64,000 bases of DNA from Candidatus Bathyarchaeota archaeon (GTDB taxonomy: Archaea; Thermoproteota; Bathyarchaeia; Bathyarchaeales; Bathycorpusculaceae), in assembly GCA_963780185.1 (NCBI GenBank), contig CAWABA010000006.1, forward strand, positions 768,001 to 832,000. The letters run 5' to 3'. Below, piece after piece: positions 1 through 64,000 of this stretch. The position numbers and the translations under genes are program-made. Below the pieces are notes generated by a model. The model worked only from the letters and a program-made list of their open reading frames with translations. It did no database searches and was not told the origin of the DNA. Position 1 is the first letter of the stretch, and each line of letters starts with the position of its first letter.

Positions 1-371
1 TTCTCGTATTTTGAGTCGAACTCCGAGACTAAAGCCACAAGTAAAGCGTCAACTTCGAAGCTGTCAAGACCGAACATTTCGGCAAGAACTTCAAGCCGTA
101 GCTCCGTTCCCTGCAGCTTGCACGCAATTTTTTCTTCGGCGATTTTCTGTGCCAACGTCTCTTGTTCTGCCCGAGTTTCAGCGTTTGATTCATTCGCCTC
201 GGTTTCTTTTGCTATAAGTTGGTCGATTTCTTCTTCAGAAATGAAAAGGCCTGGGAAAGTTTGGTTCTTGCTTGATTTGCGCCAATGCTGGATGCTTTCG
301 GCAACGATTAGGTCGATTCTTTTGAGTTCATCCAGAATATGCTTTAGGTTGCTTGCTTGTAGGGGATTCAT
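1..371 (-). CDS. eCIS AAA+ ATPase (Afp15-like), N-terminal part; truncated by window edge
   Basis: Not in ORF track. Manual translation from ATG 371: MNPLQASNLKHILDELKRIDL...GLFISEEEID...LRLEVLAEMFGLDSFEVDALLVALVSEFDSKYE, matching the LxxxFGLxxFExDxLLxALxxExDxxY N-terminal signature of eCIS ATPases. Confidence 0.8.
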   Translation of the reverse strand, partial: MNPLQASNLKHILDELKRIDLIVAESIQHWRKSSKNQTFPGLFISEEEIDQLIAKETEANESNAETRAEQETLAQKIAEEKIACKLQGTELRLEVLAEMFGLDSFEVDALLVALVSEFDSKYE

Positions 372-454
372 GCCTTGCGTTGCTGGGTCGCTGGTTGCTG
401 ATGTAATTTACCGTACGCTCCTAATTATCGTCTCGATGCCGCCGCTGGAGCCGT

Positions 455-2344
455 CTAGTTGATGGTGGCGTTTATCATCAAAGATGCCTGTTTTGTGCTG
501 CCTTTGTAGACGTCGTTGGTTGTGAAGGTTTCTCCGGGATAGTTAACTTGGAGGGTATAGTTGCCTGCCACTACGGTCTCTTCGCCCGCTAGTTGGAAGC
601 TTAGTTTTCCCGTGGAATCTGAGTTGTTGGGCCCTTTAGTGATTTTTTTGTTTTCAGGGTTGGTTACATCAAGAGTAATGCCGTGAAGGATGGTACCTTT
701 TGGAGGGGCAGTAACGGCGACTGCGATGGTTACCGGGTAGCCCGTCGTAACTTTAGGGGGGTTTGCAGCAATTTTTATTATGGATGTGTTTGTCGGCGCC
801 TTGACGACAAGGGGATTTGACGCTGTGCAAGCCATGTAATTCACGTTGGCGCTCGCGAAGAGTTCTCCAGAGTAATCGACCTTAATTGTGTAGGTGCCTA
901 CTGTCGAAAAAGCTACGTTTGGAATGGAAAACTTGCCGCTGCCGTCCGAGTTGTAAGTTCCTTGCTGTATCGCATTTCCAGCAGGGTCTATAAGTGTTAG
1001 TTTAATGCTGTGGAAAGCGTCAGCGGATGTTGGTGGAGCAGGAGTTATTGAGCCGTTAATCGAAAGCGATTGCCCAGCGGTTATGGTTGCGGGGGTTGTG
1101 TCGAAGGTCATTGAAGTTTCAACTGGAACGTTAAGGATAATCCAGCTTTCAAAAAGACCGCCTTCGGAACTGTCGCCTGTCGGCAGTTTCCCGCCCAAAA
1201 GGTCGCCGTCTAAGGATTTCCCGTCGTTGTCAAGCACACAGTCGCCTTTTATTCGAATAACCAATCTAAGTTTCGAGTAGTTTTTGCTGATTTCAGGCCC
1301 GAAGTATTGGGGTGCGTTTTCTCCGAAGACATTCAAGTCAAGGTGCACTCGGGCAATAGTTTTCTTTGCGGGTAACAAACCGACAGCGCTGCAGGCAGGC
1401 GTAATGGCGAGGTCTTTCTTCTCGATAAATGGATTGCGCCTTCGATTGTTACTGTAGCATTCAAGCGTTAAAGATACAGTGTCTTCGTTAATCGTCGCCG
1501 TATCCATCAGTCGATCGAAAACCACGAGGAAACCTTCATTGCTAAAGAGTCTATCACGCCACAACTGCGAGTCAGTAAAAGTATTGCCGTGTTTCCAGTT
1601 CATTTCTTGGACTTTCGGCAGGTCCTTCTCAACTTCGTTTTTGAGGCACTGCAGCAGATTGTAAAGGGTTCCGTTCCCAAATACGAGGTTTCGGCTATTG
1701 CCTATCTGATTGATGGTTATGGTGCCGTCTGCGTTCCGTGTGAAGTACACTTCGGCGAGAAGAACCGCGCCTTCATTCGAGGGAGAACAAGTAGTTTTGC
1801 AGAAGCCGTCCTTGCTTGTGTCGCTGCGGTAATCATTCCATTCAGCGCAGATGTCCTCGGTATGGAGGGGACTCAGGACTAACAGGTTCTGCAGAACGAT
1901 TTTGAAGCCCTCTTGCAGGGTGCTGTAGCAGCAGTTGTCCTTGCAGTTGGATGCTTTCAAAACGTTGGTGGCTGGGTCTAACCCGCAGAAATCATATTTT
2001 ATGTAAACTTTTGCGGGGCTGGTTGCTGTTGGCGAAAGATTCGGTGCAAAACTGTAACTGTAAGGTTGGGCGACAACTATTTCTCGTCCACAGGGGTCCA
2101 ACGCGACTCCTGGCGAGACGATGATGTTTGTTGTTGTGCCGTCTTGGGTGACTTGTAAGCCGCAGACGACTCCGACGCCGTGGATGAGTCTGTTTGCGAG
2201 GCGTTGTTTGTTGATGAAGTATTGCTGTTCCATGCGGAAGTCGTTTACGGTTAGTAGTTTGCCGTAAAAGTAGTTATTTCGCCTAAACGTGGGGAACGAT
2301 TCACATTGCACGTCGGCTATATCGGTTGTGTTTGTATCTGACAT
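455..2344 (-). CDS. Putative eCIS tail fibre/baseplate-attached protein with two C-terminal Ig-like domains
   Basis: N-terminus RNNYFYGKLLTVNDFRMEQQYF...HGVGVVCGLQV...VSPGVALDPCGREIVV is typical of eCIS fibre N-domains. C-terminus has two similar ~105-aa beta-rich repeats (NSDGSGKFS...VGTYTIKVDYSGE / NSDSTGKLS...AGNYTLQVNYPGE). ATG 2344 preferred over TTG 2365. Confidence 0.75.
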   Translation of the reverse strand: MSDTNTTDIADVQCESFPTFRRNNYFYGKLLTVNDFRMEQQYFINKQRLANRLIHGVGVVCGLQVTQDGTTTNIIVSPGVALDPCGREIVVAQPYSYSFAPNLSPTATSPAKVYIKYDFCGLDPATNVLKASNCKDNCCYSTLQEGFKIVLQNLLVLSPLHTEDICAEWNDYRSDTSKDGFCKTTCSPSNEGAVLLAEVYFTRNADGTITINQIGNSRNLVFGNGTLYNLLQCLKNEVEKDLPKVQEMNWKHGNTFTDSQLWRDRLFSNEGFLVVFDRLMDTATINEDTVSLTLECYSNNRRRNPFIEKKDLAITPACSAVGLLPAKKTIARVHLDLNVFGENAPQYFGPEISKNYSKLRLVIRIKGDCVLDNDGKSLDGDLLGGKLPTGDSSEGGLFESWIILNVPVETSMTFDTTPATITAGQSLSINGSITPAPPTSADAFHSIKLTLIDPAGNAIQQGTYNSDGSGKFSIPNVAFSTVGTYTIKVDYSGELFASANVNYMACTASNPLVVKAPTNTSIIKIAANPPKVTTGYPVTIAVAVTAPPKGTILHGITLDVTNPENKKITKGPNNSDSTGKLSFQLAGEETVVAGNYTLQVNYPGETFTTNDVYKGSTKQASLMINATIN

Positions 2345-2382
2345 CTCAGCGCACTCTCGGTTCAATTGTATCGTAAGTATGT

Positions 2383-3492
2383 TTATTTAAAACTTTCATT
2401 AAGAACTACAGGCTTTAACTCGGCGGGCTTCTCAATCGGCTTAAGGATGATTGGCTCCTCGACAGGCTTAATCTCAATGGGTTGAGTGATGACTGTATCC
2501 ACCGGAACCGTGGCTGTGCCCACGTACATTTCAGCCTTATACTCCGTCAAAAACGAGTTAACCCCAAGGTAACTGTGCCAATCCAGCTGGATTTTGTTTT
2601 CCAAAACCACGAAGCCCCCGACGGTGTGGGCTGGCTTTTCGTTTTCGATGACTCGTTTTATGACTTTTCGGTCAACGTCGGTTCGCACCTGGTTAGGCCA
2701 AAGCAACACGCAGAAAGAATATTTGTCACCGAACAATGCATCCAGCATCGCCTGAAACTGCGGGCTCCCAGTCTTGAGCAGCACACGCTCAACAACGGCA
2801 ACGGGGTATCTTCCCGTGTAAATGTTTATGATTTCTTCAAGCTCTTTTTTGGTTCCGCGGTAACGGTAAAGCAGAGCGGCTTTGCTGAGGAATTCCCGCC
2901 ACTTCGCCTCAGGCCAGTTTTCATCCTTAACTGTGCCGACCCATGTTGAAAGCCACGGGAGAAATTCGCTCGGAGTCAATTTGGCGTCGACAAGCTCAGG
3001 CGTGTCTTCTATTTCGTTCTCGATTTTTTGAAGGGTAAGCTCGAAAATTGTGAGGTACCTCTGCAAAAAGTCGTTGCCTGCGGGGTCCTGCTGGTAAAAC
3101 TCGGGCAAATACTGCATGTAGTTTACGTTCGCAAAGAAAGCTTTCACGTTTTTAACGGTGGGGAACTGCCCTTTTTTGTTGCCTACTATGGTGATTTTAA
3201 GCCAAAGATTCTGTCCCTTCCCAGCGTCAATTATGACTTGACGCTGGTTAACTGCGGGCTGCGACCACAAAGGCTGCAGTGTGGTGATGTCGTGGCTTTT
3301 TTGCGAAGTGACAAAATACGAGACAGTTATCTGAGTTTTCTTCGGCAGAACCGCGTGGATCATGATTTTGTGCCATATGCAATCGGTTATTTGGCTGTCG
3401 ACGTTTACTATCTGCTCTTTTTTGGTCGCGGACTTTACTGTCCAGTTGTTAGGGATCTGCACGATTTGGGGTGAGGAGGTTTCGCTGCTCAT
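2383..3492 (-). CDS. Phage tail protein I-like baseplate wedge protein
   Basis: YLPEFYQ...FLQRYLTIFE...P.EFLPWLSTWVG...LYRYRGTKKELE...EKPAHT motifs; position in the eCIS operon. Confidence 0.85.
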   Translation of the reverse strand: MSSETSSPQIVQIPNNWTVKSATKKEQIVNVDSQITDCIWHKIMIHAVLPKKTQITVSYFVTSQKSHDITTLQPLWSQPAVNQRQVIIDAGKGQNLWLKITIVGNKKGQFPTVKNVKAFFANVNYMQYLPEFYQQDPAGNDFLQRYLTIFELTLQKIENEIEDTPELVDAKLTPSEFLPWLSTWVGTVKDENWPEAKWREFLSKAALLYRYRGTKKELEEIINIYTGRYPVAVVERVLLKTGSPQFQAMLDALFGDKYSFCVLLWPNQVRTDVDRKVIKRVIENEKPAHTVGGFVVLENKIQLDWHSYLGVNSFLTEYKAEMYVGTATVPVDTVITQPIEIKPVEEPIILKPIEKPAELKPVVLNESFK

Positions 3493-3493
3493 T

Positions 3494-4364
3494 CTAAAGG
3501 GTGTACCTCCTGCAGGTTGCTTGAGAGCCGACGATGTTGATTTGATGCGTGCCAGAATCCACCAGCGCGTGGGCGCCGACGATTATGTTGCCGTTGACCA
3601 GTGTGCAGTCGCCTGTACATGAAAGGGTTAGGTTCTGTACGCAGTCAACACCTTCGATGCCTTCGATGAATGCGACGATTTCAGATTTGTAGACGCTTCG
3701 TCCGAAAGGCCATCCGTCGTGGTCCCAGCCGCCGATGAGGGGATTAAGAAAAACCTCCAGCTTTTCAACGACCGAGCTTTTCACAGCGTCTTCCGACGAC
3801 AAAGGCTTTGTGCGTATGTCAGTTTGAACGCTGATTGGCACGAACTCGGGATCTATGACTTCAATCAGGGTTGTCAGAAGCCTGCCCTCATTCAAATGCT
3901 CGCAGACAAGCCGTTTGGCTGCGTCACTGGCTGCGGTCAACGTGTTCACGGTCGGCGGCTTAACGCAGACGATGACTTCCACCTTGTCGCTGTTCCAGAA
4001 GGCTTGAGCGCGTTCAATGTTTGCTTTAGGGGTTTCTTTGGCTAAAAACTCGTAATCTGATAGCGTGACGGCGCGGTATGGTTTTTTGAAGTCTTTTTGG
4101 ACTGCGAATATGGCATTGTTTAGGTTGTCGCCTCTCCGTGTTTTGGTGCCGAGCAGTTTGAGGAATTTGCGGATGTCACGGTCAGTTATTTGGTCGAGGA
4201 AGAACACTTGCGCTTCAGTTAACCACGCCAGCAGCCTCGATTAACGTGATGCCGGGGTCATGAAGGTTGTAATCTGTCCAGCCTGTGCCGTACTGGGGAA
4301 TGCGTTTTTTGGCTTCCTCAACTAGCTGCGCAAAAGTTACGTCGTCAAGGACAGGAACATCCAA
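3494..4364 (-). CDS. Short baseplate J/gp47-like protein (one frameshift at ~4236, probably a sequencing error)
   Basis: TTG 4364 gives LDVPVLDDVTFAQLVEEAKKRIPQYGTGWTDYNLHDPGITLIE. Removing one G continues LLAWLTEAQVFFLDQITD...RAVTLSDYE...GWPFGRSVY (ORF 3494-4207). Confidence 0.85.
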
Positions 4365-4365
4365 G

Positions 4366-7300
4366 TCAGGTACCTCCCGAAAGCTTCACGTTGACTTGAT
4401 GTGTGCCGCTGCAGATAAGTGCGTAACCAGGCAAGACGATGTTGTTGTCTGAAGGCAAAGTGTCTCCCGTTTGTGCATCGCAGATTGTTACTTTCAGGTT
4501 TTGAATATAGTCGACTTGCGGGATGCTTTGAAGAAGCCCCAGAATATCTGAGTCGCAGGGAACCTTGCCGAAATCCCAGCCTTTGCCGTCTGAGCCGCCG
4601 TGGAGCGGATGCAGGAAAGTTTTAAGCGAATTCAACGCGGCGAAGTTAACTGCAGATGCAGAATTGATGTCTGCGACGTAAATGTCTGCGGTTACTGACA
4701 CCGCTAGATATGTTGGTCCCGTTACTGTGAGGGTTGATACGGATATGGGGTTGTGGCTTTTGAGGTAGTCTTCTACGGTTTGAAGCATCCGTGAAGAAGG
4801 CGTAGGCTGGTCCACTGGGCTTTCAGGGATTATTATGACGGCTACGCAGCCACTTTGAATTTGTCCTTCACTGTTCAGGTTAGGAATGCACTTAACCCTT
4901 GCGACGTCGCCTGAGGCTTCAATCGAGAGCCATTCATAGTCTTCCTGAGCCACCGCGCGGTCCCTGTTCTGAACCGTTTTAGGTCCTCTTTTCTTAGCGC
5001 GGTCCACGGTTTCAGCGTCGGCTCCGCCTTCTGCGTCGTCGATGTTGACGGCTCTGTCAATGCCCGCAAGCGCCGTAACCAGCTTCTTAACCTCGCCTAA
5101 AGCCACGTCGCCTATGACTCCGCCGCCAGTCTGGTAAGTTGCTTTGATTGAAGCGCCAACCGTGGGAATCATGCCGTTTTCGCCGTCGCCGAAGGTTATT
5201 TCGCCTGAGATTCTGTCAAGCATGTAGCTTCTGCTGTTTTCGTCTGAATCAAAAAAGTCATCAACTACCACCCATTGCACCCAGATTTTTGCCGGGTCAG
5301 ATTGATCAACTATGTAGTCTCCTTCTGTTGGGACGGCTGACTCCTGAACCCATAAGTTTGCCGAAGCCACTGGGGTTCTGCTCAATTTCAGAGGTGTAGC
5401 CATTAGTCCGTCGCTTGTTCCCAAGAGTTCGTCCGTGACGGTTTCAGCCTGCATAGCCAAAGTCGAATTAAGTGAAACCGCGTAGGGTATTGGGGCTGCA
5501 GGTATCTCTTTTATGGCGTTGGGAACTGAGAATTTTGCGTTGTAAATATCCACCTTGTTGCATGGTTGCCCACCTGTAGCCGTCGAATCTACATATTTTG
5601 CAAGTTGGGCATCTGGAATGTAATTCTGCATAATTCGGAGAAGCTGCGTGTTCAAACGGAAGCCTTTGGTTCCTAATGGAAGAAGCCGCATTTTGTTGGT
5701 GTCGCCCTCGGCGTTTACTAACGCATTAACTACGTCGGCTAATGTTTGCCCCAAGGATTGAAACTTGTTTTCGACGACTTCACCGCGGATCCAATACATT
5801 GTTTGCCCAAATTTTTCTTCAGCACCTATGTCGCTGGGAGCCAAGAACTCGATGGCGCCGCTCTGCGTCAAATTATCCGTTGAATCTTCAACTTCGATGG
5901 GAACCCATTCTTCCGCAGGCGTCTTCCTCAGGTAACTCCACACTATCCTCGGCTTTTTGTCATCCAAATACTCCTGTTTGCGCAGAGCGAAGAAAACGCT
6001 GATTGTGCCTTCCCCAAGCGGCGTGTCGAAGCCCAGATAAAGCGTTTGGTTGGCCTCTTGGACAGGCAAAAACGGTTGGAACGGAGCGGCTGTGTCTGTC
6101 CAGTTTTGGAGTTGCAGGTTGTTTTTTGCTGAACAGGTGACTGTTTGTGCGCTCATTTGATTTTTTATTATAATGTCGTAGATTTGGGGTGGGGCATCTT
6201 TTATTTCGGGTTTACTTCCCAAGGTTATTGACCGATAGTTGCCAGAGGCTATGCGTGCTCTAATCCAAAAGTTCTCTTTGTTGTTGACTTTTGTCGAGGT
6301 CATGTCGCTGGGACAGGTGAATATGACTTGAGGATAGTTTGTGTTAGGATTTATCTTCTCATCGAAGAGGCATTTGACGCCTTTCAGGTTGCTCCACGTT
6401 TTTCCGTCCCAGTACTCCCACGAAACCAAAAGCGGCGAATCACCCTTTGCGCCTGCCGCGTCAGTAATTACGCCTGGAACGCCAGCGGTCTCAACGGAGA
6501 AGCAGATTTCCACCCGCGTGTTTATCTTTGAAAAAGCTTCTTGGCTTCCAATGTAGAATACATCGGATGCGTTCGGTTGCATGCCGAAGGGGTAAAAATC
6601 CTGGGCTAAATAGATTGGAACATCATTGTAAAAGGCGAGGTCTGGACGGGTCACGTTGATAACTTTGGCTTCCAGAGATTTTAATGTGGGAAGCGCCGAG
6701 GGCAAGGCGGGGTCGACTTTGGCTCTTATCCAGAAAGTTTCGGTTTCGCCGACGCGTTTTTTCGCTGACGCCGTCGAGTTCCCTTTTGTTAGTGTTATTG
6801 TTTCTTTTCCGTTTCCTGCGGGGGCGGGAGTCGCAGTTGTGAAGTCTATCCAGTCTGTTTCAGCGTCTTGGGTGTCTTGGAAGCTGTAGGACCATTTGAC
6901 ATTGTTGGCAAGGCTTGCTTTTGGGTTTGGGTCCGCGTACTCAACCAGCAACTGAATTTGGGCAGACTGCGTTTCAGGAGGGTTCCTTCGTCTTGCCCCA
7001 TGCTTTAGTCGTCTACTTGCTCCTTTTTTGAGGTTAAAAAGCGAATCGTCACCTAAGTACAAGGCATGTTCCTGCATGGCGGGGCTGACGAAAAACGTTG
7101 TCTGCTTCGTATCCGAGTTTAACTCGGTTAAGTGGTCATAAACTTGATCCGTGCTCCGATCAACGCTCACTAAAGCTTTTAGCTGGGAAACCGTGGCGGT
7201 GAAGGGTCTTTCCGTTTCGAACATTATTTTGGTTTCAGTGGAAACTTGGGTTCCCGCTGGAACATCGACGTTTTCTTGGGCGCCTTTGCTTAGGATGAAG

Positions 7301-7575
7301 TTAATGGGCGTTCTTGCAGATTGGGGCGGCAGCAATTTCGTTCCTAAAACGTTTAGGTAGGCCACGGTTTGTTTGTCTGGAACCTGGTTTAGCTGGGTGA
7401 TTGTATGGTCAGCCATGTAGCTTAGGATTTGCAGTAGGGCGTACGCTACGTCTTTTCGGTTACGCCACGCCGCCACATCCGTTCCCGTGAGGTCAGGCAC
7501 CTGTTTGGAGGCTAAGTCTTCAAGCATTGCCAGGATTGCTGCGCGGTCTCGCGGATCGATGTTGGGTGCCGACAA
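4366..7575 (-). CDS. Large baseplate J-like protein (Afp11-like)
   Basis: PNIDPRD N-terminus, WEYWDG, ITFGDGENGMIP, GGADAET, RDRAVAQEDYE and GWDFG motifs. Confidence 0.9.
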   Translation of the reverse strand: MSAPNIDPRDRAAILAMLEDLASKQVPDLTGTDVAAWRNRKDVAYALLQILSYMADHTITQLNQVPDKQTVAYLNVLGTKLLPPQSARTPINFILSKGAQENVDVPAGTQVSTETKIMFETERPFTATVSQLKALVSVDRSTDQVYDHLTELNSDTKQTTFFVSPAMQEHALYLGDDSLFNLKKGASRRLKHGARRRNPPETQSAQIQLLVEYADPNPKASLANNVKWSYSFQDTQDAETDWIDFTTATPAPAGNGKETITLTKGNSTASAKKRVGETETFWIRAKVDPALPSALPTLKSLEAKVINVTRPDLAFYNDVPIYLAQDFYPFGMQPNASDVFYIGSQEAFSKINTRVEICFSVETAGVPGVITDAAGAKGDSPLLVSWEYWDGKTWSNLKGVKCLFDEKINPNTNYPQVIFTCPSDMTSTKVNNKENFWIRARIASGNYRSITLGSKPEIKDAPPQIYDIIIKNQMSAQTVTCSAKNNLQLQNWTDTAAPFQPFLPVQEANQTLYLGFDTPLGEGTISVFFALRKQEYLDDKKPRIVWSYLRKTPAEEWVPIEVEDSTDNLTQSGAIEFLAPSDIGAEEKFGQTMYWIRGEVVENKFQSLGQTLADVVNALVNAEGDTNKMRLLPLGTKGFRLNTQLLRIMQNYIPDAQLAKYVDSTATGGQPCNKVDIYNAKFSVPNAIKEIPAAPIPYAVSLNSTLAMQAETVTDELLGTSDGLMATPLKLSRTPVASANLWVQESAVPTEGDYIVDQSDPAKIWVQWVVVDDFFDSDENSRSYMLDRISGEITFGDGENGMIPTVGASIKATYQTGGGVIGDVALGEVKKLVTALAGIDRAVNIDDAEGGADAETVDRAKKRGPKTVQNRDRAVAQEDYEWLSIEASGDVARVKCIPNLNSEGQIQSGCVAVIIIPESPVDQPTPSSRMLQTVEDYLKSHNPISVSTLTVTGPTYLAVSVTADIYVADINSASAVNFAALNSLKTFLHPLHGGSDGKGWDFGKVPCDSDILGLLQSIPQVDYIQNLKVTICDAQTGDTLPSDNNIVLPGYALICSGTHQVNVKLSGGT

Positions 7576-7577
7576 GG

Positions 7578-7982
7578 TTAGGTTCCCTCGTTTAGGTAGA
7601 ATGGGTAAACTATGTTGAACTGGTTGTTTGTTGACCGCACAGTGTAGTCGATGCTGATGAGCAATTGACCATTCTGCGCTTGCTCCGTTGAAACATTCAC
7701 GTTAACCAGGGCGATGCGGGGTTCGTATTTGGTGAGGGCTTCGCGCACCGTCATTTCGATGAGGCTTAGCGTGGACATGTTTATTGTTTGGAAAACCATT
7801 TCGTGGATGCCGCATCCGAAATCTGGATGCATCAGCCGCTCGCCCTGCGCGGTGCTCAAAATAATGATTATTGACTCTTTGATGTCGTCTTCATATTTTG
7901 AAAGAGCAATTTTTCCAGACGACGCATCAACGCCTACAGGAAGCTTCCACCCGACACCCAAAAAATCCTTCGACACAGCCAT
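7578..7982 (-). CDS. gp25/GPW-family baseplate protein (Afp9-like)
   Basis: FLGVGW..P, IKESIIIILSTAQGERLMHPDFGCGI, YEPRI, NIVYPFYL. Confidence 0.92.
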   Translation of the reverse strand: MAVSKDFLGVGWKLPVGVDASSGKIALSKYEDDIKESIIIILSTAQGERLMHPDFGCGIHEMVFQTINMSTLSLIEMTVREALTKYEPRIALVNVNVSTEQAQNGQLLISIDYTVRSTNNQFNIVYPFYLNEGT

Positions 7983-7987
7983 CGCTC

Positions 7988-8290
7988 CTACCCTATTATC
8001 ACCGTTAAACACCCGTTAACTATCGTGTTGGGGGGACCTGCTTCGCTGATGATGTCGCCAACCCGTGCTGCAGGCAAATTGTTGATTAAAACAGTGGTGC
8101 TTCCCATCATGACGACGCCGCCTACGTGGGGGTTAGGGGTTGACAGGGGACAGGAATGAACGTCAGATGTTGCTCTCCAAGCAGGCTGCCCGCCTATCAG
8201 AACGTTTGAGCTGCCTAGCCCAGGAGACAGGGGGCTTCCATGACTTGTCAAATCTCCAACTCTTGCTGCCGGCGGCATACCATCCATCAA
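7988..8290 (-). CDS. PAAR-domain spike tip protein
   Basis: PAARVGD twice, PAWR, His/Cys ligands, C-terminal TVIIG; no C-terminal effector extension. Confidence 0.95.
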   Translation of the reverse strand: MMDGMPPAARVGDLTSHGSPLSPGLGSSNVLIGGQPAWRATSDVHSCPLSTPNPHVGGVVMMGSTTVLINNLPAARVGDIISEAGPPNTIVNGCLTVIIG

Positions 8291-8293
8291 CTC

Positions 8294-8935
8294 CTAGTTT
8301 ATCTTAACTATTGCTCCCTTAAGGTTCAAGCTTCCTGTCGCTTCAATATCTATGGTTGAATCAGCTTTTAATTCTATCATTTGCGCTTGAATACTCAGTT
8401 TGGTTTGAGCCTTGACGGTGATGGAGTTTTGGGCGGAATCTATGATTATCGAGTTGCTGTTTTTATCGATGATTTGTATCTTCTCGCTGCCTGAGGAATC
8501 GTCAAGAATGATTTGGTGTCCAGCTTGACTGTGAATTTCCACTTTTTCACTTCCCTTTGAGTCGTCTAAGATTATTTTGTGCCCCGACTTGGACACGATT
8601 AGACGCCTATCATCATTTCCTGATTTGTTTGTTTCGGGAGGTTGGTCTTTTCCATTCCACAGGGAGCCCACGACAAAGGGTAGATCTATCATGCCGTGGT
8701 CGAAGGCTACCAGCACTTCGTCGCCGACTTCAGGAAGGAAATAGGTTCCTCTGTTTTTTCCCGCCATAGGCACGGCGATGCGGACCCATGAGGTTTTGTC
8801 TGAGCCGTTTCTCCATGGAAACTGAAGTTTGACTCTTCCCAGCCCGTTTGGGTCGTTGTTGTCAGTTACTATGCCGACGACGACTCCGCTGATTGCGTTT
8901 TGGCTTGAAGTTTTGTCTTGTCCAATAATGCTCAT
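8294..8935 (-). CDS. gp5/baseplate assembly protein V (VgrG C-terminal half, spike)
   Basis: GIVTDNNDPNGLGRVKLQFPW...WVR...FLPEVGDEVLVAF OB-fold followed by SGHKIILDD beta repeats. Confidence 0.92.
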   Translation of the reverse strand: MSIIGQDKTSSQNAISGVVVGIVTDNNDPNGLGRVKLQFPWRNGSDKTSWVRIAVPMAGKNRGTYFLPEVGDEVLVAFDHGMIDLPFVVGSLWNGKDQPPETNKSGNDDRRLIVSKSGHKIILDDSKGSEKVEIHSQAGHQIILDDSSGSEKIQIIDKNSNSIIIDSAQNSITVKAQTKLSIQAQMIELKADSTIDIEATGSLNLKGAIVKIN

Positions 8936-10008
8936 ATTACGTCTCCTCTCACGTTGATTGTGGTTTTGTAGCCTGATTGGTCAACCGTGTGCGTTGATTT
9001 CTCCACGAAGTATTTTTGGCTGAATTTTTTTCCTAAACCCTGAAGCAAAACGCAGGTTCCCGCCCTGATTTCGGGCAAGCCTATGCATTCGGCGGTTCCC
9101 TGAACAAGCCCCACGGACAATTTGTTGAATAGGGCTTGGGCTAAAATGTCGGCTTGCTGCTGGCTGCATACGGGTTGGTCAGTGATTGTTTGCTCCACGG
9201 TGCCGTAGAGATTCGCCATTGTTTGTCCCCCGCTTAAGCCTCCGCTTGTTTGCAGGCTGGCTTTTCCTGTTATTTCCTGTTTTGTGTCGGGGTCCCATCC
9301 TTTCACGGTGACTTCGCTTACCTGGTTGGCGGTGTTTAGTTCAGGGGAGAAGCTTAGAAGAGATTTGCCGTATTCCAAGGTGATGACAGATGAGGTGTTT
9401 CTTTGGGGCGGACCAAAATAGACGTCTCTTTGGTTAATTGAAAACTCGAAAAAGTTGCGTTCCGCAAGCTTCTTGATGAACGCGTAGTCTGTTTCGCCGT
9501 TCTGCGTGACTGCATCAATTACAACATTGGTGCTTTGTATGTGCGGTGTGAGTTTTTGTTTGAGGTTGCCGTTTTTGATTATGTCTTCAACGACTTCGCT
9601 GTCGCGTTTGCTAATCCATGTCTTGCTGTTGCGTGCTCGCGTAAGTTGAAAGAAAAGATCGTAGCCGCTGGCTTCCGTCTGCAAAGTCACATCCGAAGGG
9701 AAAGTCGGCTTCAAGCTGGTAATCTCACCCAAAATCATGGAGGTACGTTTGTCAAGGTAACCCATTTGGATTTCAACGAGTTTTCCCGGGTCAAACAATC
9801 CGCTGTCCAAAACCTTGTATTGTGAGGAAGGCAACCTTTCGTCATTGAATGTCACGGAGAACCTGTGGGAAACATCCAGCGCATCTTCAAAACTTACACT
9901 CAAAATATCCACCAGGTTTTTCTTAACTACGTCTACGCCGTCGACAAGCACTCTGAAACTGGGAATTTGAAAATCGTTGTATTTGCCGGCGAAAGAAACG
10001 TAGCTCAT
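8932..10008 (-). CDS. Phage late control D / gp27-like hub protein (VgrG N-terminal half)
   Basis: VEIQMGY, QNGETDYAFIKKLAER, VTVKGWDP, GLPEIRAG, GLGKKFS..YFV....H....GYKT motifs. Confidence 0.9.
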   Translation of the reverse strand: MSYVSFAGKYNDFQIPSFRVLVDGVDVVKKNLVDILSVSFEDALDVSHRFSVTFNDERLPSSQYKVLDSGLFDPGKLVEIQMGYLDKRTSMILGEITSLKPTFPSDVTLQTEASGYDLFFQLTRARNSKTWISKRDSEVVEDIIKNGNLKQKLTPHIQSTNVVIDAVTQNGETDYAFIKKLAERNFFEFSINQRDVYFGPPQRNTSSVITLEYGKSLLSFSPELNTANQVSEVTVKGWDPDTKQEITGKASLQTSGGLSGGQTMANLYGTVEQTITDQPVCSQQQADILAQALFNKLSVGLVQGTAECIGLPEIRAGTCVLLQGLGKKFSQKYFVEKSTHTVDQSGYKTTINVRGDVI

Positions 10009-10014
10009 CGTGGG

Positions 10015-10695
10015 TTACTCCAAAGGCGGAATCGTAAGGTCTGTGCCAGGTTTTATGGCGCGTGGGTTGTTGATTTTGTTTTTTTCTGCGATGGGTCGCC
10101 ATAGGTTTGCGTCGCCGTATTCTTCGGCAGCTATGCTCCAAAGTGTGTCGCCTTGTTTGACATGCCAGACTTTGGTTCGGTCGGCTGATTCGAAGGCGGC
10201 TTCCTGAAGCTGGGTTTGGTCATCTTTGTATTCTTTGAGTCTGATGCTTAAGGTGGCTCTGACGGGTACGCCGCTGGGAAGGAACATTGTGAATTTTTTG
10301 GTCGCATTTTCGATTATGCACCGAAAGATGAATGAGCCCCAGACAAAGTAGCAGATTGGCGGGGTGTGAAGGTCTGAGTCGATGTCCATTAAGCCCTTCG
10401 GTGCGAGTAGTCCTCCTGAGCTTGCGGAATCCCACCCGGTGATTTTGTCAGTTATGGTTCGAACGTCGGTGCCGGATTCGTAGGTGTCGAAGAAAAGGTT
10501 CATTGTTAGGGTTCGCGCGCCGCCTTTGACAAACTGGAATTTTGATGAGGGCATGCCGGGAAACTGTTTTTCAGCGTATTGGTTGGTTTTTTCTATGGTG
10601 AACTCGTTGGGGTTGAATAGGAAAGTGACTTTGCTCTGTCCCTCACCGTTCCCCTTCATGTCACGTTCACTTATCAGGTACGCCTTTTCAAGCAT
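10015..10695 (-). CDS. Tube initiator with C-terminal LysM domain (Afp7-like)
   Basis: FNPNEFTIEK, LFFDTYE, PP.C.FVWG, GVPVRA; LysM VKQGDTLWSIAAEEYGDANLWRPIAEKNKINNPR. Confidence 0.92.
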   Translation of the reverse strand: MLEKAYLISERDMKGNGEGQSKVTFLFNPNEFTIEKTNQYAEKQFPGMPSSKFQFVKGGARTLTMNLFFDTYESGTDVRTITDKITGWDSASSGGLLAPKGLMDIDSDLHTPPICYFVWGSFIFRCIIENATKKFTMFLPSGVPVRATLSIRLKEYKDDQTQLQEAAFESADRTKVWHVKQGDTLWSIAAEEYGDANLWRPIAEKNKINNPRAIKPGTDLTIPPLE

Positions 10696-10697
10696 GC

Positions 10698-11648
10698 TTA
10701 TCCCCTCCGTTCCCGCTCGATACGGGCTTTTCTCTCAATTAGCTGGTAAACTTTATCCGCAAGCACATTCAAATCCGAAGCAGCCGTCTTCTGCTGGGTT
10801 CTGGCGGCTGCCGATTCATCGTCTGCCTGCTTCATCCTATTTCTTGCTATTTGTGACTGATTACTTATAAAATGTTCTTCAGCCCCCAACCCGTCGCCTC
10901 CAACGCCTCGCGGATTTCCCTTTTCATGAGCCGTTTCAAGCAGCCTAAGAGCAAGAGGCGCCTCAACATTGCCACCTTCCCCAACCCTTACACGACTAAC
11001 TACGGTTCTTTCAGAAAAAGAATGAAGCCTTTTAGAATGGACAAGTATCGATTGCGCAAAAAGGGTCCTGCGTGATTCTTGAAAAAGCCTGGCTTTTTGG
11101 GTTTGCAAGGCAACCTCGGTTTGGGCATATGGAGGGCTGGGTGTTTTAGCTGCAAGTTCAACTTCTTTGGTCATTGGAGATTTTTGCGGAAGCTGAAACG
11201 ACGTTCCATTGGACAGAACCAAACCCACTGGCGAAGCCAAAAGCAAACGTTCAGTCAAAAATGTCGTTTTGGGAAAGAAGTTCAGAGCCGTAAGAGCACT
11301 TGTTTTGACAACTGAGCTTTCGTACGTCGTCGATAATGACTGGCGTGGCGCCGCAGGCTCGGAGGAAAAAATCTGCGTTTGATAGTTAAGCGTTACTGGC
11401 TGATTGTTTATGGTCTGGTGGATGCGTTTTTGGGTTGTGGCGTCGCTTTTCTGAAAAAGGGTTGTGTAACGGTTGACAAGCATGAAGGGCAGCCTGTGGA
11501 TGAAAGCGATTCGTGATGGGAAAGCCATCGCGGGACCTGCCGCGGGCTTCAGAAGCCGTCGCCGGGCGAAAGCCAAATGCCTACTTATTTTGCAGTCAAA
11601 AACGCTAAAGTCCATCAGCGCCAATTTTGGTCGGGTTCCGAGCGGCAT
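10698..11648 (-). CDS. eCIS-associated low-complexity protein with conserved C-terminal helix
   Basis: Ends DLNVLADKVYQLIERKARIERERRG, a motif typical of the gene between tube and LysM genes in eCIS loci; remainder S/T/Q-rich. Confidence 0.6.
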   Translation of the reverse strand: MPLGTRPKLALMDFSVFDCKISRHLAFARRRLLKPAAGPAMAFPSRIAFIHRLPFMLVNRYTTLFQKSDATTQKRIHQTINNQPVTLNYQTQIFSSEPAAPRQSLSTTYESSVVKTSALTALNFFPKTTFLTERLLLASPVGLVLSNGTSFQLPQKSPMTKEVELAAKTPSPPYAQTEVALQTQKARLFQESRRTLFAQSILVHSKRLHSFSERTVVSRVRVGEGGNVEAPLALRLLETAHEKGNPRGVGGDGLGAEEHFISNQSQIARNRMKQADDESAAARTQQKTAASDLNVLADKVYQLIERKARIERERRG

Positions 11649-11650
11649 CT

Positions 11651-12079
11651 TTACCCCTTTTCCAGCCCTTCATGAACCAGCTCCAACGTTTCAATCGCAA
11701 CTGTGCTGCTGTCAGCTTTAAGGTCGGGTCCAACCCATTTGACGGGGTAAGCGTTTTTGAAGTGCCAACGCCACTTCTCGTTTCCTTCAAGGTCGATAAG
11801 TATCACGGCGCCTGAAGCCCGTTTTACTATTCCGTTGATTACGTCTTGGTGCCAACCCCACAGAGCCGTCGAGTCGCCGAGTCCCCTTTTAAGAACCAGA
11901 TTTGGGTACCGGGTTTTCTTGGGAAGCTTATGCACATAATCGTTGACGCCGCCTTCCTCAACCGTTTCAACTTCGGTTTCCGCCTGCAACCCCGAAACCT
12001 CAGAAAAGCCGCCTACGATGAAACCTTGAATCTCAACAAGAAACCTGAAAGCCACGTAAGGGTTCTTTTCTGACTGCAC
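11651..12079 (-). CDS. Tail tube protein gp19 (Afp1/5-like)
   Basis: PYVAFRFLVEI, GGFSEVSGL, EGGVN.YVHKLP, NLVLKRG, AYPVKWVGP.L.A, AIETLELVHEG. Confidence 0.95.
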   Translation of the reverse strand: MQSEKNPYVAFRFLVEIQGFIVGGFSEVSGLQAETEVETVEEGGVNDYVHKLPKKTRYPNLVLKRGLGDSTALWGWHQDVINGIVKRASGAVILIDLEGNEKWRWHFKNAYPVKWVGPDLKADSSTVAIETLELVHEGLEKG

Positions 12080-12118
12080 AGCGCATACGCCCTTTCCTAC
12101 CTATTCCAAGCGCTAACT

Positions 12119-12129
12119 ATTATATTTAT
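12119..12129 (-). promoter_or_regulatory. Putative archaeal TATA box of the eCIS operon
   Basis: Minus strand ATAAATATAAT about 40 bp upstream of the tube-gene GTG. Confidence 0.5.
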
Positions 12130-12422
12130 GCAGCTTAACGGTTTTGCAGGCAAGTCAGTAGAGCTTTTGGAGTATTTTTCTCACAGGTCTTCTTCCGAGC
12201 TGTTTGCACGCGAAGGTTCTTGGGGTTGATTGCAATGTGGGCAAAAACGTGCCTACGAGCTTGTTTATTGCAGCTACGTCCGAAACTATCACAATCCTCT
12301 CGCTTAATGGACGCAAGCCAGTTTTTTGTAAATGCGTTACCCACATTTTGGTTTGCCGCAATAAAAAATGTTGGGAAATGGGGAATGGCCGAATGCCTTT
12401 TGGGGATTTCGTTGCTGTCGGG

Positions 12423-12986
12423 TTATTTGTTGATTACGGTCCGCGTGATGATGACGATTTGGGTTACTTTGGAGTTGGTTATGTCGACTTTGACAGTTGC
12501 GAAGCCTGAGTTGCCGTTCTGCAGTGTTATTATGGCTGTTGTGGCTTGAGTGGTTATTGTTCCGTCTGCCCCGATTACGCTGTGAATTATTGGGTTGATG
12601 GCTGTCACGTTGTAGCCTTGGGCGATGAGGTTTTGTACGTCGGTGTCGTTGGCGAGGATGCTGTTTATCGTCGCGTTGTAGGCTGAGCTTAATTCAAGGT
12701 TTTGCATTCCTTGCATGTTGCCCATTCCTCCTAGACCGCCGGGACCGTTGTGGCCTCCGCCGAGCGGTTGATTGCCGAATGCTTGGCTGTCTGCGAAGTT
12801 TCCGAAGGGTTGCATGCCTGATGTCTGGTTAACGTAGGAAATCACTGAAGTGGTGGCATTTATGCTTGTGTCCGCGGTTGACGATGTGTTACTTGCCGAT
12901 GCCGATGACATGATGAAGAGCGCACCTATTGTCACCGAAAGAACAGACAGCAGGATTAGACTAATGGCAACGGTTTTTTTGTTGAT
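12423..12986 (-). CDS. Secreted/membrane-anchored hypothetical protein with Gly/Met-rich linker
   Basis: ORF 12423-12935 extends in frame to ATC 12986 behind a GGAGGTGA SD, giving (M)NKKTVAISLILLSVLSVTIGALFIM, a signal/anchor sequence. Confidence 0.7.
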   Translation of the reverse strand: MNKKTVAISLILLSVLSVTIGALFIMSSASASNTSSTADTSINATTSVISYVNQTSGMQPFGNFADSQAFGNQPLGGGHNGPGGLGGMGNMQGMQNLELSSAYNATINSILANDTDVQNLIAQGYNVTAINPIIHSVIGADGTITTQATTAIITLQNGNSGFATVKVDITNSKVTQIVIITRTVINK

Positions 12987-13052
12987 TTGTTTTCACCTCC
13001 GAATCAAACATCCAAGAAAGCAATGTTTTATTAAACGATTTTTCAACATCCA

Positions 13053-13094
13053 AACCCAATCTGCTCTAAATCAATTCCAAATCAGTTCCAAATC
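13053..13094. repeat. Four degenerate TTCCAAATC units at 11-bp spacing upstream of a TATA box
   Basis: AACCCAATC (13053), CTCTAAATC (13064), TTCCAAATC (13075), TTCCAAATC (13086); minus-strand TTTAATAAA at ~13026-13034. Confidence 0.55.
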
Positions 13095-13175
13095 TGACCA
13101 CCTTTCAAACCGAGCAGAGCAGGGAATAAGAGAAATCAAGCCTGAAGCAAGAAAACGCCGCGGGCCGGATTCCAA

Positions 13176-13643
13176 TCATTCAAAACTGATGTACAGTAAC
13201 GCGCAGAGCACTACAAACTCGAACAAGTCTGGCACAAACGCGAATGGACCGAGACCCTGTTGATGGTACCCGAAAACCCAAATCACCAGTGGACTTGAAG
13301 TTAAGTCTTTGACAAGGAATGCAGCCGAAAAAATCAGCAGTCCAAAGGTGAACTTGGAACGTGTCCTATGAAACATGTCGGCGTTGCTGACTAATAGAAA
13401 AACCAGTAGCGCAATGTTAAGAGACGAAACTACAGTCTCCGCGACGTAGAAAACCTCCAAGTCGCCGGGAATGCCTTGTGAAGGAGGTGGATTACCGTGG
13501 GAAGACAGGGGCGGCTGAGGGCTGAATGGACTGAGTGGCTTGAAGTAGGCGTATGAAGCCCAAATGGCTGTACCCAAGGCTACAATTATCAAAATAGCCA
13601 GAAGCAGGACGATTTTCGGGTTCTTGTACATATGTTTCTCCAT
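13176..13643 (-). CDS. Four-TM membrane protein, co-transcribed with wHTH regulator
   Basis: Four hydrophobic segments; ATG 13643 lies 20 bp after the wHTH stop. Confidence 0.75.
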   Translation of the reverse strand: MEKHMYKNPKIVLLLAILIIVALGTAIWASYAYFKPLSPFSPQPPLSSHGNPPPSQGIPGDLEVFYVAETVVSSLNIALLVFLLVSNADMFHRTRSKFTFGLLIFSAAFLVKDLTSSPLVIWVFGYHQQGLGPFAFVPDLFEFVVLCALLYISFE

Positions 13644-13662
13644 TTTCTCGTTTCTCCTTTTT

Positions 13663-13971
13663 CTACTTTTGCCACATTCTTTTCCTAATGTCCTCAAATA
13701 CTGCGTAATTGTCTTCCAAAGCGGGTGATAGGAAGTAAGTGACCCCATATCCACCGGATCTTCCCGCCGAAGTTATCATATTGTTCTTCTCAAGCAGCTG
13801 AACATGATGCCTAATCGTCTTGTAATCGACGTCTAACGTAGCTGCAAGCTGGTTCGCGTTTTGAGGGGTCTCCTTCAGAATCTCAATTACTTTGGCACGC
13901 ATCGGGCCGCCTCTTGAACCTGCAATTAACCACCCGAGCAGATATTTTAGTTGGCGGACGTTAACAGCCAT
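13663..13971 (-). CDS. Winged-helix (ArsR-like) transcriptional regulator
   Basis: LIAGSRGGPMRAKVIEIL...PQNANQLAATLDVDYKTIRHHVQLLEKNNMI...YG..YFLS. Confidence 0.88.
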   Translation of the reverse strand: MAVNVRQLKYLLGWLIAGSRGGPMRAKVIEILKETPQNANQLAATLDVDYKTIRHHVQLLEKNNMITSAGRSGGYGVTYFLSPALEDNYAVFEDIRKRMWQK

Positions 13972-14326
13972 TGAGAACAGCCCTAAATGGAAGGGATTAG
14001 GTTGAGTCTTAATTTAAGCAATTCCCCAAATGACAAAACGAGGTTGGCAGCGCCGCAACGAGTCTTCTCAAAAAAACATAACTGAAGGCATCTCCGCGAG
14101 AAACGGAAAAGCAACCTCGAAAAATCTGGCAACCAAGGAGCATACTATCGTTTGACGCATTGCTCTGTAACGGCATCGAAATGGTTTGTTTTGCTGTAAT
14201 CGCAGTTCTTGCAGTCGTCTTTTATGTCTTGACCAAACGGGCAACCCTTCAAATCAGCCATACCTTCACCTCTAATGCCTCAGCCTACACAGTGGCTAAG
14301 CAATTTCAAACTCTATTCTATGGCAC

Positions 14327-16271
14327 CTATTTATCGGTATTAGGTTTTGCGGTTACCCCGTGTTTCTTTTGCCACGCAACTAACGCAGCTGCAATCACCG
14401 CCACTGCAACCAAAGCAACCAGAAAGTAAGCAAACCATGGCTGAGTGACTATAGAACCATTTGATGCATGTGAAGAGCCCAATTCAAGGGTGATTCGGTG
14501 AGTGCTATGGTGATAGGTGAAGGACACAAGCCAACAATCGTCCGCTGATTTGACTGTGTAGGGTATTTTGTTTCCGTCAAGGTTCACTGTTAAGCCGTCG
14601 ATGCTGCTGATTAGAGATTTTGGAATGTAAATGTCAAGGTAGCCTGTGGTTCCTGAGGGTCCGCTGACGGTGAAGCTTAGCTGTTTGGCTGCTGAGTCGA
14701 AGTTGAGTTGTGACATTGTCGAGTTTGTTGTGATTGAGAAGAAGCCTTGCGAGTTGCAGGGGGTTATGGCGACGTTAAATATTGAGCTTGTCTGCGGGTA
14801 ACTGGAGTTGCCTGTCCATGTTGCGTTTAGAAGGTAGTTGCCTGTGGCTGAAGGAGTCCAGAGGACATTGAAGCCGCCGCTGGCATCTGTGTTTACGGAA
14901 GTAAGCTCATTCCAATGTAAACCGTTGTCAACGCTGTAAGACAGCAAGATTGATGCGTCGGCTATTCCTGTTCCGTTAGCCGTTAAGGTGCCCACGATGT
15001 TTGCTCTAATGTTGGTGGATGTTGAGCTTTGGCAGCTAAGCCAAATTGAAGCCTCGCCGCTTGGCGAAGTGGGCGGCGTAGGCGTTGCTGAAGGCTCAGG
15101 CGCAGGCGAAGTATAATTGGTTGCTTCAGAGCCTCCAACGATTTTAGTTATCCACGACCCGTCTTCACCCACGATAACATAATTTCCATCCGCGGTTTGA
15201 ATAACAGAGTTAGCCAAAGTTCCTGTGCTGGTCCCGTTAAATGACCATTGAACATTGCCTGCAGAGTCGGTTTTAGCCAGCACAAAATTTCTTCCGCCTG
15301 TGACTGCGTATCCACCGTCGCGTGTTTGAATCACCGAGGTAGCCCATTGCATGTTGGTTCCGATGTTTTTTGTCCACGCTATGTTGCCGGCTGAATCGGT
15401 CTTAAGAAGCAAAATTGGACCGGTGCCGCCGAGTGAGCTGCTTGCTACGCCGACAAGTGCGTATCCGCCATCTTTGGTCGGAGTCATACCGTAGGGCCAA
15501 TCCCAAAGGGATTCTGAGAAGCTTTGGTTCCACTGCATGTTCCCAGCTGAATCAGTTTTAACCAGCCAGAATTCGGGGTCATTGCCTGGGACTCCCGTGC
15601 AGCCAGCCATGGCGTACCCTCCATCTGTTGTTTGGACGATGACTTCGGCTCTGTCATCATCTAGACCCCCATACAGTTTTGTCCACTGCAGGTTCCCTGA
15701 CGAATCGGTTTTCATGAATAGAAAATTCCAGCCGCCGAGCCCAGTGTAACCAGTGTAACCGCCGAAGTCACCAGCTATAGCGTAGCCGCCGTCGCTTGTT
15801 TGAACCAGAGAATTGGCTTCGTAAACTCCTTGATTGTCTCCTAAAATTCTGTTCCATTGCATGGTGCCGTTTGAGTCTGTCTTGACAAGCCAAACGTGTC
15901 CCGCATAGCCTCCCTCTGACTGCCCCGTGCCAACTATGGCGTAGCCACCGTCCGATGTCTGAACAACAGACTTGGGGTACACAGCGTAAGAAGGAAGACT
16001 GTAGGTTTGGCTCCACTGCTCGCCGCCAGTTGAACCAAGCTTAGTTAACGTGTAACCTCCTAGAGGACTTACCGCCGCAAAGCCTCCGTCTGAAGTTTGG
16101 ATGGCATCATACGCCCCGTCCCCCGTGTATGTTTTGCTCCAGATAACTGTGGGGTTTTGCTGTTGCGTCGCGTCATTTGATGCTTTGACAGTGAGGGATG
16201 GTATAAAAATTAGAGAAGCTAGAAACAGGGCGACAAGAATCAAAGCTAAGGGTTTTACCGAGGGGTTTCAT
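14327..16271 (-). CDS. Secreted beta-propeller-repeat surface protein with C-terminal TM anchor (frameshift in signal peptide at ~16250)
   Basis: About seven repeats of QTxDGGYAxxG...LxKTDSxGNxxW, a Pro/Thr linker, Ig-like domains, TM and basic tail. ATG 16271 (MKPLGKT-LALILV) joins the ORF if one base is removed. Confidence 0.8.
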
Positions 16272-16294
16272 GCTTACTCTTGGATTCATGTTGT

Positions 16295-16350
16295 GATAAA
16301 AGGGTTCTCGTAAAGGTTTCTTGACTGGGCTTAGTCAACGTTTCTTGACT
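16295..16350 (-). promoter_or_regulatory. Promoter with AGTCAA-N6-TTGACT palindrome, a second half-site and TATA
   Basis: Minus strand AGTCAAGAAACGTTGACTAAGCCCAGTCAAGAAACC...CTTTTATC; near-identical to 25217-25273. Confidence 0.75.
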
Positions 16351-16381
16351 AGCGAAAAAGGTGTTGAGAAGTTTGTTTGGG

Positions 16382-16457
16382 TGGTAGCCCGGGAGAGACT
16401 CGAACTCTCGTCAAGGGCTCCAGAGGCCCCTATGCTTGACCGCTACACCACCGGGCT
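16382..16457 (-). tRNA. tRNA-Gln(CTG), intronless, CCA encoded
   Basis: AGCCCGG...GGGGC-CTCTGGA-GCCCT...GTTCGAGTC...CCGGGCT-A-CCA; A1-U72 pair typical of archaeal tRNA-Gln. Confidence 0.95.
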
Positions 16458-16599
16458 CCAATCAGAGATGTGCCACTAAAACAGGAAAACTAAGTAATAA
16501 CCTTAACGTTAACCCCACGACCTAAACCCGTTTGTAACGCCGCAGTTTTTTCAAGCCTGTATTTACCTACTTGGCGCTAATTTGGGGTTCAGGACTCTA

Positions 16600-19500
16600 T
16601 CATGTCAACGGCAAGTGGAGGTTGATTTTTTTGCGGTTTCGAAAGATGCCGACTGCTGCGAAGCAGGCGATTGTAGCTAAGAGTGCACCTAGTGAGTATT
16701 CGGGGGTTACAAAGAGTGGTGTACCTTGCAGTTGGGATAGTGTGAAGGTTGCGCACAAAGTAGATGGTGCATAGAATTGAGTATCTACAGGTATCCAGCT
16801 TTCGCCGTTCCAAAACATGATTTGGCTGTTCTCGTTAAAAGCGGGGTTAGTTATGTTGACGGATACAACGGTGTCCATAGGTAAACCAGAACTGGGGATT
16901 ACTTGCACGTCATAGTAGTTTCCCCCTACAGATATTGACGCTGTTGTCCCTGGCGGCAGGTTAGCACCGTAGTCTATGGTTTTGACAGTTAAGGATGCAC
17001 CATCTGGAATCGAAGGATCATCTACACCAACGCTGACCCCAGTTTCCGCTGACTGGTCTACTGTGACGCTGCCGTCGCTTACCGTTTGCGTCCCGAAGGC
17101 TTGCGCAACGATGTTTGATGGGAAAAGTGGGTAGTTGTCCACGTTTAGTGCGTCGATGTTGTAGGGTGTGTCACCTATGCCATCGTGGTTAGCGTCTTTC
17201 CCAGTGTAGTCGCTCCAATAGTTCCCCCCAGAGGGATATCCGTTGTCCCACACGTTTCCGTCGCCATTCACATATGCCTGAACCTGATTGTTCACGAACT
17301 GGTTATGGTACACCGTGTTGCCGTCAGACGAAACGAAGTAAAGGCCAAATTCATTGTTTGAAACGTTGTTCCCCAAAATGGTATTGCCATAAGAGGACCA
17401 AAGGCCAATGCCAACCCAATGGTTGTTTTGTAAACTGTTACCGGAGATGACGTTGTTAGAGGCTGATTCAAGTTTGACTCCAATTCCAAACTGAGCAATA
17501 CCTATGAAGTTTTCAACGTTATCTACGGAAATTGAAGGGGAAACAACTTGCCCATTGTTGTTTAAAACATTGTCGATTATGTTGTTGTGTGAAGAACTGG
17601 CACCAATGTCCACTCCATCATTCCAATTGTTTGAAATGTCATTGTCACGTATTTCTAAAAATGAACTTCCGCCTTGGACGGATACTCCGGCGCTCCCAGT
17701 GGCTGTAATGGAGTTTTTCTCTATGGTTGAACCGAATGAATCGTCGAAAAATACTCCAAAAGAACCGCCCGAAATTGTGTTATTGTTTAACAAGGCATTA
17801 TTGCAGTTTCCCTGCACTGAAATCCCATATTGATAGTCGCCAGCTAAGGAGTTGTTGCCGACAACAACGTTGTTTGCGTCATTTAGGAAAATGCCCATGA
17901 AGTTATCATTAATTGTGTTGTTCGCGATAACAGCTGACGATGCTTCACCATCAACTCTAATTCCAGCCGCGTCAGTTACCCACCCGTTATAATCCAAGGT
18001 GTTATGTGACACCAGATTATTTGTGCCCAACATAATGAACACGCCGTAGCCTTCGTTATCTGAAATGACGTTGTTGGTTACCTTAGCGTTTTCAACGTTA
18101 TCCAAGAAAACTGCCGATGCTTGGTCGGTGCTTCCACTTCCAGTTATGCCAAAACCCGAGATTAAGACGCCGTCAGCTGTAACGGACACTGTATTTCCGG
18201 TTCCATCTCCATTTATGAGAGTGTTCTGGTTGTTTTCACCTATCAAAGAAACTGATTTGTCTACCAGAATGTTTTCGTCGTAAGTGCCTGCAGCCACCTT
18301 TATCAAGTCGCCGGGGCTTGCGTGATTTATGGCTGCTTGAATGGTCAAATAGTCATTGACGGAAATTGCTGCGGTTTTGATGAGCCAAAAATCTGCATGA
18401 CCCGCGCCGTATGAAAGGGTGTACCCCGCGAGCGCGTATCCTCCGTCTTTGGTCTGCACAAGAGCATTCATTTCATCCTCGCTGGTTCCTCCGTATGTTT
18501 TGCTGCATTGCTCTTCTCCAAACGAATTAGTCTTTATGAACCAAAAATCATAGTTGTTTGAATCGGAATAAGTGCACCCGCCAATAGCGTATCCGCCTTC
18601 ACTGGTCTGAACGATTGACGACCCGAAATCATAGTTTGTGCCTCCATAAGTCTGGTTCCATTCCATATTCCCAGACGAATCAGTCTTAACTACCCAAGCA
18701 TCATATTGACCCGCGCCGAAGGAGGTTGAAGAGCCGCAAACGACGAATCCGCCGTCACTTGTCTGAACCACAGTCCGAGCTAAATCCGCGTTCGGTCCTC
18801 CGTAAGTTTGGTTCCACTGTTCGTTGCCAAAAGAATCTGTCCTGACAAGCCAATAATCGTAGCCGCCAGCCCCATAGGATGCGGTGTATCCTGCTAAAGC
18901 GTACCCACCATCGCTGGTTTGCACAACTGAATTAGCTTCATCAACATCGCTTCCGCCATAGGTGTGGTTCCAGACCGCGTAACCTAAAGAGTTGGTTTTG
19001 ATAAGCCAAAAATCACTTAGACCGGCACTTGCAGAAAATGCTCGACCAGCAATTGCATAGCCACCGTCACTCGTTTGTATCACAGATGAGGCGCGGTCGT
19101 CATATGCGTAGCCGTTGTGGATTCCTCCGTACGTTCGGCTCCACTCTAAGTTGCCTGAGGAATCGGTTTTTACAAGCAAAAAGCTGAAAATGACGTAGCC
19201 ATATGAGTCGCTGTAACCTGCAAGAGCGTAGCCACCGTCTTTTGTCTGCACAACCGACATTGCCTCATCCCATCCTGAGCCACCATAAGCCTTACTCCAT
19301 TCAACATTGCCCGACGAATCTGTTTTTACAAGCCAAAAATCCATTGTTCCGCTGAACGCCGTGGTGTATCCAGCCATTGCGTAGCCGCCATCGCTAGTTT
19401 GTACCATGGAGTATAGTCGCTCATCGGTAGATGTCCCGTATGTTTGGCTCCATTCGGTGACAGGAGGAAGAGTTTGACCTACAGTCAAAGTTGCTGCATT

Positions 19501-19632
19501 TGCAGGCGGAAGTTTAGAAACAAACGCGAATAATCCTAGAAGCAATAAAACCGTTAACGCAACGGCAACCGACCATTTGCTGAAGACTTTTGAGGCACGC
19601 CTAACAAGCAATCTCTGCCCAATTTTGTGCAA
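16600..19632 (-). CDS. Large surface protein: beta-propeller repeats + right-handed beta-helix (NosD/CASH-like) + PEF-CTERM-like anchor
   Basis: Seven QTxDGGYAxAG repeats; TIQAAINHA..GD.I.V.AGTY.E; Asn-ladder repeats; GNYWSDY..D...DGIGDTPY; TPEY-TM-RNRKK. Start uncertain (TTG 19632 or 19668). Confidence 0.85.
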   Translation of the reverse strand: MHKIGQRLLVRRASKVFSKWSVAVALTVLLLLGLFAFVSKLPPANAATLTVGQTLPPVTEWSQTYGTSTDERLYSMVQTSDGGYAMAGYTTAFSGTMDFWLVKTDSSGNVEWSKAYGGSGWDEAMSVVQTKDGGYALAGYSDSYGYVIFSFLLVKTDSSGNLEWSRTYGGIHNGYAYDDRASSVIQTSDGGYAIAGRAFSASAGLSDFWLIKTNSLGYAVWNHTYGGSDVDEANSVVQTSDGGYALAGYTASYGAGGYDYWLVRTDSFGNEQWNQTYGGPNADLARTVVQTSDGGFVVCGSSTSFGAGQYDAWVVKTDSSGNMEWNQTYGGTNYDFGSSIVQTSEGGYAIGGCTYSDSNNYDFWFIKTNSFGEEQCSKTYGGTSEDEMNALVQTKDGGYALAGYTLSYGAGHADFWLIKTAAISVNDYLTIQAAINHASPGDLIKVAAGTYDENILVDKSVSLIGENNQNTLINGDGTGNTVSVTADGVLISGFGITGSGSTDQASAVFLDNVENAKVTNNVISDNEGYGVFIMLGTNNLVSHNTLDYNGWVTDAAGIRVDGEASSAVIANNTINDNFMGIFLNDANNVVVGNNSLAGDYQYGISVQGNCNNALLNNNTISGGSFGVFFDDSFGSTIEKNSITATGSAGVSVQGGSSFLEIRDNDISNNWNDGVDIGASSSHNNIIDNVLNNNGQVVSPSISVDNVENFIGIAQFGIGVKLESASNNVISGNSLQNNHWVGIGLWSSYGNTILGNNVSNNEFGLYFVSSDGNTVYHNQFVNNQVQAYVNGDGNVWDNGYPSGGNYWSDYTGKDANHDGIGDTPYNIDALNVDNYPLFPSNIVAQAFGTQTVSDGSVTVDQSAETGVSVGVDDPSIPDGASLTVKTIDYGANLPPGTTASISVGGNYYDVQVIPSSGLPMDTVVSVNITNPAFNENSQIMFWNGESWIPVDTQFYAPSTLCATFTLSQLQGTPLFVTPEYSLGALLATIACFAAVGIFRNRKKINLHLPLT

Positions 19633-19792
19633 AACCTTCTCCCCTTTCAGTAGCAGTCTCAAAGGCAAGTATTATTTAACTTTTTTCCAAAAGCCTATAG
19701 ACGACATGTTCTTGTCACCATTTTTCGGTTAAAAAGGCTGATTTAGCTCAAAAAAAAGTTCCCTAAACAATGGTAAAGTATCTTGGCAGCCA

Positions 19793-19999
19793 CTATTTTC
19801 TTTTGTTCTTCTCCGCTTCGCGGACGCAGTAGCATTCTTGGCTGACCCTGTTGTAGCTTTCGCAGTGCCAAAGCGTGTCAACTATGGCGTTTTTGTTTTG
19901 GGCGTAACGGGTTGAACAGAAAACTTTGGCGGGGTAATCGTAGCTGTTGTGGCTGTCACAGTTGCCGCAGTATTTTTCTGCATCTGAGTTTTGAACCAT
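19793..19999 (-). CDS. Small Cys/His-rich putative metal-binding protein
   Basis: MVQNSDAEKYCGNCDSH...FC...WHC...ECYC (68 aa); ATG 5 bp downstream of the dys stop. Confidence 0.6.
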   Translation of the reverse strand: MVQNSDAEKYCGNCDSHNSYDYPAKVFCSTRYAQNKNAIVDTLWHCESYNRVSQECYCVREAEKNKRK

Positions 20000-20003
20000 A
20001 ACT

Positions 20004-21026
20004 TCAGCTTCCTTTCTCTGCTGGTTTCGCAAACTGGAAAAGCGGCTTACGCTTGAAGTTTTCGCCGAGGCGTTCAGTGGCGGAGGCGACAAGGAACGGG
20101 AAAATCATCAAGGCTTCACCGATGACCATAACGTGGGCTGCTTCGCCCTTCATTTTTCCCCAGCTCACCGTTTCCTCCAACGTGGAACCCGATAAGCCGC
20201 CTGTTTCCGGTCTGTCCAGCGTTATGACGATGCCGTAGTCTAAGCCTTTTTTGGAGGCTACTGCGGATGATTGGATGGTGTTGCGTGGCACTCCGCCGCC
20301 GATAACTATCATTCCGTTTTTGGGCGATTTGCTGCAGATTCCGCAGATGGTCGGCACATCTTTGAAGGCGTCTAGGAGCAAAACGGGTTTCGGTTTGTCC
20401 TGTGCGGCGTGTAGCCAATGGATGAACCCGAATTCTGAGTCCCGCACCGAGGGCAGGAAGATTGGTACGTTTTCTTCGTATGCTGCTCGCAGGATGGAGT
20501 TTTCGTCCGTTAAGCGTTTGCCGATTTCCCATGTGAACTCGTTTGAAGCTAAGCTTTCGCCTTTGCGTTGGCGGGCGATGTCATCGTACATTTCTGACAT
20601 TTTAACGTCCAGTCGAACGTAGTCTTCTTCAGGAACCAAAATGTCGTAGATGCGGAAAAGATGGTACTTGTAGAGTTCAGCGTCGTTAATTGACAAACTG
20701 GCTTTGTAGTGGTGTCCGCCGACGGCTTCTATGGCGTCATGAACCATGCAGGCACCCGTGCTGACAATCACGTCGACAAGCCGTTTCCGAATCAAATCCG
20801 TCACAATCGTGCGCATTCCCGCTGGAACCACGGCGCCTGAAAGAGCCAAAAATATTGTGCAGTCTTTGTCTCTGAGCATTTTTTCGTAGATGTCGCATGC
20901 CGTTGACAGTCTGCCTGCGCCAAGTGAGCCTGACTTCTTGAATTGCTGCATCAGCTGGTCAACGGTTTGGGCGCCATCTACTTTTATGTGCTCGACTGGG
21001 TTTTGCAGGTAATCTTTCCGTTCCAT
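20004..21026 (-). CDS. dys: Deoxyhypusine synthase family protein
   Basis: LSGAVVPAGMR, VSTGA..VHD, GGGVP, GGLSGSTLEETVSWGK (catalytic Lys). Confidence 0.9.
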   Translation of the reverse strand: MERKDYLQNPVEHIKVDGAQTVDQLMQQFKKSGSLGAGRLSTACDIYEKMLRDKDCTIFLALSGAVVPAGMRTIVTDLIRKRLVDVIVSTGACMVHDAIEAVGGHHYKASLSINDAELYKYHLFRIYDILVPEEDYVRLDVKMSEMYDDIARQRKGESLASNEFTWEIGKRLTDENSILRAAYEENVPIFLPSVRDSEFGFIHWLHAAQDKPKPVLLLDAFKDVPTICGICSKSPKNGMIVIGGGVPRNTIQSSAVASKKGLDYGIVITLDRPETGGLSGSTLEETVSWGKMKGEAAHVMVIGEALMIFPFLVASATERLGENFKRKPLFQFAKPAEKGS

Positions 21027-21119
21027 CCAAGCTGCGCCTGTTGTAAGTTGTTTGATGGATATGGAGTTGCATTTTCATATTTAAAGTTGAATCAAATTGG
21101 CAGAGAATGGATGACCAAG

Positions 21120-21500
21120 CTATTTTTTGAGCAGACCCAGTATGCCGCCGATTAAGCCGAAGATTAAACCGAGGAGCCAGCCGCTGCCCACAAAGAGGCT
21201 GAGCACCGAAAAGATAACGACGATTGTGCCGCCGACCTCCGTCATCCCCGCATACATGAAATAAGCTCCAGCCATGATTATGATGGCGAAGGCGACAGCG
21301 ACTCCTCCGAGCAAGGTTATCGCGGTTCCAGCAAAAAGTCTGTGCTTTACAAAGTCTGAACCTGCGAAGTTAAGGATGTCGTGACCGACGATAATTCTAA
21401 CTATGCCTCTTAGAAGAATCATGATGGCGCCAATCAGGGATAATGCGAAGCCAATGACCGCACGTTTTGGCACGGTTTGGTTCATGTTAGGTTGCTGCAA
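21120..21500 (-). CDS. Four-TM membrane protein
   Basis: Hydrophobic Gly-rich helices ending GLIFGLIGGILGLLKK. Confidence 0.7.
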   Translation of the reverse strand: MQQPNMNQTVPKRAVIGFALSLIGAIMILLRGIVRIIVGHDILNFAGSDFVKHRLFAGTAITLLGGVAVAFAIIIMAGAYFMYAGMTEVGGTIVVIFSVLSLFVGSGWLLGLIFGLIGGILGLLKK

Positions 21501-21770
21501 AATGAGTTTTCTCCTAAAGTTGGGTTAGCAAGCGGTAATTTAAAGTTTCCCAGCGCTTGAAGGCCAGTCGATGGCGGGCGTAATTATCGTTGTTGCATCA
21601 AGACATCAATTCCCTTAACTCAAGAAAAGCGTCTCAGTGGAAATAGTTAACCAAACATCCTGCAGAATAGGGGAAGAGATAGATTTTGGCGCGGACGGAG
21701 AAGAGGCAGCCAATTTACCGAAGCCGAATTTTAGTATTTGATGCAAGATATTTATTACAGAAGTTGGAAA

Positions 21771-21788
21771 GTTTAAACTTGTTTAAAC
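21771..21788. promoter_or_regulatory. Tandem GTTTAAAC palindromes (GTTTAAACTTGTTTAAAC) upstream of the ECF/CoA operon
   Basis: Identical 18-mer at 45770-45787; TATA-like TTTTAT at ~21803. Confidence 0.5.
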
Positions 21789-21862
21789 AATTCATAGGAA
21801 AGTTTTATCTACAAAATCTTCTTTGCAGAAGGGTAAACCCAAAAAACGGAGCAAAAAACAAA

Positions 21863-22634
21863 ATGCAGTTGAAAGCCTTCAACATTGCCATAATGGCGGT
21901 TTGCGCCGCATTGTACGCGGTCATAGGGATCCTCACAAGTTTCGGCTTAACCTTCGGCGGAGTAGCCTTCTGGCCTGCCGCTTTCATCCCAGCAATCTTC
22001 GCCGTTTTGTTCGGTCCATATGAAGGCGGCTTCGGCGCAGCCATAGGAATATTCATCCACGACACCATAATTAATGGGCAACCTCTCCTGAGCCTCGCGG
22101 TAGGTGTCCCCGCAAACTTCGTAGCGTTCTTCTTAATCGGGTACCTTGCCCACAAAAAATTTGACAACAAAAAAACCATAATCAGCTTGATCGTCGGTTT
22201 CGTCGTTATCTTGGCGGGTCTCCTGTTGCCAATAATGATTTACCCTACCAACTTAATCGGCTTCGCTTTTTCAACGACTACCGTCGAAATACTCTTTGCG
22301 GTGCTTATGATTGTGTCTTTTGCTCTTTTCATAGGAATAGCCAAGTTCTCGAGAGAGTTCAGAAGCTTCGCCGTGAGGCTCAGTCATTGGCATGTCAATC
22401 GGCGCTCTAATAATCGCATTCGGCGTCTGGGCTTGGAGCCAAATTTTCTTCGGACCAAACCAGTTCTACTCAGCACAATTCACGGGTCCATTTGCATCCG
22501 CGGTGTTCGTGTGGACCTTCGTGACAGAAGCGCCGTTCGTCCTGCTGCTGGTTCCCCCAATCGTCAAAGCAGTCAGCCGTGCCTTCCCGTTTCTGAGGCA
22601 AAAACTTGAACGTCAAGAACAGGGGAACCGATGA
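21863..22634 (+). CDS. ECF transporter S-component-like membrane protein (frameshift at ~22376)
   Basis: IAIMAVCAALYAV...FWPAAFIPAIFAVLFGPYEGGFGAAIG. Removing one base joins FAV-GSVIGMSIG to ORF 22392-22634. Overlaps the pantoate kinase start (ATGA). Confidence 0.75.
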
Positions 22635-23568
22635 CGAAGACAAAAACAGCCAGAGCCTTCGCTCCCGGCGCAATATCCAGCTTCTTTGAAATCCACGACA
22701 CCGAAAATGGCAAACCCATCACGGAATTGGCGAAAGTAGGTGCGAGAGGCGGCGGCTTCGGGCTTGAAAAAGGCGTGACAACAAAGGTCACCGCCAAAGA
22801 AGCCGAGAAATCAACAATCGACGTTTTCATAAACTCCCAGAGTGTGGAAGAAGCAAAAACAACAAAAAAAATGGTTCAGGAGCTTCTACGCGGGATGTCT
22901 GAAAAATATGAGGTAATCGTTGAGCACCAAATTGATGTTCCCATCGGGGCGGGCTTCGGCACCAGCGCTGGCGGCGCATTAACCGCGGGTTTAGCACTCA
23001 AGCAGGCGCTGGATTTGCCGCTAACCTACAACCAAATCGGCAAGGCAGCACACATTGTGGAGATTCAATGCGGAACAGGCTTAGGCACAGTGAGTTCATT
23101 AACGTTTACGGGTGGCTGCGTGCTGGTTGTTGAGCCGGGAGCGCCGGGCATCTGCCAGCTTGACCGCATCCCAATCCCCCAGACTACATGGTGGTAGCTG
23201 GGTTTTTCAATTCGCACATTCCTAAATCGTTGCTGGAGAACCCGCAGAGAAAACAAGTAATCAACCGCTACGGCAAAAAAACTCTGAAGGCAATCCTCGC
23301 CAAACCCACGTTGGGCAATTTTCTTGACAGATGCTGGGAGTTTTCCCAAGACGCGGGGTTTGCCACCGCCAATGTTCGGCAACTTGTCGGGTTGGCTAAA
23401 AAGGCGGGTGCAGTCGGTGCGTCGCAAAACATGCTTGGTGAAGCTGTGCATGCGTTGGTGCTTGAGGAAAAAGTTGAGGCGGTAGTAGAAGCTTTTAAGC
23501 GGGTTTTACCCTGTGAAAACACGTTTGTGAGCAAAATCGATTTCCAGGGTGCCAGGCTGATAGAATGA
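22631..23568 (+). CDS. Pantoate kinase (GHMP family; frameshift in C-run at ~23180)
   Basis: [37 protein letters not shown]...[16 protein letters not shown]. Confidence 0.88.
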
Positions 23569-24055
23569 AAAGATTCAAGAAAGTCGCGGTTGGCGGAACA
23601 TTCGACAAACTACATAAGGGTCACGAATCGCTGTTGAGCACAGCTTTTGAAGTCGGAGAAAAAGTTGTAATCGGCTTGTCTTCTGACGAGTTTGTTTCAA
23701 AAATGGGCAAACCCCACCTGACTGCCTCGTACGCAGAAAGATTCAGTGAGGTTGCAGGCTTTTTTAGAGAAAAAAGGCTTGGCTGACAGGGCGGAAATTG
23801 TTCCCGCTAAAGGACCCTTTTGGGTTAACGGTGTCAGGCAAAGGCTTAGAAGCTCTGGTTGTTAGCAAAGAAACGGAGTCAAAGGTTGGCAAAATAAATG
23901 AAATACGCGCCAAAGCCAAGCTTCCGCCACTCAAAATTGTTGCTGTAAGCATGGTTCCCGCGGAAAACTGCGGCTCCATTTCCACGACGCGAATCAGAAG
24001 CGGGGAAATAGACCGAAACGGGCACTTGCTCAAAGAACGCAAAAACGCCTGTTAA
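23565..24055 (+). CDS. coaD: Phosphopantetheine adenylyltransferase, archaeal type (frameshifts at ~23760 and ~23804)
   Basis: [40 protein letters not shown]; follows pantoate kinase. Confidence 0.88.
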
Positions 24056-24084
24056 AACAGCATTTTGCTCAGCCAATTGGGAGT

Positions 24085-25014
24085 CTACAAGATTTCTCCT
24101 ACTACGCTTATGGGTTTGCGGATAAGTGAGGTTAAATCTTCCAGTCGCTCTTTATCGACGGAAGCCAAAATTACGGTGGCTGGACCCGCTGACTTATTCA
24201 AATCCAAACCCTTCACCTCGCCGAGCTTAAGTTGTCTTCCAACGGCGTAGGCTATCATTCGGGCTTGGTCAGCGATGCCTAGACCGCCGACGGCTGCGAT
24301 GTCGTGGACGTATTTTTTGGTTGAGAGTTGGATTATGTTTTTGAGGTCTGCGATTTCGCCTTTGGCTTCGGCTATGAGGACTTCGTCGCCGACTTTTGGC
24401 TTGCCGACTGCAACAATCAAGTCGCCGGGAACCGTCTTTCCCAGCCGCAGGTCATCCTCGTTTGCGAAGCCGATTACGGTTAAGCCTGCACCTGTCTGGA
24501 CTGTTTCAAAGTTGTCTTCCGTGTTCTCCATCAGAACCTGGTCTGGGTCCAACCCGAGGGTTCTTGCTTCCCAACGAATGCCCTCCAGTATGTCGTTGCC
24601 TGTCGGGTCCTTCTCAACACCCAAAGTAACGGATAAAAGCGTGGGGAACGCGCCAGTTGCGATTACATCCATCAGGCTGACTCTTGCCAGAAACTTTCCC
24701 AGCACACGCCCGTCAACTTTGACTTTATCCATAATTTTAGGTCCAACCGCACCTGACGAAGTTGACCCAACTACAATCGCGTGCCCCGTGGGGATTCTAA
24801 CGATGGAAACGTCTCCTCTTCGCGTGTAAGTTAACTGGGCTGGCTTAACCTGAAAAGCAATGGGACGCAGCATCGTGCCGACGTTGTCTACAAGATGCAG
24901 GTAGACGGTTAAGGCTTGACGCATCACCTCTGACCGGGTCAGGCCATGCTTGTCGGCTAGTTTATCGATGTCTGAGGCAATCTTGTCGGGGAGGCGGACG
25001 TTCACAATTTCCAT
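24085..25014 (-). CDS. Ribbon-helix-helix (CopG-like) domain fused to an alpha-ribazole kinase (CblS)/PurM-like domain
   Basis: IVNVRLPDKIASDIDKLADKHGLTRSEVMRQAL (RHH), then SSGAVGPK..D.V.V....G.F.ARV.LMD....GA.P...TEDNF.TVQTG.G.TVIG, GKPKVG.EV, KSAGPAT. Confidence 0.72.
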   Translation of the reverse strand: MEIVNVRLPDKIASDIDKLADKHGLTRSEVMRQALTVYLHLVDNVGTMLRPIAFQVKPAQLTYTRRGDVSIVRIPTGHAIVVGSTSSGAVGPKIMDKVKVDGRVLGKFLARVSLMDVIATGAFPTLLSVTLGVEKDPTGNDILEGIRWEARTLGLDPDQVLMENTEDNFETVQTGAGLTVIGFANEDDLRLGKTVPGDLIVAVGKPKVGDEVLIAEAKGEIADLKNIIQLSTKKYVHDIAAVGGLGIADQARMIAYAVGRQLKLGEVKGLDLNKSAGPATVILASVDKERLEDLTSLIRKPISVVGEIL

Positions 25015-25216
25015 ATTCAAACACTCGCTAAACAAATGCTTACTCTGGGAAGCCTCTTATCCTTTCCCACAAGCATTATTTGACCAGAGAAACGATTACA
25101 TGCCGAATTCGTAAGAAACAACAACTAAAAATCTTTAACTATCTCTGTTCGGGCGTAGTTAAAAAAACCTCCGCAGTCTACTAATGGAAATCAGAGAAAC
25201 AATTGAAAAAGAGTTC

Positions 25217-25273
25217 AGTCAAGAAACTTTGACTAAGCCTTAGTCAAGAAACCTGAACAAGAAAACTTTTATT
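25217..25273 (+). promoter_or_regulatory. Promoter with AGTCAA-N6-TTGACT palindrome, a second half-site and TATA
   Basis: AGTCAAGAAACTTTGACTAAGCCTTAGTCAAGAAACC...AAAACTTTTATT; matches the reverse complement of 16295-16350. Confidence 0.75.
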
Positions 25274-25307
25274 GGTTAACAATCCAAACCTCATTTAGAG
25301 AAAGCGT

Positions 25308-26702
25308 ATGGAAAGAAAGTTAGTAACGATTGCCTTAATTCTCTTGATGTTCTCAGCGCTCTTTCCATTTACCAAAGTTGAAGCTAACGCCAAAACCATA
25401 GTTGTGCCAGATAATTACAGAACCATAACCGATGCAATCGGTAATGCTACAAACGGAGATGTGATACTTGTAAGATCAGGTTTTTACAGCGAAATCCAAT
25501 TAGATTCAAACGTTTCTCTGTCATTGATAGGTCAAGGAGCAAGTACGACCACAATTAGCTTGCATCCACCTATTGTTAATACGACTATTGGGGACGTCAC
25601 ACTATCGGGATATGCCTCTCCTATCCAAATAAACGCTAACAACGTAGTCATATCAGGCTTTACTATAACCAGCACAGGCGGAAATCTTGCAATTAACGGA
25701 AATAACGCATGGCTAGCAAACAACGATTTAGCTGTCAACATTGCACTAAGCGGAAACTATGAAACTGTAACAAATAACACATTGAATCTTTCAGTAAACC
25801 CGATATTGGGAATAGGAATAGGCGGCTCTTACAGCAAAATTTGTCAAAACACTGGAACAGGCTTAATTGCGGTTGGTTCTGGGTCTTACAATAACGTTTT
25901 TGCTAACACAATAACTGGTGAAATCGGAGGCTTTGGAACTAGTTATTCCAACCTTTACTACAATAACGTGGTAGACGGCGGGATGGGCATGTCTGCTGCG
26001 ACCGGAGATTTTGTCGCCAATAACACTGTAGAAAACTGCGATCATGGCATTAGCATAGTAAATGGCTACAACAATTTGGTTATAGGAAATACAGTCGCAA
26101 ATAATGCCGGGGCAGGATTAATCAAGAAGGAAGGTCTAGCCAATTTGTTCTATGCAAACTACGTCGCCAACAATGGATTTGGCGTACAAATCGGCTCAAA
26201 TCAAATTGGTAATACCACTCTTTACGACAACGACTTCATTAATAACAGTAAGCAAGTCCAATATCTTTTCCCAGGTTCAATCGATCATTGGAATGAAAAT
26301 CAAGGCAACTATTGGAGCGACTACTCATCCAAGTATCCTAATGCTTCCCAAATAGACTCATCGGGAATTTGGGACACGCCCTACAACATTACAAACGGTG
26401 AACAGGACAATTATCCTCTGATCAGTCCCTTTGACATTTCAACCATCAATACTCAGTTACCAATTTGGGGAGATATCAACAATCCAACCCCACTACAATT
26501 ACCTTCGTTTCCTCCTCAAAAGCCGTTATCAAGCCCAACCTCAACTCCTGTGTCCTCATTTGCCCCCACAATGGCGCCAAGCCCAAGCTCAACTCCAACC
26601 GTTCCAGAGTTGTCTTGGTTGGTGCTTGTGCCTTTGCTTCTTTCCGTGTTCGCTGTTGCTGTGATTGTTAAGCATCGAAAAGACGTTAAAGCTAAGCGAT
26701 AG
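25308..26702 (+). CDS. Secreted beta-helix (NosD/CASH-like) surface protein with PEF-CTERM-like anchor
   Basis: Signal peptide; TIVVPDNY.TI.DAI.NA..GD.I.V.SG.Y; GNYWSDY...SGIWDTPY; Pro/Ser/Thr linker; VPEL-TM-KHRK. Confidence 0.85.
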   Translation: MERKLVTIALILLMFSALFPFTKVEANAKTIVVPDNYRTITDAIGNATNGDVILVRSGFYSEIQLDSNVSLSLIGQGASTTTISLHPPIVNTTIGDVTLSGYASPIQINANNVVISGFTITSTGGNLAINGNNAWLANNDLAVNIALSGNYETVTNNTLNLSVNPILGIGIGGSYSKICQNTGTGLIAVGSGSYNNVFANTITGEIGGFGTSYSNLYYNNVVDGGMGMSAATGDFVANNTVENCDHGISIVNGYNNLVIGNTVANNAGAGLIKKEGLANLFYANYVANNGFGVQIGSNQIGNTTLYDNDFINNSKQVQYLFPGSIDHWNENQGNYWSDYSSKYPNASQIDSSGIWDTPYNITNGEQDNYPLISPFDISTINTQLPIWGDINNPTPLQLPSFPPQKPLSSPTSTPVSSFAPTMAPSPSSTPTVPELSWLVLVPLLLSVFAVAVIVKHRKDVKAKR

Positions 26703-26856
26703 TCTTTTTTGTTATTTGTACCTGAAACAGACGCTTATTCGGGCAACGGCTTTTCTCCGCGGGGAAACTTGGCGGAGGCAGTAGCTCTGGGCTTTAATGG
26801 CTTTGTCAATTGATCCGCAAAGCGGATCCAAGCTGCCCAAACGCCTCATTGGGAAC

Positions 26857-27049
26857 CCGCCCATAGCCGACAATACCTGACAATGCCGTCAACATCGCTT
26901 CAACATACAAAGTCGCATTCCGCCCATAGCAAAGTCGCATCCGACAATACGCCTAAAGCAGATTCAAGCTTAGAACCAAGAAAGCAACCCAAAACGCAAA
27001 GAAACCGGGGCGGAAAGTCGCAACTTATTCCTACGGGAAGTCGCAACTT
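26857..27049. repeat. Repeat-rich intergenic region upstream of the tubulin-like module
   Basis: AAGTCGCA x4 (26910, 26932, 27015, 27038), CCGCCCATAGC x2 (26857, 26920), CCGACAATAC x2 (26867, 26941). Confidence 0.6.
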
Positions 27050-27228
27050 TTTTATTTTCCTGAAAACACCGCCAAGCATGGATAATCAGGCGTTTTCCAG
27101 CCATTTCTTCAAGGGAAAAGCCGCTAAAACAGATTTACCACTTGGGAGAATGGCAAACGAGAGACTAGCACAAGAGTTATATGCCTAATTCAATAGAAAA
27201 CAGGAGGTAAAAAACATGGGGGATAATA

Positions 27229-28215
27229 TTGAATAAGAAAATTCTAGCTTTAAGTCTCATTTTAGTGTTAACAGTAGTGTACGTAACTTCAGTTTCAATA
27301 TCTACATCTAAAGCTCAAACAACCAGCCAGCAAACAACCGGTGGATGGATTACCTCGTACACCGTGAAAAACGCCAACAACCAAGCAACAATCATAGACA
27401 CATCCTCACACCAAAACGGCTACATATTAGAAGGCGACGAGTTAGCGGTCACCGCAACAATCAGCATCAGCCAAAGCAGCCCCTCCACAAGTCTATCGTT
27501 AACAACAAGCCTCCAGCACTCAGATTTACAGCAAAACATGTACTGGGAGCTTGACTCAACAAACTATAACCTCGGAGACTTTAACCCCAACTCACGGACC
27601 ATAACGTTCGCGGAGAACTCAGGCACCCTCCAGATTACCTGTTTCGGACTTGTTCCATCAGGGTCAGTAACCCAGAGCGGTCCCAACGGCATAACCTTAG
27701 ACATTCCAACCCCACTCAACCTGATTGTCCTTGAAGACCCAAGCGGCGCAACCCTTGACTCAGTCACCGTAAACATAACAGACTCCGCAATCAACAATTA
27801 CCTCAACGTTCTCAGCCAAAGAGAAAACACACTCAAAGGCTACAAGAGCTCAGGCGTTGACTCAGGATTCACACAGATTTACCAAAACGTCATTGACGCA
27901 TCCAAAGTTATGGAAGGCCAAGGCTTCGCAACTGCCGCTACCCAGATGCTTAACGGATTAAACGTCGCTTCACCTCCATCAGCAAGTACAGCGGGAATCC
28001 TTATCCCGGTTGCAGGTGTTATGGCAGCTGTAGCGGTTGTTTTTGCGTTCCTGTTCATGCGGATAAGAGGCAAAGTCAGCTACTTCCAACTTGTCGTTGA
28101 AGACCAAATCAAGGACTTAGAAGGCTTGAGCATGAGAATCTCAAGAATCGACAGAGCAGCTTCCTCAAACCTGGAATCAGTCAAAGACAGACTCAAAAGA
28201 TTAGTCGGAGCGTGA
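27229..28215 (+). CDS. Type I single-pass membrane protein (signal peptide, S/T/N-rich ectodomain, TM, ~50-aa cytoplasmic helical tail)
   Basis: MNKKILALSLILVLTVVYV; TM ILIPVAGVMAAVAVVFAFLFM; tail VEDQIKDLEGLSMRISRIDRAASSNLESVKDRLKRLVGA; 6 bp before the tubulin-like gene. Confidence 0.8.
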   Translation: MNKKILALSLILVLTVVYVTSVSISTSKAQTTSQQTTGGWITSYTVKNANNQATIIDTSSHQNGYILEGDELAVTATISISQSSPSTSLSLTTSLQHSDLQQNMYWELDSTNYNLGDFNPNSRTITFAENSGTLQITCFGLVPSGSVTQSGPNGITLDIPTPLNLIVLEDPSGATLDSVTVNITDSAINNYLNVLSQRENTLKGYKSSGVDSGFTQIYQNVIDASKVMEGQGFATAATQMLNGLNVASPPSASTAGILIPVAGVMAAVAVVFAFLFMRIRGKVSYFQLVVEDQIKDLEGLSMRISRIDRAASSNLESVKDRLKRLVGA

Positions 28216-28221
28216 TAAGAA

Positions 28222-30909
28222 ACGAGAATTTACCAAAACAGTGTACAAGTGATCGGACTCGGTTCAGCAGGAACCAACATTGTAGAAACCTTCCTGACAA
28301 ACAAAAAAACCAGAGAGCTAATACAAAACGACCTCACAAGACTTTCGCTCTTAGCCATAGACATCGCTGACCCCGAAATCAGAAGCCTGCAGGAAACCTA
28401 CGAAGGCATCGAAAAATCCATGGTGAAAGCAGGCATACCCGCAGAAAGAATGCGCCTAATCGCCCAGTCAGTAAAGTTCCCAACAGCAGAAGCAATGTTT
28501 GACTTCATCAACCAGAAATACGGCGAATACCTCATCGGCGAAGGAGCCAAACTTGTCTTTCACCCTTGGCTGGAAACCACAATGGCTATTCCACCAATGG
28601 CCGGAGGCGCAGGCAGACGACGAGCCTTAGCCAAAGCAATCTACGCATTAAACTACTATCAACTCGGAATCATCAAAAACTGCATAAACAGCTTCAAAGA
28701 ACAAGCCCTCTCAGGAATCATCACGCCAACAGTGATTATTTGCTATGGTCTTGGCGGAGGCACAGGAAGCGGAGTATTCTTCGATTTCGCAAGGCACCTA
28801 CGAAAAGTCTTAGGTTCAGGCGTCGCAATCATAGCCTTCGTAGTCACCCCGTGCGGCGGAGACGATCCCCCAGCTAAAGGATGCTCAGCTTTCACTGTCA
28901 ATGAACGAGCTATCCCTGTTCCTCAATAAAGATTACAACGAATACGTCGTTAAAGAGTACGGTGAATGCTACCGAAACCCACTCAACGCCCTCATCTACC
29001 TGCCACTGCTGCCTGCCTACTGCAAAGTCGGCAACATCGTTAGCGCCCGAAGAGAAATGGACGACATGGTTGTCGACATGCTATACGTCTTGATGGACTT
29101 TGACTTAGCAGACTTAATGGGCGGAATCGGCACCGAAGTCGGCTTAACCTACAACTCAGCGCACACGTTGGGCATGGTAAAAGTCGAATTACCCAGTTGA
29201 AGAATACATTTCAGCCTACAAACTCAACTTCGAAGGCATCCAGCTGCTCCAAGACCTCAGAAGAGAAAAACTTGATATCCTCGACGAAATCGGCAACATC
29301 ATCGCCGTCGACCACGACGTAACAAGGGAACTCTTCCGCAACTACCTCATAAAAGCAGGCACATTCAACGAAGAACAATTCGAAGACAAACTGAAAACCG
29401 AAATCACCAGCAACCCACGACTTGAAGACGACCAAGAACTCCACGTCAAAGGCGTCGAAATACAGGTCAAAAACTGGCTTGCCGAAATCATGAAGCTTCT
29501 GTCAACCATAAAACTGATGGGAAAAACAGGCCCAATCGAAGACTCCATCATAAACCTCACACTGAAGAAAGAAGGCTCAAGAAAAATCGACAACTTAGAA
29601 ACCTTGCTAACCAACCTGACGAAGACGCATTTGGAATTCCGCGAGAAAAAAGCGCTCATCGTCGAACGACTCAACCAGCTTATCCCAAGCTCACAAGTGT
29701 TCACTGTTAGGCAAAAGAAGATTCTTGAAGACTTAGTCAACTTGGCGGAGATTGCTGAGAGAGCGCTGGATTTACAGCAGTTCTACGATGAAACCCGATA
29801 CTTAACTGACGCATTAATCAGGTACTATGAAGTTCTTCCTGAAAGCCAAAACGAACTCAACGACCTAAGAGACATCCAAGCAGAACTCTCAACAGTTTAC
29901 CTAATAATTCAACTCATGCTCAGAACACCCGCCGACGAAGCAAAAATGATCGACGAACACGTAACCTTCATCAACGAAATATTGGCAAGACGCATGCAGA
30001 ACCGAGGCAACTTCGACAACGAAGTCATGAGAGTACAAGAAACAAAGAAACGCAAAGAATTCGACAAAGAAAAGCTAGAGAGGCAATCAAGAAAACTCTT
30101 CGGCGGAAAACGCTACGCAAGAGAACAGCTTATGGAACTTGACAGGGACCTGAAGCGGATAGAGGAAGAAGAAGCCTTTGCGCTTGACAACCTAGGCAAA
30201 GTCGACGGCATAATCAACCTTTACGAAACTCTGGGCAAACGCTTTGAGTTAACCTCAGAATACCGCAAGAGACTCGGCAAGATCGTTGACATAAACCAAG
30301 AATACCAGGAAATGGTTGACCAAATCGTTGCACCAAAGAAGTTCTTCGAAAAATCAGCGGACCTAACAGAGACGGAGCAGCTTAGAATAATCTTCAAGAT
30401 ACTTACTGAACAGGAAGAAGGCCTCACCAGAGAAGTCATCAACAAAGACATCTTGGATTTGGAGCACTTCAAAGACTACATACGAAGCATAATCAGAGCC
30501 TTCAAGACACCGACCATCATGGGCTACAAGACCAACCTACAAAACCGACTACATCTGGGTCACCATAGTTTCGCCGCCTAACATGTGGACCGAAGACCTC
30601 TCACAGGAAGTCTACACGGCACTCGCAGGATACGTCACAAGCGAAGTATCAAGAACCATCACCGTCCGAGTCATCGAATCCCGAGACGCATGGACCACAA
30701 GAGTGCTAGTAATCGGCGGAAGAGGAAAACCCGAAGACATGGAAGCATACGACGAAATGCAGCTACTCTACAACAAATCAAACGACTTCGAAAGACACCT
30801 ATCCCGAAGCTACCTACTCGAACACGGCGTCTCAGCAGCAAACATCATCAAAAAAGTCAACGCAGAAAACGGCATAGCCCAACCAGCTAACAACAGCAAC
30901 AAAAAGTAA
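28222..30909 (+). CDS. Large tubulin/FtsZ-superfamily GTPase with inserted coiled coil (~894 aa after removing 3 single-base insertions at ~28897, ~29186, ~30530)
   Basis: T1 VIGLGSAGTNI, T2 LAIDI, T3 GAGRRRALAK, T4 GLGGGTGSG, T7 DFDLADL. ORF pieces 28249-28929, 28901-29200, the frame 29187-30581 and 30583-30909 join by three -1 corrections. Confidence 0.82.
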
Positions 30910-30911
30910 AA

Positions 30912-32082
30912 TCAGGCAGGAACTTCAGAAGAAGCTTCCTCATCCTTCTTTATACCCAAATTTTTCATCATACCCAACCATTCTTTTTTGTCCACAAAAC
31001 CCTTCTGCAAGGCGCGGCTTTTCAGGCTTTTAGATTTTTTTTCGTATTCAAGGAACATTTCTGTGGTTTCGAAGCCGCCGACAAACAAGATTACATCGAT
31101 GCGGTCGCTTGCGTCGTCAACGTAGATGGGTTCAGCTACGTAGATTGATTTAAGGTTGGCTTTTCCCTTAAACCACGTTGCTGCTGCCAACTCGATTTTT
31201 GCTCTCGGAAGCTTCTCTCTCATGCTTGAAGGCATACGGACAAGAACATAGAGCAATGAAACAGTGGATAAGTCAAAGTTCAAAAGCGGCTTAAGCAGGG
31301 TTGCGTCTAAGATGTTTTCGACTGTGCCGTAGATTTTGAAGCTTGCCCCCGGAGCCAGCAGCACAGTGTACATTTTAGCGCCGAAGGTTCTTGATTGCTC
31401 CGATAACTCTTCAACAAGCGTGTCTTTTGAGAGGAACAGGTTGACCAAGTAGTTGGCGACCAAGTTGCCTTTTATGAGTGAGCCAACCCGGTCGACGCCT
31501 TCATATTTTTCCAGCATGTCTCGCTCAAAAAGCAGAAGCGTCGCGCCATCTTCGTCCGCGCAGATGCCCAGTGAAGCAAGCGCGTTGAAGAAGGCGTCTG
31601 AAGGCTGAATTTTCGAGGGCAACAATCGCGATAGAAAGCGAGTTAATGTTGGAAGCTTTGAATTGCGAAATCAAAGTGGGAAGTGAAGCGCTGCCGATGC
31701 CATCCCACACCGAAGCCACCATAATTGCGTTACGCATTTTTTCAGTAGGCTTCTTCTTTAAGCCATTCATCAACGTTTCATCCTGTGAAACATACGGCAA
31801 AACGTTGTACCAGAAGTGAGTCTCAATGTTTGCGTCTTCAAAACCTAAAACCAAATGCGGATTAAACCCCTCTGGAAGCCACGTGTAAACCTCATCGCTT
31901 GACTTAGCCAACAGAACCTGCAGAGTTAACCCAGATTTGTCAACGTAGGGCTGCTTTAGCAGCACCTTAATCGGGTATTCACCGATGTAAACCGTAGCTT
32001 GCCTGGGAAGCAGCGGCTTCAAAGTCTCAATATGCTTCCTAACACTATCTAAAACGTTAAATGGCTTCTTAGACTCCGTCAT
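30912..32082 (-). CDS. Degenerate FtsZ/CetZ-like protein (~389 aa; frameshift at ~31626)
   Basis: YIGEYP at T1, VASVWDGIGSASLP at T4, IAILP...AFFNALASL, NLVANYL, LLKPLLNFDLSTVSLLYVLV, RIDVILFVGG. ORFs 31525-32082 and 30912-31625 join on removing one base. Confidence 0.65.
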
Positions 32083-32143
32083 CCGAGGTACCTACATAAC
32101 CTTTAAGAAGCCTTCACCTAAAATAAGGTTTTAGGTTATCAGC

Positions 32144-34591
32144 TTGAAGAGACCCTCGCTAAAAATCTCTGGTATGAAAACGTGGTATAAAGAAAAGCAG
32201 CAGATAAGAAAAGAAAAAGAGATCGAGCGAAAAAAGAATGAGTCTTCAACGCTGAAGATGCTTACCTTCTTAGTAACACTTGTCGCCATGATAGTCGGGA
32301 TGTCTATTCTGCCGCTTTTCCCGTCGCCGCTGCCGATTTTCCTCGCAGTTTTGGTTGCATTCCTGGTTTATCAGTACCCAATTATAGGGATGCCTATAGG
32401 AGGAGCCATCCTCGGGTTAGGTTTGCTGTTTAACATAAGTCCCCCGCCTCCGCCTTTCACTACTACCCAGCCCATTTATTATTTCATTTCGTATTTGGGA
32501 AGTGAGCAGACGCGAGTGGGATTTGTTGTCGCGATTATGGCTTTGTTTATTGGTTTACCTATAGCTTTTAACCGCTACAAAAGCGTCCTTGCCATTGATT
32601 TCGGGATACTTGCGGTTGCTTGTCTTTCTTCTTCATCCACGTACTTCTTAGCTATCCCACTGCTTTTTGCTTCAGCAGTCTATTTCAAAAGACACGTTGC
32701 TCTATCCATCGTCTACTACGCCCTAATCACTATACCCCTTCAAGTGCTCCAGTATTATCAGTTTACAGTCAGCACCATTCCTCAACACGACTGGTGGAAC
32801 GTCGCTGGCTCGAGTCCTCCTTTTTTTGTTTCGCTGCATCCGATTTTCTCCAGCCTTGGCTCGTCCATTTCTCAATTTCGATTGTTTGACATATCCTCAG
32901 TTTTTAACCAAATCGCGGGGCAACTGACTTGGATTCCGAACGCAAACGACGCATACGGGCACAATCTTGGAAACGCCATGACCCAGTACCTTGACTCAGC
33001 GCCTGGCTTGATAATGTTCGTGATTATCGTGGTCGGTCTCGCCCTGGGAGGAATCTTCTTCATGAGACAACTAATCAGACTAGGCTCAGGCGGGTTAGGC
33101 GACAAACTTATGCCGATTTTCACAGCCACAATCGGCACTGCATTATTCTTCATCCTTATGGGTTCGCTTTCAACGCCTCTGGCTTTTTCCGCAGACGCTT
33201 CGCCTGGAACCCTGATTCTGGGAACCTTAGCCACCCTGGTCTTTACGCTTCCAATGGCTTTCGTAAACACCACACCAAAGCAGACGACGACGCCCCAGAT
33301 GATATTAGACAAACTTAACGGGCTCATCCAAAAGGCGCAGACGCTGGTTGACCAAATAAAAAATGTGAAAGCCAACATCCCCGTTGCCGTAAGTGTGCCT
33401 GAAGGAAAAATCTTAATCATCAAAGATAACCTCGAAGACATCTTGCGCAAATCGGAAAGCCAACTCTACGACCCCATCGAAATGGACAAAAAATTCGCCG
33501 AACTCGACACTGTCGGCGGAGAAATCGACCTGGTTGACTCGGAACTCAACGCTATTTTGGCGGAGTACCAGATTTTCGTTAACTGCGAATACGCAAATTG
33601 GGTAGGCAAACTTCGAGACATCGGCTTAGACGTAAAATCGACGCCAAACGCTGATTACCTAAAAGCGATGACTCTTGATGAACGAATTGAAGCCATCAAA
33701 CAAACCATGGAAGCGGGAAGAACCCTCGCAAAAGACGCCATGCAAACCACCGAGCCAATATACTTCGTTGTCAGGTCCCTCTACGACCCGAGCCTGCCCG
33801 AAACCAGCAGAGCAATAGAGTTCGCTAACCAAAAAATCGAGCAGAAAGAATCGCCGTGGATCGGCATAGAGGCACTGTACAACAGTTTGAACAACATGAG
33901 CCGTCAATACGGCGACGACATCAAAGCCTCAATGAAATACCTCAAAGAATCACTCTCGCCAATAGCAAACCTAAGCAGTGAAAGCGAGATGCTGCCTCCT
34001 GTTTTCGGCGACAACCTGCCCAAAGTGCTTGACTACGCCAAAAAAGCAGAAGGCATGAAACTCATCGTAGGCAAAAAAGCCGAGAAGGAAAAACTAAGCA
34101 TTGTCGACGTAATCTCCCTCAAAGACGACCTCCGAACATTCCTCGCAATGGCACAAGACGTCCTATCCATGCTCTACACAGAACTCGTCAGCGAAGAAGA
34201 CACAATAGACCGCCTGCTACCGACAAAAGAGTACCTCTGGGAATCAAACAGCACCCTACGCGAACGCCTAAAAAAAGCCACCGACGCATTGGCAAACACA
34301 TCAAACTACAAAATCAACCAAATAATGGAAAACCTGCCCAAAAGCTTAGCCTACGTAGACGAAACCGTGCAGACGCTGTCGCTCTACTGGGAACGCCGCG
34401 AGTTCCTGCTCAACTACCCCACAGCAGAAGCAGCCATAGAAGAACAACTGAAAACAAAGAACCGCCTCACGCCCAAAGACCTGCCTTTCAACCCTAAATT
34501 CGCAGGAGAATACCTAAGACTCTACTACAGCCAACGATTCAGCGATTTCGCCTTCGACAAAGACAACATGCAACTAACCAAAAAAGACTAG
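32144..34591 (+). CDS. Polytopic membrane protein (~10 TM) with ~430-aa cytoplasmic helical/coiled-coil region
   Basis: Hydrophobic segments across aa ~39-375, then a charged amphipathic helical region; divergent from the FtsZ-like gene across 61 bp. Confidence 0.8.
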   Translation: MKRPSLKISGMKTWYKEKQQIRKEKEIERKKNESSTLKMLTFLVTLVAMIVGMSILPLFPSPLPIFLAVLVAFLVYQYPIIGMPIGGAILGLGLLFNISPPPPPFTTTQPIYYFISYLGSEQTRVGFVVAIMALFIGLPIAFNRYKSVLAIDFGILAVACLSSSSTYFLAIPLLFASAVYFKRHVALSIVYYALITIPLQVLQYYQFTVSTIPQHDWWNVAGSSPPFFVSLHPIFSSLGSSISQFRLFDISSVFNQIAGQLTWIPNANDAYGHNLGNAMTQYLDSAPGLIMFVIIVVGLALGGIFFMRQLIRLGSGGLGDKLMPIFTATIGTALFFILMGSLSTPLAFSADASPGTLILGTLATLVFTLPMAFVNTTPKQTTTPQMILDKLNGLIQKAQTLVDQIKNVKANIPVAVSVPEGKILIIKDNLEDILRKSESQLYDPIEMDKKFAELDTVGGEIDLVDSELNAILAEYQIFVNCEYANWVGKLRDIGLDVKSTPNADYLKAMTLDERIEAIKQTMEAGRTLAKDAMQTTEPIYFVVRSLYDPSLPETSRAIEFANQKIEQKESPWIGIEALYNSLNNMSRQYGDDIKASMKYLKESLSPIANLSSESEMLPPVFGDNLPKVLDYAKKAEGMKLIVGKKAEKEKLSIVDVISLKDDLRTFLAMAQDVLSMLYTELVSEEDTIDRLLPTKEYLWESNSTLRERLKKATDALANTSNYKINQIMENLPKSLAYVDETVQTLSLYWERREFLLNYPTAEAAIEEQLKTKNRLTPKDLPFNPKFAGEYLRLYYSQRFSDFAFDKDNMQLTKKD

Positions 34592-34691
34592 TCAGCAAGC
34601 CCCAAAAACCGCCCCTTATTTACGGCGGCATCAACAATTTTTATATCCCAACCTGCCTAATACTCAAATGAGAAAGTTCTGAGGAATCAAA

Positions 34692-35366
34692 ATGGCTTAC
34701 TTTTCAAACCGAGTAGACGCTGGAAAACGTCTTGCCGCATCGTTAACCGATTTTGTGGGCAAAAACGCAATTGTCCTAGCCATCCCGCGAGGCGGCGTGG
34801 TGGTAGGCTACGAAATCGCCCGAGCGCTCAATCTGCCGCTGGACCTCATTATTCCCCGCAAGATAAGGGCGCCTGACAATCTTGAGTTGGCAATTGGAGC
34901 CGTAACCGAGGACGGAACCATCATACTTGACAAAAAATTGGCTGCCTACATCGGGGTTTCAGAATCATACATCAAAGAGGAAAGTGAACGGCAAAAACTT
35001 GAGATTGAACGCAGACTCAAAATGTACCGTCAAAATGAACCCTACCCCAGCCTCAAAGGCAAAGACGTCATCATTGTCGACGACGGCATAGCCACGGGCT
35101 CCACCATGAAAGCTGCCTTGGCTTCCGTGCGAAACAGGGGGGCAAAAACCGTGACCATCGCCGTACCCGTTGGTCCCCCTTCAACCATAGAGGAGCTGGA
35201 GCGGCAAGCAGACCGAGTCGTATGCCCCTACACGCCCGAATACTTCGCCGCCATCGGACAATTCTACCGCGATTTTAGGCAAACCAGCGACGACGAAGTA
35301 ATCGAACTCCTCAAGCAGAACAGGCAGAGAAACCGCGAGAACCAACCGGGGATGGTGAGAGCATGA
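34692..35366 (+). CDS. Phosphoribosyltransferase-family protein
   Basis: F.NR.DAG..LA, AIPRGGV, VIIVDDGIATGSTM PRPP motif, AIGQFYRDF. Confidence 0.88.
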   Translation: MAYFSNRVDAGKRLAASLTDFVGKNAIVLAIPRGGVVVGYEIARALNLPLDLIIPRKIRAPDNLELAIGAVTEDGTIILDKKLAAYIGVSESYIKEESERQKLEIERRLKMYRQNEPYPSLKGKDVIIVDDGIATGSTMKAALASVRNRGAKTVTIAVPVGPPSTIEELERQADRVVCPYTPEYFAAIGQFYRDFRQTSDDEVIELLKQNRQRNRENQPGMVRA

Positions 35367-36088
35367 TGTATCAGGAAGCGGATATGAAAATTCCCGTCGG
35401 CAACGTCGTTGTCGAAGGCAACTTAGACATACCCACGGGCGCCATAGGCATCGTGCTTTTTGCGCATGGAAGCGGGAGCAGCCGTTTCAGCACAAGAAAC
35501 CAGACCGTCGCAAGAGAATTCAACAAGGCAAAAATCGGCACCCTACTCTTCGATTTGCTAACCCGCGACGAGGAAGAGCAAGACACCTTCACCGCCGAGT
35601 ACCGCTTCAACATAGGCTTGCTGGCGGAGCGCCTCATCGGAGCAACCCAACACCTAAAGAAAGGCAAGCAAACAAAAGACTACCCCTTCGGCTATTTCGG
35701 AGCCAGCACAGGCGCCGCAGCCGCCCTCATAGCCGCCGCAAAACTCCCAGCGAACGTCGCTGCCGTGGTTTCGCGCGGAGGCCGACCTGACCTGGCGGCG
35801 GAGTATCTGCCGAAAGTGAAGGCTCCAACCCTCTTGCTCGTCGGCGGCTTAGACACCCAAGTCATCGAACTAAACAAGCAAGCCCTCGCACAAATGACCG
35901 CCCAAAAGAAACTCACAATCATCCCAGGCGCAACACACCTCTTCGAAGAACCAGGCACACTAGAACAAGTCGCCAAACACTCAACACAATGGTACACAAA
36001 ACACCTAGCTGAAGAAATAAAAAATGTTCATCAACTCCCAGCATTGGGACAGAATTTGTCGCTGGCAAGAAAAATTGGAAAGTGCTAA
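35363..36088 (+). CDS. Dienelactone hydrolase-like alpha/beta hydrolase
   Basis: FAHGSGSSRFS, GYFGASTGAAAAL, VSRGGRPDLA, IPGATHLFEE. Confidence 0.88.
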   Translation: MMYQEADMKIPVGNVVVEGNLDIPTGAIGIVLFAHGSGSSRFSTRNQTVAREFNKAKIGTLLFDLLTRDEEEQDTFTAEYRFNIGLLAERLIGATQHLKKGKQTKDYPFGYFGASTGAAAALIAAAKLPANVAAVVSRGGRPDLAAEYLPKVKAPTLLLVGGLDTQVIELNKQALAQMTAQKKLTIIPGATHLFEEPGTLEQVAKHSTQWYTKHLAEEIKNVHQLPALGQNLSLARKIGKC

Positions 36089-36157
36089 CGATTTATTCTT
36101 ACTAATCACTTAGGGATAACTTATTAGCTCATCCAACAGAATAATCCCTAATCTTCA

Positions 36158-37786
36158 GTGGAGCGGGTAGCTACGGCGAAATCATCAGGCAAAAATGGCA
36201 ATGGTTCAAACGGGGCAAATTTGGGTTTTGAACAAAAATTATGGGCAGCAGCGGATAAGCTACGCAACAACATGGACGCCGCCGAATACAAACACGTCGT
36301 CTTGGGATTGATTTTTCTTAAGTACATTTCGGACAGCTTCCAAGAGGTCTATGAAGAACTGAAAGCTGACCAGAAAAACTACAGTGACCCAGAAGACATC
36401 GACGAATACAAAGCCAAAAACACGTTTTGGGTACCACCAGACGCCCGCTGGAGCTACCTGCAAAAAAACGCCAAGCAACCGACCGTGGGAAAAATAGTTG
36501 ATGACGCCATGTACGCCGTCGAAAGGGACAATGCGTCCTTGAAAGGGGTTTTGCCAAAGAATTATGCCCGCGAAAACCTCGACAAAGCCCGCTTAGGAGA
36601 ACTCATCGACTTAATCGCCTCCATACCCCTCGGCGACAAAGAAAGCCGAAGCAAAGACGTCTTGGGCAGAGTCTACGAATACTTCCTCGGACAATTCGCG
36701 GATGCAGAGGGCAAAAAAGGCGGCCAATTCTACACGCCCCAAAGCATCGTGCGGCTGCTTGTGGCTATGATTGAACCGTATCGGGGCAGAGTCTTTGACC
36801 CCTGCTGCGGCAGCGGCGGCATGTTCATTCAAAGCGAAAAATTCATCGAAAACTCAACCTCACTGCTACCCATCTCCCAAAAACCATCTGAACAGCTAAG
36901 AAGCGACAACCTCAGCATCTACGGGCAAGAATCCAACCAAACCACCTGGCGCCTCTGCAAAATGAACCTAGCCATACGCCACATCGACAGCCAAAACGTA
37001 GTATGGAACAGCGAAGGCAGCTTCCTAAACGACGCCCACCCTGACCTAAAAGCCGATTTTATACTTGCCAACCCACCCTTCAACGACAGCGACTGGAAAG
37101 GCGACTTGCTCCGTGATGACAAACGCTGGAAATTTGGGGTTCCACCTGTTGGTAACGCTAACTTTGCATGGGTGCAGCATTTCATCTATCACTTGGCACC
37201 TTACGGCATCGCAGGATTTGTCCTTGCAAATGGCTCCATGAGCAGCAACACATCAGGCGAAGGAGAAATCCGCAAAAACATAATCGAAGCCGACCTCGTA
37301 GACTGCATGGTAGCCCTACCCAGCCAACTATTTTACAACACAATGATACCAGCCTGCCTATGGTTCATAGCCAAAGACAAAATAAACCACAAATTCAGAG
37401 ACCGCAGAGGAGAAACCCTCTTCATCGATGCCCGAAAACTCGGCACCATGACAGACCGAAGACATCGCCAACTAACCGAAGAAGACATCAAAAAAATCTC
37501 TGACACATACCACGCATGGAGAGGCGAACCCATAGACGGACAAAAAGTAGCTTACCAAGATATTGCTGGGTTATGCAAAGCGGTAAAACTTGAAGAAATA
37601 AGAAAACAAGGACACATACTAACGCCTGGAAGATATGTTGGTTCAGAAGAAGAAGAAGACGACGGAGAAGAATTCGGAAAAAAGATGAAACGGCTCACGA
37701 GTGAGCTCAGCAGGCAAATGCAAGAAGGAAAGACGCTTGATGCAGAATTAAAAAGGGAGTTAGGGAAAATTGGCTACCAATTATAA
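36158..37786 (+). CDS. hsdM: Type I R-M methyltransferase subunit M
   Basis: [23 protein letters not shown] (motif I), NPPFN (motif IV). Confidence 0.96.
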
Positions 37787-38213
37787 GGCAAGAGCAAAGG
37801 CATGGTTTAGCAGAGCGATAAGTGAAGATGATAGTTTTGTCAAGTTTATTCTACTTTACATATCCTTTGAAGTTCTCGCTAAGGAACAACAAAACAATTT
37901 AAGAAGCCTAAAACATGATGAGCGACTCAGAGAGCGTTTTTTTAAATTAACACCAACTGAAAAAATAAGCGAACTAAAGAATGTGCTAGAATACAGCCCT
38001 CTTCTAAACATGAATCCTAACGGTGACCACCGATGGTCAGGTCAACTGGAGAGCATTAATGATTTCGGTGGAATAATCGAATTTATCATACGAGCCAGGA
38101 ACAACCTGTTTCATGGAGACAAGGGTTTAGATGTTGAACGGGACCTATTTGTCATTAAATGGGGAAATTTCCTTCTTCAACCGTTGGTTGGAGAATTGTT
38201 GAATGATCAGTAA
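37770..38213 (+). CDS. HEPN-domain putative RNase
   Basis: [13 protein letters not shown]-helix and RNNLFHG (RxxxxH); overlaps hsdM and hsdS. Confidence 0.7.
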
Positions 38214-39525
38214 GGAATATACCGTTAAACAAACAGAATTAGGGGTAATTCCAGCTGATTGGAAGGTTGTTAAATTCTCAGACACTTTACAGGATGAGCT
38301 AAGAAATGGTCTAACTAAACCTTCTTCTATTAGGGGCAATGGAATTAAAATGGTCAACATGGGCGAACTGTTTAGGCATGACCGAATCAAGCATGCCGAA
38401 ATGGAAAGAGTGCCCTTGTCGGAATCAGAGAGAAAAACATATCTCTTAGAGACCGGTGATCTCCTGTTTGCCCGTCAGTCTCTTCAGCTTTCTGGAGTTG
38501 GTAAGTGTTCAATTTTCATCGAGGATAAAGAAGACGTAACTTTTGAGGGGCATCTTATTAGGGCTAGATTAAACAAAAGAAAAGCAAACCCAGCGTTTTA
38601 CTATTACTTTTTCAAATCAAGTGTAGGTAGAAAGGTAATCGAGGCATATGCTGAGCAGGTAGCTGCCGCGGGTATTAGAGGAAGTGACCTAAAGAACGCA
38701 CATGTTCCCCTTCCTTCTTTGGCTGAACAGATTGCAATCGGCAATATTCTAAATGTTATTGACGGAAAAATTGAGGTCAATGAGAATATGAATTGCTCTT
38801 TTGAAGCTGTTGGGGAGGCTTTGTTTAAGCGTTGGTTTGTTGATTTTGAGTTTCCCAACCAAGAAGGCAAACCCTACAAGTCAACAGGCGGAAAAATGAA
38901 ATACGACGATGAGCTCGGACTCGAAATACCTGATACCTTCAAATCGGGTACGATCTATGATTTATGCGCCATTGTCTACGGTTTCCCGTTCAGTTCAAAA
39001 TACTTCAATTCTAAACAAGAAGGCAAACCACTGATTAGAATAAGAGACCTCAAGACGTTGAATCCTGATTTTTTCACAACAGAAGAAGACCCGAGAATGA
39101 CCTTGATTAAACCAGGCGATATTATTGCTGGTATGGATGCCGAGTTTACCCCTTGGATTTGGTTAGGTGAATCAGCGTATTTGAATCAGCGGCTTTGTAT
39201 GTTCAAACCAAGCTCAGAAAAAAATGTGCACGAATTCCTTATTTATCAAATCGTAAAGCCATTGCTAAAGAGGGAAGAACGAGCGAAAGTAGGGACTACT
39301 GTCATACACTTAGCAAAGAGTGACATAGACCGCTGGCGTGTCACAATCCCAAATGATGAGACGTTAACTTCATTTTCGAAGTTAATCAAGCCTTTTTTTG
39401 AACGATTAGTTGTCAACAGTCAACAAATTAGAGTTTTGACGCAGCTTCGAGATTCATTACTCCCTAAGCTTATGTCTGGAAAAATTAGAGTACCCATTAA
39501 CAAAGAAAATGTGGAGGCTACTTGA
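38203..39525 (+). CDS. hsdS: Type I R-M specificity subunit S
   Basis: ELGVIPADW, PLPSLAEQIAI, LFKRWFVDF, LRDSLLPKLMSGKIRV; two TRDs. Confidence 0.93.
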   Translation: MISKEYTVKQTELGVIPADWKVVKFSDTLQDELRNGLTKPSSIRGNGIKMVNMGELFRHDRIKHAEMERVPLSESERKTYLLETGDLLFARQSLQLSGVGKCSIFIEDKEDVTFEGHLIRARLNKRKANPAFYYYFFKSSVGRKVIEAYAEQVAAAGIRGSDLKNAHVPLPSLAEQIAIGNILNVIDGKIEVNENMNCSFEAVGEALFKRWFVDFEFPNQEGKPYKSTGGKMKYDDELGLEIPDTFKSGTIYDLCAIVYGFPFSSKYFNSKQEGKPLIRIRDLKTLNPDFFTTEEDPRMTLIKPGDIIAGMDAEFTPWIWLGESAYLNQRLCMFKPSSEKNVHEFLIYQIVKPLLKREERAKVGTTVIHLAKSDIDRWRVTIPNDETLTSFSKLIKPFFERLVVNSQQIRVLTQLRDSLLPKLMSGKIRVPINKENVEAT

Positions 39526-39627
39526 TGTCTAAAGCGATTCCTGGGCAGGTTTGTAGCTTGCGAACCTAAAAATCGCGAATATCTTAAATAGTAATGGCTC
39601 AAAATATTGGGCATAAGGGATAATAAA

Positions 39628-40170
39628 ATGGGCGCAAAACTTGGCTTTATCACGCCGACCGTGATGCAGGTACTCGAATTCTTTCTGGAAGACGGCATAA
39701 ACGAGTATCACGAAAGGGAGATTGTTAGAAGAACAGGCGTAAGTAAGGGGTTGGCAAGTAAAATTCTAAAATTGCTAACCAGCCTTGGCTTTTTGACAAG
39801 GGAAGAAAAGGGCAGGCTGGCAATTTACCGCCTTAAACAAAATGAAGCCGCAGTAAAGCAGTTCAAGGTACTCCTCAACGTATTTGCCCTAAAACTGCTG
39901 ACAGATAAACTGAAAGAGAACTCTAAAAGAATCGTGCTCTTTGGCAGTTGCGCCCAAGGTACAGACACAAAAGAAAGCGACATTGACCTGCTGGTTGTAA
40001 CAGAAGAAAAAGAGGCTGCTGTAAAAACAATCAGCGAATTCAACAAAAAAAGCCAGCGAAGGGTAGCCCCAATAACAGTAAACATGAACGAGTACATCAG
40101 CCTGAAAAGAGAAGACAAGCCTCTCTACGAAAACATCGAGCGAGGAATAACCCTTTGGGAAGCAGAGTAA
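39628..40170 (+). CDS. HTH + minimal nucleotidyltransferase (MNT) antitoxin
   Basis: N-terminal wHTH (YHEREIVRRTGVSKG); LFGSCAQG...SDIDLLVV. Confidence 0.88.
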   Translation: MGAKLGFITPTVMQVLEFFLEDGINEYHEREIVRRTGVSKGLASKILKLLTSLGFLTREEKGRLAIYRLKQNEAAVKQFKVLLNVFALKLLTDKLKENSKRIVLFGSCAQGTDTKESDIDLLVVTEEKEAAVKTISEFNKKSQRRVAPITVNMNEYISLKREDKPLYENIERGITLWEAE

Positions 40171-40592
40171 ACCCAGAAATCCAGCGGCTTGTAAACGAAA
40201 GAAAGCTCATCAAGGCGCAAATAGGCAGCGACATGATTTCAAAGGAAATAGCGGCTGCTGAGGCTGATTTGTCAGATGCCCAAGATTCTCTTCAAAACAG
40301 CAAGTTCAAGTGGGCAACAATACAAGGTTACTACTCGATGTTTCACAGCGCCAGAGCATTGCTGTATAGCAAGGGTTTGAGGGAGAAAAGCCACTTTGCA
40401 TTATTTCTCGCTCTAAGAGCGCTCTTTCAAAATGAGGTTGAAGATTCACTGATACGTCAATTCGAGGAATGCATGAGTCTTCGGCAAGAAGCGGATTATG
40501 GCTTAAACTTCTCAGAGAACGAAGCACTAGACGCAATTGATGGCGCAGAAAAGCTGCTTGCAAGGTCAAAGGAGATACTGAAAATAAAATGA
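40155..40592 (+). CDS. HEPN-domain protein (MNT partner)
   Basis: A..DL.DA...[12 protein letters not shown]...KSH...LRQEADY pattern; overlaps MNT. Confidence 0.85.
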
Positions 40593-40614
40593 AGCCCAGC
40601 TGGGAGGCGCTTGG

Positions 40615-43600
40615 ATGTCTAAAGTGATGACTGAGTCTGAGGTTGAGTATGTTTGTCTTTGTTTGCTTGGCGACTTAAACTATGCTGTTGCTTCTGGTCC
40701 TGACATCTCTGAGGGCGGTTTAGCTGCTGAGCGCGGGTATGGGGAGGTTGTGCTTATCGGACGACTCCAAGATGCGCTCAAGCGAATCAATAAGGGTGTT
40801 CCTGACTCGGCTATTGAGGAAGCCATAAAACGGGTTGTGCGAACGGACAGTCAGGATTTAGTTCAGAATAATCAGGCGTTCCATAAGCTGTTGGTTAACG
40901 GTGTGCCTGTTCAGTATAAGCGTGCAGACGGCAGCGTCAAAGACGATTCGCTGTGGCTTATTGATTTTAACGATATTAGAAACAATGATTTTTTGGCGGT
41001 CAACCAGTTTACGGTTATTGAGGAGCGAATTAATCGTCGTGCAGATATAGTTCTATTCGTTAATGGGTTGCCGCTTGTTCTAATCGAGCTTAAGAATCCT
41101 GCAGACGAGAATGCAAGCGTTTCCTCGGCGTACAAGCAGCTGCAGACTTACATGAAAGAGATTCCGTCGATTTTCCGCTTCAACGAAATCCTCGTCGCCA
41201 GCGACGGAACATACGCAAAAGCAGGAACCATCACTTCTCCCCAAGAGCGATTCACCGTGTGGAAAGAAAGCGAGGGCAAAAAACCCAATATCCCTTCTTC
41301 CGAAATCGAGCTACTCATCAACGGAATGCTAAAGCCCAACATACTGCTTGATCTGGTGCACAGCTACGTGGCTTTTGAACCAGAAAAACAAAAAGACGGC
41401 AGCATCAATATTTCTAAAAAAATCGCTCAATACCAACAGTATCGTGCAGTGCGAAAAGCGATTGCAAAAACTGTGGCGGCCAGTAAGGAAGATAGACGCG
41501 GCGGTGTGGTTTGGCATACTCAGGGGTCGGGAAAAAGCCTTACGATGGTTTTTTATGTGGGCAAGATGGTGCTTGAGCCAAAGCTGGAAAATCCCACAAT
41601 AATTATGCTAACTGACCGCAATGATTTAGGCGACCAGCTTTTTGACACGTTTGCCCGCAACCACGATTTGCTGCGCCAAGACCCAGTGCAGGCGATGACA
41701 AGGCAGGATTTGCAGCGGCTGCTTAAGGTGGCTTCAGGCGGCATCATCTTCACCACGATACAGAAGTTTTACCCCGAAGGCGACGATTACCCACAGCTAT
41801 CTGACCGCAGAAACATCATCGTCATCGCCGATGAAGCCCATCGGAGCCAGTACGGGTTTGGGTTGAAGGTGCCAAAAAACCTCGCCAAAGATGACCTCAA
41901 ATACGGCTACGCCAAGTACATGCGCGATGCCCTGCCAAACGCAACGTTTGTCGGCTTCACGGGCACGCCGATTGAGAAAGCAGACCATAACACCAGAAAA
42001 GTGTTCGGCGACTACATCGACGTCTATGACATCAAACAATCAGTTGAGGACGGCTCAACAGTCGGCATCATCTATGAAAGCCGCCTAGCTAAAATCGAGC
42101 TCAAACCAGAAGCACGACCCTACATCGACGAAAATTTTGAAGAAGTCACCGAAGGCGAAGAAGTTGAAGGCAAGGAATACCTCAAAAGCAAGTGGTCGCG
42201 GCTTGAAAAGGTAGTGGGCAGCCCCGACCGAATTAAACGGTTAGCCTCAGATATTGTGGATCACTGGGAGAAGCGGCTTAGCGTGCTAGATGGGAAAGCC
42301 ATGATTGTATGCATGAGCCGCCGCATCTGCGTGGAACTGCACCACGAAATCGTCAAGCTGCGCCCGCAATGGTATGACGCCGACGACAAAAAAGGAGGCC
42401 TAAAAGTTGTCATGACCGGCTCAGCCGCCGACGGACCCCAATGGCAGGAGCATATCCGCAATAAGCAGCGCCGCCATGAACTACTAGACCGCATGAAGGA
42501 CCCTTCAGACCCATTCAAAGTGGTTATTGTTAGGGATATGTGGCTGACTGGGGTTGATGTGCCCAGTTTGCACACGATGTACATTGATAAGCCGATGAAT
42601 GGGCACACGCTTATGCAGGCAATTGCCCGCGTTAACAGGGTTTTCAAAGACAAGAAATCCGGGTTAATTGTTGACTACATCGGTTTAGCGACTGAATTGG
42701 AGAAGGCGTTGGCAGAGTACACCGAGGGCAACCGAGAACTCGCGAAAATCCCGCATAGACGTCGCCGTTGAACGCATGATGGCGCACTACGAAGCAGTCT
42801 GCGACATGTTCCACGGCTTCGACGTCCGCCAATTCTTCACAGCCACCTCCAGCAGCGCATGGGCATAATGATGCAGGCAATGGAGCACATCCTAGCTCAG
42901 CAGGACGGCAAAAACCGCTACCTCAAAGAAGTCACCAACCTACTCTACGCATTCACCGTAGCCATGCCCCATGAAAAAGCAGTCGCAATCCGCGACGACG
43001 TAGGCTTTTTCCAAGCAGTCAAAGCAGCCATCGTAAAGAACACCGACACCAGAACCGTGCAAGAGGAAAACATGGATACGGCAATAAAGCAGATTCTTAT
43101 CTGAAGCGTTGGTTTCTGATCGGGTGATTGATGTTTTTGCAGCGGCAGGTTTCAAAAAGCCCAATTTGGAATTGTTCTCAGACGAGTTCTTGGAGAATCT
43201 GCGAACGATGCCTCAGAAGAACTTGGCGTTTGAAACCCTCAGGAAACTGTTAAGCGACCAGATACGTTTCCAACGCAAAAAGAACCTGGTGCAGGCACGC
43301 AGCTTTGAGGAGCTACTAGATAAGTCAATCAGGGCTTACATGAACCGCTCCATTGACACGGCGCAGGTTGTCCAGCAACTAGCCGATTTAGCCAAAACAG
43401 TGAAAGCGGTGAACGGCAGAGGAATCCCGCTTGGGCTCTCAGAGGAAGAAGTCGCCTTCTACGATGCATTAGCGGATAACGAGAGCGCTAAGCAGTTGCT
43501 TGGCGACAAAGTTCTAATGCAGATGGCGCGGGAACTCGTCGATATGATACGAAACAATGTTACCATTGATTGGACCATCCGCGACAATGTCCAGGCACAT

Positions 43601-43729
43601 CTGCGAGTCATGGTTAAAAAGCTACTTAAGAAATACAAGTACCCGCCTGACAAACAGGAAAAAGCCACGCAAACGGTATTGGACCAAGCTAAACTGCTCT
43701 GCAAAGACTGGGCAGAAACACAAAACTAA
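40615..43729 (+). CDS. hsdR: Type I R-M restriction subunit R (frameshifts at ~42752, ~42850, ~43097)
   Basis: [18 protein letters not shown] nuclease motif, [27 protein letters not shown]; C-terminal pieces 42859-43104 and 43109-43729 (TIDW...YKYPPD). Confidence 0.92.
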
Positions 43730-44269
43730 CCCATCCAGCGCAAAAACTCTCAAAAAAGCCTGTTCCGCATGGAAAGAACAGAAAAGTTTAGGCGACGGTT
43801 ACTTCTTTTTTTGCTATGCCTTCAACCCATTAGGGGAACTATTTTGCTGGCTCTTAGAATCTCCAGGAAAATTTTGTAGGTCATAGCGCTCTCGCCTTGC
43901 TGGATAGAAGGTTATGATAACTAAAAAGTTTTTTTCGCCGCCTTCTCTGGTGCTGTGTTGCTGAGCGGTTGGGTCCATGCCACTTTTGTAATATTACAAA
44001 ACCTCAAGCAGAAGCCGCCCTTTCCACGCAACTTTCAACTCAAACCCGTAAAAGAATCCAAGCCCAAACCAAAAAAGCAACCCAAAACAAGCCCCCTAAA
44101 ATCCGCCAACCCAAGAAGGGTACCCTCATTTTTACATCCAAAAGCCAAGGTAAAGATGGGTTGGAGACCGGGGGAGGGGGTCTAGTATTTACATCAAAAA
44201 ACAAACACAAATACTAGCCCAAAAAAGATGACAAAAAAATAAAAAGAAAAAGATTGTTGAAGAATGCGT

Positions 44270-45466
44270 TTATTCGTGGTTATTGGAGTCTTCTGTTTCT
44301 GCTGCGGCTTCGTTTGCGTCTGTTTCTTGTGTCGTCTCCGGTTGCGCCGCTTGGGGCGCTTCTAAAGGGTGGGCTGGAACTTGTACCTCCTCCAGTATAA
44401 CCGGCTCGATGACGGCTTGCATTTCGGGCTCCATCACTTTATCAAGCGTTGTTTCAATTGGGGCAACTTCCGACGCAACCTCAAACGCGTCAATCGCCGC
44501 TTCAACCTCAGGCTCCTTGGCCGCCTCAACCTCAACAGCAACTTCAGATGCTGCAACCTCAACGGCTGCTTCCTCAACAACTGGCGCTGCTTCAATCGGG
44601 GCTGCTGCTTCCAAGTTAATGACTGGCTCTTCGGGGGCAAGAACGGTTATCGCTGGCTCTTCAGGGGCAACTTCAGGCTCAACAATGGTAATCGGAGCGG
44701 CTTCTGCGATAGCAACCTCAACAACAGGGGTCTCAACCGGCGCAGCTTCTACTGCAGCTTCAACGGGGGCAACTTCGACAACGGGAGCGGTTTCCACGGG
44801 AGTTTCAATGGGGGCGGCTTCGATCGGGGCAACGGTTTCAGCGGGCGCTGCTTCTATCGGGGCGGCTTCAACTGGGGCTGCTTCGGCTTTTGCCGCTTCA
44901 ACTGCAATCTCAACTGGAGCAGACTCAACGATGGTAGCTTCAATGGGCGCTGGCTCTGCAACGGCTTCAATTGTTGGAGCTTCAACAATGATGGGGGCGG
45001 GGGCTGGTTCTTCGATTGCGGGCGGAGCAACTTCCACAATTGCGGGGGCAACTGGCTCTGGGGCTGCGGGCATCGTTGGAGATGAAAGCTGATTTGTAAC
45101 CTGTTTTATCGTGGTTAACTCGTTCTTGGTTGTTTCTAATCCGGTTGACAGAAGGCTTATTTCTCTTTGGTAGATGTCTTCGTCAATTTCTCCGGCTACA
45201 TGCTGAATCTCATAGCTGGCGAGAAGAGTTTCCAAAGTTTTAAGCTGATTCTCCAAATCCTGAGTTTTCGACTGCATTCCTGCAACGAGTTCTTTTTGCT
45301 GCTTCTCAATGGCAACGATGGCCGCGCTGATCTCTATGTTAAAAGAGTCTCTGGTCGACTGTGAAATTCTGCCGCTTGAATAAAGATTGTCTAATGCTTG
45401 CTGCTTTTTCTTAGCAATTTCGTATTCTTCATTTAACCTTTTAAATGTATATTTCCATGAAATCAA
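44270..45466 (-). CDS. CdvA-like coiled-coil protein with long acidic Ala/Glu/Pro/Val repeat tail
   Basis: KKKQQALDNLYSSGRIS...LE.QL..LE..LA..EI.H.AGEIDE..Y...I..L..GLE resembles the CdvA coiled-coil domain; TTG 45466 follows GGTG SD; ~280-aa EAAPIE/VEAAPVE tail. Confidence 0.7.
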   Translation of the reverse strand: MISWKYTFKRLNEEYEIAKKKQQALDNLYSSGRISQSTRDSFNIEISAAIVAIEKQQKELVAGMQSKTQDLENQLKTLETLLASYEIQHVAGEIDEDIYQREISLLSTGLETTKNELTTIKQVTNQLSSPTMPAAPEPVAPAIVEVAPPAIEEPAPAPIIVEAPTIEAVAEPAPIEATIVESAPVEIAVEAAKAEAAPVEAAPIEAAPAETVAPIEAAPIETPVETAPVVEVAPVEAAVEAAPVETPVVEVAIAEAAPITIVEPEVAPEEPAITVLAPEEPVINLEAAAPIEAAPVVEEAAVEVAASEVAVEVEAAKEPEVEAAIDAFEVASEVAPIETTLDKVMEPEMQAVIEPVILEEVQVPAHPLEAPQAAQPETTQETDANEAAAETEDSNNHE

Positions 45467-45769
45467 TTCTAAGGCACCGAACACTTTTAACGCAAAACAA
45501 CAAATAACGTTTCTTAACATGCACATATATCGGTAACTATTAAAATCAGCACTTCAGCCAGCGAAATAGAAACTTTGCAGTAAAATTCCGCACTGCCCAT
45601 ACATGGTTATGCATTGGAAAAGCAAAATATTTTCTGGCACCTTTCCAAGAAATTGACATTTACATGTTAATTGTGACAACTGCCACACCGCGTTATGCAC
45701 GATATATGATCCAGAATCGAAGCTGGGGCAGTGGATGTTGAATAATCGATTTCACCCATGTTGAGGCTT

Positions 45770-45797
45770 GTTTAAACTTGTTTAAACTTGTTATAAC
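45770..45797. promoter_or_regulatory. Three 10-bp-phased GTT(T/A)(A/T)AAC boxes upstream of PadR
   Basis: GTTTAAACTT-GTTTAAACTT-GTTATAAC; TATA-like CTTATATAT at ~45821. Confidence 0.5.
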
Positions 45798-45866
45798 AAA
45801 CTATTCCAAATCCGAATAAAACTTATATATCTAAACAAGAATAAACAATGGCGAGCGTGCAAAAAC

Positions 45867-46226
45867 ATGGTGGCATTAACAATAACCGTAAACGGCGAAA
45901 GAAGCGAAGCCCGAATAATCAAAAAAATGCATGAAAGAGTAATCAAAACCTTCATGGACACAATAATAATGAGCGAACTCCAAAACGGCCCAATAAGCGG
46001 CTACGACGTCATTTCATTCATACACAACAAATTCGGCTTCCTCGTCAGCTCAGGCACAGTATACTCACTTCTCTACTCCCTGGAGAGAAACCAGCTGGTT
46101 GAAGGCGCATGGATCGAACGCAAAAGAGTATACAAACTCACCGAAAAAGGCGCAAGAACAATCCAGACAATCCTCAACTCACATGACAAAATCAAAAGCT
46201 TCATGGCAACCGTCCTAAAAGCTTAA
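45867..46226 (+). CDS. PadR-family transcriptional regulator
   Basis: GPISGYDVI...SSGTVYSLLYSLER..LV.....RKRVYKLTEKG. Confidence 0.9.
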   Translation: MVALTITVNGERSEARIIKKMHERVIKTFMDTIIMSELQNGPISGYDVISFIHNKFGFLVSSGTVYSLLYSLERNQLVEGAWIERKRVYKLTEKGARTIQTILNSHDKIKSFMATVLKA

Positions 46227-46319
46227 ACAACCCCTCAACTATTTCTTTTTAGTGAAGTTTTAATAGAAACGCTAAAAAACCCCCCGCACATTTTCCTATA
46301 GCCGCAACAAACTTCGAGC

Positions 46320-46397
46320 GGGTCCGTAGCTCAGTCAGGCTAGAGCACCGGACTTTTAATCCGGGGGTCGCGGGTTCAATTCCCGTCGGACCCGCCA
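46320..46397 (+). tRNA. tRNA-Lys(TTT), intronless, CCA encoded
   Basis: GGGTCCG...CCGGA-CTTTTAA-TCCGG...GGTTCAATTCC...CGGACCC-G-CCA. Confidence 0.95.
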
Positions 46398-46538
46398 TAG
46401 TTTGGCGTTATGAGTCAGTAGATTTTTTCTAGGGGTGAGATTTCATTTCTTGAAACTTTTCTGCATCTTCTTTGTGCGAAATCAGAATCAGGATAGCTTT
46501 AAATTCATTAAGAAACAATCAGACAAGCGGAGAACTTT

Positions 46539-47251
46539 ATGCCCTTCTGCGAAAACTGTGGGTCACAAGTTAACCCCGATGCAAAATTCTGCCGCAACTG
46601 CGGAGCCACCTTAAACAAGCCAACGGTTAATGCCCAGCCCAATCCCGTCGCCTACGCAGAGTTTTTCTCCATCACCTGCGCCTCCTGTCACCGCCTCAAG
46701 TCTCGCCTGTCCAAGCTTCGATGGTTCAAGAATCAGCGGGGGTGGGATCCGAGCCGATCTTCGGAGTTATTCTTTTTAGGAAGGAAAAATCGTTCGGGCG
46801 ATGGGACACGTTTAATGGTGTGGTGACGGGTCAACGTTTGATTTTTGCTCAGATGACCAGCGAAATGATGAAGGCAGCTGCGCAGCAGGCAAGGGAGCAG
46901 GCGAAGGCGGAGGGGAAAGGCTTCTTTGGTCAATGGTCGGATCAGCTTAAGGCGACGTACGGTTATTCGCGGAGATATTTGGCGATGGCGCCGTCGGCGA
47001 TTCTTGCGGAGACGCTGGGCAACTTTGAGGTAGGCAACGCCGCGATTAGTGAAATCAGGCTTAGGGAGCGGTTAAGGCGGGAGGATCAGGGGGTTTACGA
47101 GTTTGAGGTGCAGATTCATTCGGCTGCTGGAAAATACGAGTTTGTTATGGATCAGAACGGTGACTTTGTGAAGTTGCTTAAGCAAGTGTATGGTGAAAGA
47201 GTCAAAACGCCTTTGGGATACGTCTCTAAGTCGATAAACATCAAACTCTAA
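46539..47251 (+). CDS. Zinc-ribbon domain protein with Pro-rich linker (frameshifted within 46640-46720)
   Basis: FCENCG...AKFCRNCG; the linker changes frame into ORF 46721-47251. Confidence 0.7.
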
Positions 47252-47334
47252 AATGCTTTTGCTCAGGCACTTCGGTGGCTGGTTTGGAACAGAAAAAGTT
47301 ATAGCTTTAGTGGAGATTATTAGTCTGTGATTTT

Positions 47335-47766
47335 ATGCAGTTCTTTACTGTGACAGACGAATCGAACATTAAACATAAAGTCCTCGTTGTTCCGTTAAGC
47401 GACGGGGAAATGAATGAGCTTATGGCTCAATGCAAAACCTGCATGCCGTCCATCTCCGTTTCGGCTATGGTTCAAAACGGGCACCCGTACGTTATCGTTG
47501 ACTTCGGGGCGGGCGGCTCCTATAAAACGGCGTTGGCGTTGGATGAGGAGTCTGAGGATGGGGACAAAATCGGGGACGAATTGGCGGTTGGAGACCTTTT
47601 GACGGTGATTTTAACTTCGAAGGACAGGGCGGTTAAAGTTTCAAGAGGCAAAGTTTACATGAATGTGCCGTTAGATGAGGTTTTAGCGTTTAGTTTCCTC
47701 TTCACGGCGGATATGGCGGAGAACTACGCAGTTTTCAAAATGTACAAGCAGCCAAGAGCCGAATAA
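47335..47766 (+). CDS. Hypothetical protein
   Basis: 143-aa ATG ORF with globular-looking composition and an upstream TATA-like AGTTATAG. Confidence 0.55.
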   Translation: MQFFTVTDESNIKHKVLVVPLSDGEMNELMAQCKTCMPSISVSAMVQNGHPYVIVDFGAGGSYKTALALDEESEDGDKIGDELAVGDLLTVILTSKDRAVKVSRGKVYMNVPLDEVLAFSFLFTADMAENYAVFKMYKQPRAE

Positions 47767-47850
47767 ATCGGCCTAAGCTTTCCCTTTCAGTTTTTGTTGG
47801 TTGTGTTTTGGGTTGCTCGGTTTGTTTGGGGCTTGAGGTGTTTGCAGGTT

Positions 47851-47930
47851 GAGTCAACTATAGTCAATAGTAGTCGTAAATAGTCGTTAATAGTCAGGGA
47901 AAGTCAAGGATAGTCAAGGATAGTCAACAG
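47851..47930. repeat. Eight 10-bp tandem units, consensus TAGTCAnnnn
   Basis: gagtcaacta tagtcaatag tagtcgtaaa tagtcgttaa tagtcaggga aagtcaagga tagtcaagga tagtcaacag. Confidence 0.85.
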
Positions 47931-48211
47931 TATCAAATCTGGCTTTTGCCGAGCAAGCTACCTGCTTCGTAAGCGAATCGGATGTGCAGTTGCAAAAAAC
48001 AGGGTTCGGTCTCTTGGGAACTTTAGAAAAAAATCGTGGAAAAAAAAGAAAAGGTTGGGTTTTTTTGGTGCCTAATCGAAGAGGGGTATGAAGGAGGAGT
48101 TTGGCGCGTTTGGGTTTGCTGCGGTGAACTGCGGCGCGGGGAAGGGTCGTCTTCGTAGGGGCGGTGACGGCATTGGGGATGGGGGTTCTATTTCCAGCGG
48201 GATGTGTTCTA

Positions 48212-49144
48212 TCAGTCTTCTTCGCCTCCATGAACAGAGGGCACCACGGTGGCTTCGAGCAGGGTTTCTCTTCGGATGACGGTGAGCTTGGTTTCTTTGC
48301 CTATAACGTCTTCTGCAAGCAGTCGGGGCAGGTCGTAGAAGTCGGTGACTGCTTTGCCGTTGAACTTCACAAGCACATCGCCCATGGCTAACCCTGCTTT
48401 ACGCGCTGGGGAACCTGCCTCAACACTGAAAATCATCACACCAGTCTCCTGCTCCAGTCCTGCTTGCTCCGCGATTTCTTCAGGGATGGCAACGGTGTTT
48501 GCGATTATTCCAAGGTAGCCCCTCTGCGAAACGCGTCCAGTCATAAGGCGGTCTGTGACGACTTTGACTTTGTTGATTGGGATCGCTATGCCTCTCTGCC
48601 AAACGTAAGCTGTGTTTATGCCGATGATTTTGCCTTCGGCGTCTACGAGTGGTCCTCCGCTAAATCCAGGGTTAAGTTGGGCGTCGGTTGCGATGATGTT
48701 TTCCATTTGGGTGGCTCCACGCCATCCTCTGATGGTACTGTTTACGCTGGTGACCATGCCGCTGGTTGCGGTCGGCTGGTTCCTGTTGAATGGGTTAGCC
48801 AGTGCCAAGACATATTGACCTACGTTTAGTTTTTCTGAATCTCCAGTTTCTATGGGTGTGAATCCGCCTTTTTCTGCTTTAAGTAGGGCTAGGTCGCTGT
48901 ATGGGTCTGTGCCGACGATTTTGGCGTTGAAGGTTTTTTCGCCTTGCCCGATTTTGACTGCGCTGCATCCGCCGACGACATGGTTGCATGTAACGATGTA
49001 GCCGTCTGCTGTTAAAACGACGCCTGTGCCATGCGCCATCTCTGCTTTTACGCTGACTACTGACTTTGAAACTTTGCCTATCAGCATACTTGTTGCTTCT
49101 GAGAGTGATTTGAGAACCTCTAACGGGTTAGATATTTGACTCAT
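48212..49144 (-). CDS. HtrA/DegP-like trypsin serine protease with PDZ domain
   Basis: GTGV...TCNHVV, DLALL, TDAQLNPGFSGGPL; PDZ GYLGI...GSPARKAGL..GDV. Confidence 0.93.
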   Translation of the reverse strand: MSQISNPLEVLKSLSEATSMLIGKVSKSVVSVKAEMAHGTGVVLTADGYIVTCNHVVGGCSAVKIGQGEKTFNAKIVGTDPYSDLALLKAEKGGFTPIETGDSEKLNVGQYVLALANPFNRNQPTATSGMVTSVNSTIRGWRGATQMENIIATDAQLNPGFSGGPLVDAEGKIIGINTAYVWQRGIAIPINKVKVVTDRLMTGRVSQRGYLGIIANTVAIPEEIAEQAGLEQETGVMIFSVEAGSPARKAGLAMGDVLVKFNGKAVTDFYDLPRLLAEDVIGKETKLTVIRRETLLEATVVPSVHGGEED

Positions 49145-49305
49145 TTTGTTTTTTCACCGCAAGAGTATATGGCAAAATAGTATATGTTGACTAAGGAACA
49201 CCCAAACCCAGTCACGGATAGGGGCTTGGATGGACTTGGAAACCTAAGATTCACTCGAAACTCTTAAATCCATAACTATAACTATAGTTTAAGCGGGTAG
49301 CCATT

Positions 49306-49506
49306 ATGCCTACAACGGTTCAGGTAAACGAAAAAACTCTTCAAATGCTCAACAAAGCAAAAAAGGAAATGAAGGCGAAAAGCCACGACGAAGTAATAAA
49401 GAAGTTACTTGTCGAACGAGAAAAGATCCCCTGCTCTATGTTCGGCTCAAACCCCAAGCTCACATCATTCACTGAAAAAGACCGAGCTGAGTTTCATGAG
49501 TTGTAA
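49306..49506 (+). CDS. VapB-like antitoxin
   Basis: MPTTVQV....L..L...K......SHDEVIKKLL; overlaps PIN gene. Confidence 0.8.
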   Translation: MPTTVQVNEKTLQMLNKAKKEMKAKSHDEVIKKLLVEREKIPCSMFGSNPKLTSFTEKDRAEFHEL

Positions 49507-49906
49507 CTACATCATAGACACGTACGCTTGGATCGAATATTTTAAAGCATCCGAAATGGGCAAAGCCGCAAAGGAATTCATAGAAAGTGAGTATTCGGTC
49601 ACTCCGACAATTGTAGTTTCGGAAATCAGTCGGAAACTGAGAAAAGATATTGAGTTGGGAAATGAAACTCGAGAAGGGCGAATACGACGTCTAGAATTCA
49701 TAAGGGCAACAAGCAGGATAGTGGATTTGGATTTTGAAATCGCCGTTGAAGCAGGCGGAATCAATGAGGATTTGAAGGTTGAGACAAAGGGCTGGGGTTT
49801 GGCAGACTCAATAGTTCTGTGCACCGCGAGAAGTCTGAAAGGGAAAGTTGTTACCGGAGACGAACATTTCCGCCGCTTGGACAACGTGGTTTTTGTGAAA
49901 ACTTAA
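49496..49906 (+). CDS. vapC: VapC PIN-domain toxin
   Basis: IIDTYAWIEYF, VVSEI, GLADSIV, VVTGDEHF. Confidence 0.9.
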   Translation: MSCNYIIDTYAWIEYFKASEMGKAAKEFIESEYSVTPTIVVSEISRKLRKDIELGNETREGRIRRLEFIRATSRIVDLDFEIAVEAGGINEDLKVETKGWGLADSIVLCTARSLKGKVVTGDEHFRRLDNVVFVKT

Positions 49907-50061
49907 ATTTCTTGGTGCTGTGGGGTGGGACTTTAGCCGCGAAGGCCTGCGCGAGAGATTTTAAGTCCCCGAACTTATCAGGCAATCAAAGGCGTTTTAG
50001 TTGGCATGCAATAGCGGTCTACATAACTCATCGTTGAAAAGGCACCTGAAAAAGTGTAAGT

Positions 50062-50712
50062 CTATGCGTCTGCTAGTATGTGAATGAGTAGACGTTGTTC
50101 TGCCTTCCTCAAGTGCTCCCCTAACGTTGCGCTCCCAATGTTAAGCTTTTTAGCAAGTTTCTCTGAATTTATTCTCCGCGGAATGTCATAGTAACCAAGC
50201 TTGTAAGCTGCAATCAAGACCTCCCGTTGCTTTTCAGTTAGCATGCTGAGGGGGGAGTCTGGTGAGAAGTTTGCTTCAGTCAGCAAAACTACTTTATGTC
50301 GAATCCCCAAGGCAGTTGTCTTCTTGATAAATTCGCCTACTTGCTGTTCGCTTCCAAGAAAGGAAATTGTTAGTTTTCCTCCGCGAATTTTAAGCGGGGG
50401 GAACAAATATCCGCTTAATCCTAAATAATCTAGAATTGAGGATAAACTTGGTCCGCCTTTCAAGAAGACGGTGTAGGTTCTGTTTTTTTCTTTTTCAAGC
50501 AGCTGCGCTTCAACTATTAAACCTCCAGCAAGTAGGTCTTCGATTTTGGATGAGTCGTCCTTGAATTCTATCCTGGAAATTACTGCGAATTCTTCATGGT
50601 CTTGCCTTAGGAAATGCAGGAAATCTAAGGATTTTATTTTTTGAAAGGGCATCGTTTCTAATCCAAATTTGGAGAGTTCTTTTTCTGAGATTTCTAAAAT
50701 TAATCGTCGCAT
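50062..50712 (-). CDS. Bacterio-opsin activator-like (HTH_10) transcriptional regulator
   Basis: LTEKQREVLIAAYKLGYYDIPRRI..E.LA..L.I...T..EHLRKAE. Confidence 0.9.
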   Translation of the reverse strand: MRRLILEISEKELSKFGLETMPFQKIKSLDFLHFLRQDHEEFAVISRIEFKDDSSKIEDLLAGGLIVEAQLLEKEKNRTYTVFLKGGPSLSSILDYLGLSGYLFPPLKIRGGKLTISFLGSEQQVGEFIKKTTALGIRHKVVLLTEANFSPDSPLSMLTEKQREVLIAAYKLGYYDIPRRINSEKLAKKLNIGSATLGEHLRKAEQRLLIHILADA

Positions 50713-50833
50713 AAAAGATACTTTGTTGTCTTTTGATTTATTCTTTTTGTTGAGCCGCATCTATGCGGTAAAATGTTAATCCGATAGCAAGCAAATGCTT
50801 AACGTTACATGAGTTAGATGGAGTTAGGTTTAA

Positions 50834-53800
50834 TTGCGTAGATCAATTTTCGACTCACTAAACGTCTTCATCAGAAGGCGGTATCGGTCGGTTATTATAG
50901 CGTGGATTGTCGTGGTGCTGCTTTCGCTAGTTCTTATCCCAAGCTTCTTTTCATCAGTCTCCTATGATATCGTGGGAAGTGTTCAACCGCCTGCAAACAG
51001 TGAGTCAGATAAGACGTTAAAAATTCTAGATGCCCAGTTTCCAGAATTGATTAACACTAGCCAAAATATTTTAAGTGTTGTTGTTCAAGGTGCTTCCGTT
51101 TACTCGGATTCATTGAAAGATTCTATTCTCAAGTTGAATGGCACAATTTCAAAAGATAAGGATGTTAGTAACTTTACTGGGGAAACAAGCCTTTATTCAA
51201 TTGAGGCAAGCTTGCTTGATGAGTCCCTACCAGAGATTGTCAGTCAGACTGCAAGCCTCCAATCAAACATAACCACCATTAACTCGGGATTATACGTTCT
51301 GCAAGATAACCTGACAACGCTGAGCACAAGTATATTCCAGCTGCAGTACGGCATCAACCAGACAGCCCAACTGGTATTTGGAGTCCCAGCGGCGTTCGTC
51401 GGGGTATGGCAAGGTGTGGTTCAAGGGTTCAACGCTCAAGGCATAGCAAACCCAGACCCATACATGGTTAACGCTCAAGCAAATTCAACAGTGTTCACAG
51501 TTACTTCGAATTTTGGAAACAACGCCCAATCTATCGGCTACTACACTGCTTTCTTCAACGCTTGGAACAGCAGTTACACAACTCTGCCAGTCAGCACATC
51601 AATTTCTGAACGGGAAGCCTTCGCGGTAGGCCAAGCCGTTTCCTCTCTTATTAGCAGCCCCCAGCTTGACTCGCAGACAAGCCAAATGATAGGGCTGGTC
51701 GCGTCGGGCTTAACGGTTTCAAATTGGACCCAGCTTTCAGCGATTGAAAACTTGACTGCTTCAACCATAGTGTCAAGTATTCCTTCAAACCTTTCATCTT
51801 CGCTCGGGGTCTCGGCAACAAGCCTCGTCAACGAATTGTATTACTTCGGGCCGTCTCCCTCCAGCCAAAGTATCGCAAACTACGCCATAGCCCTCATAGA
51901 AACAAACTACTCGAACCAGACAATTCCCGATGTGGGGTTTTCTGTTTCCAACCTAATACAATCCGCTTACAACCTCGGCAAATCTCCTAGCAACAGTCAA
52001 ACATGGAATCTATCCTGCGACTTCATTTCAAACGCCACCCAAAACGCTTTTTCAGACTCGCCTCTGTTCACAGTAAACAGCACATCGCTAAGCCGTCTCC
52101 TCTACAGCCTGCCCCAGAACGCATCAAATACCGAAATAAGTAGTGCCGTTGACAACGACATATCAACTCAATCATACGCAAACTACCCCTTTGCACCTCT
52201 AAGCGCACTAACCAAGAATTTTGTAAACTCAAACAATGACACAATGCTGATCATCCTCAACTTCGCGTCAACTCCGGCAGCTGACACAGTTGCCCACATA
52301 AGAACCGATGTTGAAGCTGCAGGGCTGCAAAACTTCGGCAAAGTCTACGTGACAGGCGGTCCCGCGGTGTCTTTGGATCTACGAAACACCCTTCTACCCG
52401 TCTTAGACATTACCCTTTTGCCAGGAATTATCCTTTCCATTATAATCGTTGGACTATTGCTTTTTTCGGTAACAGCGGCTTTGATTCCAGTTATGATGGG
52501 CGGTTGCTCCATTGTAGTGTCTCTGGCAGCCATATACCTCGGCATTGTCAAGGTAGGGCACGCCAGCTTAACGTTTCTTACGCCAGCGTTAACGCTGCTC
52601 TTGTTGTTGGGGCTTGCTGTAGATTATTCGGTTTTGCAAATTAAACGCACAAAAGAAGAGCGCCTTCAGGGCAAATCAGTTGAAGAAAGTGTAGGCATCT
52701 CAATTAAATGGGCGGGACAAGCTGTGTTAACTGCTGGAACCACCGTCATAGTTGCATATGTTGTTATGGCATTAGCCAACGTTCCACTTTTTAGTACTGT
52801 TGGGCTCGCTATAGCGATTGGGGTTTCTGTTCTACTTGTTGCGTCAATTACGCTGCTACCAGCCCTTGAAATTGCTTTAGGTGATAGACTTTTCTGGCCG
52901 GGTCTAAACAAACGGTTGATGAGAAATTCCAACCGTAAGGGAATTTTGAAACGAGTGGTCGAAGGAACGCAAAAAAGGAAAGTCTTTGTGGTGGTTATAA
53001 TTGGCTTACTTGCTGTAGGCGCCATATTCGTGACTTTTAACACGCCGTTTAACAATGACGTTATGAAGTTGATTCCGAACTTTTCAAGTAATCAAGGGTT
53101 AAATGTCATATCGGACAACTTTGGAAGCGGAACAGTATATCCAACATACATTACAGTCACAATGCCAACGCAGGTAACGTATGGAGATAACCAGTTCAAC
53201 CAAACTTTACTTAACCAAATCGAGCAAATCACCGCTGCAGCCGCAAATTCAAAAGGCATCACAACTGTTGTCAGCCCAACTAGACCATATGGGAATTCAT
53301 TCAATTACTCAAACATCGAAAACATGTCTGATGCCCTACGTTTGCAATATGAAAACCAAATGTTTGCTGCCATTGGAAAAGACAATAAAACCGTTTTAAT
53401 TACAGTTGGGCTTTCAGAATCAATCTTTAGCCAGGATGCCATCAACTCTTTGTCTCACATGGAAAAGAACGTTAACGACTTGCCGATTATTAGCGGCACT
53501 CTAATTCATTTTGGAGGTCAAGCGCAGTCAACAAGTGATAGCGTGTCATTCGTGAATACTCTTGTTCCAGAAATCACCGCGATTTTAGCCGTCACGATAT
53601 GCATCATCCTGTTTTTCCAGTTAAGATCAGTGTTAATGCCTCTTTATCTGATAGCTACGATACTTTGCAGCGTCATTTTATCCTTAGCGGTAATTTCACT
53701 CGTATTCCACAGCGGTCTTAACTTACCTATTGTTGTCTACGTTCCCTTGTTTGTAGTAGTAACCACGATAGGTGTCGGAGTAGACTACGGAGTATTCTTC

Positions 53801-54112
53801 GTTAACCGAATACGTGAGGAAACGGTAAACGGCAAGGCAGACAACGAAGCAGTAGCCGCGGCTGTTGACAAAGTCTGGGTAACCATCCTTGGCCTTGGGC
53901 TTGTTTTGGCAGCGGTGTTCGCTTGTTTGCTTATATCTGGAATTGGAATCTTCGACGAACTAAGCATTGCCATTGCGACAGCGGTCTTGCTAGCAATTAC
54001 GGTTGGTATCTTATTCTTTGTGCCCGCGCTAATGGGGCTCACGCAGAAACTAAACTGGTGGCCACATAAACGATCCAGAGAAAAGACCAAGAAAACAGTA
54101 AAGAGTGAGTGA
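50834..54112 (+). CDS. MMPL/RND-family transporter with large extracellular loop
   Basis: VIIAWIVV, VYVTGGPA, GLAVDY, GVGVDY..F...RIREE, VPALM......NWWP; two TM halves. Confidence 0.9.
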   Translation: MRRSIFDSLNVFIRRRYRSVIIAWIVVVLLSLVLIPSFFSSVSYDIVGSVQPPANSESDKTLKILDAQFPELINTSQNILSVVVQGASVYSDSLKDSILKLNGTISKDKDVSNFTGETSLYSIEASLLDESLPEIVSQTASLQSNITTINSGLYVLQDNLTTLSTSIFQLQYGINQTAQLVFGVPAAFVGVWQGVVQGFNAQGIANPDPYMVNAQANSTVFTVTSNFGNNAQSIGYYTAFFNAWNSSYTTLPVSTSISEREAFAVGQAVSSLISSPQLDSQTSQMIGLVASGLTVSNWTQLSAIENLTASTIVSSIPSNLSSSLGVSATSLVNELYYFGPSPSSQSIANYAIALIETNYSNQTIPDVGFSVSNLIQSAYNLGKSPSNSQTWNLSCDFISNATQNAFSDSPLFTVNSTSLSRLLYSLPQNASNTEISSAVDNDISTQSYANYPFAPLSALTKNFVNSNNDTMLIILNFASTPAADTVAHIRTDVEAAGLQNFGKVYVTGGPAVSLDLRNTLLPVLDITLLPGIILSIIIVGLLLFSVTAALIPVMMGGCSIVVSLAAIYLGIVKVGHASLTFLTPALTLLLLLGLAVDYSVLQIKRTKEERLQGKSVEESVGISIKWAGQAVLTAGTTVIVAYVVMALANVPLFSTVGLAIAIGVSVLLVASITLLPALEIALGDRLFWPGLNKRLMRNSNRKGILKRVVEGTQKRKVFVVVIIGLLAVGAIFVTFNTPFNNDVMKLIPNFSSNQGLNVISDNFGSGTVYPTYITVTMPTQVTYGDNQFNQTLLNQIEQITAAAANSKGITTVVSPTRPYGNSFNYSNIENMSDALRLQYENQMFAAIGKDNKTVLITVGLSESIFSQDAINSLSHMEKNVNDLPIISGTLIHFGGQAQSTSDSVSFVNTLVPEITAILAVTICIILFFQLRSVLMPLYLIATILCSVILSLAVISLVFHSGLNLPIVVYVPLFVVVTTIGVGVDYGVFFVNRIREETVNGKADNEAVAAAVDKVWVTILGLGLVLAAVFACLLISGIGIFDELSIAIATAVLLAITVGILFFVPALMGLTQKLNWWPHKRSREKTKKTVKSE

Positions 54113-54326
54113 GAAATTAGGTGAATTTTGGGAATCTAACTTTTCCAACATTTGCCAACACATAAAGGTCAGGCTTTGAAATCGGCTCCACTGAATTCAC
54201 TGTCAAACCACCGAAGCTCCCACAGAGTATGTCTAAAAACCCAATTTAGGCGAGAGTTAGGCAGAATTTTAGATTGACGTCGAAAAAGGGCACTAAAAAA
54301 AGAAAAAGGGGTGTGTCGTTATTCTT

Positions 54327-56294
54327 TTATTTTCGTCTGATGCGTTTGACTGCGGTGATAGCAACTATCGCCGAGAATCCCGCTACGATGGCTGCGATGC
54401 TGCCCCACTGTGATTCAGGCAATGCGAAGAACAATCCGTTTTGACTGTACTCTTTGATGACGTTGGTGGTACTTCCGTCTACAACGTAGATGTTTCCCGT
54501 CGCTGCGCTGACTCCGATGCCGTACGGATAACTCAGTGCTCCTGCGCCTGATGTTCCGAAGCTTAACAGGAAGTTTCCGTTGCTGTCGAACACTGATATG
54601 CGACTGTTAAGTTCATCCACGACGTAGACGTTTCCGCTGTTGTCAACGCTGATCATCTTCGGATAGGCAAAGTTGGTGTCGCCTGTGCCGTAGCTGCCCC
54701 ACATCGTCACGAAAGCGCCAGCTGTAGTGAATTCTTGGATACGATTATTGAACCCGTCAACGACGTAGACGTTGCCTGCTGCGCTGACCGCGATGCCGTA
54801 TGGGCTGCTAAAGCCGCCTCCGCTGCCGCTCCACTGGTTAAGGTAGTTTCCGTTTGCGTCGAAGACTTCAACCCTGCTGTTGCCTTGATCAACCACGTAG
54901 ACATTGCCGCTGCTGTCGCATGCGATTCCGACGGGCTGGTTAAGTTCTCCGTTGCCTGAGCCTGGACTGGCGTTGGAGCTGCCGAATTGAAACTGGAAGT
55001 TGCCGACGGAGTCGAATACCTGTATGGCGTTGTTGTATGTGTCTGAGACGTAAAGGTACCCGTTCTGGGTGTTGTACGCGATGCCTGTGGGGTAATTGAA
55101 TTGCCCGTAGCCAGTGTAGTCGGGGGTTGGAGTCGGGTTGCCCCAGGACCTGATGAATGCGCCTGAAGCCGAGAATTCTTGGATGCGGTAGTTAGCTGAA
55201 TCCGTGATGTAGACGTCTCCGCTTGTGCTGACGGCTGCGTCTACCGGGGCAAAGAATTGGCTTGGACCCGGAAGGGAAGTTGCGCCAGTGAACATTGCTA
55301 TCAGGTTGCCGCTGTTGTCGAATTCCTCGATGACGCCGCTGTAGCTGAAGCCTGTATAGTAGGTTTCGGTCACGAAGATGTATCCGCTTGAGTCGACGGC
55401 GATGTTGGAGCCGTAGTAGGTTGTAGCCCATTGAGTTACGAGGTTGCCTGAGTTATCGAATTCCAGCACCTGTCCTAAGCCTGCATCGAGCACGAATAGG
55501 TTCCCGTTGCCGTCAACCGCAATGTTTGTGGGATAAGAGAATGTCCCTGAGCCCCATTGCGTAACGAAAGTGCCTGTGTCAGTGAACTCTTGGACGACAA
55601 TGTTGCCTTGGTCTACGACGAAGACGTTTCCGTTTGAGTCGATGGCGATGCCAGCGGGATAAAACGGCGATGTATTGGCCAGGTCAGGGTTGCCTCCGAA
55701 CTGGAATAGGAAGTTGCCGCTGCTGTCAAACACCTGCACGAAGCTGTTGTATTCGTCTGAGACGAAAATGTTTCCCGTTATGGGGTCGACTGCTATGCCA
55801 CTGGGAAACGAGAATGCGCCCATGCCTGTGGCGGTGTAATCCTGTGATCCCCATTGCAACAGGAAGTTGCCTGCGCTGTCAAATTTCTGAACCAGAAAGT
55901 GCCCCTGATCTACAATGTAGACGTTGCCGCTTGGGTCGATTGCCATGGAGTCTGGACCCTGCTGGAAGGTACCTGATCCGCCGCTGTAGATATAGCCGTA
56001 ACTACCGAACATGTTTAGGTAATTGTTGGCTCCGCTGTTGTCGCCTGGTACGCAAGCAAATTCATCAACTGAAACGCTCGGGTAAAGCCCATAAACCGTG
56101 TCAACCGCGTAGACGTCGTCGGCGCCTGTGATTGCAATGGCGGTTGGATAGCTATATTGGAAACTGTTTGCTGTGGCTATGGTTCCCCAACCATTGACGT
56201 AAGTTACTGTGGGAAGTGCAGAAGCAAATGTTAGAGTACTTGTGGCTAAAACGAAAATCAGAATTGCCGCTATAACTATTGTTTTTTTGTTCAT
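54327..56294 (-). CDS. Secreted NHL-repeat beta-propeller protein with PEF-CTERM-like anchor
   Basis: About twelve F..P.GIAVD..GNVYV.D..N.R.Q.F repeats; signal peptide; LPES-TM-KRIRRK. Confidence 0.9.
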   Translation of the reverse strand: MNKKTIVIAAILIFVLATSTLTFASALPTVTYVNGWGTIATANSFQYSYPTAIAITGADDVYAVDTVYGLYPSVSVDEFACVPGDNSGANNYLNMFGSYGYIYSGGSGTFQQGPDSMAIDPSGNVYIVDQGHFLVQKFDSAGNFLLQWGSQDYTATGMGAFSFPSGIAVDPITGNIFVSDEYNSFVQVFDSSGNFLFQFGGNPDLANTSPFYPAGIAIDSNGNVFVVDQGNIVVQEFTDTGTFVTQWGSGTFSYPTNIAVDGNGNLFVLDAGLGQVLEFDNSGNLVTQWATTYYGSNIAVDSSGYIFVTETYYTGFSYSGVIEEFDNSGNLIAMFTGATSLPGPSQFFAPVDAAVSTSGDVYITDSANYRIQEFSASGAFIRSWGNPTPTPDYTGYGQFNYPTGIAYNTQNGYLYVSDTYNNAIQVFDSVGNFQFQFGSSNASPGSGNGELNQPVGIACDSSGNVYVVDQGNSRVEVFDANGNYLNQWSGSGGGFSSPYGIAVSAAGNVYVVDGFNNRIQEFTTAGAFVTMWGSYGTGDTNFAYPKMISVDNSGNVYVVDELNSRISVFDSNGNFLLSFGTSGAGALSYPYGIGVSAATGNIYVVDGSTTNVIKEYSQNGLFFALPESQWGSIAAIVAGFSAIVAITAVKRIRRK

Positions 56295-56471
56295 TCCTTT
56301 ATACGCCTTTCCTTTCTAGTTACCGTTTGGTGTACTACCGAGTTGGCGCTAAAGCTTTAAAAGAGAATGTGACTGTGCGTAGACTACAACAAAGATTAAA
56401 AACGATAATCTGAAACAAAGAGACAGGCATATCTTATTATTTGATAAAACCGTTGTGAAGGCTAAATCAGC

Positions 56472-56945
56472 CTAAAAGTCTTCTTTGACCAAACGATAAA
56501 AAAACCACTCCAAACGTTTGGCGCCGTTCTTTTCATAGAATTCTTGCGCTGACGTATTCCATTTCAAAACGGTAAACTCTATTCTGCCGCAGTCCTCACG
56601 TTCAGCGGTTTCTTTAAGGAAATCGAACATTTGTTTGCCAACCCCTTTTCTTCTGTACTGCTCCAGAACAAAAATATCTTCAAGAAAAAGGGTTGGTAAA
56701 GCAAGAAAACTCGAGTAAGTAAAGAAAAAAATAACGTAGGATACATATTTGTCACCCATTTTCCCGATAAATGCTTGATATTTAGGGTTGCAAGACAAAC
56801 AGTCCTTTCGCAACCTCATCTTCGCTTCTTCCTCGGGCGGAGCCAACTTTTCATACTCAGCTAGCTTAGAAATTAAACCCAAGAAATCATCGAAGTTTTC
56901 TGAATTGACCTTTTCGATAACTACCAAATTCTCTTCTTTATTCAT
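56472..56945 (-). CDS. GNAT N-acetyltransferase (spermidine/diamine acetyltransferase-like)
   Basis: LAEYEKL, YSSF, LFLEDIFV..YRRKGVG, VLKWN..A..FYEK.GA. Confidence 0.88.
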   Translation of the reverse strand: MNKEENLVVIEKVNSENFDDFLGLISKLAEYEKLAPPEEEAKMRLRKDCLSCNPKYQAFIGKMGDKYVSYVIFFFTYSSFLALPTLFLEDIFVLEQYRRKGVGKQMFDFLKETAEREDCGRIEFTVLKWNTSAQEFYEKNGAKRLEWFFYRLVKEDF

Positions 56946-57064
56946 GCACGTTACTGGTTACTTGAAAAGATAAAAGATTATTGCCACAAGGATGTTTCTC
57001 TAAATCGTGTTTTTCAAGACAAAAGGTTTTTCAAGAGACCCGGCACTTGGTAGCTTGTGGAAAA

Positions 57065-57379
57065 ATGGAAAACGTTTGGGAAGAACTCAAGAAAATCGAG
57101 GCTGAAGCGGAAAAAATTCGAAGCGGTGCTCAGCAGAAAGCCCAAAGCATAACAGCCCTTGCTCAGCAGAATAGTGAAAAACTTGTTGCTAACAGTCAAA
57201 CTTACGCCCAAGAAGAGGGGCAGCAGTTTTATGCGGGCACGGTTGCAGAAGCCAACCGTAAACGGGACGAACAGCTGAAAGCTAGCCTAGCAGCCAACGA
57301 GAAGTTGAAGGTGGAAGCGGGAAAACGAATGGAGCTCGCGGTCAATACGGTGGTTAAAGCAATCATTAAGGGAAGCTAA
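57065..57379 (+). CDS. atpH: A/V-type ATP synthase subunit H (G-like peripheral stalk)
   Basis: LKKIEAEAEKI...A..KA coiled coil of ~104 aa, directly upstream of subunit C. Confidence 0.7.
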   Translation: MENVWEELKKIEAEAEKIRSGAQQKAQSITALAQQNSEKLVANSQTYAQEEGQQFYAGTVAEANRKRDEQLKASLAANEKLKVEAGKRMELAVNTVVKAIIKGS

Positions 57380-57382
57380 ACC

Positions 57383-58435
57383 TTGAGTCAGATAATACTC
57401 TATGCTTCTGTTCTAGCTAAAATCGGGGCTGAAAAAAGTAAGCTTTTAAGCGAAGCAAAAATGAAGCCTTTAGCAGAAAGCAAAAACCTTGCTGCGTTTA
57501 CGGCTCAGCTGCGGGACACCAACTATCAGACGCAAATTGCCAGATTACCGTTGCCGCTGACAAGTCGAAAACTGGAGCGGGCTTTCAACGAAAACTTGAT
57601 TGAAACGTATGCGAAGATGATTAAGAACTCGCCAGCTAAGGCTGCGAATTTTCTTTCAGTTTACGTTTTACGGTTTGAAGTGGAAAACCTCAAGACTCTG
57701 ATAAAGTCAATTAACGCGGAACTTAGCTCTGAGGAAAAGCTGGGCAGAATTTATTTTTCCGCTGAAGATTTTCTTAAAAGGCGGGTTATGTTTGAGGACG
57801 CGGCTAAAGCTTCCACTTTGAAGCAGATGCAGAATGCCATCAAAAGTTCGTTGTATGCGTCAGCCCTCAGCAAGGGGATGCAGGGTTATGAAGATAAGGG
57901 GTCAACTTCAGGTTTTGATATTCTGCTGGATAAGGTCTTCTACGATAGTCTTCATGATAGGTATGAAGAGTTGCCGCGGAAAGAGAAGCCGCATGTTTAT
58001 TTTTACGCTGCCATCGAAAACGACAGCTTCACGCTTCTGTCGGTTCTCAGAGGAAAAACCCTGAATTACGACGCCAGTTGGCTCAGAGCAGCGGTGCCTC
58101 CTAAAAACTTTAGGGTCACATCTGAAACGTTTGAGGCGATGCTGATGGCGCCTGATTTTGAGTCAGCCGCAAAAGCTGCTTCTGAAACCTCCTACGGAAA
58201 ATTCTTTGTTAAAGCCGCAAGCCCAGATGAGACTTTGGCAGCGGCTGAAAAAGCCTTCAAGAAAGCAGTGTTTTTGCATGCTAAGGCGTACACTATCGGC
58301 GAAATCTTCAATGTCGGAGCGCCACTTGCCTTCATGATGCTCAAAGAAGCCGAAGTGCACAACCTAATCGCTGCAAGCGCAGGCATCGAAGGCGAAGTCA
58401 GCACAGAGAATATTCAGGGTCAAATGTTACTATAG
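57383..58435 (+). CDS. atpC: A/V-type ATP synthase subunit C
   Basis: YA...AKI.A.KSKLL, RFEVENLKTLIK, KEAEVHNL; 350 aa. Confidence 0.88.
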   Translation: MSQIILYASVLAKIGAEKSKLLSEAKMKPLAESKNLAAFTAQLRDTNYQTQIARLPLPLTSRKLERAFNENLIETYAKMIKNSPAKAANFLSVYVLRFEVENLKTLIKSINAELSSEEKLGRIYFSAEDFLKRRVMFEDAAKASTLKQMQNAIKSSLYASALSKGMQGYEDKGSTSGFDILLDKVFYDSLHDRYEELPRKEKPHVYFYAAIENDSFTLLSVLRGKTLNYDASWLRAAVPPKNFRVTSETFEAMLMAPDFESAAKAASETSYGKFFVKAASPDETLAAAEKAFKKAVFLHAKAYTIGEIFNVGAPLAFMMLKEAEVHNLIAASAGIEGEVSTENIQGQMLL

Positions 58436-58444
58436 TTTTTTGGC

Positions 58445-60502
58445 TTATTTTCCTTTTTCAGCGATGTGTACGTCGGTGTGAATGAAGTTCTGTTTGTAGG
58501 GCTGGAATTCGGTTCCTGTACCTTTGTAGAATTTAGTGAACCACTCGTAGAAATGCAATCTTAAAGTGTGGATAAACACGATTAATCCTTCAAGCGCAAT
58601 GACGAATATGTTTCCTCCGACGATGATTATGCCGCCGATGATTAAGCTGGCAGTTCCAAAGCCGTTGAGTTGGCCTGCGACTGCATAAGTTGCTTGGCAT
58701 AGTGCCCAGTGAGCCATTAGAAGGGCAAGAATACGGCTGTAAGAGACAGTATTGCTGAGAAAACGTGAAATCAAATCTCCGCTTTCAAAAATGCTTTGCC
58801 CCAACGATCCCTCTTGCTCCGCGGCTCCAGCTTCGCCATGAGTTTCTGCGGAGTGAGCGACACCGGCGTGCGCAGGAGTAGGTTTTGCGACAGCCAAGTA
58901 GGCTGGCTTTGAGATAACCATGAAAATGAACGGAATTACAAGTAGCATCACAGGACCAGGGAACCATGCACCGATGTTTAGCCCGTACGTAACCACTATG
59001 TAGACTCCTCCGCCGTAGAAGGCAAGTTTAGGCAGTGACACTAAGATTGCATCGCTAGGTTTATGCTCAAGCACAAAGTTTGCCATTTCCAAAACTACTC
59101 CTAACGTGATCTGTGCTACACCCACGCAAAGCGCGAATATCAAAAAGTGAAGCACGCTAGATGTTCCTGAAAACGGGTCAAACCATAATGGTCTACCGAA
59201 ACCAAGCACCTGCGCTATTGGTTGGCCAAACAATTCGCCATACAGCAGTCCAGCGATAATGGCTGCGAGACCGCACACTGTTATGATGAATGCCATGTTC
59301 TTGATTGATGATGCTTTTTTAAGTGACAGGTAAACGCCCAATCCGCCTGCGAAAAGGATTAATCCGTGACCGACGTCGCCAAACATCAAACCGAAAAGAA
59401 TCGGGAACGAGATTGCCATAAACGGGGTGGGATCCAGTTCGCTATATCGAGGCAAACCGTAGAGCCTGGTGATTTCTTCGAAGGGCTTTACAAACCTGTT
59501 GTTGCTGATTTTTGTAGGCGACGGTTTAGCTTCGGGTGCTTCGTCCTGCATGATTATTGCTTTGTCGTCTAGGATAGAATGGACTTTTTCGTTGAGTGCA
59601 GCCAAGTTTTTCTTGGGAACGAACCCTACGATGTTTGCGAGTCTTCCTGACTGAACCATTTTTTTCTTGGCGTTCAACTGCGCTAAAGTGTTTTCAACTG
59701 TTTCTTTCCATGCGGGAAGGTTGTTCTTGTTTTCCACGCCCAATTTATGCAGTGATTCTGAGATCGCTTTTTCTTTTTCAGAGTTTTCTTTTAGGCGATT
59801 ATTAACTTCTTTAATTGCATTCTTAGTGTTGCGCGGCAGATCTTTGGGGATTGAAAAAATCTCCGCATGGTGGGCTTTGACGATTTTTTCTACTTCTGTG
59901 CCTTGTTTGCTTGGAACGGCTATGTTTACAAAGTTGGTTTCTTTTGTCAGAATAGAGTGGCTTAGGATAAGCGGGAACTTGGCAAGCTCCGTTTTTAACG
60001 TTTCAAAGTTTTTGTGGGGGACGGATGCCGCTGTGACATGGATTAATTGGAGGTTCTGTATGGCTTCTAGGTCCGCGTGGTTTTCATCAATTATTGTAAG
60101 CATTTTTTTGATGTTGTTAAGCTGGACAGTTTTTTCTTGGAGGCTCGTTAAGGAATTGTTGAATTCGTCAACTTCCTTCTTTAACTGCGAAACTTTTTGT
60201 CCAGTGGATTCCGCGAGGGTTTGCCAGTTTTCAGCCGTAACCTGTGTTCTTGTCGGTTGAAACGTTTTGAAAAGGTCAAATGGGCCTGGTTTTTCTTGGC
60301 TGAGCTGTTTTGTTAATTCGTTAACGTTGGATAGTGACTCTTCAGCTTTTTGGATTTCTTGGTTATACTCGAGGAGGCTAACGTTTTCGTTAGTTTCTTC
60401 GATGTGAAATTCTCCGAAGTTGCTTAACGCTTCCAGTAGTGACTCAGCGTCTTTTTTGACGCAAATTATCGACATTAAAGCCATTCTTTCTGGTCGGAGC
60501 AT
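58445..60502 (-). CDS. atpI: A/V-type ATP synthase subunit I (a)
   Basis: MLRPERM, YGLPRYSELDPTP, FGLMFGDVGHG, SYSRILAL (essential Arg), IHTLRLHFYEWFTKFY. Confidence 0.95.
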   Translation of the reverse strand: MLRPERMALMSIICVKKDAESLLEALSNFGEFHIEETNENVSLLEYNQEIQKAEESLSNVNELTKQLSQEKPGPFDLFKTFQPTRTQVTAENWQTLAESTGQKVSQLKKEVDEFNNSLTSLQEKTVQLNNIKKMLTIIDENHADLEAIQNLQLIHVTAASVPHKNFETLKTELAKFPLILSHSILTKETNFVNIAVPSKQGTEVEKIVKAHHAEIFSIPKDLPRNTKNAIKEVNNRLKENSEKEKAISESLHKLGVENKNNLPAWKETVENTLAQLNAKKKMVQSGRLANIVGFVPKKNLAALNEKVHSILDDKAIIMQDEAPEAKPSPTKISNNRFVKPFEEITRLYGLPRYSELDPTPFMAISFPILFGLMFGDVGHGLILFAGGLGVYLSLKKASSIKNMAFIITVCGLAAIIAGLLYGELFGQPIAQVLGFGRPLWFDPFSGTSSVLHFLIFALCVGVAQITLGVVLEMANFVLEHKPSDAILVSLPKLAFYGGGVYIVVTYGLNIGAWFPGPVMLLVIPFIFMVISKPAYLAVAKPTPAHAGVAHSAETHGEAGAAEQEGSLGQSIFESGDLISRFLSNTVSYSRILALLMAHWALCQATYAVAGQLNGFGTASLIIGGIIIVGGNIFVIALEGLIVFIHTLRLHFYEWFTKFYKGTGTEFQPYKQNFIHTDVHIAEKGK

Positions 60503-60833
60503 AGTACATGCAAAGGGTGGGTTACCTTAGGCATTTAAAGTTAATTCTGCGGAACCCAAATTTAGGAAGGTCTCAGGGTTATAATTGGCGATAAGAAGCT
60601 TGCCGCCTTGAAGAAAGAAGCGAACGTGACCATTTCAAGCTAAGGCTGCTACAAAGTGGAAAAATGATCAAACAAATTCTTAGACATTCATCTTGAGGAG
60701 CCACCGCCCTTACGGCGCTATGTTGCTTTTCGAAAACCTGCCTTGTTTTGAAGTTTTTTACCTTCCTAAAGCGAGCGATTGTGACATGGTACTTTATTAG
60801 GTACTGAATTTTAAGGTTCATTAGGCGAACCTA

Positions 60834-61142
60834 ATGCTTGGTTTCGTTATCGGCGACAACGACATGGTTACGGGTTTCAGGCTTGTCGGCGTTGAAGGCG
60901 TTGAAGCGACCTCCGCTGATGAGGCAGGACAAGCTTTAGACAAAGCGCTAGCACGCACTGACATAGCAATTGTAGTCATAAGCGAGGAATTTTCCACTCA
61001 GCCGCACCTGCATGAGAGGATTGAGAAGATCCGTCGTGAACGTAGAGAACCTTTGATTGTTGAGGTCCCCGGAAGCAAAGGAAAACCAAGTGAAACCCGG
61101 ATGTCGGACCTCATCAGTAAAACTTTAGGTGTAAGAATCTAA
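60834..61142 (+). CDS. atpF: A/V-type ATP synthase subunit F
   Basis: VIGD.D.VTGFRLVGVEG...PLIVEVP. Confidence 0.93.
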   Translation: MLGFVIGDNDMVTGFRLVGVEGVEATSADEAGQALDKALARTDIAIVVISEEFSTQPHLHERIEKIRRERREPLIVEVPGSKGKPSETRMSDLISKTLGVRI

Positions 61143-61158
61143 CAGAAGGGAAACAGAA

Positions 61159-61779
61159 TTGAGCATTAAAGATGGGCTATCGGCGATTGCGAACGAGGTC
61201 TTAGCAGACGTGCAAAAAGAAGCTGTAGCCATCGTTTTAGAAGCTAAAAACCACGCGTGTGAAGCTTTAAGGACAGCTAAGCAGCAAGCAGACAAAAACT
61301 ACCAGGCAATTCTAAGCCAAGCCGTCGCTCGTGCGGAAGCCGAAAAACGAAGGATTGCCTCTGTAACTGAGGTGGAGATGAGGAATTATCTGCTTGAGGC
61401 AAAAGAGGAGCTGGTTGACGCTGCTTTCGAGAAAGCTCTTGTGAGACTTAAGGAATTCGCGGCGACAAAGGACTACCAACGTTATCTGTTAAAGCTCATA
61501 AAAGAGGTTGCTGCAGGACTGGGTCAAAAAAGCCTCGTTATACAAGTTAACGCCAGAGACAAAGTATGGCTCACTCAAGAAGAGTTGAACCATGTGTCTA
61601 AAAGGCTAAATTGCGAATTAAAATTGTTAGACGAAACGGAAGATTTCATCGGAGGCTTTAAAACGCATACGGTGGATGGCAAAATAACTTTTGACAGCAC
61701 CATCGACAACAAGTTGAATGAGTTGAAGCCCCAGTTACGTGTTGAGTTAGCAAAAATTATGTTTAAGGAGGAAAAGTAA
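61159..61779 (+). CDS. atpE: A/V-type ATP synthase subunit E
   Basis: N-terminal coiled coil; IGG.....DGKI.FDSTI..L C-terminal motif. Confidence 0.9.
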   Translation: MSIKDGLSAIANEVLADVQKEAVAIVLEAKNHACEALRTAKQQADKNYQAILSQAVARAEAEKRRIASVTEVEMRNYLLEAKEELVDAAFEKALVRLKEFAATKDYQRYLLKLIKEVAAGLGQKSLVIQVNARDKVWLTQEELNHVSKRLNCELKLLDETEDFIGGFKTHTVDGKITFDSTIDNKLNELKPQLRVELAKIMFKEEK

Positions 61780-61784
61780 GAAAC

Positions 61785-63554
61785 ATGCCCCCTAAAGGAA
61801 GCGTAATTCGAGTTGCAGGACCAGTCGTTGAAGCCAAAGATATGGCTGGAGCAATCATGTATGAATTGGTTGAAGTAGGCAACGAAAACTTGGTCGGCGA
61901 AATCATTCGGTTAGAAGGCGAACATGCCACCATCCAAGTCTACCAGAACACCACCGGACTTAAAGTCGGCGAACCCGTTTCAGGAACCGGAAGTTTGCTT
62001 TCAGTCGAGTTGGCGCCTGGGCTGGTCGGAAACGTTTTTGACGGTATCCAGCGCCCCTTAGAGGTTTTGAGGAAGCTTACAGGGGCGTTTATTAAGCCAG
62101 TGCAGGGTGTGACGCCGCTTGCAAAAGACAAGAAATGGCGTTTCAAGCCTAAAGCTGAAGTTGGCGCGAAACTCGTCGGCGGCGACATCATCGGCACAGT
62201 CGCTGAGACCGATTTGGTTGAGCACCGCATAATGATTCCGCCGCTGATGCGTGGCACCTTGGTCAGTATTGTGTCTGAAGGCGATTTTACGATTACTGAG
62301 CCGATTGCAACCCTTGAGGCGAACGGTGTGAAAACCGACGTCGCAATGCTGCAGAAGTGGCCTGTTAGGAAGTCGCGTCCGTACGGTCGAAGGCTTCCGC
62401 CCTCTGTTCCCTTGATTACTGGGCAGCGGATAATTGACACTTTCTTCCCCATCGCTAAAGGCGGCAGCGCCTCGATCCCAGGCGGATTCGGCACAGGCAA
62501 AACCGTCACTCAGCAGCAGCTTGCCAAATGGTCAGACGCGAAGGTCATAATCTACGTGGGCTGTGGAGAACGCGGCAACGAAATGGTTGACGTGCTGGAG
62601 AGTTTTCCCAAGCTGGTTGACCCCACCACTGGGCACCCGCTTATGGAGCGAACCATTCTGGTGGCTAACACAAGCAACATGCCAGTTTCCGCACGTGAAG
62701 CAAGCATCTACACAGGCATCACCTTGGCTGAATACTACCGTGACATGGGCTACGCAGTGGCTTTGATGGCTGACTCCACCAGCAGATGGGCTGAGGCGCT
62801 ACGTGAAGTTTCAGGAAGGCTCGAAGAAATGCCTGCCGAAGAAGGCTTCCCAAGCTATTTGCCCTCTAGGCTGGCTGAGTTTTACGAGCGAACAGGCGTT
62901 GTTGAAACCTTAGGCGCGGATAAACGCCAGGGCTCAATCTGCGCGATCGGAGCGGTTTCTCCTCCAGGAGGCGACTTCTCAGAGCCTGTCACACAGCACA
63001 CTAAACGTTTCACAAGGGTTTTCTGGGCGCTTGACTCCGAACTGGCTGATGCCAGACATTACCCAGCGATCAATTGGATGCAGAGTTACAGCGGCTACAT
63101 CGCTGAGCTTGAAGGCTGGTGGCATACGCAGGTGGATAAGGACTGGAACACCTACAGGGTTGAAGCGATGCGTATTCTGCAATCGGAAGACGACCTCAAA
63201 AACATCGTTAAACTGGTGGGTCCAGAGGCTTTACCAGACAAGCAACGTTTGATTTTGGAGACGGCGCGGGTTATCCGAATTGCTCTTCTGCAGCAAAACG
63301 CCCTAGACCCCGTGGACACGTACTGTTCTCCGAAAAAACAGTTCAGGATGCTTAAGATTATCGTGGATTTCCATCACTACGCTGACAGGGTCGTAAGCAA
63401 GGGTGCGCCGATTTTCAAGGTAACCCAGATGCCGATCAATGAGGAGATTATGCGTATGAAAACTTCGGTTCCAAATGAGAAAGTAGACGATTTGAACGAT
63501 TTGGAAACCAGAATGCAGAAACGTTTCGAAGAGTTAGAGGCAAGTCTGAGGTAA
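61785..63554 (+). CDS. atpA: A/V-type ATP synthase catalytic subunit A
   Basis: PGGFGTGKT Walker A, GCGERGNEM, ADSTSRWAEALRE, VSPPGGDFSEPVT; no intein. Confidence 0.97.
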   Translation: MPPKGSVIRVAGPVVEAKDMAGAIMYELVEVGNENLVGEIIRLEGEHATIQVYQNTTGLKVGEPVSGTGSLLSVELAPGLVGNVFDGIQRPLEVLRKLTGAFIKPVQGVTPLAKDKKWRFKPKAEVGAKLVGGDIIGTVAETDLVEHRIMIPPLMRGTLVSIVSEGDFTITEPIATLEANGVKTDVAMLQKWPVRKSRPYGRRLPPSVPLITGQRIIDTFFPIAKGGSASIPGGFGTGKTVTQQQLAKWSDAKVIIYVGCGERGNEMVDVLESFPKLVDPTTGHPLMERTILVANTSNMPVSAREASIYTGITLAEYYRDMGYAVALMADSTSRWAEALREVSGRLEEMPAEEGFPSYLPSRLAEFYERTGVVETLGADKRQGSICAIGAVSPPGGDFSEPVTQHTKRFTRVFWALDSELADARHYPAINWMQSYSGYIAELEGWWHTQVDKDWNTYRVEAMRILQSEDDLKNIVKLVGPEALPDKQRLILETARVIRIALLQQNALDPVDTYCSPKKQFRMLKIIVDFHHYADRVVSKGAPIFKVTQMPINEEIMRMKTSVPNEKVDDLNDLETRMQKRFEELEASLR

Positions 63555-63559
63555 AGAAT

Positions 63560-64000
63560 ATGGCAGGTATAGGCTTAGAATATAAAGGAGTCGCTTCGAT
63601 TTCAGGGCCAATTATCATTGTGGAAAACGTGCAGAACGTCGGTTACGATGAACTAGTCGCGGTCAGAGCCCAAACTGGAGAGATACGGCTGGGCAAAGTT
63701 ATTCAGGTAACTCAGAAAGCCGTAACCGTCCAAGTCTTCGAAGGAACCACGGGTCTGTCGCCTTCCGAAACACGCACCCGATTTCTGGGAAAACCGCTGG
63801 AGGTGCCTGTGTCGACTGAGATGCTTGGACGCGTTATGAACAGTTTCGGCGAGCCTATTGATGGTCACCCAAGGTTTTTCAATGAAGAGCGGCGGGACGC
63901 AAACGGGTTTCCGCTGAATCCTACTGCCAGAGAGTACCCGAGCGATTTCATTCAGACAGGCATATCGGCAATTGACGGATTGGACAGCCTTGTGCGTGGT
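63560..64000 (+). CDS. atpB: A/V-type ATP synthase subunit B, N-terminal part (truncated by window edge)
   Basis: Manual translation: MAGIGLEYKGVASISGPIIIVENVQNVGYDELV...VQVFEGTTGL...MLGRV.N..G.PIDG...NP.AREYP.DFIQTGISAIDG. Confidence 0.93.
   Translation, partial: MAGIGLEYKGVASISGPIIIVENVQNVGYDELVAVRAQTGEIRLGKVIQVTQKAVTVQVFEGTTGLSPSETRTRFLGKPLEVPVSTEMLGRVMNSFGEPIDGHPRFFNEERRDANGFPLNPTAREYPSDFIQTGISAIDGLDSLVRG

What the first reader, a model, noticed from the sequence alone, without database searches (positions are those of the whole stretch)
28222..30909. Tubulin/FtsZ GTPase with a ~440-aa coiled coil apparently inserted inside the C-terminal domain (S7-H9/M-loop position)
Seen after three single-base corrections: the GTP-site motifs GLGSAG, GAGRR and GGGTGSG plus an FtsZ-like T7 loop DFDLADL (cf. 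NxDFAD). Then strand HTLGMVKVNYP, then ~440 aa of E/K/L/R-rich helix (nt ~29190-30520). Then YIWVTIVSP / WTEDLSQEVYTALAGYV / RTITVRVIES / TTRVLVIGG, which align by eye to FtsZ S8-H10-S9-S10. Inference: the fold is split rather than extended, with a long coiled-coil arm at the site used for lateral contacts in tubulin. That could act as a built-in cross-linker or membrane-reaching stalk, as in dynamin- or SMC-like proteins. The intact T7 suggests polymerisation-coupled hydrolysis.
Basis: partly seen in the sequence, partly recalled or inferred. Interest (0 to 1): 0.8.

Follow-up and report, generated by a model that had tools for sequence, protein, structure and literature searches.

The report
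Split tubulin-like GTPase with helical arm
An archaeal gene, broken in this assembly by three probable sequencing errors, encodes a tubulin/FtsZ-type protein whose fold is interrupted by a roughly 440-residue helical arm, and it sits beside a hidden second tubulin-like gene and two membrane-protein genes.

Summary
Window 28222-30909 is one gene of about 894 codons read in four frame pieces. Each of the three breaks is one extra base relative to five intact orthologues.

The breaks are probably assembly errors:
- Frame changes affect 22 of 146 genes compared across this genome.
- A near-identical public contig lacks the extra base at 30531.
- dN/dS is 0.067 over the four pieces, with no stop codons.

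The protein belongs to Pfam Tubulin_2 (PF13809), the FtsZl1-like branch described in 2010 (PMC2875224).

- An AlphaFold2 model of an intact orthologue has pLDDT 89.1.
- It aligns to whole CetZ, tubulin and FtsZ chains across model residues 7..859-889, with Z 27.7 to CetZ.
- Natural relatives of 390-588 aa match the profile in two blocks and skip the helical middle.

The 438-residue all-helical module is therefore an insertion between strands S7 and S8.

Two further findings: the convergent 388-aa neighbour is a cryptic second tubulin-fold protein (Z 27.7 to BtubA), and the start codon appears to be a conserved ACG.

Function is inferred: a membrane-tethered GTP-dependent polymer. This is a new variant of a known kind.

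The parts
27229..28215 (+). M1: 328-aa membrane protein directly upstream of gene A, on the same strand. It has an N-terminal hydrophobic segment (5-23), a 233-aa acidic outer part, a TM helix (257-275) and a 53-aa K/R-rich tail with a conserved end.
   Evidence: ORF. Hydropathy. No Pfam family above cut-off. Found beside A in 77 of 79 other loci and in 14 of 15 more distant loci.
28222..30909 (+). Gene A: tubulin/FtsZ-superfamily protein (Pfam Tubulin_2), about 894 codons, read here in four frame pieces.
28222..28224 (+). ACG, the probable near-cognate start codon of A.
   Evidence: At this codon position, ACG occurs in 72 of 91 loci and ATG in 5. ACG makes up only 138 of 1359 Thr codons elsewhere in the same genes. 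In 58 of 76 loci there is no ATG/GTG/TTG 8 or more codons before the G-box.
28255..28272 (+). T1 / G-box, GLGSAG.
   Evidence: G14, G16 and G19 are invariant in 18 of 18 sequences.
28603..28623 (+). GGAGRRR loop (T3 region).
   Evidence: G131, G132, R135 and R137 are invariant.
28753..28773 (+). T4 tubulin signature, GGGTGSG.
   Evidence: G181-G183, G185, S186 and G187 are invariant.
28893..28898 (+). Frame break 1: one extra base (frame 1 to 2).
   Evidence: Alignment to five intact orthologues. Not covered by run X1.
29096..29116 (+). T7 loop, DFDLADL.
   Evidence: D297 and D300 are invariant.
29162..29195 (+). Strand S7 (HTLGMVKV.YP), ending at invariant P327.
   Evidence: Model strand 316-325. 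P327 is invariant.
29185..29187 (+). Frame break 2: one extra base (frame 2 to 0).
   Evidence: Not covered by run X1.
29196..30509 (+). Inserted all-helical module: 438 codons, L013 residues 328-765, lying between invariant P327 and P766.
   Evidence: Helices 328-380, 386-398, 402-434, 440-449, 461-466, 468-492, 498-539, 545-569, 572-627, 632-677, 682-705, a short strand 712-714, and helices 719-730, 735-738, 740-746, 749-764. Skipped by the short relatives. dN/dS 0.062.
30530..30531 (+). Frame break 3: one extra base (frame 0 to 1).
   Evidence: A 234-base contig of run X1 with one other mismatch leaves out one base at 30531.
30510..30906 (+). C-terminal block that completes the tubulin/FtsZ C-domain (S8, H10, S9, S10), followed by three helices and an Asn-rich tail.
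   Evidence: Model strands 780-786, 815-821 and 827-837; helices 793-806, 845-853, 857-862 and 874-890. Structural alignments reach model residues 837-889.
30912..32082 (-). Gene B: cryptic second tubulin-fold protein (about 388 aa), convergent with A. It is broken here by one frame change near 31621-31625. The T4 loop is degenerate (WDGIGSAS) and the T1 loop reads IGEYP.
   Evidence: Sub-threshold PF00091 match, E 0.0011. AF2 model with pLDDT 74.1, pTM 0.78. VIA-align wide search: BtubA Z 27.7, 332 of 413 aligned; the 17 top rows are all tubulin-superfamily, then Z 8.0.
32144..34591 (+). M2: 815-aa membrane protein, divergent from B. It has a K/R-rich N-terminus, about 8-10 hydrophobic segments (40-374) and a 441-aa soluble C-terminal part.
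   Evidence: No Pfam family above cut-off. Beside the cluster in 73 of 79 loci.

Best explanation
What it is (shown). Window 28222-30909 is a single gene for an approximately 894-residue member of the tubulin/FtsZ superfamily, in Pfam Tubulin_2, the FtsZl1-like branch. The three frame breaks are single extra bases and are most likely assembly errors, not biology.

The protein has a complete two-domain tubulin/FtsZ fold with intact nucleotide loops T1 and T4 and an acidic T7 loop. A 438-residue all-helical module is inserted between strand S7 and strand S8 of the C-terminal domain, so the last ~130 residues return to finish that domain.

The gene belongs to a four-gene module conserved across Bathyarchaeia:
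- M1, a membrane protein encoded directly upstream;
- A, this gene, apparently starting at a conserved ACG one to three codons after the M1 stop;
- B, a convergent 388-aa protein with a tubulin fold but degenerate nucleotide loops;
- M2, a large polytopic membrane protein.

How it works (inferred, not shown). A forms GTP-dependent head-to-tail protofilaments through the canonical T7-to-nucleotide-pocket contact. The helical hairpin arm leaves the body on the C-domain side, at the site where tubulin carries its M-loop/H9. It acts as a spacer or stalk that ties the polymer to the membrane proteins M1 and M2, or to neighbouring filaments. B, which probably cannot bind or hydrolyse GTP normally, caps, nucleates or alternates with A.
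For: One gene, not several:
- Nine same-genus genomes have open frames of 889-905 aa.
- In 79 further loci, A is at least 90% covered with no frame change in 74.
- dN/dS to the G003 orthologue is 0.051-0.065 in each of the four pieces, with 0 stops in 873 codons.

Breaks are likely errors:
- 28 frame changes in 22 of 146 G000 genes compared with G003 frames of 200 aa or more.
- An X1 contig lacks the base at 30531.

Family:
- PF13809 scores 51 bits on the window piece and 57 bits on the orthologue, against a cut-off of 27.
- All 8 of the 10 relatives scanned that score above the cut-off are the same family.

Split fold:
- AF2 pLDDT 89.1, pTM 0.77.
- CetZ: Z 27.7, 310 of 342 aligned, model range 7..859. 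Tubulins: Z about 24, model range 7..882. FtsZ: Z 23.0-23.6, model range to 837-850. The chain aligned only over its N-terminal part stops at 269.
- 9 of 21 distant relatives match in two blocks and skip the middle.
- A 1069-aa relative (P0089) is colinear over profile positions 12-876.
- Invariant P327 and P766 flank the insert.

Module:
- M1, A, B and M2 occur in the same arrangement in 10 of 15 loci from other families, plus one locus cut by a contig end.
- M1 is present in 77, B in 77 and M2 in 73 of 79 loci.

B fold.

ACG start.
Against: - The window cluster has 4 frame changes in about 3.9 kb. The genome-wide rate outside A and B is 24 changes per about 49,800 aligned residues, which predicts about 0.4 changes in A. 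The local excess is unexplained.
- Break sites 1 and 2 were not covered by any public contig.
- The split fold rests on a predicted model and on first/last aligned residues only. I could not inspect coordinates or strand pairing.
- Nothing here shows GTP binding, polymerisation, membrane association or any A-B, A-M1 or A-M2 contact.
- Three loci of one genus (L131-L133) carry M1 and A without B, and one locus (L129) has A alone. B is therefore not obligatory.
- The vWA, GTPase, kinase and OmpA partners described for FtsZl1 operons (PMC2875224, Findings) are not among the four genes.
Confidence: 0.78

Rival explanations
1. The gene, and its neighbour B, are real recent pseudogenes in this strain. 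The extra bases are in the DNA and the module is decaying.
For: There are three breaks in A and one in B within about 3.9 kb, well above the genome-wide rate measured (about 0.4 expected in A). None of the three sites is a long homopolymer. Gene A is not found in 11 of 24 same-genus genomes with the piece-1 query, so the module is dispensable.
Against: A near-identical contig of run X1 (one other mismatch in 234 bases) lacks the extra base at 30531. Frame changes hit 22 of 146 genes genome-wide, a rate not expected of a living genome. dN/dS is 0.067 and there are no stops in 873 codons once the frames are followed.
Confidence: 0.12
2. The architecture is linear, as originally described for FtsZl1: GTPase domain, coiled coil, then an independent C-terminal domain. 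On this view the predicted packing of the tail onto the core is a modelling artefact.
For: Makarova and Koonin found no similarity between the FtsZl1 C-terminal domain and FtsZ/tubulin C-domains, and could not align T6-H7 (PMC2875224, Findings, read in full). No Pfam FtsZ_C or Tubulin_C match was found at E <= 1 for the window tail or at E <= 0.1 for the orthologue. The two longest classic-type relatives (P0146, P0150; 1139-1145 aa) show no C block.
Against: Whole-chain structural alignments run through model residues 837-889 with 295-362 residues aligned. Short relatives join the N and C blocks with only 27-94 residues of their own between them, for example P0128 365 to 393 and P0038 327 to 422. 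The pTM of 0.77 points to a confident domain arrangement.
Confidence: 0.07
3. The three +1 frame changes are programmed: ribosomal +1 frameshifting or four-base decoding.
For: All three shifts go the same way, 1 to 2 to 0 to 1.
Against: Orthologues are uninterrupted in 74 of 79 loci and in nine same-genus genomes. The three sites share no motif. The third site is absent from a near-identical contig. Frame changes elsewhere in the genome go both ways.
Confidence: 0.01

Closest known systems
FtsZl1 / Pfam Tubulin_2 (PF13809), Makarova and Koonin 2010 (PMC2875224)
   Same: It scores above the Pfam cut-off. It has an N-terminal FtsZ-like GTPase with GGGTGSG, a long helical or coiled-coil middle, a C-terminal globular part, family-specific inserts between T1 and T4, and membrane proteins next door. 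It co-exists with or replaces FtsZ. A 1069-aa relative with the strongest Tubulin_2 score (89 bits) is colinear with it, including the C block.
   Different: The paper reports that T6-H7 and a tubulin-type C-domain could not be found, and describes the tail as mostly alpha-helical. Here H7, T7 (DFDLADL), S7 and an alpha/beta tail that completes the C-domain are all seen. It is about 150 residues shorter than the type protein. No vWA, P-loop GTPase, kinase or OmpA gene is in the module. The partner B is itself a tubulin fold. The paper's additional files could not be opened, so I cannot say whether this subfamily was in their set.
CetZ (archaeal tubulin-like cell-shape proteins; 3zid, 4b45, 4b46)
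   Same: Best structural match to the body of A: Z 27.0-27.7, rmsd 3.2-3.6, 310-324 residues aligned over the whole chain. Both are archaeal and both have helices after S10.
   Different: CetZ chains have 330-342 residues and no insertion. Sequence identity is only 15-16%. A is recognised by Tubulin_2, not as a CetZ. No phylogeny was made.
Eukaryotic, Asgard and bacterial tubulins (alpha/beta, BtubA/B, OdinTubulin, AtubA/B)
   Same: Both A (Z 21.8-24.4) and B (Z 26.0-27.7) superpose on whole tubulin chains, including the C-terminal helices. Two different tubulin-fold genes sit side by side, as in BtubA/B. The insert sits between S7 and S8, where tubulin has the M-loop and H9 used for lateral contacts (recalled knowledge of tubulin).
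   Different: No Tubulin_C Pfam match. Sequence identity is 9-14%. B has degenerate T1 and T4 loops. A and B are convergent, not co-directional. No evidence of a heterodimer.
Dynamin/BDLP-type and SMC-type GTPase/ATPase heads with helical stalks
   Same: A nucleotide-binding head from which an antiparallel helical hairpin leaves and returns within one chain. Residues 571-708 align to an SMC coiled-coil segment (Z 11.1), F-BAR (Z 11.0) and ESCRT-III hairpins (Z about 10).
   Different: These Z values lie within the range the tool gives for any long helical hairpin (below about 13), so they show shape only. The head is a tubulin fold, not a dynamin or ABC fold. This is an analogy of design, not membership.

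Membership tests
Tubulin/FtsZ superfamily | Glycine-rich T4 signature GGGTG(S/T)G and T1 G-box | tested here: met
   GGGTGSG at 28753-28773 and GLGSAG at 28255-28272. The glycines are invariant in 18 of 18 aligned sequences.
Tubulin/FtsZ superfamily | T7 (synergy) loop with acidic residues after core helix H7 | tested here: met
   DFDLADL at 29096-29116 follows model helix 275-294. D297 and D300 are invariant. The equivalence to FtsZ NxDFAD is from recalled knowledge.
Tubulin/FtsZ superfamily | Two-domain fold: Rossmann-like GTPase domain, H7, and a C-domain with sheet S7-S10 | tested here: met
   Predicted model only. CetZ Z 27.7 with 310 of 342 aligned over model 7..859. 17 tubulin-superfamily rows lead the unbiased search, then Z 11.1.
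Tubulin/FtsZ superfamily | GTP binding, GTP-dependent polymerisation | not testable with these tools
Pfam Tubulin_2 (PF13809) / FtsZl1 | Score above the family's gathering cut-off (27 bits) | tested here: met
   51 bits for window piece 1 and 57 bits for the intact orthologue. It is the only such gene in the genome.
Pfam Tubulin_2 (PF13809) / FtsZl1 | Architecture: N-terminal FtsZ-like domain, extended coiled coil, C-terminal domain (PMC2875224) | tested here: met
   Helical region 328-769 followed by a ~130-residue tail. The tail is alpha/beta and part of the tubulin fold, unlike the published description.
Pfam Tubulin_2 (PF13809) / FtsZl1 | Operon partners: vWA-domain protein, P-loop GTPase, Ser/Thr kinase or OmpA-like protein (PMC2875224) | tested here: not met
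   M1, B and M2 have none of these Pfam domains. Only the four adjacent genes were examined.
Canonical FtsZ | FtsZ_C domain recognisable by sequence; length about 360-400 aa | tested here: not met
   No FtsZ_C match at E <= 1 or 0.1. Length is about 894 aa. Canonical FtsZ frames of 358-383 aa exist in other genomes of the same family.
CetZ | Placement in the CetZ clade of a tubulin-superfamily tree | not tested
   Best structural match only. No tree was built.
Tubulin proper (for gene B) | Intact GGGTGSG and Tubulin/Tubulin_C Pfam matches above cut-off | tested here: not met
   PF00091 scores 19.8 bits against a cut-off of 33. T4 reads WDGIGSAS. Only the fold matches.

The most novel reading that the evidence does not exclude
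A and B together build a membrane-anchored, two-component tubulin-like cytoskeleton. Its subunits carry their own ~8-nm helical spacer arms. In a clade of Bathyarchaeia this system has taken over the role of FtsZ in division or envelope shaping.

The hint comes from 61 genomes of the family that are at least 90% complete. Eight of the 10 that carry A show no FtsZ-type frame, whereas 44 of the 51 without A do. The 16 genomes also covered by the profile search agree. These genomes are related to one another, so this may reflect a single evolutionary event.
Probability: 0.15. Interest if true: 0.85.

Novelty: new variant of a known kind. Interest (0 to 1): 0.6.

Why it matters
FtsZl1/Tubulin_2 proteins have been treated as the most aberrant branch of the tubulin superfamily. 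They have been described as lacking the C-terminal domain that makes filaments (PMC2875224, Findings; PMC9871819, passages), and have been used only as an outgroup.

If the C-domain is present but split by a 438-residue helical module, these proteins can be expected to polymerise by the ordinary tubulin/FtsZ mechanism. The module becomes a natural example of a large domain grafted at the lateral-contact face of a tubulin fold.

The cryptic tubulin-fold partner B passes no Pfam cut-off. Together with the two membrane proteins, it defines a compact, testable four-gene system in an abundant uncultured archaeal class. Several lineages of that class appear to lack FtsZ.

The conserved ACG at the start position is a rare candidate for near-cognate initiation coupled to termination of the upstream gene in archaea.

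Tried and rejected
- Complex prediction with A(1-350) + A(760-890) + B: no verdict, score 0.00 in both runs. No conclusion on binding.
- The look-up of sequencing runs: no RNA holder listed. Only one DNA run (X1) holds part of the stretch, with a word share of 0.17. X1 did not cover break sites 1 and 2 or the break in B. X2 and X3 gave nothing usable.
- The search for related loci with the 34-row alignment failed for lack of a conserved stretch. It worked with an alignment of 18 full-length rows, but the 80 loci kept were all close Bathyarchaeia relatives.
- hmmalign of the short relatives placed only their N block. The two-block result therefore rests on the hmmsearch domain table.
- NCBIfam gave no match for A, B, M1 or M2. 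PADLOC gave none for A, B or M2 and only a 13-bit chance-level match for M1.
- ESM Atlas: the helical insert scored 0.81 to Tubulin_2 clusters, which is below the 0.9 lead level. M2 matched only unnamed Bathyarchaeota clusters.
- hhalign of the B family against the A family: probability 11%, E 0.0027, at the T4 region only. The B profile against PDB sequences: AtubB2 E 0.023, CetZ E 0.14. These were suggestive, and the question was settled only by the fold search.
- Five other overlapping ORF pairs in the window were tested as possible frameshifts. They proved to be separate genes or had no split domain.
- The 690-aa 'short' orthologue in G022 is an artefact of a 100-N scaffold gap.
- The helical arm matched no specific fold. 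The best Z values, 10-11 to SMC, F-BAR and ESCRT-III hairpins, are at noise level for helices.
- Literature searches found no paper describing a split C-domain or this module. Supplements were closed.
Full report
**The observation**

The region 28222-30909 has no single long frame. Four overlapping frames carry one continuous protein-like reading: frame 1 to about 28893, frame 2 to about 29186, frame 0 to 30530, then frame 1 to the stop at 30907-30909. Piece 1 scores above the curated cut-offs of Pfam Tubulin_2 (51 bits against 27) and Tubulin PF00091 (35.7 against 33).

**One gene or several**

A search of 41 related genomes with piece 1 found a match in 14, of which 13 were among 24 same-genus genomes. 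Nine genomes have one uninterrupted frame of 889-905 aa.
- The four window pieces align end to end on the 897-aa frame of genome G003 at 75-87% identity.
- Nucleotide alignment to five intact orthologues shows exactly three one-base extras in the window, at 28893-28898, 29185-29187 and 30530-30531.
- In 79 further loci from other species, the gene is at least 90% covered with no frame change in 74.
- dN/dS between the window copy and G003 is 0.051-0.065 in each piece and 0.067 overall, with no stop in 873 codons.

So this is one gene under strong purifying selection.

**Are the breaks real**

I compared 254 G003 frames of 200 aa or more (from 400 kb) with the window's whole genome. Of these, 146 had a counterpart at 60% identity or better. 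22 of the 146 show 28 frame changes in this genome. That rate points to residual indel errors in the assembly.

A 234-base contig of public run X1 is identical to the window except for one mismatch, and it leaves out one base at 30531. That is exactly break 3. Breaks 1 and 2 were not covered.

Against this, four breaks in about 3.9 kb (three in A, one in neighbour B) is more than the genome-wide rate predicts, and none of the sites is a long homopolymer. I put assembly error at roughly 0.85 and a real, very recent pseudogene at about 0.12. Programmed frameshifting is rejected: orthologues are intact, the sites share no motif, and site 3 is absent from a near-identical contig.

**Family**

A scan of 1.84 billion representative proteins with the intact orthologue found only 170 proteins at E <= 0.001.
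- About 13 are full-length relatives of 858-916 aa at 28-51% identity (phmmer identities).
- One such cluster is named 'tubulin-like domain-containing protein' from Dehalococcoidia.
- Shorter relatives are 450-590 aa.
- A few classic long forms are 1069-1145 aa.

Eight of ten scanned are above the Tubulin_2 cut-off. This is the FtsZ-like 1 family of Makarova and Koonin. [quoted passage not shown] They could not find T6-H7 or a tubulin-type C-domain (PMC2875224; I read the Findings section in full). A 2023 survey repeats that Tubulin_2 proteins lack FtsZ_C and Tubulin_C (PMC9871819, passages only).

Names attached to homologues place the organism in Bathyarchaeia.

**The split fold**

AlphaFold2 on the G003 orthologue with a 34-row alignment gave pLDDT 89.1 and pTM 0.77. 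The order of elements is:
- S1 to S6 with T4 after strand 172-179;
- H7 at 275-294;
- the T7 loop DFDLADL;
- S7 at 316-325;
- about 440 residues of helices (328-769, individual helices up to 56 residues);
- strand 780-786, helix 793-806, strands 815-821 and 827-837;
- three more helices.

Foldseek finds CetZ, TubZ and FtsZ, with best E 2.5e-6. VIA-align results:
- CetZ 3zid_B: Z 27.7, rmsd 3.2, 310 of 342 residues aligned, spanning model 7..859 and chain 1..343.
- Tubulins: Z about 24, about 357 of about 426 aligned, spanning model 7..882.
- FtsZ: Z 23.0-23.6, reaching model residues 837-850.
- A chain aligned only over its N-terminal part ends at model residue 269.

In the unbiased search of 48,161 chains, the first 17 rows are all tubulin-superfamily and the next row has Z 11.1.

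There is independent sequence evidence as well. Of 21 more distant relatives, nine (P0038, P0061, P0046, P0060, P0053, P0104, P0128, P0142, P0131; 390-588 aa) match the family profile in two blocks. The N block ends at profile position 217-327. The C block starts at 757-835 and ends at 858-878, with i-Evalue between 1.5e-17 and 0.006. Only 27-132 of their own residues lie between the blocks. Three more show the same pattern more weakly. A 1069-aa relative is colinear through the C block.

Invariant prolines P327 and P766 flank the insert. In the window the insert is 29196-30509, or 438 codons, and it is as constrained as the core (dN/dS 0.062).

Two caveats apply: it rests on a predicted model, and I saw only the first and last aligned residues.

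The arm is modelled as antiparallel hairpins. Residues 571-708 resemble SMC, F-BAR and ESCRT-III hairpins only at the noise level for helices (Z 10-11).

**Surroundings**

The gene is the second of a conserved module.
- Directly upstream is M1 (27229-28215). It has an N-terminal hydrophobic segment, an acidic outer domain, one TM helix and a 53-residue basic tail.
- Convergent with A is B (30912-32082, minus strand, one frame change near 31621-31625).
- Divergent from B is M2 (32144-34591), with a basic N-terminus, about 8-10 hydrophobic segments and a 441-residue soluble part.

In 79 loci, M1 is present in 77, B in 77 and M2 in 73. In 15 loci from other Bathyarchaeia families:
- 10 show all four genes in the same arrangement;
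- 1 is cut by a contig end;
- 3 (one genus) have M1-A followed by other genes and no B;
- 1 has A alone.

A profile search of 301 genomes of the class found matches in 68, with full-length ones in four families.

**Gene B is a hidden tubulin**

B has 933 homologues, all unnamed and without precomputed Pfam domains in the 120 listed. Only weak sequence signals exist, all at the T4 region: PF00091 E 0.0011, hhalign to the A family at 11% probability, and Asgard tubulin AtubB2 at E 0.023.

Its AlphaFold2 model has pLDDT 74.1 and pTM 0.78, and is poor for residues 40-104. It matches whole tubulin chains: BtubA Z 27.7 with 332 of 413 aligned, OdinTubulin 26.9, gamma-tubulin 25.7, CetZ 25.1 and FtsZ 21.1. 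The next unrelated row has Z 8.0.

Its T4 loop reads WDGIGSAS and its T1 loop IGEYP, so normal GTP binding is doubtful. A test of A-B binding gave no verdict.

**Start codon**

In 58 of 76 loci there is no ATG, GTG or TTG 8 or more codons before the G-box within the open frame. The peptide T(R/K)IYQNSVQ is nevertheless conserved.

The codon 11 positions before the G-box (window 28222-28224) is ACG in 72 of 91 loci and ATG in 5. In five more loci, ACG sits one codon further upstream. Elsewhere in the same genes, ACG is the rarest Thr codon, at 138 of 1359.

The M1 stop lies one to three codons upstream. I infer near-cognate ACG initiation coupled to M1 termination. This is untested.

**Genome context**

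The window's genome has no other PF00091 or PF13809 match and four sub-threshold Snf7-like matches. Among 61 genomes of the family that are at least 90% complete:
- 10 carry A, and 8 of these show no FtsZ-type frame;
- 51 lack A, and 44 of these have a 265-383-aa FtsZ-type frame.

Detection of A by PF00091 is near threshold, and the genomes are related to one another. This is a lead, not a test.

**Mechanism**

Shown:
- membership of the superfamily;
- intact and invariant T1, T4 and T7 residues;
- a predicted complete fold with an inserted helical module;
- a conserved four-gene module with two membrane proteins and a second tubulin fold.

Inferred:
- GTP-dependent head-to-tail assembly of A;
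- the arm acting as a stalk or spacer toward M1, M2 or neighbouring filaments;
- B as a non-hydrolysing cap, nucleator or alternating subunit;
- a role in membrane or envelope shaping, or in division.

**Verdict**

The finding is real and its structural reading is right. It belongs to a family known since 2010, so it is a new variant of a known kind rather than a new kind. What I found in none of the papers searched or read (searches; supplements closed) is:
- the recognition that the C-domain is present but split;
- the cryptic tubulin partner;
- the module;
- the ACG start.

Noticed in passing
window 28222-28224; loci L048-L142: The probable start codon of the tubulin-like gene is a conserved ACG: 72 of 91 loci, with ATG in 5. 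ACG is only 138 of 1359 Thr codons elsewhere in these genes. It lies one to three codons after the stop of the upstream membrane-protein gene. This suggests near-cognate initiation coupled to termination.
   Followed up: partly
window 30912-32082 (minus strand): The neighbouring 'hypothetical' gene encodes a full tubulin fold (BtubA Z 27.7). It passes no Pfam cut-off and has degenerate T1 and T4 loops. It is broken here by one frame change near 31621-31625.
   Followed up: yes
whole genome G000: Frame changes relative to intact G003 frames occur in 22 of 146 genes compared (28 changes in 51,055 aligned residues). The assembly therefore carries many indel errors, and any 'split gene' in this genome should be treated with suspicion.
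   Followed up: yes
61 genomes of the same family: Genomes carrying the long tubulin-like gene mostly lack a canonical FtsZ-type frame (8 of 10). Those without the gene mostly have one (44 of 51). The genomes are related, so this may be a single evolutionary event.
   Followed up: partly
L131-L133 (G166, G252, G144): A second module type: M1 and an 872-873-aa A are followed on the same strand by a 756-770-aa protein and a ~350-aa protein, with no gene B.
   Followed up: no
window 7578-8290 (minus strand): Baseplate gp25-like (PF04965, 94.6 bits) and PAAR-motif (PF05488, 67.3 bits) genes lie side by side within a run of large minus-strand genes at 455-12079. This looks like a contractile-injection-system or phage-tail-like cluster in an archaeon.
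   Followed up: no
window 40615-43729: The C-terminal part of a type I restriction endonuclease subunit (PF11867 positions 131-328 of 329) stands as a separate 206-aa ORF downstream of a 718-aa ORF. It may be another gene split by an assembly error.
   Followed up: no
window 25308-26702: A NosD/beta-helix protein with a Pro/Ser/Thr-rich linker and a C-terminal hydrophobic anchor lies upstream of the module. It is not part of the conserved synteny seen in G003.
   Followed up: no
L022 (G022) 824-2893: An apparently shorter 690-aa orthologue runs across a 100-N scaffold gap (1706-1805). It is an artefact, not a natural deletion of the arm.
   Followed up: yes
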